Part shown: piece after piece, positions 1-45,275 of the stretch
Layout: each line of letters opens with the position of its first letter
Numbering within the stretch: position 1 is the first letter of the stretch
IMG/VR virus record: IMGVR_UViG_3300014656_006074
Span: 1-45,275 of that record
DNA length: 45,275 nucleotides
Source: a virus
Lineage: Duplodnaviria > Caudoviricetes
Strand: one strand, 5' to 3'
Program-made: the position numbers and the translations under genes
Notes under the pieces: model-generated
Seen by the model: only the letters and a program-made list of their open reading frames with translations
What the model was told of the DNA's origin: nothing
The model's database searches: none

Positions 1-1224
1 ACTATCCAGTGTAATTTCATTTAATTCATCGCGAGCGTTATCCAGTTTAAAACTTACATAATGTTTGTCAGTAACTTTAATGTTTGCATGATCTGCCAAT
101 TTGTAAACTGTGTATATATCCATCTTTAAAACATTGATCAAAAACGAAATAAAAGTCGGACGAAGTTGTTTTAAAGTATATTCATCTGAAATATATTTAC
201 CCAGCTTCAGGAAATGAACTTTCCTTTTCCAAAATGAAAGCGGCCATGTATAATTTGCCGGGACGACGCTATACATATCAAACAACCTGCCTGTATCTCC
301 CTGTTTAACTCCCATACTTTTTATTAAATCTTCCAGTGCCCAATAAAGCGGAAATTTATAATATTCTTTTTTCTTTCTCTTCCCGGATTTGACATTTCGG
401 ATAGTTATCACTTTTGACTTAAAATTAATATCTTCTTTTCGTTGAACTATTGCACTTGAAGGACGACACCCGGTTAACAACATAAAAGCAATTATCCAAA
501 AGTGATGAGGATATTCATCGTCATCATCGAATTGGTTTAAAATTGTATAAACTTCTCCTATTGGTATCGGTTCAGGATCTTTATCTTCTGCTTCAACGGG
601 TTCAATAATATTTACTGCGGCATGATTCTGTTCAACAAAATATTTCCACAAAGTTCTTAGAGAACGGGTGTAAATGGATCTAGTATTAATTGACATCGAT
701 TTATAAATCGTTTCATCCTTACCTTCTTTATTTTTAATCTTCTTCCCACCAATTTTTCTATTTTCAAAATAATTGAGAAGATCAACATAATCTCTTTGCG
801 CCGTATACTTGTATATTTTTTTATCTCCGCATGAAGCTATCATATGATCAACGGCAATATTATAATTCTCAAACGTCTTGAGTTTCAATTCTCTTTTACT
901 TCCTGGGACCGACCGAGCCTGCTTAAATTCTTGATAACCTTCAGATAACTTCAAATCTTTTCTAAGCTTTACTCCGGAACGAGCCTGAATATCTCTCTCG
1001 GCTAAACCTACTTTAAATGACTTTAGTAATTTTCGCAGTTCAGGAGTTCCCTGAAGTTCGAGCTTTTCACCAGTTTTCCTGCCTGCTAATTTTTGTTTAT
1101 CAGATGGAGTGACTTTTATTTTAGTATTAACAGACTTTCTTTTCCTGGTAGGATTATGCTCTAGCTTATCATAATACCTCAACCAATAGTAAGGACTGTT
1201 GTTTTGAATGTATACGCCCTTCAT
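1..1224 (-). CDS. int: Phage tyrosine integrase, 3'-truncated by the window edge (not in the ORF track)
   Basis: Manual translation from ATG at 1224 is open to base 1 (MKGVYIQNNSPYYWLRYY...). Catalytic motifs LLTGCRPSS, LKQLRPTF, LADH and DKHY. ATGA overlap with the upstream ORF. Confidence 0.9.
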   Translation of the reverse strand, partial: MKGVYIQNNSPYYWLRYYDKLEHNPTRKRKSVNTKIKVTPSDKQKLAGRKTGEKLELQGTPELRKLLKSFKVGLAERDIQARSGVKLRKDLKLSEGYQEFKQARSVPGSKRELKLKTFENYNIAVDHMIASCGDKKIYKYTAQRDYVDLLNYFENRKIGGKKIKNKEGKDETIYKSMSINTRSIYTRSLRTLWKYFVEQNHAAVNIIEPVEAEDKDPEPIPIGEVYTILNQFDDDDEYPHHFWIIAFMLLTGCRPSSAIVQRKEDINFKSKVITIRNVKSGKRKKKEYYKFPLYWALEDLIKSMGVKQGDTGRLFDMYSVVPANYTWPLSFWKRKVHFLKLGKYISDEYTLKQLRPTFISFLINVLKMDIYTVYKLADHANIKVTDKHYVSFKLDNARDELNEITLDS

Positions 1225-1418
1225 TTCACTATTCTTAAATTACTTTGAGATAATTCAGCTGCTATTTGCGATTTTAATGTTGTTCGCATTTCTTGAAGTT
1301 GTTCTGAAGTTATGGTTTCTTCCCCCACCTCAACTTTTTCTCCTAAGACGCGTGCAAATTTAATGAGCTCGTCAATCTTATTTAATTTTTCGTAGAGAAT
1401 CTCTAATTTACTATTCAT
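1221..1418 (-). CDS. Small hypothetical protein (65 aa), coupled to the integrase
   Basis: Overlaps both neighbours in an operon-like chain. Confidence 0.65.
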   Translation of the reverse strand: MNSKLEILYEKLNKIDELIKFARVLGEKVEVGEETITSEQLQEMRTTLKSQIAAELSQSNLRIVK

Positions 1419-2238
1419 TGAATTTTCCGGTAATTAATAGTTGCGAAATATTGCCTTTCTGCTCAGAAGTATTTCTTATCTCACTGGTTTTATTTGGTCT
1501 ATTGGCTTTTGAATTTAGTTTGTTGACTTTTTTTATAGACTCTTTCAGTTGATCGTTTTCGAGAACTTCTCTTTTGATAATTTCATTGGTTAACACCTCA
1601 CTAATTTCATTATTGTCGATATTAATTCCAGGGGACATTTTCCGTAAAGTCCTTTTTAGAATATTGAGAAAGTCCTCAGACAATATTGTAGCAGTAATTG
1701 TATATCTACTCAACGCTTGTCTTTGATCGTGATAAAGATTAAGAGATGATTTAACCGTTCCCTCTTTAGTTAGAGGAAATAACAATTCAATATCTTTCGA
1801 TAATTTCGTACTCAACTCAAGAAAATTAAATGAATAAACCAATTCTTGATCAATTGGTTTTGTAAAGTTTACCTTATAAACCTCCCACTTAACAGCATTA
1901 GTTAAAATCACCCAATCAATACCCTGATTCGCAGCATAATCAACTGCTTGTTTCGTATGTATTGGTTTTAATTCAATACCTACAGACTTTACCTCAATTA
2001 ATAAATTTACTTTCCCGTTCACCATTGTTGCTAAATCGCAATATGTACTACGAATTTGGTATTCACCTGTAATTTCAGAATATTTATTATATCCAAAAAG
2101 ATCCGAAAGAATATCAATAACAATGGTAACAGTGTCTTTTTCATTTATGTCGCGTGCAATAGCTGATTGAATAATTGACTGGTAATTTTTTATACCTGAT
2201 GAAATTCTTTGAGATACTGATTTGGAAATTTTATACAT
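1411..2238 (-). CDS. HsdR N-terminal-like PD-(D/E)XK nuclease domain protein
   Basis: INEKDTV...CDLA...LLIEVKS...QAVDYA...WVILTNAVKW motif series; RBS GGAGGG upstream. Confidence 0.8.
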   Translation of the reverse strand: MYKISKSVSQRISSGIKNYQSIIQSAIARDINEKDTVTIVIDILSDLFGYNKYSEITGEYQIRSTYCDLATMVNGKVNLLIEVKSVGIELKPIHTKQAVDYAANQGIDWVILTNAVKWEVYKVNFTKPIDQELVYSFNFLELSTKLSKDIELLFPLTKEGTVKSSLNLYHDQRQALSRYTITATILSEDFLNILKRTLRKMSPGINIDNNEISEVLTNEIIKREVLENDQLKESIKKVNKLNSKANRPNKTSEIRNTSEQKGNISQLLITGKFNE

Positions 2239-2271
2239 GCTACCCTCCGATTTGATGAAAAATATCCACGA

Positions 2272-2523
2272 TCAATTAATAATTATTTTAACAATCAGAT
2301 AGATATTCTGGTAACGCTTATTTAAACCTTTCCAGTATTTTTCTATCCATTGACGCTCATTTGAAGATACAAGTACATATTGCCCATGCAAAGGTTTGTC
2401 TTCTTTTTTAAAGCTGACTATAATAGTATCACCCGGCTTTATAATCGGACAAACTTTTTGAGACATATACTTTGTTACTTCCAGAGCGCAGTATTTATTT
2501 TGTTCCGGATTTTCGTTCCCCAT
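2272..2523 (-). CDS. Stand-alone degenerate S24 peptidase-like domain protein
   Basis: CALEV...PIIKPGDTIIV...PLHGQYVLV...IEKY aligns by eye with the repressor C-terminus CFALSV...LRDGDLILV...PIDGDLVAV...IKRY. Confidence 0.55.
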   Translation of the reverse strand: MGNENPEQNKYCALEVTKYMSQKVCPIIKPGDTIIVSFKKEDKPLHGQYVLVSSNERQWIEKYWKGLNKRYQNIYLIVKIIIN

Positions 2524-3160
2524 TTCGCAGATTAAATACTATCTGAACAACCGGGTAGATCGCTTCAATATCTTTTTTATCGACCAAGCGCACCCCATAT
2601 TCTGAGTTGTCCGAAGATAATTGAACAAATGCGTAGTTCAGATTTTTATAGCGCTTTATGTATTGATTTCCATTTTTAAGTTTTACAGCTACTAGATCAC
2701 CGTCAATTGGTAATAAATCCATATCAACTAAAATCAGATCTCCGTCGCGAAGAGTTGTTTCCATGCTTTTGCCATTTACACTTAGTGCAAAGCATTTATC
2801 ACTATTCTTTTTATAAGCAAATGGTATCGATTCATCAAAATGTTCGTGATCCAAAAGTTCTGGATCGCCGGCGTATACCGTTGCAAGCAGCGGATAATTG
2901 TAAACCGGTATTGCACCGTCAAAAATTTGTTTCGGCTCATTATTAAGCTTTTTGTATGTGATGTTTTCGGGATCTGAATCGTCGATCCTAATATTTAATG
3001 CATCCTCAATCCTTTTTATAGTAGAGGGATAAGGCTTCTCTGTAATTCCTCGCACTATGCGATTTATAGTCGGTTGATGAATGCCTGTTTCAGTAGCCAA
3101 TTCATTACCGCTAAGCCTAAAATCTCTTAATAGCGTATTAAAAAAAATTTTCCAACTCAT
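2495..3160 (-). CDS. cI: CI/LexA-type repressor (XRE HTH + S24 autoprotease)
   Basis: HTH LSGNELATETGIHQPTINRIVRG; Ala-Gly cleavage site VYAGDP; catalytic Ser (GKSM) and Lys (IKRY). Confidence 0.92.
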   Translation of the reverse strand: MSWKIFFNTLLRDFRLSGNELATETGIHQPTINRIVRGITEKPYPSTIKRIEDALNIRIDDSDPENITYKKLNNEPKQIFDGAIPVYNYPLLATVYAGDPELLDHEHFDESIPFAYKKNSDKCFALSVNGKSMETTLRDGDLILVDMDLLPIDGDLVAVKLKNGNQYIKRYKNLNYAFVQLSSDNSEYGVRLVDKKDIEAIYPVVQIVFNLRNGERKSGTK

Positions 3161-3168
3161 AATTATAA

Positions 3169-3297
3169 AACTTAGTGCAAGTTTATCTTATTGTAAAATA
3201 ATAAGTTAGTACTATTTTATAAAATTATGTCGAATTCTACTTGACAAATGCACGAACTTTTATATATTAGCACTAAGAATTTCATTAAGTTCGCAAA
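3169..3297. promoter_or_regulatory. Immunity region: rightward sigma70-type promoter and repeated operator-like 11-mers
   Basis: TTGACA at 3241-3246, 16 bp spacer, TATATT at 3263-3268. Degenerate AA(G/C)TT(A/C)GTGC(A/T) copies at 3169+, 3203+, 3249-, 3269-, 3287+. Confidence 0.7.
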
Positions 3298-3314
3298 CTA
3301 ACCAGGAGAAAGCA

Positions 3315-3683
3315 ATGTGCTCTGTATTTGTTGATAGAGAAGGTCACTGGAAGAAATATCCCTACCACCCATGGATAACAGGCGCTGAATCTGAACTCAC
3401 GGGAGATTTAACCGAGCGTACTAATGTTGCACTCCAAAATCTGAAATCAATTGTGCATAAGCTCCGTGGCAAGCACATCAAATATTCCGAAATCGATTCA
3501 CGTCCGAAATTAACAAAGGACATATTTACTGATCGGGATCGCCTTGGTCAGATATTTTCCCATATTTCGCAATCTTCCCAGCAGAGAGCTCGTAATAAGC
3601 AAGTCCGATACGGTGTTTTATTTCTTGTCGGATCTCTTCTTGGCTTTTATCTGTCAACTTTTCAAAGTGTGAGGCAAAAGTGA
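3315..3683 (+). CDS. Hypothetical protein with C-terminal transmembrane segment
   Basis: RBS AGGAGA at 3304-3309; hydrophobic YGVLFLVGSLLGFYL; first gene after the promoter. Confidence 0.6.
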   Translation: MCSVFVDREGHWKKYPYHPWITGAESELTGDLTERTNVALQNLKSIVHKLRGKHIKYSEIDSRPKLTKDIFTDRDRLGQIFSHISQSSQQRARNKQVRYGVLFLVGSLLGFYLSTFQSVRQK

Positions 3684-3819
3684 ACTCCATTGCCGACATC
3701 CAAGATTCAAGCAGAAGAGATACTTTGTATAATTCTTTTATCAACTCTTTATTGGATTCAAATGGGAGTTCAACAAAATCCCATAATTTTTCAACTTCTT
3801 CAAAATCTTTAAGATCCAT
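3526..3819 (-). CDS. Hypothetical acidic helical protein (97 aa, start moved to MDLKDF)
   Basis: RBS GAGGGAGG just upstream of ATG 3819; protein-like composition. Overlaps the previous ORF convergently. Confidence 0.55.
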   Translation of the reverse strand: MDLKDFEEVEKLWDFVELPFESNKELIKELYKVSLLLESWMSAMEFTFASHFEKLTDKSQEEIRQEIKHRIGLAYYELSAGKIAKYGKISDQGDPDQ

Positions 3820-3918
3820 AATGCCTCCCTCGGTTTGTGAAATTGAACGTCCAGAACAAAAGTAGCAAACCATTGGGAGACTTAAAATAATTTTTTTCAA
3901 AGAACAAATGGTGATACA

Positions 3919-4131
3919 ATGATCAAGATTAAAGAATACAAAGTTGGTAAACGTGGACTAAGAGGTGCCGTCCTTTCTTTACCCAAAATTTTCGTTGATG
4001 ATAACGATCTCGGACCCGGTGATGTTCTGGAAATATTCAGGGATAACGAACTAGCAGGAAAAGACGCTCTCATCATAATTCCAAAGAACACAATTAAAAA
4101 TGTTGAGAGCAACTTAAGTACTGTCGGATAG
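3919..4131 (+). CDS. AbrB/MazE/SpoVT-family DNA-binding protein
   Basis: KVGKRG...LSLPKIFVDDNDLGPGDVLEIF...LIIIP swapped-hairpin pattern. Confidence 0.75.
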   Translation: MIKIKEYKVGKRGLRGAVLSLPKIFVDDNDLGPGDVLEIFRDNELAGKDALIIIPKNTIKNVESNLSTVG

Positions 4132-4197
4132 AAAAGCTAAGTCAAGTTTACCTAAAATTTATAACACATTCACAAAGGCGGTTAGAGAGGGAAGCTG

Positions 4198-4614
4198 ATG
4201 TCGTATATAACACCACAGGAAGAAATAAGAAATATAATGCTGAAGCATGGAATCAGTTATCAATGGATTGCAGGGAAATTAAGCACCTATTATCAAAAGG
4301 TTCAATACTCAATTGAAACGCAAAAAGAGATGCCGCTTTCATTATACACCGAGATAATTCAAATATTTGAAAAACATGGGTATGTGGAAAATAGTATTTC
4401 AAAATGCGAAACACTAATAGAACTGAATTTCGCCAGCAATTCAAAAATCGGTGGTGAATTAAAGAAATTAAACGATCAGGTAATAGAAGATATAAAAGAC
4501 AGAAAATTCACTCCGGACGAAAGAATCAAAATGCGTTACCGCCTCGAGGATATTAAAAAAGAATTCAATCAAACGTTCGACAACCTGATAAGACTTACTT
4601 ACGGAGATGAGTAA
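4198..4614 (+). CDS. HTH regulatory protein, CII-like
   Basis: N-terminal HTH (HGISYQWIAGKLS) and C-terminal DRKFTPDER helical hairpin; early-region position. Confidence 0.55.
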   Translation: MSYITPQEEIRNIMLKHGISYQWIAGKLSTYYQKVQYSIETQKEMPLSLYTEIIQIFEKHGYVENSISKCETLIELNFASNSKIGGELKKLNDQVIEDIKDRKFTPDERIKMRYRLEDIKKEFNQTFDNLIRLTYGDE

Positions 4615-4974
4615 ATGAACGGAACTACTTCCATAGTAACTCAGAAAATGATTTGGGATGAACTCTGCGAGCAACGGAAAATACTCAAAAAAATTTTAGA
4701 ACGGGATCTTGAACATAGCATTGAAGAGTTGAGTCTCCATAAAACCCAGAAATTATTAAAAATTAGTCCGGTCACAATTATAAATGAAGTTAAGAATGGA
4801 AACCTGAAAGCTCGCACATACCGAGACAAAAACAGAAAAATTAGATACCGGTTCAGAATTGCCGATGTGAGAGAATTTCAGAAATCTAAAGAATACGATC
4901 ATGTCAGTTTGCACGCTGAAGGATATGAATCAGCGGAAGCTATAGCTAAACGGATTTTCGGCAATAGAGATTAA
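4615..4974 (+). CDS. Excisionase-like HTH protein
   Basis: LSLHKTQKLLKISPVTIINEVKNGNLKA...YRFRIADVREF winged-HTH pattern. Confidence 0.7.
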   Translation: MNGTTSIVTQKMIWDELCEQRKILKKILERDLEHSIEELSLHKTQKLLKISPVTIINEVKNGNLKARTYRDKNRKIRYRFRIADVREFQKSKEYDHVSLHAEGYESAEAIAKRIFGNRD

Positions 4975-4993
4975 AAAAACAAATGGAGTTTTT

Positions 4994-5197
4994 ATGATTT
5001 CGCAAGACAGATATTTCTCAACAATAACACTTCCCAATTGGTACTGGGAGCTGGTTACAAAGATTGTTGATCAAACAAAGCAACAAAAAATAGAAAATAT
5101 TCTGCTTAAATCTAATAAAAGTACCGCATTGGAAGATTTCAAATTATTGCACTTAACCATGAATCAAAAGTTTGGTGACAAAAATGGAAATGACTAA
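4994..5197 (+). CDS. Hypothetical protein
   Basis: RBS GGAG; same strand as the early operon. Confidence 0.6.
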   Translation: MISQDRYFSTITLPNWYWELVTKIVDQTKQQKIENILLKSNKSTALEDFKLLHLTMNQKFGDKNGND

Positions 5198-5306
5198 TGA
5201 AAGATATATAGCCGCAGTTTTGTTTGCGATTTTGGTTCTCATATTTCCCTTTGTGAAGCCAATAATTAAAGAGTTTTTCGGGAAAAGAAAAAATGATGAA
5301 TATTAA
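5184..5306 (+). CDS. Small single-TM protein (40 aa, below the ORF-track cutoff)
   Basis: MEMTNERYIAAVLFAILVLIFPFVKPIIKEFFGKRKNDEY; overlaps the previous stop. Confidence 0.55.
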   Translation: MEMTNERYIAAVLFAILVLIFPFVKPIIKEFFGKRKNDEY

Positions 5307-5526
5307 AATACCCGGCTGGGACCGGGTATAAAATAAACTAGTAAAAATAAAATCAAAGGATATCCATGATTCTGCTGAAAAATAATAATCTCAAAACTAA
5401 AAAGCCAATTATCAAGGAGCTTTTAAGTGAAAGAAAAAAGCTGAAGACTAAAAATTAAAACGAAGTGCCCGACGGGGGGCGGGCACCTCAAAATAGAAGG
5501 GTTCAAAACAATAAGGGGAAAACATC

Positions 5527-5697
5527 ATGATAAAAGAATGTAAGGAACAGCAATTAAAAACGCAAACCAAAAAGAAATTACCTATTACACTCGACCGGCC
5601 GGTCAAGGTGATAGTAAAACAGGAGCGAGCCACTTCCCGACTGTATCCAATATTTCAGGGAATGGTAAACTCTTTTTATCCAAGAGGAGGCAAATAA
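5527..5697 (+). CDS. Small hypothetical protein (56 aa)
   Basis: RBS AAGGGG; MIKECKEQQLKTQTKKKLPITLDRPVKVIV...; stop lies 1 nt before the next ATG. Confidence 0.55.
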   Translation: MIKECKEQQLKTQTKKKLPITLDRPVKVIVKQERATSRLYPIFQGMVNSFYPRGGK

Positions 5698-5698
5698 T

Positions 5699-6769
5699 AT
5701 GACTAACAAAGCATTAATAAAATTTGCAGAGGAAAGAATTGACAGTAACGAAACTCTACAAACATTTATAGAACGTTCGAAAGATTTAATTATTCCTTTG
5801 CTTCCCGAGACAATTCAATTCGCAGATACTGGATTAAAATATGGCATTGCTTTAGTCTCAGTTGATACTCAGTTGGATAAATATGGAAACAACCGGGACA
5901 TTTACCGGAACGAAAGTGGAGGCTATTGTTTGCATCTTACAAAACTAAATGAAATAGCTCAACAGTCTGGCATTCAAATTACAGATTCAAGAATTCTTGA
6001 ACGTAGAGTTGATGAATCCGGTAAAATAGTCTTTATAAATCATCAAGTACGCGGCAGAATGAGGAGTATTGATGGTTCTATAAAAGAAGCCGTTACAACA
6101 GGAAAATATGATTATTACCGTGATCTGGAGAAATATAATAAAGAGGGACAGATAAAAAGTCGCAGATCACATGCGGAGGCTCTTGCAGAGAGCAATGCCA
6201 TGACAAGGTTATATAATAAACTGATTGCAAAAATACCTTCCTCCTTCTCATTAGAAGAATTTAGAAAATCCTTTGCAGTACCATATGTTCTTGAAGATAA
6301 AGACGAATTGTTAAAACAATTACCTCCTGAGGAACAAGCCAAAATCAGAGCTGATCTCGTTAAAAAAAGACTTGGTTTAATGGATACAATGTATCCATCC
6401 GGTAATATGTTACCGGGAAATAACAATTCACAAAATTCTTCAGCAGATGCAGACTATACTGAAATCCCAAATACACTAAGTAATGGAAATGGTGCAACTC
6501 CACCGGACACTCCTCCAACAACAACTTTAAGTCCGGGAATGAGTGAGGAGGAACAGAACCACATATTAGCTGAAGAATACCGGGATGTAATTCAAAAAGA
6601 AAGGACGGATAAAATACTAACGCTTATTGAATTAAAAGGTTATGAAGATCCAAAAGGAAATCCCATTACAGCAAAACGAATAGAGACAAATGATTTAAAC
6701 AAACAAATAAAATTCATCGAGATACTATTGAATTTACCTGAGGCAGATGAGGGAGGAGATTTAGTATGA
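5699..6769 (+). CDS. Putative recombination (single-strand annealing) protein
   Basis: Strong RBS GAGGAGG; lies upstream of SbcD/SbcC. AEALAESNAMTRL helix, low-complexity linker and acidic tail. Function inferred from context. Confidence 0.45.
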   Translation: MTNKALIKFAEERIDSNETLQTFIERSKDLIIPLLPETIQFADTGLKYGIALVSVDTQLDKYGNNRDIYRNESGGYCLHLTKLNEIAQQSGIQITDSRILERRVDESGKIVFINHQVRGRMRSIDGSIKEAVTTGKYDYYRDLEKYNKEGQIKSRRSHAEALAESNAMTRLYNKLIAKIPSSFSLEEFRKSFAVPYVLEDKDELLKQLPPEEQAKIRADLVKKRLGLMDTMYPSGNMLPGNNNSQNSSADADYTEIPNTLSNGNGATPPDTPPTTTLSPGMSEEEQNHILAEEYRDVIQKERTDKILTLIELKGYEDPKGNPITAKRIETNDLNKQIKFIEILLNLPEADEGGDLV

Positions 6770-7023
6770 AAACTATATTAGATGTTTTTCCGGATCATGA
6801 AGGGACTAGTTTCGGACAAAAAAAGCAGAATGAATTCGTTTTTAAATTCTATTCGCAACCCATCTATTGTCCGCATTGTGGTGAAGAAACGAACTACTGG
6901 GAATTGAAAAGAAAAGATGATACAAGTCCAACTTTCTGCCCTGAATGCGGAAAAGAAGTTATTCATAATCTTGGATTTTTCGGTGGCAACCAATGGTTAA
7001 CTGAATGTGTGGGGGGAAAATGA
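6766..7023 (+). CDS. Zinc-ribbon protein
   Basis: CPHC...CPEC; ATGA overlaps on both sides. Confidence 0.75.
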   Translation: MKTILDVFPDHEGTSFGQKKQNEFVFKFYSQPIYCPHCGEETNYWELKRKDDTSPTFCPECGKEVIHNLGFFGGNQWLTECVGGK

Positions 7024-8237
7024 AAACAATAAAATTTTTACATACAGCTGACTGGCATGCGGATTCCGATCCTAAAAAACAAAATAAGCTCGAAGCCTCA
7101 CTCAGTCAGATAGTTGAATACTGCAAATCTAATAAAGTGAATGCGATTATTCACGCTGGCGATATTTGGGAGAAGAAACAAAGCTATGATAATAAATCCG
7201 GTGTTAACCTTGTACATGATTATCTCCGGCATTTATCAAAGCTGGTTGATTTCATTTTTATTACGAAAGGAAATAACAGCCACGATGAACCGGGTTCGGT
7301 TTCACTACTTCACCAATTGGAGCCTAATATTTACGCTTACGAATACCCGGTTGTTCTGGGGATTAGAACGCCGGATGATATTCCGAATGATTTATTGAGA
7401 TTTGATAACAAACAGGCTATGTCCGATGTTAATTACATAGTTACTCTGGTTCCTTACCCAACAAAAGCCAGCTTCATTTCGGATCAATCAATCGATAACA
7501 ACAATTCGGATTTTCTTCAATTATTTGAGCAGGTGTTCGAGAACATCGGGGACATTACACAACCTTATACATGTCCAAAAATTTTAGCTTTTCATGGGAA
7601 CGTAGTCGGATCAAGATTAAGCACTGGACAAACACTTGTTTCTCAAGATATCATGGTCGCACCTTCCACACTTGAAAAAGCGAAACATGATTATTATGCG
7701 CTTGGGCACATTCATTTAAGACAGTTCTTCAAACCCAACATGGGTTACTCGGGATCAATTTATAATAAGAATTGGGGTGAAACAGAACAGAAATCTTTTG
7801 AAGTGATTGAGTTCGTTTATGTTCCGACAGATGAGTTTGAAATTTGCTCAGAGCAAATTATGCTCACTTCTGCTAAACCAATGATCAAAGAAGAATTGCA
7901 ATTCCTCTCAGGTGAATTCTTTTATAAAGATGGAGATGAAGTTCAATTCTATCAAGTCACAGAAGCCGAGTATCGATTGAGAATTGAAATAAAGGAAAAT
8001 GACCGGGCACTTATTACAGATGATAAAATTCAGAAACTTAAAAACGTCTTCGGGGAAGATGTAAAAATCGAGTACAACATCATTCCCGATCAGAGAGAAA
8101 GCCGCTCCGAAAAAATCATGCACTGTAAATCATTATTAGATGAAGTCTCGGAATATGCCGCGGTAATTGAATTCAACATTAACGGGACGATCAAAGAGAA
8201 AGTGCATTCTATCTCAGGCGAGGAGGTGTTCTCATGA
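7020..8237 (+). CDS. sbcD: SbcD/Mre11-like metallophosphoesterase nuclease
   Basis: HTADWH, AGDIW, GNNSHD, FHG, LGHIH motifs; start moved to MKTIKF. Confidence 0.9.
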   Translation: MKTIKFLHTADWHADSDPKKQNKLEASLSQIVEYCKSNKVNAIIHAGDIWEKKQSYDNKSGVNLVHDYLRHLSKLVDFIFITKGNNSHDEPGSVSLLHQLEPNIYAYEYPVVLGIRTPDDIPNDLLRFDNKQAMSDVNYIVTLVPYPTKASFISDQSIDNNNSDFLQLFEQVFENIGDITQPYTCPKILAFHGNVVGSRLSTGQTLVSQDIMVAPSTLEKAKHDYYALGHIHLRQFFKPNMGYSGSIYNKNWGETEQKSFEVIEFVYVPTDEFEICSEQIMLTSAKPMIKEELQFLSGEFFYKDGDEVQFYQVTEAEYRLRIEIKENDRALITDDKIQKLKNVFGEDVKIEYNIIPDQRESRSEKIMHCKSLLDEVSEYAAVIEFNINGTIKEKVHSISGEEVFS

Positions 8238-10582
8238 AAATTCTAAAATTAAAATTACGTGGTGCAATAGGGATTCATAAAGGATTAGGTGTGGATGAAA
8301 TTGAAATTGATTTTACTCAATTCAAACCGGGCTTAATTGCACTCACAGGGAAAAATGGATCAGGGAAAACTACTATCATGGAAAATTTACATCCTTTCAG
8401 AACCATGGTAAGTAGATCAGGCTCACTTCAATCGCATTTTTATCTAAAGGATTCGTACAGGATACTTGAATTTGAACATGCTGGAGATATCTACGAAAGC
8501 AGAATATTAATTGATGCGCTTACAAACGGATCTGAGGCTTATCTCAATATGTACCAGAAGAACGGGAATAATATGGTCCCTCTTAATGATGGTAAACTCA
8601 CAACCTACGATGAAGAAATTGAAAATGTTCTTGGTTCACCCGAACTGTTTTTCAACTCAGTTTTTTCTGGTCAAAAAAGCAAAGGAATTGCAGAACTGAA
8701 ACCGGCAGACAGAAGAAAACTCTTTTATGAATTATTGAATCTCAATGTTTACGAACAGTATTTAGAACAAACCAAATCCAAATTAAAAGCCTCAGAAATC
8801 CAATTGGCTGAAATTGAAGGCAAAATAAAATCTATTGATATAAGCCTGGATAAATGGAATGAGATGGAAACAGCTCGGGTAGAAGCTTTAAATCAACAGG
8901 CAAAACTTATTAGTGAAATATCAAGATGCGAAACGGAAATTGATAAAACTAATTCATCTATCCGGAAACTAGAAATAGAAATTTCAAAGTCTGAGGATGC
9001 AATAAAACGTAATGCGGAAATCCGTAAACAGATTAATGATAAAGAAGAAAGAATTGAATCACTTACCACTGCTCACAACAGCAAAATAACCAGATACAAT
9101 TCCGAGATTGAAGATTCTAATAAACTTATTCTTAAGAACAAATCGCTTGCTGAATCGAAAGTTGAGATTGAAAATAATATTGAATTGATCAGAAAGAACA
9201 TCGATAAGTTAAACGAAAAATCGAAAATTAAGATAGATCTCCAATCCAAATTATCCGAGTTGCAAAACAACTATTCAGCCGGGTTAAAACTATTTGAACC
9301 AAAGCAGAAAAATCTCACTGCATTGCGCCAGGATAAAATTAAAGCAGAGGCAGAACTCAAATCAGTTCAGCATGCTATTGATAGTTATAAGGGAAGTGTT
9401 AAGCTTATTGATAATGTCCCCTGCGATTCTGAGACGGGTACCAACTGCCAGTTCTTGAAAAAAGCATATGAGGAAAAACAAGCACTTCCAGAATTAATTA
9501 AAAAGCTGCAGGATGTTAATAATCAAGTTTCAGTTATAACTAATTCTATTTCTGAATTAGACGCGGAGCTTTGTGGTGAAATGGAGGAATTTGAATTGAC
9601 CTATCAGAATGAAGTAGCAAAGGTCAATTCCAAATTACTAACTGTTGATATCGAAATAGAAGGGCTTGCAATCGATAAATCACCTAATATAGAGAAATTA
9701 CAAAAAGCACTTACTGAAGCCAACGATGCTGAAAATCAAATCGCTTTATATCAACAGAAAATTGAATCAACTACAAATACCGTGCGTGAAGCAGTTGAGA
9801 CTTTTGATATCGAACTTTCACGTTTAAGATCAGAGATTGATCAACTAAACAAACAATTAGTTGACGAAAACTTCGAGCATTTGGATTTCGAACTTACTAA
9901 CTGCAAAGATGAATTAAAAATATTATTGGAATCTAAATCAGTTAAAACTAATGAGATGGATCAATACGGAAAGATTATCGCAACCATCGAAGTCGAACAG
10001 AAACAATTTCAGGATAACGAGAAAAAAGTCGCTGAGTTAACTTCACAGAAACAACATTTTGAAAAAGAAATCACAGACTGGACATTCCTTTGCAAAGCAT
10101 TTGATAAAACCGGAATCCCTGTATTGAAGCTTGAAAACTCCGGTGTTGAAATTACAATGATCGCAAATGATTTGCTTTCACTATTTGAAAACAAATTCAG
10201 GATAGTGTTTGAGACTACTTCGCTCACCAAAGATAAAAAGAAACTGAAAGAAACCTTCGACATAAACATTGTTGAAGAGGACGGTGTTTGTGAGATTTCA
10301 AATAAATCCGGAGGTCAGCAGGTCTGGCTGGAAACGGCAATTCAATTGGCAATCAGTCAGGTATCAAGACAGCAGGGTAAAAATATTGAAACCGGATTCC
10401 TTGATGAAAAGGACGGCGCTCTGGACCTCAATAATGCCTACGCATATATAGAGATGATTCGTAAAGCGCATGAGATGAGTGGTGTGCATAACACATTTGT
10501 AATTACGCACAGAAGTGAATTGCTGGACTTTATTCCTCAACAAGTCAAACTGGTTGATGGGTATTTAGAATTAATTAATTAA
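8234..10582 (+). CDS. sbcC: SbcC/Rad50-like SMC ATPase
   Basis: Walker A GKNGSGKTT, long coiled coil, signature SGGQQ, Walker B FLDE, H-loop ITH. Confidence 0.92.
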   Translation: MKILKLKLRGAIGIHKGLGVDEIEIDFTQFKPGLIALTGKNGSGKTTIMENLHPFRTMVSRSGSLQSHFYLKDSYRILEFEHAGDIYESRILIDALTNGSEAYLNMYQKNGNNMVPLNDGKLTTYDEEIENVLGSPELFFNSVFSGQKSKGIAELKPADRRKLFYELLNLNVYEQYLEQTKSKLKASEIQLAEIEGKIKSIDISLDKWNEMETARVEALNQQAKLISEISRCETEIDKTNSSIRKLEIEISKSEDAIKRNAEIRKQINDKEERIESLTTAHNSKITRYNSEIEDSNKLILKNKSLAESKVEIENNIELIRKNIDKLNEKSKIKIDLQSKLSELQNNYSAGLKLFEPKQKNLTALRQDKIKAEAELKSVQHAIDSYKGSVKLIDNVPCDSETGTNCQFLKKAYEEKQALPELIKKLQDVNNQVSVITNSISELDAELCGEMEEFELTYQNEVAKVNSKLLTVDIEIEGLAIDKSPNIEKLQKALTEANDAENQIALYQQKIESTTNTVREAVETFDIELSRLRSEIDQLNKQLVDENFEHLDFELTNCKDELKILLESKSVKTNEMDQYGKIIATIEVEQKQFQDNEKKVAELTSQKQHFEKEITDWTFLCKAFDKTGIPVLKLENSGVEITMIANDLLSLFENKFRIVFETTSLTKDKKKLKETFDINIVEEDGVCEISNKSGGQQVWLETAIQLAISQVSRQQGKNIETGFLDEKDGALDLNNAYAYIEMIRKAHEMSGVHNTFVITHRSELLDFIPQQVKLVDGYLELIN

Positions 10583-10587
10583 GTGAT

Positions 10588-10649
10588 TGGGGCTAGCGGT
10601 GGCCCTCGCCGCGAAAGGATCTCCCAGGTCTTGCCCCACTAATTTTTTT
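10588..10649 (+). terminator. GC-rich branched stem-loop followed by a T-run (terminator or attenuator candidate)
   Basis: Outer stem TGGGGC/GCCCCA enclosing two hairpins; T7 at 10643-10649. Confidence 0.5.
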
Positions 10650-10659
10650 AAGGATTAAT

Positions 10660-10869
10660 ATGAAAATAGAGATCACACAAAAAGAATATAATAAAGAACT
10701 TCATTTCTCTTTAGATACCGGCGCAACAGTTGATAAACTCGAACAGGAAATTGTGATTGAATGCGTTGCTCAACTTAAGGAGCCATATCAAAAAAGAAGA
10801 TTATTACGTGAAGTCGCCAGAGAAATCAAACAAATGCTTGAGAGTCGAGATGCCAAAAATTCTAAATGA
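10660..10869 (+). CDS. Hypothetical protein
   Basis: RBS AAGGA; overlaps the helicase start. Confidence 0.6.
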   Translation: MKIEITQKEYNKELHFSLDTGATVDKLEQEIVIECVAQLKEPYQKRRLLREVAREIKQMLESRDAKNSK

Positions 10870-12454
10870 AAGAGTATTTGATCTTAGAGATTGGCAGGCT
10901 GAAGCTTTCAGAAAAATTGTAAAGTATGTTCAGGATGGGAAGGTGGATTTCTTGTGTGTGGCAACACCCGGCTCAGGAAAAACAAGACTCGGGCTCAGGG
11001 TTGCACATTACCTCATGAAAGAAAGTTACTGTGATCGAGTGGTGGTAGTTACTCCAACAGATTCTTTAAAGCGCCAATGGGCAGCAAATGCAGCCACTTA
11101 CTCGGGTTTGGATATCGATCCGGATTTCACAAATAATCATGGAATTGAAGCGGAGGATTATCACGGTATAGCAATTACTTACTCTCTTCTTGGTATGGAT
11201 AAAAAAGGAATACATGCCCAAAACACATTTAATAAAAGAACATTTGTAATTCTTGATGAGCCTCATCACATGGGAGAAAGTCTTAACTGGGGTGATTCCG
11301 CAGTGAAAGCTTTTGAAGGTGCCGTGTTTAGACTTTCTATTTCCGGCACGGCATTCAGATCAGATGATAATCCGATTCCGTTTATAAAGTATGAAAACAG
11401 AATGTCAGTCGCAGATTACAATTATTCCTATGATCGAGCAATAAGAGAGAATGTATGCAGACCGGTTTACTTTTCCATTTACGATGGGAAGATGAAGTGG
11501 AAAGTCTCGCAACAGGAATTTGAACATACTTTCACCGAGTCATTGGCCCCAGATCAGGTTTCTAAGAGGTTGAAAACAGCTCTGGATCCGAAAGGAAATT
11601 GGGTCCGTGATATAATAAAAGCCGCGGATATAAAACTAACAGAAATTCGACGCACTCATCACGATGCTGCCGCGCTTGTTTTTGCCGCGACTCAGAAACA
11701 CGCCAAAGAAATCGCAAAGGTTATTGAGGAATTAACCGGTGTTTTACCACCTGTAGTAGTAAGTGAAGAAACCGATAGCAATGGGAAAATCGATCATTTC
11801 CGTAGCAGTACAGATCGGTGGTTGGTATCGGTTAAAATGGTTTCTGAAGGTGTGGATATTCCAAGATTACGAGTAGGGGTTTACTTTACCATTGTAAAGG
11901 CAGAACTCTTCTTCAGGCAGGCTGTGGGGCGTTTTGTGAGGGTATTATCGCATCTGCAGTGGCAGGATGCATTTGTGTTTATACCTCAGGATCGAGAAAT
12001 CGTTAAACTGGCTGAATCAATTCAGGAAGAGCGTGAACATGCCCTGGATGAAGCAAAAAAAGCATCAATGAATGGTGAAGACGGAGATCTGTTCGGAAGT
12101 GATTATACCCCGGCATTAATAGGAAAATTTGTTCCCCTTGGAAGTGAAGCCACAGGTGAAAGAACGATTGCTGTGACTTTTGATATTTCCACCGGGATGA
12201 AAGAATCTATTCATAAATCTGTGAACGTTGAATCCCCGGTTTATTTGCAGAAAGAAAATCTCCGGAACAGGTTGAATCAAATGGCAAAAAGAATTGCATT
12301 GAGACAACGAAACGGGAATTCTCAAACAAAGCCCGATTGGAAGTTCGCTCATAAAAAATGGATTGACTTTGGCGGTAAAGAAATGGAATTGGAGACTATC
12401 AAAGAACTTGAAAGTCGAGTTCAGTTTTATAAAAATTTATTGAGAAACAATTAA
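10850..12454 (+). CDS. SF2 (DExH/Res-III-like) helicase
   Basis: LRDWQ, ATPGSGKT, ILDEPHH, SGTA, SEGVDIP, QAVGRFVR motifs; start moved to MPKILN. Confidence 0.88.
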   Translation: MPKILNERVFDLRDWQAEAFRKIVKYVQDGKVDFLCVATPGSGKTRLGLRVAHYLMKESYCDRVVVVTPTDSLKRQWAANAATYSGLDIDPDFTNNHGIEAEDYHGIAITYSLLGMDKKGIHAQNTFNKRTFVILDEPHHMGESLNWGDSAVKAFEGAVFRLSISGTAFRSDDNPIPFIKYENRMSVADYNYSYDRAIRENVCRPVYFSIYDGKMKWKVSQQEFEHTFTESLAPDQVSKRLKTALDPKGNWVRDIIKAADIKLTEIRRTHHDAAALVFAATQKHAKEIAKVIEELTGVLPPVVVSEETDSNGKIDHFRSSTDRWLVSVKMVSEGVDIPRLRVGVYFTIVKAELFFRQAVGRFVRVLSHLQWQDAFVFIPQDREIVKLAESIQEEREHALDEAKKASMNGEDGDLFGSDYTPALIGKFVPLGSEATGERTIAVTFDISTGMKESIHKSVNVESPVYLQKENLRNRLNQMAKRIALRQRNGNSQTKPDWKFAHKKWIDFGGKEMELETIKELESRVQFYKNLLRNN

Positions 12455-12456
12455 TT

Positions 12457-13542
12457 ATGAAAACTAATATCGATTACTACCCTCATAAGTCTGAAGCTCA
12501 CAGACACGCAAAATTTAAAACTCTGAGATCAATGTATGGGAATTCAAACGAAGGCTGGGCCGCAGAAGGAAGATTTTGGGCTCTAAATAATTTAATTGCC
12601 TCGGCTGATAACTGCCAACTTGATCTAACAAAAAAGAGAAATATGGGTAGTTGTGCGGACGAATTAGGTATGTCGATTGAAGATTTCTCCACGTTTATTT
12701 CCATTTTATCCGGGGAGGATGTCGATTTATTGTCGGAGATTTCTCCGGGAATTTTCACAACTGAGACTGTTCAAGAAACCTATTCTTCAGTTTATTCGGA
12801 GAGAAAACGTGCAAAGAAAAAGTACGAAGAAAGCAAAAAAGAGGTCAATATTACAACTTCCGAGGAGAAAACGGATTTCTCCGGGGAGAATTTAGAAACT
12901 TCCTCGGAGAATTTATACAAAGTGAAAGGAAGTGAAGTGAAAGGAATGGAAGGGAATAAAAAGGAAGTGAATGAAAAGAAAAAACTGCCCACTTCTCCAC
13001 TTCCTCAAACTTCTTTTGCAAATACTCCCAATTCAAAAACTTCCACTTCTCACTTGGGGTTCGTTAAAAATCTTTTTGCTGAACACACTCGCATTCGTGA
13101 TCCGAATCTCACAACTCACGTTGAACCGATCCTGAAATTCTTTGAACAGGTCCCTGAGCATTTGACTGAAATCGATATTAACCAGTGCATTTTGTCCTCA
13201 TTCGAGAAGCTTTCACCCGATAAAGGGGTTAAAATGGACTACTTACTCGAGAATATTCAGCGAAATGTTACAGCTAAACACGAACTTATCTTGGAAAAAA
13301 TTAAGGAACCACTTCTGAATCAGGCTAAAAATGATAGAATTTTAGAAGAAAAACAAAAAGCTGAAGAAGAGAAACAGTACAAAATCAAAAAAATCCGAGT
13401 GTACATGGAATTTGTGGATAAAAACCCGGAACTCTTTTCAGCAAAAGAGATTAACGAATTGTCGAAATATTTTCAAAAAGGCGAATTAATCCCTGCAGGA
13501 GCCATAATCGAACCAAAAATGACGACCGTTGATCTGATTTAA
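12457..13542 (+). CDS. Replication initiator (DUF4373-like N-terminus)
   Basis: IDYYPH...KFKTLRSMYG...GRFWAL N-terminus; internal low-complexity linker carrying DNA repeats. Confidence 0.7.
   Translation: MKTNIDYYPHKSEAHRHAKFKTLRSMYGNSNEGWAAEGRFWALNNLIASADNCQLDLTKKRNMGSCADELGMSIEDFSTFISILSGEDVDLLSEISPGIFTTETVQETYSSVYSERKRAKKKYEESKKEVNITTSEEKTDFSGENLETSSENLYKVKGSEVKGMEGNKKEVNEKKKLPTSPLPQTSFANTPNSKTSTSHLGFVKNLFAEHTRIRDPNLTTHVEPILKFFEQVPEHLTEIDINQCILSSFEKLSPDKGVKMDYLLENIQRNVTAKHELILEKIKEPLLNQAKNDRILEEKQKAEEEKQYKIKKIRVYMEFVDKNPELFSAKEINELSKYFQKGELIPAGAIIEPKMTTVDLI
12856..12985 (+). repeat. Iteron-like 21-bp repeats plus purine-rich tract (probable phage origin)
   Basis: ACTTCCGAGGAGAAAACGGAT / TTCTCCGGGGAGAATTTAGAA / ACTTCCTCGGAGAATTTATAC at 12856, 12877, 12898, followed by an AAGTGAAAGGA-type tract. 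Confidence 0.65.
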
Positions 13543-13552
13543 TTAGTAAAAA

Positions 13553-13972
13553 ATGACGTTAAGGAGAATAATCATGAATTACATTGTCAGAAACAAAATA
13601 ACAAAAACTGTAATGACTAAACCGGTGAGGTCGAGTTTAGCGCATGAAATCTGTTCAAAGCTTAACAGGACATCTTCAAATCAAAAATACGAACTGGCGC
13701 CTGTGAGTGAGAGCGCAGAAAAACTTTCAAACGTTTTGAGACCGATGACAGAAGATGAAATCTATGCAGTTAAAAATTTGACTGGCATCAACTATTCACC
13801 TGGAGCCGGACACAGTGATTTTGTTAATTCGATGCTCTTAAAAGTCCAAACGAACGATCTAAATATTTCAGAAAAACAGTCGGCATATCTGTGGTTTATC
13901 GTTTTTCATTATCGCGCGCAGATCTCGGATGCATCTCTAATTTCAAAAGCAGAAAAAAACAAGGCTTATTAG
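13553..13972 (+). CDS. Hypothetical protein (probable start MNYIV at 13574)
   Basis: RBS AAGGAG precedes the second Met; in-operon position. Confidence 0.65.
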   Translation: MTLRRIIMNYIVRNKITKTVMTKPVRSSLAHEICSKLNRTSSNQKYELAPVSESAEKLSNVLRPMTEDEIYAVKNLTGINYSPGAGHSDFVNSMLLKVQTNDLNISEKQSAYLWFIVFHYRAQISDASLISKAEKNKAY

Positions 13973-13973
13973 C

Positions 13974-14420
13974 ATGAGTCGATTTTCAGGATGGACGATG
14001 AGGGATGTTGAGCGCCTGAGCAGTGATGGTGTGGAGCTGGCAGTCAAAGTAAGACGGAATCGGCAGTCGCCAGATGGCCCGGACTATGTAGGAATGATTT
14101 CAGGCGCACTTACGATTCTGAATATTGATCATGTTCGGGAATATAAATTTTTGCACGATCGGCGATTCAGGTTCGATATCGCCATTCCGAAACACAACAT
14201 TGCGGTTGAATTTGAAGGCGGCATTTACAAAAACGGACGGCATACTCGAGGCGCTGGCTACGCTAAGGATGCTAAGAAGTACAATCTTGCAGTCAGGCAT
14301 GGCTGGAAACTTCTGAGGTATACGACGGCTGATGTAAAAATAACTAATTGGGAGTTTAAAGTAGCTTCAGATGTTAAGCAATTGATTTCTTGTAATTCAG
14401 TAAATCCTAAAGATTTTTAG
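13974..14420 (+). CDS. Vsr/DUF559-like phage endonuclease
   Basis: EYKF...RFRFDIA...AVEFEGG...RH...D..KYN...GWKLLR pattern. Confidence 0.8.
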   Translation: MSRFSGWTMRDVERLSSDGVELAVKVRRNRQSPDGPDYVGMISGALTILNIDHVREYKFLHDRRFRFDIAIPKHNIAVEFEGGIYKNGRHTRGAGYAKDAKKYNLAVRHGWKLLRYTTADVKITNWEFKVASDVKQLISCNSVNPKDF

Positions 14421-14450
14421 GATTTATTTTAATTCCAGTCAAATTATTAT
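14401..14450 (+). promoter_or_regulatory. Putative late promoter 1: palindromic activator site plus -10
   Basis: TAAATCCTAAA-GATT-TTTAGGATTTA at 14401-14426; TATTAT at 14445-14450. The 21-bp core is identical at 30018-30038. Confidence 0.7.
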
Positions 14451-14466
14451 TCAGTGGGAAAAAATA

Positions 14467-14688
14467 ATGGATAAAGACCTCAAATTGGATTTGTTGAGAG
14501 TATTCGTAAAGCATGACGTTCTTCCGGAGACTGCAGTCAGGAATGAAGAAATAATAATCAAATATAAAGAGCTTCGTGAATCCGGCATTACAGGGAAAGA
14601 GGCACGTCATAAACTGGCTGAGGAGTATTTCACTTCGATTAAAAACATAGAATTCATTCTGTACGGGAAAAGGAAAAATGACAAATAA
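14467..14688 (+). CDS. Mor/C-like late transcription activator candidate
   Basis: RNEEIIIKYKEL...G...LAEEYFTSIKNIEFIL HTH pattern; heads the packaging operon. Confidence 0.6.
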   Translation: MDKDLKLDLLRVFVKHDVLPETAVRNEEIIIKYKELRESGITGKEARHKLAEEYFTSIKNIEFILYGKRKNDK

Positions 14689-16036
14689 AAAATTATCGGA
14701 TCTTAAATCGGCAGACTACAATCCAAGAACCATTTCTGAAAAAGCTCTCTCAGGATTAAAGTACTCTATCGATGAGTTCGGTGACATTTCAGGTTTTGTG
14801 TTCAATAGACGGACAGGCAATCTGGTTGCTGCACATCAAAGAAAATCTGCACTCGAACTCTCAGACGGCGATTATGATATCGAAATTATCGATCAATACG
14901 ATACACCGTCAGATAAAGGCACTGTAGCCTATGGCTTTGTTGATTTCAATGGAGAGCGATTTAATTATCGAGAGGTTGACTGGGATTTAAGCAAAGAGAA
15001 AGCCGCAAACATTGCCGCCAATTCACCTACCATCCAGGGTGAATTTACGAGCGGTGTCGCCCTGGTTCTTGAGGATATAAATCTTACTGATAGTTCTTTG
15101 TTTTCTGCATTAGCGTTTAATGAACTCGATATTCCGGATTTGGAAGTTTCCATCGAGGAAGATGATTTTGATGTTGAAAAAGAACTTGAGGCGATTGTTG
15201 AACCGAGAACTAAACCCGGAGATCTCTATCAACTTGGTGTTCACAGATTGTTGTGTGGTGATTCTACTAAGCGTGAGGATGTTGAACGAGTGATGAATAG
15301 TGAACAAGCAAGATTAATCTTTACAGATCCTCCGTATAACGTTGATTACAAATCCCCTAGTAGTTTATCCTATGATTCTACAAAATTCGGTGGTACAGGT
15401 GGAAAGATGTTTAATGATAACAAAAGCGATATAGAATGTTTGGAATTTTACTCTGATGTTTTAAGAAACCTTCATGAATTTTCTACTGATGATGTTACTC
15501 TCTTTTGGTGGTTTGCAAATAAGAATCATACGATTAACAGACAGGCATTTGAAAATACGAAATGGTATTTCTCTCAAGTTGTGATATGGGTTAAAAATAG
15601 TTTTGTGTTCAGTCGAGGTCAGAATTTCCACAGAATGTATGAACCGTGTATGGTGGGTTGGAAGAAAGGGAAAAAGCATTATAAAAATAAAGAACTCAGT
15701 AATCTCGCCGATGTTTATAACCTCGACTATGATGATTTCATTGATCAATTTGATTTGTGGTATGAAAAACGAGATGTGACAAATCAATATTTACATCCCA
15801 CTCAAAAGCCGGTCAGACTAGCAGAACGAGCACTTCGTAGAAACAGTCAGGTTAATGATTTGGTGGTGGATTTATTCGGAGGAAGCGGATCCACAATGAT
15901 TGCCTGTGAACAGCTGGAGAGGAAATGTAACTTGATTGAGCTGGATCCTAAATTCTGTGATGTGATTGTAAAACGATTAATGAAATTCAAGAATGTTTCC
16001 AAAGTTATTCTGAACGGCGAAGAAATAGAGTTCTAA
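14678..16036 (+). CDS. ParB-like N-terminal domain fused to a beta-class N4C/N6A DNA methyltransferase
   Basis: ADYNPR...GNLVAAHQR; catalytic TDPPY precedes HPTQKP and the SAM-binding DLFGGSGST. Confidence 0.9.
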   Translation: MTNKKLSDLKSADYNPRTISEKALSGLKYSIDEFGDISGFVFNRRTGNLVAAHQRKSALELSDGDYDIEIIDQYDTPSDKGTVAYGFVDFNGERFNYREVDWDLSKEKAANIAANSPTIQGEFTSGVALVLEDINLTDSSLFSALAFNELDIPDLEVSIEEDDFDVEKELEAIVEPRTKPGDLYQLGVHRLLCGDSTKREDVERVMNSEQARLIFTDPPYNVDYKSPSSLSYDSTKFGGTGGKMFNDNKSDIECLEFYSDVLRNLHEFSTDDVTLFWWFANKNHTINRQAFENTKWYFSQVVIWVKNSFVFSRGQNFHRMYEPCMVGWKKGKKHYKNKELSNLADVYNLDYDDFIDQFDLWYEKRDVTNQYLHPTQKPVRLAERALRRNSQVNDLVVDLFGGSGSTMIACEQLERKCNLIELDPKFCDVIVKRLMKFKNVSKVILNGEEIEF

Positions 16037-16037
16037 A

Positions 16038-16550
16038 ATGCCACGTGCAAAATCAAAACATACCGATACTATCTGGGTTCGTATAGATTCCGTAATTGGA
16101 CTAATTCTTGAAAATGATCGATATCTCAACAGCAAACGAGTTAAAGAACTATGCAGTATTATTTCTGAAAAATTTGATGTATCCAAAAGAACTGCCGAGC
16201 GATACATAGTTGAGGCAAAAAGAGAAATATCGAAGCTTGGGAAAAAGGATACAAAAAAAGCATTTAAAAAAGCGATTCATGATAGAGAGTTTCTTCTTCA
16301 AAAAGCGAAAGGCGTAAAAGATGATAAAGGATATTATCAGATAAAACCCGATTTCAAACTCGCACTCGAGATTGTAAAGGATCGGGATAAATTAAATGGA
16401 TTGTACTTTGATGAAATAAAACAGACCGGTGAAATAACTATTCGAAATGTCGATTTAAGTAAGTTCACTGAATTCGGATTGGAAAGACTTAAACGTGGTG
16501 ATAAAATTGAAGAAGTATTGATGGATCCTAAATCGGTGAAACAAGAATAA
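16038..16550 (+). CDS. Terminase small subunit (probable)
   Basis: HTH (KFDVSKRTAERYI); directly upstream of and overlapping terL. Confidence 0.65.
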   Translation: MPRAKSKHTDTIWVRIDSVIGLILENDRYLNSKRVKELCSIISEKFDVSKRTAERYIVEAKREISKLGKKDTKKAFKKAIHDREFLLQKAKGVKDDKGYYQIKPDFKLALEIVKDRDKLNGLYFDEIKQTGEITIRNVDLSKFTEFGLERLKRGDKIEEVLMDPKSVKQE

Positions 16551-18097
16551 TGGAAATAACTCAAATACAATTAGCCGCACACGCTGAAGCTGAATTAAGA
16601 AGACGAAGGCAGGAGCGTCTGCAACATTACAGCACACAGAGAGAGTTTTATCAGACTCATCCATTGGATTATTTGAAAGATAGATTAGGCATTATTCCTG
16701 AAACAATAAACTGGGAAATGTTTCCTCAGTACAACGAACACAAGTGGGACGGCACTAGAAATCCGTTTATGAAAGTTCTGGAGACCTTAGCCGATGGCAA
16801 ATGGTGTGGAGTGGAATCTGCCACCGGTGTCGGTAAAACATTTCTCGGAGCCGCAATTACTTTATGGTTTCTCGAATCGTTTGAAAACAGTAGAGTAATT
16901 ACGACAGCGCCTAAAGCTGATCAGCTTTTCTCACAGATTTGGGGTGAAATATCAAAACTGTTTCCAAGCTTCAACAAAGGCACCCTGCTGAGTTCCGGAG
17001 AATTACGAATGAATAACGATCCGCTGTCTCTTTGGAAAGCAGAGGCATTCGTTGCTGGTGTTCAGACTAATGAGGAGTCAACAAAGAAGGCACAGGGTTT
17101 TCATGCAGAGCATATGTTAATAATTCTTGAAGAAACTCCCGGGATCCCGGCTCCGACAATAGCGGCACTTCAGAATACTTCCGGAGCTCCTCACAACCTA
17201 ATTCTTGCATTCGGTAATCCTGATCACCAGTTGGATAATTTGCATCGATTCTGTGTGCAGGAAAATGTGGTTCATGTTCGCATTAGTGCTTACGATCATC
17301 CGAATGTGGTCCTGAATAATCACAGCATTATTCCAGGCGCGGCTAGTACAGTCGGCATTCAAAGAATTATTAGTCGGTTCGGACAGGACACGCCTCTTAC
17401 TCTCTCACGTACACGTGGAATTTCGCCGGCTCAGTCGATTGACGCATTAATAAAAATTGAATGGTGCATAAATGCTGTGGAACAGTTCAAGGATTTTCTT
17501 GATGACAACAACAATGTGAATTTGGAGAAGATTATTGGTGATAAAGGTTTGGGTGTTGATGTTGCGAACAGCGAGTACGGTGATAAAGCCGCATACTGCC
17601 ATGGGAAAGGAAATGTTTGTTTTAAGATTGAGGACTTTCAGTGTCCGGATTCCAACCAGCTGGGTCATCAGGTTTATTTGTTAGTTGGTGCCGAGAATAT
17701 AAGTCTGAAATGTTTGGGCATCGATGGAGTTGGAGTTGGCGCCGGTACGATTAACACGCTTAAAGAATATGGAATACGTGATTCAGCTATTAATCTTCAG
17801 GGAGCCGCACAGCCACTTGAAATAGGTTTGGAAGAGAAGTTTAATAATCTTAGAAGCCAGATGTGGTGGCAGACTCGTGAGGATTTACGTCTTGGTGATG
17901 TAGTAATGCTGAACGACGAGGAGCTGATTGCTGATTTAACAACTCCGAAATTCGAAGTAAAGAACGGAAAGATACATGTTGAGAGTAAAGAAGATATAAA
18001 GAAACGACTTGGAAGATCTCCAAACAAAGGTGATGCTTTTGTTTACTGGAACTGGAGACGTAAACCGAGAAGCAGAAACATCGAATTTCTTAAATGA
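16550..18097 (+). CDS. terL: Terminase large subunit
   Basis: Walker A SATGVGKT, TTAP, Walker B IILEE, GNP; nuclease motifs GVDVA, IDGVGVG, SPNKGDA. Confidence 0.92.
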   Translation: MEITQIQLAAHAEAELRRRRQERLQHYSTQREFYQTHPLDYLKDRLGIIPETINWEMFPQYNEHKWDGTRNPFMKVLETLADGKWCGVESATGVGKTFLGAAITLWFLESFENSRVITTAPKADQLFSQIWGEISKLFPSFNKGTLLSSGELRMNNDPLSLWKAEAFVAGVQTNEESTKKAQGFHAEHMLIILEETPGIPAPTIAALQNTSGAPHNLILAFGNPDHQLDNLHRFCVQENVVHVRISAYDHPNVVLNNHSIIPGAASTVGIQRIISRFGQDTPLTLSRTRGISPAQSIDALIKIEWCINAVEQFKDFLDDNNNVNLEKIIGDKGLGVDVANSEYGDKAAYCHGKGNVCFKIEDFQCPDSNQLGHQVYLLVGAENISLKCLGIDGVGVGAGTINTLKEYGIRDSAINLQGAAQPLEIGLEEKFNNLRSQMWWQTREDLRLGDVVMLNDEELIADLTTPKFEVKNGKIHVESKEDIKKRLGRSPNKGDAFVYWNWRRKPRSRNIEFLK

Positions 18098-18107
18098 GGA
18101 AAATGAA

Positions 18108-19565
18108 ATGTATTTAACACAGTCAGATATTGTGAAACTTCAATTAACAACTTCCAACAACTACAGATTTTCGGAGATCATCAAATCTCTTATCGATGAG
18201 GATAAAAACAGTGATGAAAAGAAGGATATGGTTGACGGTGAAAATTATTACAACGGCAAACATGATATCTTCAAACATGATTTCAGAAAGTTTTTTATTG
18301 ACGGTGTAGAACATATCAACAAAAATAAAAGCAACAACCTGATAATGAATGCTTTCTTCAGATATCTTATCGACCAGAAAGTCGGTTACATCGCCGGCAA
18401 TTCAATTCTATTCAAAGGAGCTGATGAGCAGTTCGTAAAACTTATAAATGACAATCTCAGTTTCTGGTTTAATAAATTGTTTCAAAAATGGTTACGTGGA
18501 TCCAGCAACAAAGGAAAAGAATTTTGTTATGTATACATTAATCAGCAAGGGCTGTTCGATTATTCTATTATACCGGGACAACAAATAATTCCTGTATATG
18601 ATACTCAGTTTAATGAAACGTTGGTCGGAGTAATAAGATACTACCCGGTCACAAAACAAGAGACATTCAACAGTCCGAAAATCATATTAAACAAAGTTGA
18701 AATCTACGATTCGGAAAAAGTGTATTATTTTGCTGAAGAGCGAGGTGGGAAATATATTCCGGATCCGGATTACAATCCTAATCCGAGATATCATATTTAC
18801 AAGTGGAACAGTCTTTTCCCAAATGAACAGAAAGGAAAAGGCTGGGGCCGGCCGCCGTTTATCGAATTGAAAAATAATGAGGAAGGAATCAGTGATCTTA
18901 AATTCACAAAATCTCTTATTGATAATTATGATTTTAATCTGAGTGCATTCAGTAATAATCTTGCGGACATTGCCAAAGCAATATGGGTATTGAAAGGCTA
19001 CGAAGGCACTAAACTAAGTGAGTTCATGTTTAACTTAAATAGTTACGGCGCAATAAATGTGAATGCCGCAGGTGGTGTTGAACCTAAAACTAATGACCTT
19101 CCGAATGAAGCCCACGACAGTCACATGGACAGAATCGAAGATAACATTTATGTTTTCGGTTTCGGTGTTAATCCAAAAATTGACAAAGCCGGTTTATCAC
19201 CTTCGGGTATCGCTCTCGAGTATATGTATGCAGGTCTGGATATTAAAAGTAACATCGCCATAACAGAAGCCACAGTTGCGGTTCACGAGTTTATGTCATT
19301 CCTGGCTGATTATTATTTGATAACGAAGGGATTAAAATATAATGCCGATTTGATTGAACCGATATTTGATAAACATTTGATCATAAATGAGGCTGAAAAG
19401 ATAACAAGCGTTAAAGATAGTTTTGGAATTACATCTCGCAAAACAGCTCTCTCAAATCATCCCTGGGTTAAAGATGTTGAAGCTGAACTTAAGCAGATCG
19501 AAGATGAAGAAGGAACTCCTATAAATTTTGAAACCGAAACTCGAGTGACAACTTCAGATGAATGA
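18108..19565 (+). CDS. Portal protein, SPP1 gp6-like
   Basis: YYNGKHDI, IDQKVGYI.G, PFIELKNNEEG.SDL..K.LID.YD, PSGIALEY motifs; start moved to MYLTQ. Confidence 0.92.
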   Translation: MYLTQSDIVKLQLTTSNNYRFSEIIKSLIDEDKNSDEKKDMVDGENYYNGKHDIFKHDFRKFFIDGVEHINKNKSNNLIMNAFFRYLIDQKVGYIAGNSILFKGADEQFVKLINDNLSFWFNKLFQKWLRGSSNKGKEFCYVYINQQGLFDYSIIPGQQIIPVYDTQFNETLVGVIRYYPVTKQETFNSPKIILNKVEIYDSEKVYYFAEERGGKYIPDPDYNPNPRYHIYKWNSLFPNEQKGKGWGRPPFIELKNNEEGISDLKFTKSLIDNYDFNLSAFSNNLADIAKAIWVLKGYEGTKLSEFMFNLNSYGAINVNAAGGVEPKTNDLPNEAHDSHMDRIEDNIYVFGFGVNPKIDKAGLSPSGIALEYMYAGLDIKSNIAITEATVAVHEFMSFLADYYLITKGLKYNADLIEPIFDKHLIINEAEKITSVKDSFGITSRKTALSNHPWVKDVEAELKQIEDEEGTPINFETETRVTTSDE

Positions 19566-20472
19566 GAAAGAAATAAATGAACGAATCGCAAAGCTGCTTA
19601 ATAATGCTGATTCAGATATTGATTCACTATTAAAAACTTATGAAAGCAGCATAATTAAGACCTACCGGGAGGGATTGGATGAGATAAAAAAAGATATTGC
19701 TTATATATTTGAAAAGTACGGAGGCAAAGTCGAGTACCCGGACATGATCAAATATAACCGTTTAACTAATTTAGAAATACAAATCACCGAGATTATAAAA
19801 TCACTCACAAATGAAAGTATTAAAACAACTACGTCAGCCCTCAAAGATATTTTTACAACTAATTATTATAAAACTGGATTAGCTCTTGAAACCGGACTAG
19901 GATTTGAACTTGGATTCGGGAAAGTCAATCCTGATTTAGTCCGTGCTGCTGTTCTTAATAAGCTGGACCGCATTAAATGGCCCGAACGTTTAAAGGATCA
20001 CGCTCAGATATATGTGAAACAGGTTAAAAGTGATATTACTCAGGGTTTACTCCGTGGGAAAGGTTACGGTATTATTGCAAAGTCCGTTACGAAAAGAACC
20101 GGTATGCAAACCTGGAAGGCTTTAAGAATCGTAAGAACCGAAGGTCACAGGGTGCAGAATGCTTCCCGCCTGTTGGGTTACGATACTTCAGAAGCCGCGG
20201 CAAAAAGATTAGGCATCGGTACAGAGCGGATCTGGATCCACACAAAAGTTGGAGAATACCGGAAAGATCATGCCTTGATGAATGGCAAAGCAGCTGATAA
20301 ATATGGAATGTTTACTCTCCCTTCAGGAGTAAAAACCGAAGGCCCCGGACTTTCAGGAATTGCTGATGAGGATATTAATTGCAAGTGCACTACAAGGATG
20401 GGATTTAGGAATTTGGATGCACTTGTGCAAAATAAAGATTTAAATTCATCCAGATTATTTGAAAATTTGTGA
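19558..20472 (+). CDS. Minor head morphogenesis protein (SPP1 gp7/MuF-like), short form
   Basis: RIVRTEGHRVQN...W...RKDH..MNG...PG...DINCKC; follows the portal. Confidence 0.88.
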   Translation: MNEKEINERIAKLLNNADSDIDSLLKTYESSIIKTYREGLDEIKKDIAYIFEKYGGKVEYPDMIKYNRLTNLEIQITEIIKSLTNESIKTTTSALKDIFTTNYYKTGLALETGLGFELGFGKVNPDLVRAAVLNKLDRIKWPERLKDHAQIYVKQVKSDITQGLLRGKGYGIIAKSVTKRTGMQTWKALRIVRTEGHRVQNASRLLGYDTSEAAAKRLGIGTERIWIHTKVGEYRKDHALMNGKAADKYGMFTLPSGVKTEGPGLSGIADEDINCKCTTRMGFRNLDALVQNKDLNSSRLFENL

Positions 20473-20506
20473 GAGAGGAAAGTCAAACGAAACTGATTTC
20501 AATAAC

Positions 20507-21250
20507 TTAAAAATCATCTTCAATTTGTTTCGAAGTAATTATTTTTGAAGTAAGAATATCTATTGATTCGCGTGAGTAATTTTCCTTAATATTTCTTAAG
20601 GAATTAATCATTGTTAGAATCTCTGTTTCATTATTGATAATAATATACTTAATATCCTCTGGAGTAAATTTTAATGAAAATTTCCGAAGACTTAAGTTCG
20701 CCGATTTACGAGAATCTGAATTATTATAATCCTCTTTTGTGATAAAGGGTAAAGGATCATCTATACCTGACAAATCAGGCACAAATCTCCATTCTCGTTC
20801 ATCATAATATCTAAATGATTCATAACTTTTTTTGTTTCGTTTAAATATGCCTTCGTATGGTTTGATGAAACCCAGGAATTTCAACAATCCTAATGAAGTA
20901 GATAAATTTAATTTGTCTTGATTTGTTGTATAGTTTATTAAGATGTCATTGATGCTGTCAGACAATATTGAATTATGACTTAAATACAAAATTGGATTAA
21001 TACCGTTTGTTTTGCCCCAACTTTTAGTTAGGCCTAATCCATAATTACCATAAATCCCAATGTGCTTTTTTATTTGGGATAGAGAAAGATCACAAAAACA
21101 AACCATTGCGATTGCGCCATCAAGAGAACCTTTTTTAAAAGAATAAATCTCATAGCAATATTGCGGATAGAAATTATTTTTCAAAATACTTATTAATGAA
21201 TGTAAATTTGGCGTAAAATGAAATAATGAGTTAGAACTTACTAGTGACAT
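20507..21250 (-). CDS. AbiGi-family abortive-infection protein
   Basis: SLFHFT...SILKNNF.P.YC.E...MVCFCDL...H...YG.YGLG..K.W...GINPILY...YDEREWR. Confidence 0.8.
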   Translation of the reverse strand: MSLVSSNSLFHFTPNLHSLISILKNNFYPQYCYEIYSFKKGSLDGAIAMVCFCDLSLSQIKKHIGIYGNYGLGLTKSWGKTNGINPILYLSHNSILSDSINDILINYTTNQDKLNLSTSLGLLKFLGFIKPYEGIFKRNKKSYESFRYYDEREWRFVPDLSGIDDPLPFITKEDYNNSDSRKSANLSLRKFSLKFTPEDIKYIIINNETEILTMINSLRNIKENYSRESIDILTSKIITSKQIEDDF

Positions 21251-21256
21251 GAAATT

Positions 21257-22738
21257 CTAATCTCCGTGGTAAATTATTTCCTCGTTTACAATTTTTATTG
21301 CTTCTTGATCAAGATTATATGATTCACTTCGTAAATCGTTTGCCTTAAGTACTGAATCATTTATCTCTTTTATCTTATTTGGATCTTTTAGAATTGGAAT
21401 CTGAATTCTTGCCAATTGGTGATTATCTATTTCATCAACGACCGAACCATATGTGAAGCGTTTAATAAGCTCATAACCATAATCGGTATTTAACCAAGTA
21501 TATAAATAGCCAGCAATATCTGAATTACTGGGCACTACTCTAATAATATGTTCGTTGGCAACAAAACTATTCCAATGTTTGGGTGTTATCTGAACTTTGC
21601 CGATTGTACCACTCCTAGTTATTAGAATATCATTTTCATGTATCGTTAATTCATTTTGGATTCTTGATGAGTGTTTAGTTAATGATAAATATTTTTTGTC
21701 TCTCGGATCCAATTCTAATATTTGTTTTCCACCAAAAAATACAGCGCCTTGATCTTCTTCAACATAAATTCTCTTAAAACGACCAGGTAGGATAATATTA
21801 CTACTCAACTCTGAATCTCCGAGCAGTTTTATTTCTTTTGATTTTTTCGGCAACAATTTGAGAATTTCTTTAACTATTGGATGATGATATGAGCCATCAA
21901 AACGATTTGATAAATTCTTTGATCTGACTGTAAAGTTTTCAATATCGTCTTTTCTAATAAAATATTCTTTTTCAATATCTTCGATTGGTGGTAAGTCTAA
22001 TTCTGTTAAAAGAATTTTTCGAGCAGTTTCAATCAGTTCGTTTGACTCGTCTCTTAATCTGAAAGATTCTTTAATAAGTTCATCAATTTGATTTTTGAGT
22101 TTTTTGCTGGGATTAGGAACTTTAATATTTGAAAGGTGATCGGGTTCGATATGATTAATTACTGAACCATAGTTATTTGTCTTCAGTAATAGTTGACCAA
22201 TACTGGTTTTCAAGAAAGAATACACATAACCTAAATCATTATCATCATACAATCTCATTCTTATTACATCATCTGAAAAAACTCTATTTGCCAGTGTTTT
22301 TGAAACAAGAGTTATATTACCAATAGTACCGGATCGTGTAATGAGCAATTCGTTTTCATTAACTTTTAATTCTTCAAAATTGACTTTTGTCTTTGGAGAA
22401 ATAAATTTAGTTGGTTGGGGATTGATTTCTAATAACTGTGATGGCATATAAAACTCTATACCATCTTGTTTATTAACATAAATACGTTTGAAACGAGTTG
22501 GATATATAGCGCTTTGGATAAAACTATCACCTGAGAATAAATTTAGTAAAGGGTAAGTGCTGTTTTTAATCAGTTCACGTGCATGCTTACTCTCGATATT
22601 AAAAACATTAGCTTCAAATCGATATTTCTGTTCTGCAACTTCTGATAATTTTATTGATGTCCATTTAACATCTTCATTTTGGTAGAATATAGGTTTAGAT
22701 ATATTTTCTCTTAGATTTTTATTCTGGAGTGCTACCAC
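21257..22738 (-). CDS. R-M specificity subunit with two TRDs (HsdS/BcgI-beta-like)
   Basis: Internal duplication: RFKRIYV...LITRSGTIG...YGSV occurs twice. Confidence 0.88.
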   Translation of the reverse strand: MVALQNKNLRENISKPIFYQNEDVKWTSIKLSEVAEQKYRFEANVFNIESKHARELIKNSTYPLLNLFSGDSFIQSAIYPTRFKRIYVNKQDGIEFYMPSQLLEINPQPTKFISPKTKVNFEELKVNENELLITRSGTIGNITLVSKTLANRVFSDDVIRMRLYDDNDLGYVYSFLKTSIGQLLLKTNNYGSVINHIEPDHLSNIKVPNPSKKLKNQIDELIKESFRLRDESNELIETARKILLTELDLPPIEDIEKEYFIRKDDIENFTVRSKNLSNRFDGSYHHPIVKEILKLLPKKSKEIKLLGDSELSSNIILPGRFKRIYVEEDQGAVFFGGKQILELDPRDKKYLSLTKHSSRIQNELTIHENDILITRSGTIGKVQITPKHWNSFVANEHIIRVVPSNSDIAGYLYTWLNTDYGYELIKRFTYGSVVDEIDNHQLARIQIPILKDPNKIKEINDSVLKANDLRSESYNLDQEAIKIVNEEIIYHGD

Positions 22739-24789
22739 TGAATACCCTCACGTTTTTTCCATTGAGCAAAAATCTCAGGTATCAAAGGCGTTTGGTCATC
22801 AATTACCTTTTTCTTAGATGCCTTTTTAACGGTTGCAACTCCTTCGGATGTATGACCTAATTCTAAAAAATTTACATCGTCATCTGGTACAAGAATTTCG
22901 TTGCCATATTTATCCCTCTTGAAAAGAGGATTTCCTCTTTTATCATGCCCTACTTTATCAATAATTGCCATGAATATTTCATAATCAATCATAAAATTTT
23001 TCGATTCTTCCTTAAGTATTTGCTCTTTATTCTTTTTCTCAAGAATTAAAATTGAAGTCTGAGTTCCATTTCTCGGTTGGAAAGTATCGGGATGTAAGTC
23101 TATACTAGCAATAATTTTTGTTTTCTTAATTAGCCATTTTCTAATATATCCTAAACCAGGAGAACCGAGAATCGAATCTGGTAAGACGATTGCCAATCTT
23201 CCACCAGGTTTAAGAAACTGAAGACATCTTTCAATAAAAAGCTGTTCCGGAGGAGCTGAGGATTGAAGATTTGATGTGATCGTCCATTCATCACTTTTTA
23301 CTTTCTTCCCTTTTATTTCATATTGTTCATTTCGCCAAATATAGCCAATATTAAACTGCGAAAGTATGTGATGATCACGAATAGGTAGCTTACTGCCAAA
23401 CGGTGGATTTGTAATAATAACATCAAAGAATTCAATGTTATCTGAGTTGGTTATTTCGCGTGGATCAATTCCTAAAGCTTTACAAAGCTTTTCTTTAAAT
23501 TCTGGTTCCCATTCATGAGGCGGTAGAAGAGAATCGTTTTGCAGGATATTACCGCTTCCGTCATTGTTCATAACCATATTCATCTTGGTTGCTTTAACAA
23601 GATCGGGATTAATATCAAATCCATAAAAATTGCTTTGAGCAACTTCAGATATTTTTTTGCGCATTAATTCTTTTTCGTGGTCGGACCATTCATGTCTTTT
23701 TCTTCCAAATTCTTTTTCAGCATCTTTATATAAATGTTCAGTAACATGATTCATAGCTAAAACAAGAAATCCGCCCGTTCCGCATGAGCTGTCACAAATT
23801 TTTTCATGTGGTTTTGGATTAACCATTTCAACAGCCATGCGCATAATATTTCTTGGAGTGAAAAATTCACCTCTGTCACCTCGAAGATTGGCGCCAACTA
23901 ATTCTTCATATGCTTTGCCTTTAATATCAATGTTAGTTTCGAGTAAACTATATTTCTGAAGTTCAAGAATTATATAGGCAAAACTTCTTGGTTTAAGATT
24001 TATTTGATCGGCAGCGTCGAATATTTTTGGAAATCTTTTTTTAACTTTATCAAATATCAGGTTAATTCTATTTTTAGCGCTTAGCTGTCCGTCTGGATTA
24101 TTCAACTCACTCGAAGTAATATAAAAATCTAAAGGCTTAGGGACGTTTTGTTCATCTAATATTTTACAGAATATGACTTTAAGAAACTCGAAAAATGCTT
24201 GTTGCTTTTGATATCCATCGACAGTATAAATATGGTTATGACATGTTCTAAATACAAAAAGCAAGTTATCATCAGAAGCTTTTTTTAATTTATTTCGTTT
24301 TGGTCTCTCAATTTCTTCAATAGTAGTATCGGTAGAAGGAATATCAATCCATTCAACAAATTGCCATTCATCCCCAATTCTTACTTTTTTTAGTGCTTGT
24401 TTGTATTTACCATTTGTCCACATGCCCCATTCGCAATTAACACAAGCAGCCATATAAGATTTTAATTGTTCAACTCCATCATTTTTATTTGATGGCTGAA
24501 CCTTTTCTTCTTTACACTCAATGATTATTTGAATGTTATCTTGTATATGTTCTTTCCCTTCCGGGAATATTGCTAAATCAACCCTCGGTTTATTACTTCC
24601 TTGTTTTATTGTTAATTCAACTTCAATTTGTTCTTTAGAATACTTGTGTTCATTAACTAAACGTTTCTCGATTGTTTGACGAACATATTCTTCGGGAGTA
24701 TCTTTTCGGAATTTCCCATCGATATAGTCACAAATTTTGCCTTCGGGGATTGTAATGATTTCAGTGGGAAAGATTTTATTTTTTGCCAT
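22732..24789 (-). CDS. Fused endonuclease and N6-adenine methyltransferase (type IIB/IIG, BcgI-alpha-like)
   Basis: N-terminal PEEYVRQ...VDLAIF...IIECK...QLKSY...WTNG nuclease; GEFFTPR, DSSCGTGGFL, NPPF. Confidence 0.9.
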   Translation of the reverse strand: MAKNKIFPTEIITIPEGKICDYIDGKFRKDTPEEYVRQTIEKRLVNEHKYSKEQIEVELTIKQGSNKPRVDLAIFPEGKEHIQDNIQIIIECKEEKVQPSNKNDGVEQLKSYMAACVNCEWGMWTNGKYKQALKKVRIGDEWQFVEWIDIPSTDTTIEEIERPKRNKLKKASDDNLLFVFRTCHNHIYTVDGYQKQQAFFEFLKVIFCKILDEQNVPKPLDFYITSSELNNPDGQLSAKNRINLIFDKVKKRFPKIFDAADQINLKPRSFAYIILELQKYSLLETNIDIKGKAYEELVGANLRGDRGEFFTPRNIMRMAVEMVNPKPHEKICDSSCGTGGFLVLAMNHVTEHLYKDAEKEFGRKRHEWSDHEKELMRKKISEVAQSNFYGFDINPDLVKATKMNMVMNNDGSGNILQNDSLLPPHEWEPEFKEKLCKALGIDPREITNSDNIEFFDVIITNPPFGSKLPIRDHHILSQFNIGYIWRNEQYEIKGKKVKSDEWTITSNLQSSAPPEQLFIERCLQFLKPGGRLAIVLPDSILGSPGLGYIRKWLIKKTKIIASIDLHPDTFQPRNGTQTSILILEKKNKEQILKEESKNFMIDYEIFMAIIDKVGHDKRGNPLFKRDKYGNEILVPDDDVNFLELGHTSEGVATVKKASKKKVIDDQTPLIPEIFAQWKKREGIQW

Positions 24790-25326
24790 TATAACTCTTA
24801 ACCATAGTATTATCGGGTTTAGTAAAGAAATTAATTATTATTTATGACTACGCTTATAAAAATTGAATTAATGCAGTAAGAAAATACAAATCTTTAGATT
24901 GTACCAACTAACTCTTATTTGTTTGCCAATAAAATTTTATTTATATAAAATACCAATTTTGGAAACCCAAACCTAATGTGATTTAATGGAATATCGTATG
25001 ATTTAATTCAATCAAGAGTCATTCGTTATGTTTTAATAAAGTTTTAAAGATCAAGATTACCAATTAATAATTTTAGGATTACATTAAACTGCTTGGTTTT
25101 AATTTAATTATCTATAGTCTTATGATTTATTTCTTCTAAATTGCTACTAGTCATAATAATTCCGAAATGTATAATGTCATTAAAAAAACGGCACCTGAAT
25201 GGGAGAACCAAAAGGTTTAAACCGCTTCTGAGCTATACAAAAGAAATAATTCTCTATCACTTGATGTTTGACTTTTCAAAAAATATTGGATAATACATAA
25301 AGAAGATTTTTCGGCACTATGCACAT

Positions 25327-26136
25327 TTACATCCGTGAAAAAGCAACTCCAAATTGTTTGTGTTTTAACTTTGCTTGGTAGTATTTCGGTTTAATATTTT
25401 TATTACTAAATAATCGTTTTATATTTTCTATTGTTGTGCAAGTTGCATTTACTCCAAAATAAATACCCGTAAAAATATCTTCGGGAAATGAAATTTCTTC
25501 ATCAGGGTGACTAGTGAAAATTAGTCTCCATTCTCTTTCGTATTCCCAATCTTTTGATTTTGTTGTAATCCAGTCTATATAGTCAAGGGAATAAATATCA
25601 GAAAGGAAGGGAGAAATTATCGGATATTCTGATTCATATTTAATTTTTTTCATAAATATCAATTCTTGTATTTTTAGATAATTATTACATATTGATAATA
25701 ATCGGTTTGCATCAAACTCAATACAGAATCCTCTATGACAATCAGAATAATGTGCCCACATCAAAAGATTATCAACATTTTCCGCTAAAGAAAAAATGCC
25801 GTAATATTTATTCGCAACTTCATTCATTCTCTTAGTCATTAATTCTGGCGATTTAATAATCTTTATATTTTTGAGATATTTTTTTTTTGCTAGGCTTTTT
25901 TGGATACTTAAGGGCATATTCGGATATGAACTTTTAATATGATCCAAAAATCGATTAAGAAGCTGGTTCGTGGAACCGCTTTCAAAATTTGGGTAAATTC
26001 GACAATCAAATGGATCATTAAAATTTTTAGGTGATGAAAAAAACAAAAGATTTTCTCTTAATAATTTTTGATAATTATTATTTGCATCACAATGTCGATA
26101 CTTATAAAGTTTATTAGGGGGTTGATCATCAATCAT
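25327..26136 (-). CDS. DUF2971-domain protein
   Basis: LYKYR...FNDPFD...LMWAHYSD.HRGFCIEF...K...WEYEREWR...IYFG. Confidence 0.88.
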   Translation of the reverse strand: MIDDQPPNKLYKYRHCDANNNYQKLLRENLLFFSSPKNFNDPFDCRIYPNFESGSTNQLLNRFLDHIKSSYPNMPLSIQKSLAKKKYLKNIKIIKSPELMTKRMNEVANKYYGIFSLAENVDNLLMWAHYSDCHRGFCIEFDANRLLSICNNYLKIQELIFMKKIKYESEYPIISPFLSDIYSLDYIDWITTKSKDWEYEREWRLIFTSHPDEEISFPEDIFTGIYFGVNATCTTIENIKRLFSNKNIKPKYYQAKLKHKQFGVAFSRM

Positions 26137-26218
26137 ATTTTAACAAAAGGACAATGGTTGCAAATAGAAAAGTTAAAGCGATTACTAAATTAGTATTATC
26201 TTTGATCCAATTTAACAT
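26129..26218 (-). CDS. 29-aa hydrophobic ORF at the start of putative cassette 4
   Basis: RBS GAGGA; MLNWIKDNTNLVIALTFLFATIVLLLKYD; stop overlaps the first codons of DUF2971. Confidence 0.5.
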   Translation of the reverse strand: MLNWIKDNTNLVIALTFLFATIVLLLKYD

Positions 26219-26240
26219 TTAATCCTCACTCATTGATGTA

Positions 26241-26466
26241 GTACAATGTTGCTGCCAATAACTGGCGCCCCAGAACAAAAAAGCCGATTAGAAAGACAAC
26301 ACCAATAATATAGCAGACGGTGCTTAACTTTAATCGTAAGCGCAGTTTGCATCAATGTTATTTAATAGAACTATCATTAACAAGTTAGCCGAAACGGAAC
26401 GACTAACTCTAAAACTTCTAAACTGCCAAATGCCAAAACAGCGTCCGGTTGAGTTGCATGTCCTGT
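26241..26466 (-). repeat. attC site 3 (degenerate, 226 bp)
   Basis: Arms homologous to attC1 (TCAACCGGACGC ... CCAGTTATTGGC), but the cores are mutated: R'' ACAGGAC and R' ATTGTAC. Confidence 0.7.
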
Positions 26467-26468
26467 GT

Positions 26469-27587
26469 TTACATTTTATTGTAAAAGCTTATCGCTAAAT
26501 CAGCAAAGATTCTTGTAATATATATCCAATTTTTAATAGTATTAGTTCTCTCTATATCAAATGGATCAGGGATTAAAGTACGTTCAATTTGCGATTCTTT
26601 AGCGTGAACGATCGAATTTCTAAAAGAATACAATTGCGTTGATAATTCGTCAAAATTATTACTTTTAGTAATTTTTTTACGCACTGCATATTTACATAAC
26701 CTATTTCTCACAGAGTTCGTTGTTATAATTTTGAGCAATCCCTTCAAATACTCCAATTCTCCCTTTAGCGACGCTAGTTTGATTAATTCCGCATCAGTTA
26801 TATTTTGATCGTATCGTTTGCTATTTACTGTCTTATTTTTATAACTATCGAAGAAATATTCAAGAACCCGATAAAACGTAAGAAATTTATTTTCGCCTTT
26901 TAGTGAACATGCATAATTGTATAGATTAAGTGGATTAGTGTCCATAAAATTCTTGTGATTGCGTATCCTCTTCAGTGACAATTTTTCAAGTTTTTCGTTC
27001 AACTTATGAAATTCATCGTAATCCGTATCAATACCGAGATGAGTCAAAGAAGCCGTAACTCCTGTATTAACAAAATAATGAGAGTTTAAGTAGTAAAGTG
27101 ATTTGAAGAAAATATTCATATAATTTTCTGTGGAGTTTTTAAATATTTTCAATGTAGATAATTGCTTAAGTCGATCAGGATCAATATCAGGATCAATATA
27201 AATCTGACTTAACAATAAAACAGCCAACGAACTCGAATCGCCGCACTCAATAAAATCATCGCCAATCTTGAATGATAGTTTATCTTGAAATGGCCATCTT
27301 TCGTCCCAATTGTAGAAATGGAAATCTGGATGTTTCAAGTTTATAAAATATTCGCAATACGAATCAAAAGAAAATCCACAAGTTGGATAATAAACTAAAT
27401 TATTGTTCCTTGTAATCATTTTAGAGAGGTTTAATTCGTCGACATTATTTTCAGTAAGAACCAATAATTTTGAGCAATGAGGTAACGATATAAGAACTTC
27501 ATTTGATTTGAATTTGTAATTTAAATCATCTCTATTATCAAGTCCCATTTCACATAATAGTTCGACGAACTTACTTTCTATTGCCAT
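26469..27587 (-). CDS. Cassette 3: C-terminal HEPN-motif protein (ApeA/MAE_28990-like)
   Basis: FLTFYRVLEYFF...LYSFRNSIVHA (R-X4-H). Start moved to MAIESK because the track's extra N-terminus lies in attC2. Confidence 0.72.
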   Translation of the reverse strand: MAIESKFVELLCEMGLDNRDDLNYKFKSNEVLISLPHCSKLLVLTENNVDELNLSKMITRNNNLVYYPTCGFSFDSYCEYFINLKHPDFHFYNWDERWPFQDKLSFKIGDDFIECGDSSSLAVLLLSQIYIDPDIDPDRLKQLSTLKIFKNSTENYMNIFFKSLYYLNSHYFVNTGVTASLTHLGIDTDYDEFHKLNEKLEKLSLKRIRNHKNFMDTNPLNLYNYACSLKGENKFLTFYRVLEYFFDSYKNKTVNSKRYDQNITDAELIKLASLKGELEYLKGLLKIITTNSVRNRLCKYAVRKKITKSNNFDELSTQLYSFRNSIVHAKESQIERTLIPDPFDIERTNTIKNWIYITRIFADLAISFYNKM

Positions 27588-27596
27588 ATTTTTAAC

Positions 27597-27803
27597 ACTC
27601 AACGGCGTTGCCCATAAGCCGTCCGCCCCAAACAGCGATGACAAATAGACAACGAATATTTATAATTTATAGCCGCCAGTAAATTTCACAAAACTGGCGG
27701 CGACCTAACTACTTAGAACAAAATGCCGAACGAAAAACGTAAACCCTATACTTGCACTTGCCTCAAACCGTTTCGGCGGTCGGTCTTGAGCGGCTTGTTA
27801 TAA
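27597..27803 (-). repeat. attC site 2 (207 bp)
   Basis: Minus strand: TTATAAC AAGCCGCTCAAGACCGACCGCC ... GGACGGCTTATGGGCAACGCC GTTGAGT; R' is a perfect GTTRRRY. Confidence 0.88.
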
Positions 27804-28857
27804 CGCTCTTCTCAACATCCGTAATTATAATTTCTATTCCTTTATTTGTTAAGCCAATAAACCTTGACATTACTTCAGCATATTTTTCTGGTTCAGGATC
27901 CTCACCTTTTAATTCTAATATTATTCTACCAACTCCACACCATTTTGGATCGTACTTTATATTACAATCAAGAAAATCATTTTCATAAGACCTCACTACA
28001 TCTTCTATTTTTGAGAATATAGAAGCATATTTCTTGTTCTCTAAATGAAGTTCAATTGTAGGACCGTTAAAACGATCCAAAAATTCATAATGAACATTAG
28101 CATCCCAAGTCTCTTTAATAATTTTTCTGTGGTTAGAAGCACTGTTTCCTATTAAAAATTCTTCGCTTTTATAAATATTTTTATATGCTGAAATAATCGA
28201 TTCAAATTCTTTACGAGCAACTCTTGGTTTACTTTTACTTTTTATCGAAAAACTCTCGGATGCTCCATAGACTACAAAACTGGGGACTAATATTAAACCC
28301 ACCTCTGAGTTTTCGTATTTTTTTATAGTAGTTAAACGTACATCTAAATCGCTATGGTCATTAACAAATCTAACAATTCTTATTAAATCATCCCTTGCTT
28401 CATCTATCGCAAGTATAACTCTTATGTTCCCAGCTCGCAGATTAGTTGCGCAGATACTCCATATTGTATCGAATTTCTTTTCATCACCGTCGGCAATTAT
28501 TTTAATTGTAGATGACAAAGCACCAGTCAGTTGATAATCTAACTCGTCAATTGTAAGTAATGATAATGCTGATACATAGTCAAATATTTGAGCTAATATT
28601 TCACGGCGCGATTCTTCATTTTTATAAAGCTTACATTCAACAACAATTGGCACTCCGTTTGAATCTATTAATAATATATCCAACTGACCAGCCGATAAAA
28701 GCCGAAATTCCTTTGTTACATAGCTTGCAGAATATTCATTTTCATGAATCAGTAAATTTGGTGATTGGCATAAATAATCTCTTAATTCTTCTTCTTTTGA
28801 ATAATTGCTTCCCGCTAAAATATTTAGTGATTGATTCTGTGAATGCAATATTGGCAT
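27763..28857 (-). CDS. Cassette 2: NucS/EndoMS-like PD-(D/E)XK nuclease-domain protein
   Basis: EEELRDYL...EF...GQLDILLID.NG.PIVVECKL...AQIFDY. RBS GGAG before MPILHS; the last codons read into attC2. Confidence 0.78.
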   Translation of the reverse strand: MPILHSQNQSLNILAGSNYSKEEELRDYLCQSPNLLIHENEYSASYVTKEFRLLSAGQLDILLIDSNGVPIVVECKLYKNEESRREILAQIFDYVSALSLLTIDELDYQLTGALSSTIKIIADGDEKKFDTIWSICATNLRAGNIRVILAIDEARDDLIRIVRFVNDHSDLDVRLTTIKKYENSEVGLILVPSFVVYGASESFSIKSKSKPRVARKEFESIISAYKNIYKSEEFLIGNSASNHRKIIKETWDANVHYEFLDRFNGPTIELHLENKKYASIFSKIEDVVRSYENDFLDCNIKYDPKWCGVGRIILELKGEDPEPEKYAEVMSRFIGLTNKGIEIIITDVEKSVITSRSRPTAETV

Positions 28858-28877
28858 ACATACTCCATTATTATGCG

Positions 28878-29101
28878 TTATAACGGCGTTGCCGCTAACC
28901 GGCAGCCCAGAACAGCAATGCCGTATTTGCAAACTACGCCAAAGTTTATGCAGACAATGATTATTTTTCAGAGCAATCATTGGCTGCTACAATTTAGTTT
29001 TTATCACTACTGCCGAACAGCAATGTTATTTATTTCACAAAACTTAAGAACAGCACCAAACCCCCATGAATAAAGGCGTCCGGTTGATTTGCTTGTTATA
29101 T
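28878..29101 (-). repeat. attC site 1 (224 bp)
   Basis: Minus strand: ATATAAC AAGCAAATCAACCGGACGCC ... CTGCCGGTTAGCGGCAACGCC GTTATAA. On the bottom strand TAACCGG pairs with CCGGTT(G)A, leaving an extrahelical G. Confidence 0.9.
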
Positions 29102-29108
29102 AGCATTT

Positions 29109-29840
29109 CTAAGCAGATGAATTATTATCACTTTTCCCTAATACTTTTTCTCTTAGTTGCTGGATAAAATTAGATCTTTCCTTTTTAATTTGTGGCACTA
29201 CATATATATCATACAAAACCGTTTTCAGTGTCTCAATAATCAAAGTGAGATTATTAGAATCCCATTTATCCCAAGATTGCTCATGAATTTTATCACTGGT
29301 CATTTGTTGAATATGTCCAAGAATATCAAATAATGCTGGATCAGAATCAGAATATTTTTTCTTAAGATTTTTAATTTTCTCATCATATTTATCACCGGAT
29401 ATCTTTTCAATAATTAGTAATTCATAAATAGATTTTCTCATGCATGCAGAAGCACCGGTTAGATAATTCATTTTCATACAACCATCAGCCTCTGAGATCA
29501 ATTCACGAAGAATCCGTGGGATTCTATCGTCTAGAGCGAAAAATGAAGTTGGAACGGAGTAGAATAGTTTAGAATCTATATCAATATTCGATTGAAAAGT
29601 ATAATTACTATAAGCTTTCAAATTACCATTACCGATGTCCTCAAAAGATAAATGCATTGACATTTTCTGACAAGATTTACATCTGACAAAATATACATGG
29701 CATTTTTTATCGTTAGACCAATCGAAAGCATTATAGCTATTTACTAGCTTATAGGTAACGTTATTTCTATTGCAGTAAGGGCAATTGAAAACATTTTCAT
29801 CAATAAAATATTTCTTATCTAAATGAGACATATCTGCCAT
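29109..29840 (-). CDS. Cassette 1: Zn-ribbon plus DUF4145 (HEPN-like) protein
   Basis: CPYC...CKSC; IP..LRELISEA..C.....TGASACMRKSIYEL...KI..L...SDKIH; RBS GAGGTG. Confidence 0.75.
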   Translation of the reverse strand: MADMSHLDKKYFIDENVFNCPYCNRNNVTYKLVNSYNAFDWSNDKKCHVYFVRCKSCQKMSMHLSFEDIGNGNLKAYSNYTFQSNIDIDSKLFYSVPTSFFALDDRIPRILRELISEADGCMKMNYLTGASACMRKSIYELLIIEKISGDKYDEKIKNLKKKYSDSDPALFDILGHIQQMTSDKIHEQSWDKWDSNNLTLIIETLKTVLYDIYVVPQIKKERSNFIQQLREKVLGKSDNNSSA

Positions 29841-29861
29841 TAGACACCTCTAAATTTTGCT

Positions 29862-29900
29862 ATATAACATATACTTATCAGGATTTTACTGTAACGTCCA
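29862..29900 (-). other. attI-like primary recombination site
   Basis: Minus strand TGATAAG-TATAT-G|TTATAT: L-like box, 5-bp spacer, core with crossover at 29868/29867. No attC arm upstream; an extra GTTACAG at 29895-29889. Confidence 0.65.
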
Positions 29901-30017
29901 ACGAAGATATTATTTTCCCTAAATCAATAAACAATCATATTGGATATATAGCCCTCATTTAAACTTAACTGAATACACATTTAAACACAAGAGCTTTTAT
30001 AGTTTGATCAAAAGTAC

Positions 30018-30065
30018 AATCCTAAAGATTTTTAGGATGACCTGAATTACTGCATACTATACATT
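30018..30065 (+). promoter_or_regulatory. Putative late promoter 2: palindromic activator site plus -10
   Basis: AATCCTAAAGATTTTTAGGAT identical to 14403-14423; TACATT at 30060-30065, the same offset as TATTAT in copy 1. Confidence 0.7.
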
Positions 30066-30178
30066 TCGAACGAAAACTTAATCACTCAATGGCGCACTTG
30101 AAATGTTCGGCGCAAAACTGAACGGTAGCTCTCAGGCAGGTGGGTGACTGCTAATAAAAACTAATAGAGGTGGAACGA

Positions 30179-30805
30179 ATGTCTTACTTAAAAAAATTGA
30201 AAGAGTTGATCGGAGATGAGGCTTTCAAAAAAGTGGAAGCTGATCTGAACGGGAAAGAACTCATTTTGAACGATGGGAACTACATCCCGAAGAAAACTTT
30301 TGATGACAAACTTGATGAGATTAAAACACTCACCAAGGAAAAAGAAACGCTTACCGGAGATCTCAAAACTTCGCAGGATGGTTTGAAGAAACTTGAAGAT
30401 GAAAAGAAATCCGGAAATCAAACCGTGGAGCAACAGATTGCGGATCTTAACAAAAAAATTGATGAGCAGAATAACAAGATCGCTCAAAAGGATAAGGAAC
30501 TGCAGCTGAAGAATCATGAATCTTTGCTGAAGGATTCACTTACGGGAGCAGGAGTTAAGAACCCTAAGAATCTGAAGCTTCTAATGAAAGAGTTCGATCT
30601 CGATAAACTCGAAGTTGACAAAGAAGGAAAAATTAAAGGCTTTGATGATTCTGTTAAAAAGCTTCAGGAAGATTATAAACCGTTGTTTGGTGAAGAACAA
30701 TTTAGCGGTAATCCTCCGGGACAAGGTAACGGAACAACAACTGAAGATATGAAAGAAATGTCAACAGAAGATTTTTACTCGAGTGAGGTATTCGGTAAAA
30801 AATAA
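30179..30805 (+). CDS. Capsid scaffolding protein (GP20-like)
   Basis: DGNYIPKKTFD, coiled coil, AGVKNPK...IKGFDD..K.L.EDYKPLF; RBS GAGGTGG. Confidence 0.88.
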   Translation: MSYLKKLKELIGDEAFKKVEADLNGKELILNDGNYIPKKTFDDKLDEIKTLTKEKETLTGDLKTSQDGLKKLEDEKKSGNQTVEQQIADLNKKIDEQNNKIAQKDKELQLKNHESLLKDSLTGAGVKNPKNLKLLMKEFDLDKLEVDKEGKIKGFDDSVKKLQEDYKPLFGEEQFSGNPPGQGNGTTTEDMKEMSTEDFYSSEVFGKK

Positions 30806-30836
30806 AGTTTTGCATTAATTGACTAATGGAGTAAAA

Positions 30837-31772
30837 ATGCCAACACTCAAAGAATTATCCGTATTGTTCGCAAAGAAGCAACCGAAGCAGGTAGAAAGCA
30901 TCACAGAGGATTCACCGATTCTTGATATGATACCTTTCGAGGAAGCTTCACATGAACTGTGGAACGTGTACGAAGATGCCACTGAAATCACCGGGGCAGG
31001 TTTTGTGGATCTGGACGCTCCGCTTCCTACAGTCGGTATGAAATCCGAACTGAAAAAAGTTGATCTCTCAATTATGGGTGGTATAGCTCAGGTTGAAGAG
31101 GATAAAGCCCAGATGTACGGCGGAGCAACACGTTATTTCGCCAAACAGGAAAAAGCGATACTCAGAAAATCCGGCATGACAGCCGAGTTCGCAATTCTGT
31201 ATAATATGATTAGAGCTCACGCTATCGCTAATGAAAATACAATTAACGCCGGTGGATCGAGTAATAAGAATCATTCTATTGTTGCGGTTAGGTTTATGCC
31301 GCAGGAAACGACCGGACTTTATTCACCAAAAGGTTTTAAGAATGGTGCAATGCTGGATGTTAAAGCAATTAACGGCGGCAATTTAATGAACATAAAAGTT
31401 TCCCGAAACGGACAAACTGTTGAAGTTCTTGGTTTCCAGATCCGTTACAAAGGGTACTTTGGTTTCCAGATTGCGAACAAAATTTCTATTTCAGTAATCG
31501 CGAATGTTGATCGTGTATCGACTACTAAAAAACTTCCTACAGCAACTCAAATTGATGATTTACTCGCAATGGTGAGAGCTAACAACAGCAGTACTTATCT
31601 TTTCTGTCATCCCAAAATTAAATCCGACTTAAAAGAAATCAGAGGTACACGAATCAGTATAACCTCACCAAATATTAATCAACCGATACTTCTTGAAAGA
31701 TGGGATAATATTCCAATTATTACATCTTACAACTTTCTGGATGGTACCGAACAAAACGTTTCATTTACATAA
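30837..31772 (+). CDS. Major capsid protein (HK97 fold, BPP-1-like)
   Basis: Follows the scaffold, ~311 aa, SPILDMIPFEEA...WDNIPIITS; RBS GGAG. Confidence 0.85.
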   Translation: MPTLKELSVLFAKKQPKQVESITEDSPILDMIPFEEASHELWNVYEDATEITGAGFVDLDAPLPTVGMKSELKKVDLSIMGGIAQVEEDKAQMYGGATRYFAKQEKAILRKSGMTAEFAILYNMIRAHAIANENTINAGGSSNKNHSIVAVRFMPQETTGLYSPKGFKNGAMLDVKAINGGNLMNIKVSRNGQTVEVLGFQIRYKGYFGFQIANKISISVIANVDRVSTTKKLPTATQIDDLLAMVRANNSSTYLFCHPKIKSDLKEIRGTRISITSPNINQPILLERWDNIPIITSYNFLDGTEQNVSFT

Positions 31773-31783
31773 GGAGGTAGTCA

Positions 31784-32197
31784 GTGGCTAATCAACTTAA
31801 CTATAATGGCATTATCCGCTCTGATGCGGATTATATGGCAAAAGCTCAGACATTACCTCAAAATGATACGGCTGATGGAAATGGAGGTTCATTCGAATAC
31901 GCCAACACTCAGGCTTCTTTAGAGGTAATTGTTATCGTAAATGAAGAGATCACATTGACGGATCTAAAATCATTAACGATCAAATTGCAGGATAGCGCGG
32001 ACAATTCTGCTTTTGCTGATTTACAAACTCTTTATACAAAAACAAGTTCCGGAGGAGATACTATCCCTGCGGATACGGAGCTCGGAAGATTTGTTTTGCC
32101 GACAACGACTAAAAGGTATGTAAAGGTTGTTTTAATTAGTGACGATGTAGCTATAGCTGGTAAGGTGGATATCTTCCCAACTTATCTGCCGAGATAA
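31784..32197 (+). CDS. Capsid cement/decoration protein (Bbp16-like)
   Basis: LTIKLQDSADNSAF...RYVKV...AGKVDIF jelly-roll pattern; RBS AAGGAGG, GTG start. Confidence 0.7.
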   Translation: MANQLNYNGIIRSDADYMAKAQTLPQNDTADGNGGSFEYANTQASLEVIVIVNEEITLTDLKSLTIKLQDSADNSAFADLQTLYTKTSSGGDTIPADTELGRFVLPTTTKRYVKVVLISDDVAIAGKVDIFPTYLPR

Positions 32198-32202
32198 CTA
32201 AT

Positions 32203-32228
32203 CGGGGATGAATAATCCCCGGTTTCTT
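32203..32228 (+). terminator. Intrinsic terminator after the capsid genes
   Basis: CGGGGAT-GAATA-ATCCCCG followed by GTTTCTT. Confidence 0.6.
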
Positions 32229-32243
32229 AAAGCGAGACGAAAG

Positions 32244-32786
32244 ATGCCGATTGCAAGCATAGATGAGATAAAAGAATTGATTCAGATTCCCACGGCTGAT
32301 ACATCACTGGATGCCTTGATAACTAAGCTGATTTCAATAGTTCAGGATTTCGTGATTCGGAGGATAAATAATTTCGCAGTCCCTTATGTATTTACTGAAA
32401 GTTATAATATTTCTTTTGTTTCTGCGGACAAATCAATTAACGATGAAAACAGTGGACTTGCTCAATTCGGACTTGCAGTTGGTAATGATATTCTTGTTCA
32501 AGGCAGTGTTCAAAACAATAAGGTATTTACAATTGCAACTATCAGCGAATCAAAGATCACAGTTAATGAAACCATAATTGATGAAGAAGCCGGAACTCGT
32601 GTCATCATTCAAAAGCTTGAATTTACAGAAGACATAAAACTTGCTGTTAGTGATTATATCCTGTACCGGCTGAATAAACATCGCACTAAAAAAAGTTACT
32701 CACTTGGGGACTATTCCGAATCAGGTTATAACAATTCCGAAATGCTCGAGGTGTTTTCATCATTCAGAAAATTGCAGTGGAGCTGA
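32244..32786 (+). CDS. Head-tail adaptor with an inserted beta domain
   Basis: IASIDEIKELIQI...D.LI..LI...DIKLAV...KSYSLGDYSES pattern; start moved to MPIAS. Confidence 0.72.
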   Translation: MPIASIDEIKELIQIPTADTSLDALITKLISIVQDFVIRRINNFAVPYVFTESYNISFVSADKSINDENSGLAQFGLAVGNDILVQGSVQNNKVFTIATISESKITVNETIIDEEAGTRVIIQKLEFTEDIKLAVSDYILYRLNKHRTKKSYSLGDYSESGYNNSEMLEVFSSFRKLQWS

Positions 32787-32787
32787 G

Positions 32788-33108
32788 ATGCCTGCACGTG
32801 ACAGTTTCATTCCAGGATATGAAATCAAACGACCTACAGTTTCTAATGAAGATGGAATATTAAAAGAAACCGATGTTGTGATAGCCTTAGTATCCGGAAG
32901 GATGAGACCGTTATCCGGTAACGAAATGATTAAAAATGAAAAGATGGGTTATACAACAACTCATAGATTCTATTGTGATGTTGTTGAAATTCAGCCCATG
33001 GATTCGATTTATGATTCGGTTAAAAATATATCTTATGCAATTAAGCTGATTGTTAATCCGATGGAAATGAATGAGTTCTTGCAAATTGAATGTGAATACA
33101 AGGAATAA
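32788..33108 (+). CDS. Head closure protein (SPP1 gp16-like)
   Basis: GRMRPLSGNE...THRFYC...I...D.I...Y.I..I.NPME.NEFLQIEC; start MPARDS. Confidence 0.8.
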   Translation: MPARDSFIPGYEIKRPTVSNEDGILKETDVVIALVSGRMRPLSGNEMIKNEKMGYTTTHRFYCDVVEIQPMDSIYDSVKNISYAIKLIVNPMEMNEFLQIECEYKE

Positions 33109-33110
33109 CG

Positions 33111-34046
33111 ATGAAGGTAAAAGAGTTTGTTACAAAGTTTTATGGATATGCTAAATTAAACGAAGAAAGTACCGGCGTTCCTGCTTTGATTACTTTAGCT
33201 CAGGCAGCGTTGGAATCCGGCTGGGGCAAACATATACCGGGAAATAATTTCTTTGGGATTAAGGATTCAGCCGCGGTTGATTATGGTGTGCAGAATAAAT
33301 CGACAAAAGAATTTGTTAACGGAAAAGAAATAAGCATCACTGCAAAATTTGAAACTTACCCATCTCCAAAGGAATGTTTTGAACATCACGCAAAATTATT
33401 AAAAAGAAATTTTCCAAAGGCTTTCAAATATAAGAATCCTCATTCGTTTATCTATTCAATTCAGAATGAACATTTCAGGAGTAACGGTACTGCAAAAGTG
33501 TATGCCACGGATCCGGAGTATGTCAGCAAGATTTCTTCCATTATTTCAATGATCGCAAAAGAATTACCGAAAGTGAAAGAGCTGAATGAAAGAGAACAAT
33601 TGAGAGTTTCTGATATACCTGAACCGAAGCCTTTGGAATTATTAAAATTTAACAGGAGTAATAGTATGAGCAAAATTACATTAATAACTCAAGGTGACGC
33701 TCCGAATGTCGAGTTAGGAATCGAGGAAGTGTTAGATATTGTTGACCTTGCTAAAGAAGTGAAAGAAGCGCATCAAATAATTATGGAAGATGGTAAAGTC
33801 ACTCCGGGTGATTTTATTGCTCATCCAAAAGAAACAATTATTGATGTGGCTAAAGCGGCTTTTAAAGTATGGGAAGGAAAAGAATTAATTCTCCCTCAAT
33901 TGGAGAGCATCGATCTTTCTGAATCAGATGAAATAATCAAAGCTGTAGTTGATAAACTCGGTGTAACAAATTCAAAAGCCAGAGAGATTATTGATCACTC
34001 TGTGAAAGGGGCATATCACATTTATGCGGCAATAAGAGCTTTCTAA
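33111..34046 (+). CDS. GH73 glucosaminidase (endolysin) with an in-frame C-terminal extension
   Basis: LAQAALESGWG...NNFFGIK...TKEF...YATDPEY; internal AGGAG-N7-ATG at 33666. Confidence 0.88.
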   Translation: MKVKEFVTKFYGYAKLNEESTGVPALITLAQAALESGWGKHIPGNNFFGIKDSAAVDYGVQNKSTKEFVNGKEISITAKFETYPSPKECFEHHAKLLKRNFPKAFKYKNPHSFIYSIQNEHFRSNGTAKVYATDPEYVSKISSIISMIAKELPKVKELNEREQLRVSDIPEPKPLELLKFNRSNSMSKITLITQGDAPNVELGIEEVLDIVDLAKEVKEAHQIIMEDGKVTPGDFIAHPKETIIDVAKAAFKVWEGKELILPQLESIDLSESDEIIKAVVDKLGVTNSKAREIIDHSVKGAYHIYAAIRAF

Positions 34047-34065
34047 ATTAGCTGGTGAGTTAAAA

Positions 34066-34290
34066 ATGATTAAGAAAATAATTCATTTCGTTTGGGATGG
34101 TCTTGATGGTAAAAAGAGACGCATTGCCGTGCTTGGAGGAAAAATAGGAGCTCTGGGAGTACTTACAAACTCTAAAACATTACAAGTGGTCGGTGGTGCG
34201 ATTGCGGTGTTATTTGGAAGCGCCGACTATGCTCAGGCTAGTGTGAAAAAAGTTCAACAGCTAAAGTCAAAAAAAGGATTTTTGAAATGA
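34066..34290 (+). CDS. Holin-like membrane protein
   Basis: LDGKK followed by two hydrophobic segments and a basic tail; next to the endolysin. Confidence 0.55.
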   Translation: MIKKIIHFVWDGLDGKKRRIAVLGGKIGALGVLTNSKTLQVVGGAIAVLFGSADYAQASVKKVQQLKSKKGFLK

Positions 34291-34550
34291 GTGACCAGGC
34301 GGTTCGAGAGTTAGAAAAACAGGGATTTCTTTTAATAAAAAAAGTTCACATTTGGCTGATAGTTCTATCCATTTTAATTGCAGGAATCACAAATGTGGCT
34401 ATTGCTTTTGAGGCAATCAAAGATCATGAAAGTCGGATAACTCTGCTTGAAGAAAACGGATCCAAGAGACATGATTTATTAAACGAGATCAAATACAATT
34501 TGAAAAACTATATGGAAGCAAACGGACAAAAATATATCGAGTTGAAGTGA
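34287..34550 (+). CDS. Single-TM coiled-coil protein (lysis accessory?)
   Basis: IWLIVLSILIAGITNVAIAF then DHESRITLLE. Confidence 0.55.
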   Translation: MSDQAVRELEKQGFLLIKKVHIWLIVLSILIAGITNVAIAFEAIKDHESRITLLEENGSKRHDLLNEIKYNLKNYMEANGQKYIELK

Positions 34551-34972
34551 TGGCAAAGAACAGATGGAACGATAAAGCAGTGCTCAGAAAAATCAGGCGA
34601 CACTATTCGGATAAAATGTTGTTGGCTTGTGAATTTCTGGAAGGCGATATGAAAGCGCGTGCAAGTGGTCAGTATGGAGATGATTTACGAGCAGTTGACG
34701 AAGGTGAATATATTGGAAGTTTTAACCACGAGGTTAAAACCAAAGGTACTGAAATTATTGGATCCGTTGCTAACAGTTCTGGTCATGGTCCTTATATCGA
34801 ATTCGGTACCGGTGAATTAGCGGAAAACGGTCAGGGAAGAAAAGGAGGCTGGTTTTTTCGTGACAAAAAAGGAAAACTCAGGTTTACTATTGGAATGAAA
34901 CCACGCCCGATTATGAGATCCGCTCTGATCGAATCTAAACGATTTTTACAACAAATATTTGATGTAAGATGA
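34547..34972 (+). CDS. HK97 gp10-like tail completion protein
   Basis: VDEG...S...PYIEFGTG...GMKPRPIMRSA. Confidence 0.85.
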   Translation: MMAKNRWNDKAVLRKIRRHYSDKMLLACEFLEGDMKARASGQYGDDLRAVDEGEYIGSFNHEVKTKGTEIIGSVANSSGHGPYIEFGTGELAENGQGRKGGWFFRDKKGKLRFTIGMKPRPIMRSALIESKRFLQQIFDVR

Positions 34973-35352
34973 ATCAGGAACTTCAATCTGCGATATACAA
35001 CATTGGAAAAAACATATCCGGGATGACTGGCGGATTCTGGTTTATAGAAGCTCCACAGAAATCTGAAAACTACGCTGTATTTAGTGCAATCACAGATGTG
35101 CAGCAGATTGATTCGATGGATGAATTCTCATTTGATCATTTCCAGATCAATTACTACAGCACTGATATGGTCACTTTACATGCAATGGCTTTGGATGGAA
35201 AAAACAGATTCGATAACAAGAAAGAGAGTTTTACCGGAGTATCAAATTATTGGGTTATTGATATAAACTATAAAAATGGAAGAGGCCCTGTAAAATTGAT
35301 CGATTTGTATCAAATAACTCAACAATACAAAATTCATATTCAGAAAAAGTAA
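34969..35352 (+). CDS. Tail terminator protein
   Basis: ELQSAIY...APQ....YAVF...FQINYYS; lies before the tube gene. Confidence 0.7.
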   Translation: MNQELQSAIYNIGKNISGMTGGFWFIEAPQKSENYAVFSAITDVQQIDSMDEFSFDHFQINYYSTDMVTLHAMALDGKNRFDNKKESFTGVSNYWVIDINYKNGRGPVKLIDLYQITQQYKIHIQKK

Positions 35353-35364
35353 GGAAATAAAATA

Positions 35365-35742
35365 ATGGCAAAAGCAGCTGGTATAGCAGTTAAATTAAAA
35401 ATTGGAGCCACACCTGTTGAGATTCCAATTTTCGATCCTGAATTAAATGAGAATGCGGACGAGTTGGATGTTAGTGACAATGCTTCCGGTGGATCCAGAG
35501 AATATTTGTCCGGTCTTATCTCCAGAGAGATCTCATTTGCACAATGGTTTCGTGATGATGCAACAAACACTCCGAACATCGGTGATACAGTTCCTGCTTT
35601 GTTGATTGCCGGGACAAAACAGTTTGATGGTGACTTTGTTGTGTTCAACAGAAAGTTCTCGGCAAAACGTGAAGAAGCTACACGTTGGGATTTCTCCGGG
35701 AAGTTTACCGGCGCAGTTACCTTTTCTGGAGCTGTTGGATAA
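35365..35742 (+). CDS. Tail tube (major tail) protein
   Basis: ADELDVSD..SGG.REYLSGL...WDFSGKFTG. Confidence 0.78.
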   Translation: MAKAAGIAVKLKIGATPVEIPIFDPELNENADELDVSDNASGGSREYLSGLISREISFAQWFRDDATNTPNIGDTVPALLIAGTKQFDGDFVVFNRKFSAKREEATRWDFSGKFTGAVTFSGAVG

Positions 35743-36110
35743 TGAAAAAACTAAATCGGAAGCATAAAGAAAGTATTCTATTCGGTCGAAAAGTGGTGCT
35801 GGCTCAAAGGGATTCCTACGATATTATGATGATGACAAACTTCGCAATGAAAAATCGTGGCAAACTAACGCCGGAAGTATTTTTATATGAAACTGCAAAA
35901 GTTGTTGAGACCGGGATGAAGTACAGTTATAAAATACTTCCATGGTATAGAGTCATCAAAAAATTATTACTGCGACGTATTCTTCGGGTTAATTATTTAC
36001 TTAAAAACCTTTCACAAGAAGAGCTTGTTGATCTTTCTACACAGGTTTATGAGTTGGAAGGAATTAATGTAAATGCTGATAAAAAAAAAGTGATGAAGAA
36101 GAAACAGTAG
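35742..36110 (+). CDS. Tail assembly chaperone (gpG-like)
   Basis: Between tube and tape measure; TAATG overlap; ends with an A9 slippery run. Confidence 0.75.
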   Translation: MKKLNRKHKESILFGRKVVLAQRDSYDIMMMTNFAMKNRGKLTPEVFLYETAKVVETGMKYSYKILPWYRVIKKLLLRRILRVNYLLKNLSQEELVDLSTQVYELEGINVNADKKKVMKKKQ

Positions 36111-36346
36111 CATTTCCGGAGATCCCTGATTTTTTACTCGCCACTTTACTTATTGTTCATTTCTGGAATAAGACCGAAAAAGAAGTAAATGACATGCCGA
36201 TTAGTGAATTCAAAGAAAAATTAGATAGAACATTGAGCCTGGGTGTTTTTGTTGGTGGAGGAGAACTTGACCTGGTGGGACAGGAAGGGCGTGAAAGTAA
36301 ATATGATGCTGAATACAATTATTTAAAATCTATCGGAGCACTTTAA
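36081..36346 (+). CDS. -1 frameshift extension of the chaperone (gpGT-like)
   Basis: A9 at 36081-36089; the -1 frame is open for 85 codons (SDEEETVAFPEIPDF...EVNDMPISEF...SIGAL) to TAA 36346 with no start of its own at the 5' end. Confidence 0.78.
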
Positions 36347-36347
36347 G

Positions 36348-38669
36348 TTGGCAGCTGATGAAAATTTAGGTGAGATATTTGTTCAGATAAAGGCTGATTA
36401 CGATCAACTTGAAAAAGAGTTTAAACAGCTCAAGAGCAAAGTAGACCGGGATGCTGAACAGATGGGAAATTCATTTTCTAAGATTCTGAAGAAAGCAATT
36501 ATTGCCGGTGGTGCGATAGTTGTTTTCCGAAAGGCATTGGATATCAGCCGTGAAGCTAAAAACTTGGCCCGGGATGCTGAGGAGATCAGCAGTAAGTTCG
36601 ATACTGTTTTTAGTGGGATAAAATCTAAAGCCAATAGTATGGCTGATAATTTTGCGAAGAATTTCGGACTGGCCGGAAGCACAGCCAGAGAATTGCTAAG
36701 TGATACCGGGGATTTATTAGTTGGATTCGAGTTTGCCGAAGAAGAAGCCTTATCACTATCAGAACAAGTAAACTCATTAGCTCAGGATCTCGTTTCGTTT
36801 AAGAATTATTCGGGAGGTGCAAAAGGAGCTAGCCAGGCACTAACAAAAGCTCTTTTTGGTGAAACTGAGGCCGCCAAAGGTCTTGGTATTGTAATCCAGC
36901 AGGATACAAAAGAATTCAAACTTGCAGTTCAACAAATGATGAATTCTCGTGGCATTTCCGAAAAACAGGCAAAAGCTTTAGTAATTCTGAGTGATGCGTA
37001 TAAACAATCCCGTAAGGCCGTTGGAGATTACAATCGTACAAAAGACAGCACCGCCAATGTTGAACGAAGAGCTAATGAGTTATTAAAAACTCAATACGAA
37101 ACACTTGGTAAACAGATTCTACCGGTTTACACAATATTCCTTCAATTAATTGCTGAAATGTCTACTAATATGGGCGATGCGTCCGGGGCAACAAATGCAT
37201 TCGGCACAGCACTAAAAAGTGTGGCCACACCAATAATTATTATAGCTACAATGCTTAAACAGATCGCGAATATTGCCGGTACGTTGGGTGCAACGTTGGC
37301 TCACTTGGGATTAGCCCCATTCGGATTGAGTAATGATGTCAAGGTTTTGGGCTCATTAAAAAGCGGCTGGGAAATCATGTTAAAGGACAGTGAGAATATG
37401 AACAATGCCCTTTATAATATGTGGTCAACTACCTCAAACAAAATTCAAAATTTAAAAATGACTCCTGAAGATGTGAAGGGAATGATATTAAGTCCGCACC
37501 GATATTCTGAGGAAGATAAATCAACTCCGGATTGGAGTCCTAACAGTAAAAAACTTAAAGAGGTTGAAGATAGAGTTGATGTATTGAAGGAAAAACTCAA
37601 AGGGCTGGAAATTGGAAGTCCTGATTTCAAAAACACGATTGCTGATATAAATAAACTTGAAAAATTAATTGATGATGAAAAAAGCGGTTATACAAAAGTA
37701 TTGAAGCAGAAATTAGACCAGCTCAACAAATTTTATCAGGTAGTAACATTTAATGATTCTTCATACTTCGATTGGCGAATAAAAGAATATCAAAAAGAAG
37801 CTGAAGAGTATAAAAAAATACTGGGTAAAGAATTTAATGAAGCCGCATTTATTAATGAGAAAAAAAAGCAATTGTTTAACGATTATGTCGATCATTTAAA
37901 ATCAACTTTAAGTCAGGCGACCAATGGAAATGATGTTTTTACGTTTAATTCAAAAGGTGAAATAGAAACACCAATCAGTTCAATTGGAGTAACTACAACT
38001 CGCGAGCAAAAAGAAACTAAACCGATTCTAAATCCGGAGCCATTCCAAGAAAGTTCTGAAGAAATAGTTGAGACCTGGGCGAACAGCAATGAAATTATGA
38101 CAGAGACTTTTTATTCAACTGTCGATGGTATCGCTAATAGTTTTCACGAATTGGTACAAGTAAGAATTGCGCGAGACGCTTCAGCATTTGAAAAAATATG
38201 GGCAAATGCAATTAATGCTGTTTTAATGCAAATGCAGCAGCTTATTGCAAAATGGGCAGTATTAAATGTTCTTTCTTATGCTCTTGGTGGTGGTGGAATC
38301 TCTATGTCTAAAATTATTGGAGGAGCTTCCGGAGGTAGTTTTATTGGCACCGGATCAGGGGTTAAAAAAATGGCAGGAGGCGGTTCGTTTGTGGTTCCTC
38401 CGGGACATCCGAACGATACTTACCCAATGTTACTTCGATCTGGTGAGAAAGCCCGGATTACACCCTCTCATAAGGTCGGGCAGGAAGAAAAAATTTTATC
38501 CAATTTATACAAATCGATTGAGAGCATTAAGTATAATATAGCCGAACAGCCTCCAGTTGTGGTGAAAGTATTTAACAAATTAGATAGAGAGGGTTTCACG
38601 CAATATCAGTTAATGGGAGCAGAGAATAATTTAACGCTAGCTGGAGTTAATCCTGATGAACAAATATAG
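36348..38669 (+). CDS. Tape measure protein
   Basis: LGEIFVQIKAD N-terminus, Ala-rich helical body, C-terminal AGGG...DT..MLL..GE. Confidence 0.9.
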   Translation: MAADENLGEIFVQIKADYDQLEKEFKQLKSKVDRDAEQMGNSFSKILKKAIIAGGAIVVFRKALDISREAKNLARDAEEISSKFDTVFSGIKSKANSMADNFAKNFGLAGSTARELLSDTGDLLVGFEFAEEEALSLSEQVNSLAQDLVSFKNYSGGAKGASQALTKALFGETEAAKGLGIVIQQDTKEFKLAVQQMMNSRGISEKQAKALVILSDAYKQSRKAVGDYNRTKDSTANVERRANELLKTQYETLGKQILPVYTIFLQLIAEMSTNMGDASGATNAFGTALKSVATPIIIIATMLKQIANIAGTLGATLAHLGLAPFGLSNDVKVLGSLKSGWEIMLKDSENMNNALYNMWSTTSNKIQNLKMTPEDVKGMILSPHRYSEEDKSTPDWSPNSKKLKEVEDRVDVLKEKLKGLEIGSPDFKNTIADINKLEKLIDDEKSGYTKVLKQKLDQLNKFYQVVTFNDSSYFDWRIKEYQKEAEEYKKILGKEFNEAAFINEKKKQLFNDYVDHLKSTLSQATNGNDVFTFNSKGEIETPISSIGVTTTREQKETKPILNPEPFQESSEEIVETWANSNEIMTETFYSTVDGIANSFHELVQVRIARDASAFEKIWANAINAVLMQMQQLIAKWAVLNVLSYALGGGGISMSKIIGGASGGSFIGTGSGVKKMAGGGSFVVPPGHPNDTYPMLLRSGEKARITPSHKVGQEEKILSNLYKSIESIKYNIAEQPPVVVKVFNKLDREGFTQYQLMGAENNLTLAGVNPDEQI

Positions 38670-40170
38670 GGTAGAAATATCTTATAAGCTGGATATCGTT
38701 GCAGCATCCTATGTTGGTGATACTGTCACGATAACCACTAGCACCAAGCACGGCTATAGTGTAGGTGACAAGGTTGAAATATACGGCGTGGGTGGTTTAT
38801 CCGTTATTAACAATCTCTATTCTGCATATGCCATCACCGGCATACCAAATGAGTATTCTTATACCATACACTATGACGAGCCGAATGGCGTGTATACAAG
38901 TGGTGGTTATTCAACTGTATGGTGGGATGTTTCCGATTTCGTTATCGCATCCGGGCCGGTCGATTTTATAAAAAGGAATTTAAATTACGAGCTGGTGGCG
39001 CCTAGTGTGGAAGTTACGGTTTCAGCCGCATATAATCAGACAAGTTTAGATGAGTGGGGCAGCCTGATAGAATTAAATAGCAGGTTAAACTCTGCAACAC
39101 ATTTGAGATTTCTCGAAAATGACTCTGTGTTCTTTTTAGGGGTTATCAAAAATAAAGTACCTGATGAAGACGCGTTGACTTTCAAGTACAACGTATTTGA
39201 TAACTTTATTATCATGAAAGATTTCTATGTCGATTATGAAACCCTGATGTCGACACTACAGACAGGTTCATCTTTTCAGTACACAAGCTCAGATAACGAA
39301 GGTTATCCAAATGCCCGGGTAACGTGGGTTATTGAGTGTATGCTGAAGGTGGCGGGTTTTCCATCCGTTGCTTTTGTGAATTTTGGTACACAAGATATAG
39401 TAAAGGAAACATTTGATAATGTCTCCTGGACGGAACGCTCTTACAGCAGATCAAACGTGCTGATCGATGTCAACATGTTATTTGCTATAAACCAAGAGTA
39501 CGCAATGAATCATACCCGTATCTCGGCTAATAACATTAGTGGATATAATTCAGAAGGAATGAAAATATCGTTTTGGGATTTTATAAATGCATTTTGTTCT
39601 GATTTTAGAGTTACTAAGAGATACGCTAAAAATCAATATGGAATTAATAGCTACATCTTCACATACGAAGCTCTGGAAGGTGCCAACAGCGTCACTGATC
39701 CAGACCTCGTTTTTTATAAAAAAACGGTAAGCGTTGAAAAAAGAAAACCGAACGTAAACATTGAAATCAAAGCTGGTATAGCTGGAACCGGCGCGGCTAG
39801 TCGACTACTGTACTCTACAACACCCGCAGACGCTCTATCCTCGTTATACAGAGATTATAAGAAGGGGTCTGAGGATATCCAGCACTACAACAACCTAGTG
39901 TGGTTAGTTGAGAATACAACAGGTTCATCTCTTGACGTATATAGTTATCCGTTTACGGGTGGGTCACTCCCGGCAACTACAACAGCCAGAACAAACTTCT
40001 TTAATATCAATGATGGAGTGGGTTCTGCAAAGAAGGACGCTTTAGTTAAGGACTATATTAAAACCGATCTAAAAACACTCAGCTCGGTCGGCTACAGTAA
40101 CACAATGAATAAAAGTATTGGAGACGTTGAGACTCTCTTGATGTCTATCACAGAAATCGAATTTAAGTAA
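38656..40170 (+). CDS. Minor tail/tail-tip protein
   Basis: Follows the tape measure; beta-rich; N-terminal VTITTSTKHGYSVGDKVEI module. Confidence 0.65.
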   Translation: MNKYRVEISYKLDIVAASYVGDTVTITTSTKHGYSVGDKVEIYGVGGLSVINNLYSAYAITGIPNEYSYTIHYDEPNGVYTSGGYSTVWWDVSDFVIASGPVDFIKRNLNYELVAPSVEVTVSAAYNQTSLDEWGSLIELNSRLNSATHLRFLENDSVFFLGVIKNKVPDEDALTFKYNVFDNFIIMKDFYVDYETLMSTLQTGSSFQYTSSDNEGYPNARVTWVIECMLKVAGFPSVAFVNFGTQDIVKETFDNVSWTERSYSRSNVLIDVNMLFAINQEYAMNHTRISANNISGYNSEGMKISFWDFINAFCSDFRVTKRYAKNQYGINSYIFTYEALEGANSVTDPDLVFYKKTVSVEKRKPNVNIEIKAGIAGTGAASRLLYSTTPADALSSLYRDYKKGSEDIQHYNNLVWLVENTTGSSLDVYSYPFTGGSLPATTTARTNFFNINDGVGSAKKDALVKDYIKTDLKTLSSVGYSNTMNKSIGDVETLLMSITEIEFK

Positions 40171-40181
40171 GGAATTCAACT

Positions 40182-40859
40182 ATGGGAGTATTCGGTAGCA
40201 GCTTTCCAGCTTTATGGGATCCGACTAAAGAGCAAGCAGCTGAGGTTGAGGAAGTTGTTACATCCGTGGTAAATGTATCTTCGCAGCTACACTTTAAGAA
40301 CGCACATGATTTTGAAGTAGGCATGATGCTTTATATCGACCTAATTTTGGACAATGGGGTAGTCGTGAGTCCATATAAGGGTTGGGCATATATAATTAGT
40401 AAAACCGAACTGACAGTTACCCTGGATAGATACATAAATGGAGATGGGTACCCACTTAAAAACGAATTTGTATATGGATACATAGGAATCGAACGGGCAC
40501 TGTATGAAGAAACCGACTTTGCTGAGCCAGATAGCGTAGAGCATAAATCTGTTCTAACTGGCAAGATTACCACCATTACAAAGGGCTACTACTCAGCGTT
40601 TATTGTAAGAGGTAACTTATTGAACATGAGTAGCGTGAACAGAACTAACTTAACCAGACTGTTAAATAAGTATAATGGCAAAAACTTAACCTTCTATCCC
40701 CATTCAAGGGAAAGCGGCTCGTTAAGAGACGCTAATAATAACGAAGTAGTTTTTAATATCAACACCGTGTTTAAGTATATCAGCTCAATTGATTTTCGAG
40801 ACTATTGCATCATAAGGCTTAAGTCACAGGCGTACACAGATCTTTCAAAAAGTTTATGA
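40182..40859 (+). CDS. Minor tail protein
   Basis: Tail-region position; AHDFEVGMMLYI module. Confidence 0.55.
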   Translation: MGVFGSSFPALWDPTKEQAAEVEEVVTSVVNVSSQLHFKNAHDFEVGMMLYIDLILDNGVVVSPYKGWAYIISKTELTVTLDRYINGDGYPLKNEFVYGYIGIERALYEETDFAEPDSVEHKSVLTGKITTITKGYYSAFIVRGNLLNMSSVNRTNLTRLLNKYNGKNLTFYPHSRESGSLRDANNNEVVFNINTVFKYISSIDFRDYCIIRLKSQAYTDLSKSL

Positions 40860-40867
40860 GGTAACTA

Positions 40868-41380
40868 ATGGCTCAAGTATTATTAAATCTTAGCATACAT
40901 CGGGGGGATACAGAAACATTCAGGGTCAAGATTCCCGACGATCACACCAATAGAAAAGTCTATTTCACTGCGAAAAAAACTCGTAGCTTGACAGACGCCA
41001 GACAGATTGATTTATCGAATCAGGAAGTAAATCAATTAGAGCTATCATACGATGCCCAGGCTAACGAGACTGAGGTTGTAATTCCGCTGCTACCCGAGCA
41101 CACTAGTGACCTTACTGTGACTACTTTAGAGATCGACATCCAGTCTGTTAATTCTCTGTCCTCAGATATAGTCACACCTGCAAGTGGTCAGCTGCATGTT
41201 AACTTCGATGTTCGTACTGAGTTTGATAACTATGATCTTCCAACTGAACCTGTGACGTTTCAACAAGTGGATGCCTCAGATTTTAAAGTCGACTCTTTGA
41301 TCTGGGTACAGGAAGTTAATGGAATTAGGACTATGAAAGAAATAACAATAGCGGAATTAAAAACGGAGCTAGGAATATAA
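40868..41380 (+). CDS. Tail-tip accessory protein (BppU N-terminal-like)
   Basis: IHRGDT..F.V...YFTAKK...L.PE.T..L......DIQ...G.L.V..DV pattern. Confidence 0.6.
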   Translation: MAQVLLNLSIHRGDTETFRVKIPDDHTNRKVYFTAKKTRSLTDARQIDLSNQEVNQLELSYDAQANETEVVIPLLPEHTSDLTVTTLEIDIQSVNSLSSDIVTPASGQLHVNFDVRTEFDNYDLPTEPVTFQQVDASDFKVDSLIWVQEVNGIRTMKEITIAELKTELGI

Positions 41381-41529
41381 TGACAACTAATCATAGTGCA
41401 CCTAGGTATAAAGCATTTTTTGAAGAACTTGGCCCAATTAAAAGTTTTATAATAGTAAAAGAAGTTGACGGTTTAAAATATTTCAAATGGCTTTCAATAG
41501 ATGATTTAAAAATACTATTAGGAGTATAA
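41380..41529 (+). CDS. Small protein (49 aa) resembling the C-terminus of the preceding gene
   Basis: SFIIVKEVDGLKYFKWLSIDDLKILLGV versus SLIWVQEVNGIRTMKEITIAELKTELGI; TAATG overlap. Confidence 0.65.
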   Translation: MTTNHSAPRYKAFFEELGPIKSFIIVKEVDGLKYFKWLSIDDLKILLGV

Positions 41530-41533
41530 AATT

Positions 41534-41944
41534 ATGAATGGTTTAAGTAATTATACAGCAAACAAAGTAAACGACCACGTATTTGGCAATGTACCTTATA
41601 CACCACCTGCAACTATTTATGCTGCTATGTCTATAGGTTCTACAATAAAAGCGGATGATGGCACGACTTTCCCAGAAGCTAATTATGTAAATTATGTTAG
41701 AATACCCTTAACAAATAATTTAACAAATTTTCCTGCATCTGTAAGTGGTTCTAAAGTACTGGGTGTTGATATAACATTTCCGGTTTCTGGCGGTACTACT
41801 AATATTATATCTGAACTTGTATTTTTAGATGCTGCAACAGGCGGGAATATAGTAGGCGTAGGTACTTTAACAGTCCAGCAAACTGTAGCAGTAGGCAACC
41901 AACCTGTATTCGAAGCGGATGAAATAGAAATAACGGTGGTATAA
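41534..41944 (+). CDS. Tail fibre-associated structural protein
   Basis: LSNY..NK..DHVF...Y.R...ITFP...DAATGGN pattern common in tail modules. Confidence 0.7.
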   Translation: MNGLSNYTANKVNDHVFGNVPYTPPATIYAAMSIGSTIKADDGTTFPEANYVNYVRIPLTNNLTNFPASVSGSKVLGVDITFPVSGGTTNIISELVFLDAATGGNIVGVGTLTVQQTVAVGNQPVFEADEIEITVV

Positions 41945-41945
41945 G

Positions 41946-42248
41946 ATGGCTCTACGAGTTTGGAAAGATCACTTAGGAAATAAAATACAAGATCATACCG
42001 GTACGGATACTGTGTTTAAGAAAACTGCTGCTCAATTAAACATTTCTTTCACAATTAACCCAACTGTTAAGGTGACTAAACCAATGGGCTCGGTTACATT
42101 AAATAGTGGATTTATATTTACACCAACACTAAAAACTTTGATTTTTATGAAAGCCAGATTAATAAGTCAATGGATTTTTAATACCTCCGCAAAAAGTAAG
42201 ATAAATAAATGGAGTTCAATTATGTTTAAATTTATAGGGGATAGATAG
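41946..42248 (+). CDS. Hypothetical tail-region protein
   Basis: Tightly packed ORF with 1-nt gaps on both sides. Confidence 0.6.
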   Translation: MALRVWKDHLGNKIQDHTGTDTVFKKTAAQLNISFTINPTVKVTKPMGSVTLNSGFIFTPTLKTLIFMKARLISQWIFNTSAKSKINKWSSIMFKFIGDR

Positions 42249-42249
42249 A

Positions 42250-43881
42250 ATGCCAAATAGAATCAAAGATCTTAACCCGGGTGGTGCCTTATTGGCTACT
42301 GATTTATTCGGCATAGACAGAATGACTCCTGATGAGTCTTTCAAAGTAAGTATGGATTCTTTATCTGAATATTGCTTGTCTGGAGTAAGTAGTACTCCTT
42401 ATGCTAAAGATACTAGTAGACTGCTGGCACACTTACTAGCTGTGGCAGATATAGACAATAAAGCAATTCAAAACTCTGGCAAGTTTTATGACTTGTTTGA
42501 CAGCACTAATGGCTATTCTCAAGGTATACTGGATAGCACAAAAACAGAACTAGCAATAATTGCTAATAGTGGAGAAAGCTTTCTTAAAGTAGATAGCTTA
42601 ACTACCTTTGAAGTAGGGCAAGAAATCACTGTACAAAGTTCTATAAGCAAAGAAAGACATATAATAACTAGCCTTGATATAGACTCTTTACCACCCAAAT
42701 TCCCCACAACAGATGACAGCAAATCTCTTACTACAACTGCTCAAGAAAACGCTCCTCAAGGTGTTGCATTTAGCTCTGATGGGTCAAAACTATACATTGG
42801 GGGCCTGACATATAATGCTGGAGTTTTCCAGTACACACTATCAACCCCATGGGATGTGAGTACAGCATCTTATGCAAGTAAAAATTTTCAGACCTCTGGT
42901 CAAACTCCGTACGTAAGAAAACTAAGATTTAGTTCTTCTGGGGACAAAATGTTTATACTAGATAACGTAGGAACTGTGTACCAATACACTTTATCAACGC
43001 CATGGGATATTTCTACTTCTGTTTACAACTCTATATCTTTTTCCCCTAATGCACAAGAAAACGGCGCTAGAGGACTGGACTTTAAGCCTGATGGTAGCAA
43101 AATGTACATAGTTGGAACTACTTATAATACAATTTTTCAATATAATTTATCTACTCCATGGAATGTAGGTACAGCTTCTTATTCAGGCACGAGTTTTAAT
43201 CTTGCAGGAGTTTTAACAAGTATATATAGTCTATCTTTTAGTGACACTGGCTATCTTGCATATATAGGCAATCTTGGTGCGTATGTTTATGAACTTAGTT
43301 TATCAACGCCATGGGATATTTCTACCATAACTACTAGTTCAAATAAAGCCATAAATACTGTTGGAGATATAACAGTACACTTAAGTAAAATATACTTTTT
43401 AATTAACAATGGCTACGTTAGGCAGCATTCATTAACTGAGAGTTTTGTAAATGTTATTAGTTTGCTGAATCCCTTGGCTAGCACTTTTTCAATAAATACT
43501 CCGGTGTATAGAAGCTTAGGCACTATAAATGTGTCTGACCAGTATTCTATGGATGATTCTTACGATTATACTAATATAGATATAAGGTATAATATAGATT
43601 CTATTACCAGCATAAATGAGTTAGTTGCATGGATAACTTATTCTAAAATAACAGGGGCCTCTATTTCATGCTCATTAAGTATGGTAGATTCTTCTTCAAA
43701 TGAGACATATATAGATTTAGAAGTAGACCAGCTTTTAGAGATAAGCACAAACATAATGGAGGCTAGATTTTCCCATGCTCAAGAAGTTGAGGCTGATAAA
43801 ACTACTTTGAGAATTACAATGACAAGAGCATTAAATAGTGACAGCTTAACTATAAATAAACTACTTGGAGCAATAGGCTGA
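42250..43881 (+). CDS. Tail fibre/receptor-binding protein with beta-propeller-like repeats
   Basis: RIKDL...D.F.ID N-terminal anchor; four LSTPW(D/N)(V/I) repeats about 50 aa apart with F(S/K)xDGSK blade motifs. Confidence 0.72.
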   Translation: MPNRIKDLNPGGALLATDLFGIDRMTPDESFKVSMDSLSEYCLSGVSSTPYAKDTSRLLAHLLAVADIDNKAIQNSGKFYDLFDSTNGYSQGILDSTKTELAIIANSGESFLKVDSLTTFEVGQEITVQSSISKERHIITSLDIDSLPPKFPTTDDSKSLTTTAQENAPQGVAFSSDGSKLYIGGLTYNAGVFQYTLSTPWDVSTASYASKNFQTSGQTPYVRKLRFSSSGDKMFILDNVGTVYQYTLSTPWDISTSVYNSISFSPNAQENGARGLDFKPDGSKMYIVGTTYNTIFQYNLSTPWNVGTASYSGTSFNLAGVLTSIYSLSFSDTGYLAYIGNLGAYVYELSLSTPWDISTITTSSNKAINTVGDITVHLSKIYFLINNGYVRQHSLTESFVNVISLLNPLASTFSINTPVYRSLGTINVSDQYSMDDSYDYTNIDIRYNIDSITSINELVAWITYSKITGASISCSLSMVDSSSNETYIDLEVDQLLEISTNIMEARFSHAQEVEADKTTLRITMTRALNSDSLTINKLLGAIG

Positions 43882-44096
43882 TGAAAATAAGAGATAACAA
43901 TACCGGCATGTTTGAAGCTATAGAAAATCTTAAAAATAAAAAAGGAAAAAGCAGTAGAAAGCAAGCAAAGTGGATTAAAAAGTTTTATAGAGACAATGGC
44001 TCAATTGAAGATCAGATAATAGAGCAAGCTGAAAGCCCAACAACATATAAAAATAAAATTAAACAATGGGTCAAAGATAACCCCAAAACTATATAA
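43881..44096 (+). CDS. Small basic hypothetical protein
   Basis: TGATG overlap with the fibre gene; RBS GGAG. Confidence 0.55.
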   Translation: MKIRDNNTGMFEAIENLKNKKGKSSRKQAKWIKKFYRDNGSIEDQIIEQAESPTTYKNKIKQWVKDNPKTI

Positions 44097-44191
44097 CACT
44101 ATTATAACACATTCTTGAATTATTAGTCTAAATAATAGTGTTTTTGGGGTGGAAATACTGCGATTTTGGTCTATAAATCATGTTTGTGCTT

Positions 44192-44235
44192 CCTGTCACG
44201 CAGGAGGTCGCGAGTTCGAGTCTCGTCGGCCCCGC
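44192..44235 (+). repeat. att core: 3' half of tRNA-Asp(GTC), not an intact tRNA
   Basis: CCTGTCACGCAGGAGGTCGCGAGTTCGAGTCTCGTCGGCCCCGC gives anticodon loop, T-arm and acceptor 3' strand; 5' acceptor strand and D-arm are absent. Confidence 0.9.
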
Positions 44236-44242
44236 ACAAGAT

Positions 44243-44275
44243 AAAAGCCTGTAAGATAATCACTTACAGGCTTTT
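44243..44275. terminator. Bidirectional intrinsic terminator
   Basis: AAAAGCCTGTAAG-ATAATCA-CTTACAGGCTTTT perfect 13-bp stem. Confidence 0.85.
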
Positions 44276-44299
44276 GTGTTTTTAAATGGTTTTTTGTTC

Positions 44300-44320
44300 G
44301 CTACGATTTGGCTACGATTT
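44300..44320. repeat. Tandem 10-bp direct repeat, probable integrase arm-type sites
   Basis: GCTACGATTT-G-GCTACGATTT between the att core and the integrase stop. Confidence 0.6.
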
Positions 44321-44321
44321 C

Positions 44322-45275
44322 TTAAGACAGCATTTGAAGGTATAACTGAGTGGTCTTTAATTGGCTATGTCCTAGCTTTATCATTATCTCAAAAAGAGGG
44401 ATATTCTTCTTTGACAGTAGGCTTGCATATCTATGCCTCAGAGAGTGCCAACCCCAAACTTTCATTTTATTTTCCCGCAAGGTTTTGTCCAAAAATTTGG
44501 GGGTGTCATTCCATTCCGGGAATACTCTTCCCTTGCCGGTTAATCCTTTTATGCAATCCGGTATCTCGACCTTTCTAGGAACTCTGTCGCTATTCTTTGA
44601 TTTCCTGGTATAGAGGATTAAATAGCTTTCATTGATATCCTCAAAGGACAAGTTTAACGCTTCATTAATTCTACAGCCAGATGCTAAAACAAAATCAAAT
44701 AAAAGTTTTTGGCGTGGATTAAAATATTCTCTTACTTTATTTATCTCGCTATCCGGCGGAATATATTTCAACATTTTTTTTACTGAATAAGGTTTGATCT
44801 TCCTTGCGGGATTTCTGATTACCAAGTCATAGCTGTCTATAATATAGTTGAATAATGATTTGATATTCTTGAGGGCTGAGTTTACCTGATAATTATCAAC
44901 CTCATTTCTCTTCAGTTTTTCGGAATAGTCTAATAAGAAATCTTCAATCTCCTTTCTTGTGATTTCTCTAATTTCCTGATTCCCAATGAAGTCTGCAAAA
45001 CGATTAAGGTGATATTCACTATCTTGCTTATGCTTATCGCTGTATTTGACGGACAGATATTTTAACCGGTCGTCAATTACCGAACAGAGTAATAAAGGTT
45101 TGTCCTGCTTACCGAATCTTTTTTCCTCGTCTAGGTAATTATATTTTTCTCTTTCGGCTTGTTGCGCTTCCCTCTTGCTGTGGTAAATACATTTTGAATA
45201 ATAGGTCTTACTATTGAAATCAAACTTATAGTAGAACCTAATACCTTTTCTGAGTTTCCTATAATAAGTTGCCAT
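44322..45275 (-). CDS. int: Second tyrosine integrase, probably of an adjacent element
   Basis: SGCRINEAL, RKSK, HSLRHRYAS, LGHSQLKTTQLY give the full R-K-H-R-H-Y set. Confidence 0.92.
   Translation of the reverse strand: MATYYRKLRKGIRFYYKFDFNSKTYYSKCIYHSKREAQQAEREKYNYLDEEKRFGKQDKPLLLCSVIDDRLKYLSVKYSDKHKQDSEYHLNRFADFIGNQEIREITRKEIEDFLLDYSEKLKRNEVDNYQVNSALKNIKSLFNYIIDSYDLVIRNPARKIKPYSVKKMLKYIPPDSEINKVREYFNPRQKLLFDFVLASGCRINEALNLSFEDINESYLILYTRKSKNSDRVPRKVEIPDCIKGLTGKGRVFPEWNDTPKFLDKTLRENKMKVWGWHSLRHRYASLLSKKNIPLFEIMIKLGHSQLKTTQLYLQMLS

Follow-up and report, generated by a model that had tools for sequence, protein, structure and literature searches.

Integron gene cassettes behind an attI-like leader in the head module of a groundwater prophage

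The stretch of DNA analysed here, referred to throughout as the window (45,275 nucleotides), comes from a virus that is a prophage integrated in a groundwater bacterium, and that carries three integron gene cassettes without an enzyme of its own to move them. The cassettes lie behind a 150-bp attI-like leader, and we lean, by a modest degree, toward their insertion there by an integron integrase acting in trans; the enzyme for their pickup was likely borrowed from a host cell, and the cassettes likely serve in anti-virus defence. The locus bears on two problems, the swapping of defence genes at prophage hotspots and the origin of CALINs (two or more attC sites with no intI nearby) far from intI.

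Searching the window with a profile of 51 host repeats recovers three elements on the minus strand, at the positions proposed in the initial annotation (E = 5e-33, 2e-33 and 2e-29), and no further match anywhere in the window. The sites and the cassettes that they delimit are as follows.

28878..29105, minus strand: attC 1, cores intact, crossover after G 28884
27597..27806, minus strand: attC 2, cores intact, crossover after G 27603
26241..26469, minus strand: attC 3, of the same family, its two cores decayed to GAC and ATT
28884..29867, minus strand: cassette 1, 984 bp, closure 11/11
27603..28883, minus strand: cassette 2, 1281 bp, closure 10/10
26247..27602, minus strand: cassette 3, 1356 bp, closure 7/10

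The closures and lengths claimed for the first two cassettes were reproduced: cassette 1 begins GTTATATAGCA at G 29868 and complements 29105-29095 at all 11 positions, and cassette 2 begins at G 28884 and complements 27806-27797 at all 10. Of the three elements to which attC anatomy had been ascribed, two have intact cores. Sites 1 and 2 close their cassettes by the inverted R'' (..AAC) and R' (G|TT..), and they have L''/L' boxes carrying one extra base at 5 nt from R'' (AAC-N5-NNTCAA), whereas in site 3 the cores read GAC instead of AAC and ATT instead of GTT. This decay affects only the attC most distant from the entry site; attC 3 is 83% identical to its nearest host copy, the host copies close to it keep AAC/GTT, and cassette 3 is probably immobilised at its 3' end.

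On sequence grounds the three repeats are confirmed as attC sites of an integron family of Ignavibacteria. The TCA is found at the corresponding place of the L box in 169 of 183 host copies, and L' and R' are 9 nt apart in the window sites and in 170 of those 183 copies, a set that was itself seeded by a pattern with 9-nt spacing. The classical attC spacer is 6 nt, a length that is present in one compared locus (L327). Since the arrays found through intI have the same 9-nt spacing as the seeded set, this spacer can be regarded as a variant of the lineage. Standard attC models may under-call such sites, and the family offers a natural test of the asymmetry tolerated by IntI. In their minimum-energy folds the window attC show 0-2 outer pairs and the long outer hairpin is missing, and only 12 of the 51 host copies reach at least 10 outer pairs; an Rfam search of the window returned no relevant family.

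No intI is present in the window, as had been noted. With the IntI model TIGR02249 (cut-off 265 bits) the protein at 44322-45275 scores highest, at 54 bits, and a six-frame search gives at best 36 bits; with scores so far below the cut-off the window's own integrases are ruled out as IntI. The array is a CALIN. It had also been proposed to look in the host genome for intI and attC sites of the same family. In the class, 60 of 301 genomes have an IntI above the cut-off; arrays of this repeat family adjoin IntI in G001, G234 and G268, with 7, 8 and 12 copies, and the same repeat stands beside intI also in G116, G191 and other genomes. The draft genome of the host species (G118), which is 99% identical to the host flank, carries four more intI-less arrays with 2-5 attC each and no IntI above the cut-off.

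The cassette block occupies only part of a variable slot in the head module, which spans 20507-30017 and is delimited and filled as follows.

19558..20472, plus strand: minor head protein, bordering the slot on the left
20507..24789, minus strand: type I-like MTase with HsdR-N (MAD2-like), specificity subunit (MAD5-like) and AbiGi, with no attC
25327..26136, minus strand: DUF2971 / PDC-S31 gene
30018..30041, strand not assigned: conserved palindrome ATCCTAA...TTAGGAT, phage-side edge of the slot
30170..30805, plus strand: capsid scaffolding protein, bordering the slot on the right

Beyond the cassettes, the slot thus holds four defence-type genes without attC. The DUF2971 / PDC-S31 gene is possibly a fourth cassette that has lost its attC: a homologue with 32% identity begins directly 3' of a family G|TT in L058, and the family-repeat profile detects no attC downstream of the gene in the window. 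Similarity to four distant phage relatives stops at the palindrome, of which L169 has a variant copy. Prophage hotspots (morons) carry variable accessory or defence cargo between conserved genes, and in five distant phage relatives the slot is an ordinary cargo hotspot of this type, with unrelated blocks inside and neither leader nor attC in any of the five; the leader/attC site is not a general trait of this phage family. The window resembles such hotspots in that its variable cargo includes restriction-modification and Abi genes, and differs from them in that part of the cargo is attC-bounded and lies behind an attI-like site. Searches for related loci among viral contigs, via the minor head protein and via the portal, found none, and GenBank phages gave zero matches to attC 2 and to the capsid protein. 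Relatives of the scaffold protein (37% identity) occur in 3 of 401 genomes of the class, with no attC at the corresponding loci. Runs X2-X4 (contigs only) have the same content as the window, with no joint omitting exactly one cassette, although joints of this kind may still occur.

The entry side of the array consists of the leader and two elements within or at the end of it.

29868..30017, minus strand: leader module, 150 bp, a promoter-like block plus about 85 nt up to the entry G|TT
29952..29991, minus strand: promoter-like block, inferred cassette promoter and best-conserved part of the leader
29865..29878, minus strand: attI-like core ATAAGTATATG|TTA, crossover after G 29868

The leader is colinear with two other loci: a decayed sister prophage remnant on the same host contig as the window (L171), and a chromosomal contig of the host-species genome G118 (L237). 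L171 and the window have in common the leader and the leader-to-scaffold junction, and part at G|TT. Counting from that point, identity is 85% at -170..-86 and 70% at -86..0 (score 78, vs 34+/-6 and at most 55 for shuffles); at 0..86 the score of 46 (shuffles 36+/-6) is within the shuffle maximum. In L237 the leader (z 12 over 170 nt) precedes a YbjQ-like cassette with an attC-like site, the closure of which is imperfect. The DNA past the core differs among the window, L171 and L237, so that a defined 150-bp site is seen in three contexts with differing downstream DNA. The proposed check of relatives for different cassettes at the same G|TT finds a divergence at that point in L171, where the next gene is at most a candidate cassette, and no leader in the five distant relatives. 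Behind the first gene past the L171 G|TT there is no family attC, and a degenerate one found no support: alignments to attC 1-3 fell within the shuffle range and the fold z was 0.5. Relatives of that gene (39-40% identity) occur in 3 of 151 genomes, with no family attC beside them. An 11-nt stretch is common to the attC 3 end and L171, and may be due to chance.

These comparisons also bear on a different history, in which the leader and cassettes were assembled on the chromosome and entered the slot once as a passive block, with zero insertion on the phage. We hold such an origin to be doubtful though far from negligible, and grade in the same way the route that it would take, illegitimate or homology-aided recombination. 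It is consistent with the host species having the leader before a chromosomal cassette (L237) and four intI-less arrays, with G118 lacking an IntI over the cut-off, and with the unrelated blocks that occupy the slot in relatives; the heterogeneity of the window attC (51-57%) falls inside the spread that host arrays show (0.48-0.92). Moreover, the L171 slot contains half an attC fused to a second leader copy, which means that rearrangement not due to an integrase does occur there. Two observations argue against it. Because the window and L171 share the leader-to-scaffold junction and yet differ from G|TT onward, a passive block would need a later replacement breaking by coincidence at the core; and the three cassette genes were not found in G118 or in the compared loci.

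The proposal that the entry site is attI-like gains from its 14 nt being identical to the attI of integrons in L246 and L266; in 1.58 Mb of compared loci this 14-mer occurs at three loci, namely the two attI and the entry site itself. When the 1690 GTT sites of the window are scored with a matrix from 14 host attI, the entry site ranks first, and it falls to rank 63 once the L246 and L266 attI leave the matrix, which is weak (leave-one-out scores from -3.7 to 9.8). Past about 30 nt the leader resembles intI-adjacent DNA weakly (the two best loci reach z 2-3 over 60-90 nt), and a leader profile gave no significant match in the intI-flanking loci compared. The promoter-like block presumably resembles the Bacteroidota TAnnTTTG promoter; a sigma-70 scan finds 3 sites vs 1.8 expected, which is chance level, and viral contigs yielded 0 matches to the block.

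It is improbable that the leader is simply the promoter region of an ordinary moron and G|TT a fortuitous attG, not derived from attI, which a host IntI struck by chance and at which later cassettes were stacked. IntI does insert at simple GWT sites, a possible origin of small CALINs (10.1101/2022.09.11.507474); the TAA-N5/6-GTT geometry is present at 90 of the 1690 GTT sites, the C107 array of G118 begins at an unrelated site of this type, and L171 and L241 contain copies of the promoter-like block that lack the attI half. Against this stand the 14-nt identity to two true attI and the homologous leader before a cassette at an independent chromosomal locus, which makes random GWT use unlikely. 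On balance we slightly prefer to view the leader as a promoter-attI module that stands orphaned in a prophage hotspot and was loaded in trans.

Under loading in trans, the leader would have entered the slot once, in the common ancestor of the two prophages, and cassettes would have been added afterwards at G|TT, the oldest, with the decayed attC 3, being last in the row. Half an attC in the slot of L171 also speaks for this reading. The integrase could have come from an earlier host, or from a host intI now lost or missing from the assembly. The promoter-like block would drive the cassettes against the late genes during lysogeny, and their products would protect the lysogen from other phages. 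If active, the locus would directly link two reservoirs of defence genes, integron arrays and prophage hotspots. More tentatively, the integrase-free promoter-attI module might move between chromosome and prophage slots in Ignavibacteria, the phage being a satellite integron that repeatedly samples defence cassettes of the lineage by means of IntI in trans; were this true, it would carry the sampled cassettes into new hosts. Only one filled array is known.

Integron cassettes had been noted as known carriers of anti-phage genes, and the cargo here is defence-like: a zinc-finger HEPN protein, a NucS-like nuclease and a second putative HEPN protein.

29109..29840, minus strand: cassette 1, 243-aa protein with Zn-finger and HEPN (DUF4145-like), RAZR/PD-T7-4-like architecture
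27763..28857, minus strand: cassette 2, NucS/DUF4268-like nuclease of about 364 aa, whose frame terminates within attC 2
26469..27587, minus strand: cassette 3, 372-aa protein with a C-terminal HEPN-like domain (MauJ/ApeA-like)

The cassette 1 protein (structural model with pLDDT 81) is a predicted defence RNase. Its C-terminal domain matches HEPN 2hsb (Z 11.3, rmsd 3.2, 113 aligned), four Cys are invariant, and the layout of N-terminal zinc finger and C-terminal HEPN fits RAZR, with weak family scores (E 8e-5 to PADLOC PD-T7-4). Foldseek gave no match at E<=0.001 (9y9c at E 0.58), and with this query the protein was not found in 166 family genomes. RAZR is described as joining a Zn-finger to a DUF4145-like HEPN, and as an RNA-cleaving protein that ring-shaped phage proteins activate (PMC13017515); the cassette 1 protein shares the layout, and its sequence match is weak. 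The cassette 2 protein scores against NCBIfam NucS (E 1e-4) and PADLOC PDC-S11 (E 5e-11), and among the members of its Atlas neighbours 15-31% have NucS_C and 14-29% DUF4268. Cassette 3 likewise encodes a predicted RNase: R323 and H328 are invariant across 10 sequences, Pfam MauJ is matched at E 0.007, and the top fold matches of the model are HEPN toxins (Z 7.0, rmsd 3.3, 110 aligned), with a middling score. As single-gene HEPN and nuclease cassettes they resemble those of integrons described as anti-phage banks (10.1101/2024.07.02.601686; 10.1101/2024.07.02.601719).

The arrangement had been thought undescribed, which no longer holds: Qi et al. (2023) reported 17 phage CALINs, among them that of Shewanella prophage M16-3, which has its own attI and lies amid structural genes (PMC9892861). 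Like M16-3, the window has an attC-bounded array in a phage, without adjacent intI and flanked by structural genes. The M16-3 record shows five small genes between baseplate and tail-completion genes, which we take to be its array. M16-3 also has a complete integron with intI, whereas the window has none, and the window differs in its 9-nt right spacer, its defence-like cargo and a leader found again in a sister prophage and on the host chromosome. Insertions of the SALIN / attG type, in which IntI acts at distant sites (Loot et al., 10.1101/2022.09.11.507474), likewise place cassettes outside the integron platform; unlike these, the window site has 14 nt in common with real attI cores and holds three cassettes after a conserved leader, and the cited portion of that account makes no mention of prophages. 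Complete integrons in Ignavibacteriae are on record (PMC9024848); the attC family and attI core of the window are the same as in these sedentary integrons, from which it differs in having no intI, a short array and a prophage location.

Among viral contigs, an attC pattern fitting only one window site had 0 matches, and 15 other pattern matches were rejected as family attC, having no left arm and no family flanking stem. Further pattern scans gave five loci. Four have left arms of other attC types, three of them complete with classical spacing and one at a contig edge or unclear; the fifth is the right half of an attC of this same Ignavibacteria family, near a contig end.

The provirus record is a single 45,275-bp unit, and a metagenome contig of 221 kb (L168) contains the same prophage at 100% identity. 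Host DNA of this contig is 99% identical across 5.2 kb to G118, a genome taken from the class to which a Melioribacteraceae genome belongs. Since G118 matches window positions 13000-32000 only in attC and leader sequence, it appears from this comparison to be without the prophage. In the window, a 9.5-kb block on the minus strand, with lower GC content, sits between the minor head and scaffold genes:

Up to 20472, plus strand: terminase, portal and minor head genes
Behind cassettes 1-3, minus strand: DUF2971/PDC-S31, type I-like methylase, specificity subunit and AbiGi genes, all without attC
26247..27602, minus strand: cassette 3
27603..28883, minus strand: cassette 2
28884..29867, minus strand: cassette 1
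29865..29878, minus strand: attI-like core, crossover after G 29868 (G|TT)
29868..30017, minus strand: leader, with a promoter-like block at 29952..29991
From 30170, plus strand: scaffold and capsid genes

The three attC-like elements of the initial annotation were found where and as it described them, and the self-closure of cassettes 1 (984 bp, 11/11) and 2 (1281 bp, 10/10) was confirmed. A profile built from 51 host attC copies has no matches in the window other than the three elements (E = 5e-33, 2e-33 and 2e-29). In the third, the cores read GAC and ATT in place of AAC and GTT; close host copies keep intact cores, so attC 3 is decayed. The right-end motif recurs in at least 136 stretches of the species-genome collection, and among the loci listed for it 42 of 78 are named Ignavibacteria or Melioribacteraceae. 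IntI scores above the profile cut-off of 265 bits in 60 of 301 class genomes; in G001 (437 bits) it is followed by seven attC copies whose cassettes self-close likewise, and the arrays adjoining IntI hold 8 copies in G234 and 12 in G268. These arrays, the self-closing cassettes and the profile matches together identify the window elements, at the level of sequence, as attC sites of a real integron family. Each of the three G|TT junctions is spanned by unitigs of run X1, a possible source, and the second also by one contig of X3; the short pieces from runs X2-X4 match this content, with no variant among them. The annotated absence of intI also stands: the two tyrosine integrases at opposite window ends (1-1222 and 44322-45275, both minus strand) were ruled out as IntI by profile and six-frame search scores.

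The right spacer measures 9 nt in 170 of 183 copies of this family, a set seeded by a pattern with 9-nt spacing; the arrays found through intI agree on this value. A classical attC in phage contig L327 gives the same reading minus three extra bases; this and two other unrelated IMG/VR phage contigs (L328, L330) carry classical sites, some in small-gene arrays. Ignavibacteria sites (e.g. L167, L266, L283) are 185-245 bp long with the 9-nt spacer, i.e. classical plus three bases, and may be missed by standard models. Folding recovered the long hairpin neither in the window sites nor in 39 of the 51 host copies. The reading frame of cassette 2 passes through R'' and stops inside attC (27763-27806). 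The attC-like sites at L237:1175-1525 and L319:7321-7531 are lengthened by right-arm insertions with one inserted stretch in common, possibly a miniature element targeting attC.

Fourteen host attI sites were located through closure of the first cassette beside intI. Two of these, L246 and L266, in which intI lies on the strand of the array, are identical to the window site over 14 nt, a word that occurs in the 1.58 Mb of compared loci only in these two attI sites and the window's own copy. On a matrix of the 14 sites, weak in leave-one-out, the window site ranks first of 1690 GTT sites, and 63rd when L246 and L266 are removed. Because the likeness to these two integrons fades past about 30 nt, and the leader profile has no significant match in the intI-flanking loci compared, descent of the entry site from an integron platform is graded as no more than plausible. 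Among Ignavibacteria integrons, the inverted arrangement, with intI on the strand of the array and attI downstream of it, is seen in L246, L260, L261, L266 and L283, and the divergent one in G001, L259 and L263.

On a non-phage contig of G118 (L237) the window's leader recurs, with 170 nt colinear (z 12), directly ahead of a YbjQ-like gene that is accompanied by one attC-like site and a second, partial one. The suggested host search for intI and attC of the same family thus succeeded for attC, with four further arrays of 2-5 sites each, and not for IntI, for which nothing exceeded the cut-off in this draft genome (three of these arrays are on contigs <9 kb). The arrays of G118 without IntI found in the draft (n = 5) are on contigs C107, C145, C96, C104 and C117 (L317-L320, L242); the one on C107 starts downstream of a divergent gene of housekeeping type, at a bare TAA-N6-G|TT. 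At L241:1680-2100 a tandem repeat of ~60 bp lies upstream of a lone promoter-block copy, followed by an aminotransferase-like gene.

The leader is also common to L171, the decayed remnant of a sister prophage on the host contig that carries the window's prophage (identity 85% over −170..−86 and 70% over −86..0, far exceeding shuffles), while after G|TT the likeness is not above shuffles. A different cassette at the same G|TT, which the annotation proposed to look for in related prophages, is therefore borne out as to the breakpoint and not as to the cassette: the first gene past it (164 aa, beta-trefoil-like) has a closure-like word of 8/9 only and no family attC by profile, alignment or folding of the downstream DNA. 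Farther along, a half attC is fused to a second promoter-block copy. L171:3135-10258 comprises fused integrase and minor-head fragments, the slot cargo and a truncated scaffold gene, with cargo kept and most structural genes lost. The remnant is bounded by the same tRNA-like 3' piece, presumably tRNA-Asp, that precedes the second window integrase (44192-44275), which suggests tandem islands at one tRNA.

We lean towards an account in which an orphan promoter-attI module entered the prophage hotspot once and would have been loaded with cassettes by IntI acting in trans, the decayed attC 3 marking the oldest cassette end. Capture by the phage of a ready-made chromosomal block in one event agrees with the host species having its own orphan arrays and with IntI missing in its draft; we regard it as possible and rather doubtful, as it requires a later replacement in L171 with the break at the core. 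That the entry site is a fortuitous attG, which the low sequence needs of IntI would allow, is quite improbable given the 14-nt attI identity and the second leader copy heading a cassette. Under the favored loading in trans, we still hold back from claiming an active platform, because IntI is missing and the next gene in L171 has no family attC.

In five distant relatives (L001, L002, L003, L005=L170 and L169; 67-70% scaffold identity) the scaffold-leader likeness ends at a palindrome near 30018-30041. The slot itself is either empty (0.3 kb) or filled with unrelated genes, e.g. restriction-modification systems, and attC and leader were found in none of the five (the slot is covered in part in L001 and L002); as far as these sequences indicate, the slot is thus a general hotspot, in which the cassette site is lineage-specific. 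Strong conservation across all relatives is also seen at window 30040-30150, upstream of the scaffold gene; this stretch looks structured and may be a late-gene regulatory RNA or operator.

The annotation did not know the arrangement as a described feature of ordinary siphoviruses, but phage arrays of this kind are published: Qi et al. 2023 (PMC9892861) report 17 CALINs (two or more attC without nearby intI) among 10,705 phage genomes, five phage attC sites recombined by IntI1, and, in Shewanella prophage M16-3, a CALIN that has an attI of its own and lies among structural genes. M16-3 also has intI, whereas the window does not; further CALINs listed in the supplements may be closer cases. The window array is a phage CALIN with an attI-like head. 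What goes beyond a routine one is the leader across contexts and the 9-nt attC family. A literature search, with most subscription journals outside its scope, returned no paper on a recurring intI-free prophage attI module or on the 9-nt-spacer geometry.

The slot cargo is predicted to serve defence. The product of cassette 1 is predicted to be a Zn-finger plus HEPN protein: four cysteines are invariant across 48 sequences, and the C-terminal part matches HEPN 2hsb in structure comparison (Z 11.3, where the tool treats Z below ~13 for helical domains as inconclusive). Its match to PD-T7-4 is weak; its domain layout is that of RAZR, Zn-finger plus HEPN, as outlined in PMC13017515. Cassette 2 encodes a NucS/DUF4268-like product. 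The protein of cassette 3 has an invariant R-x4-H, which we take to be the HEPN motif, and its best folds are HEPN toxins with a middling Z of 7.0. Outside the slot, the early module (7005-12454) carries an SbcD/SbcC-like nuclease pair and a helicase.
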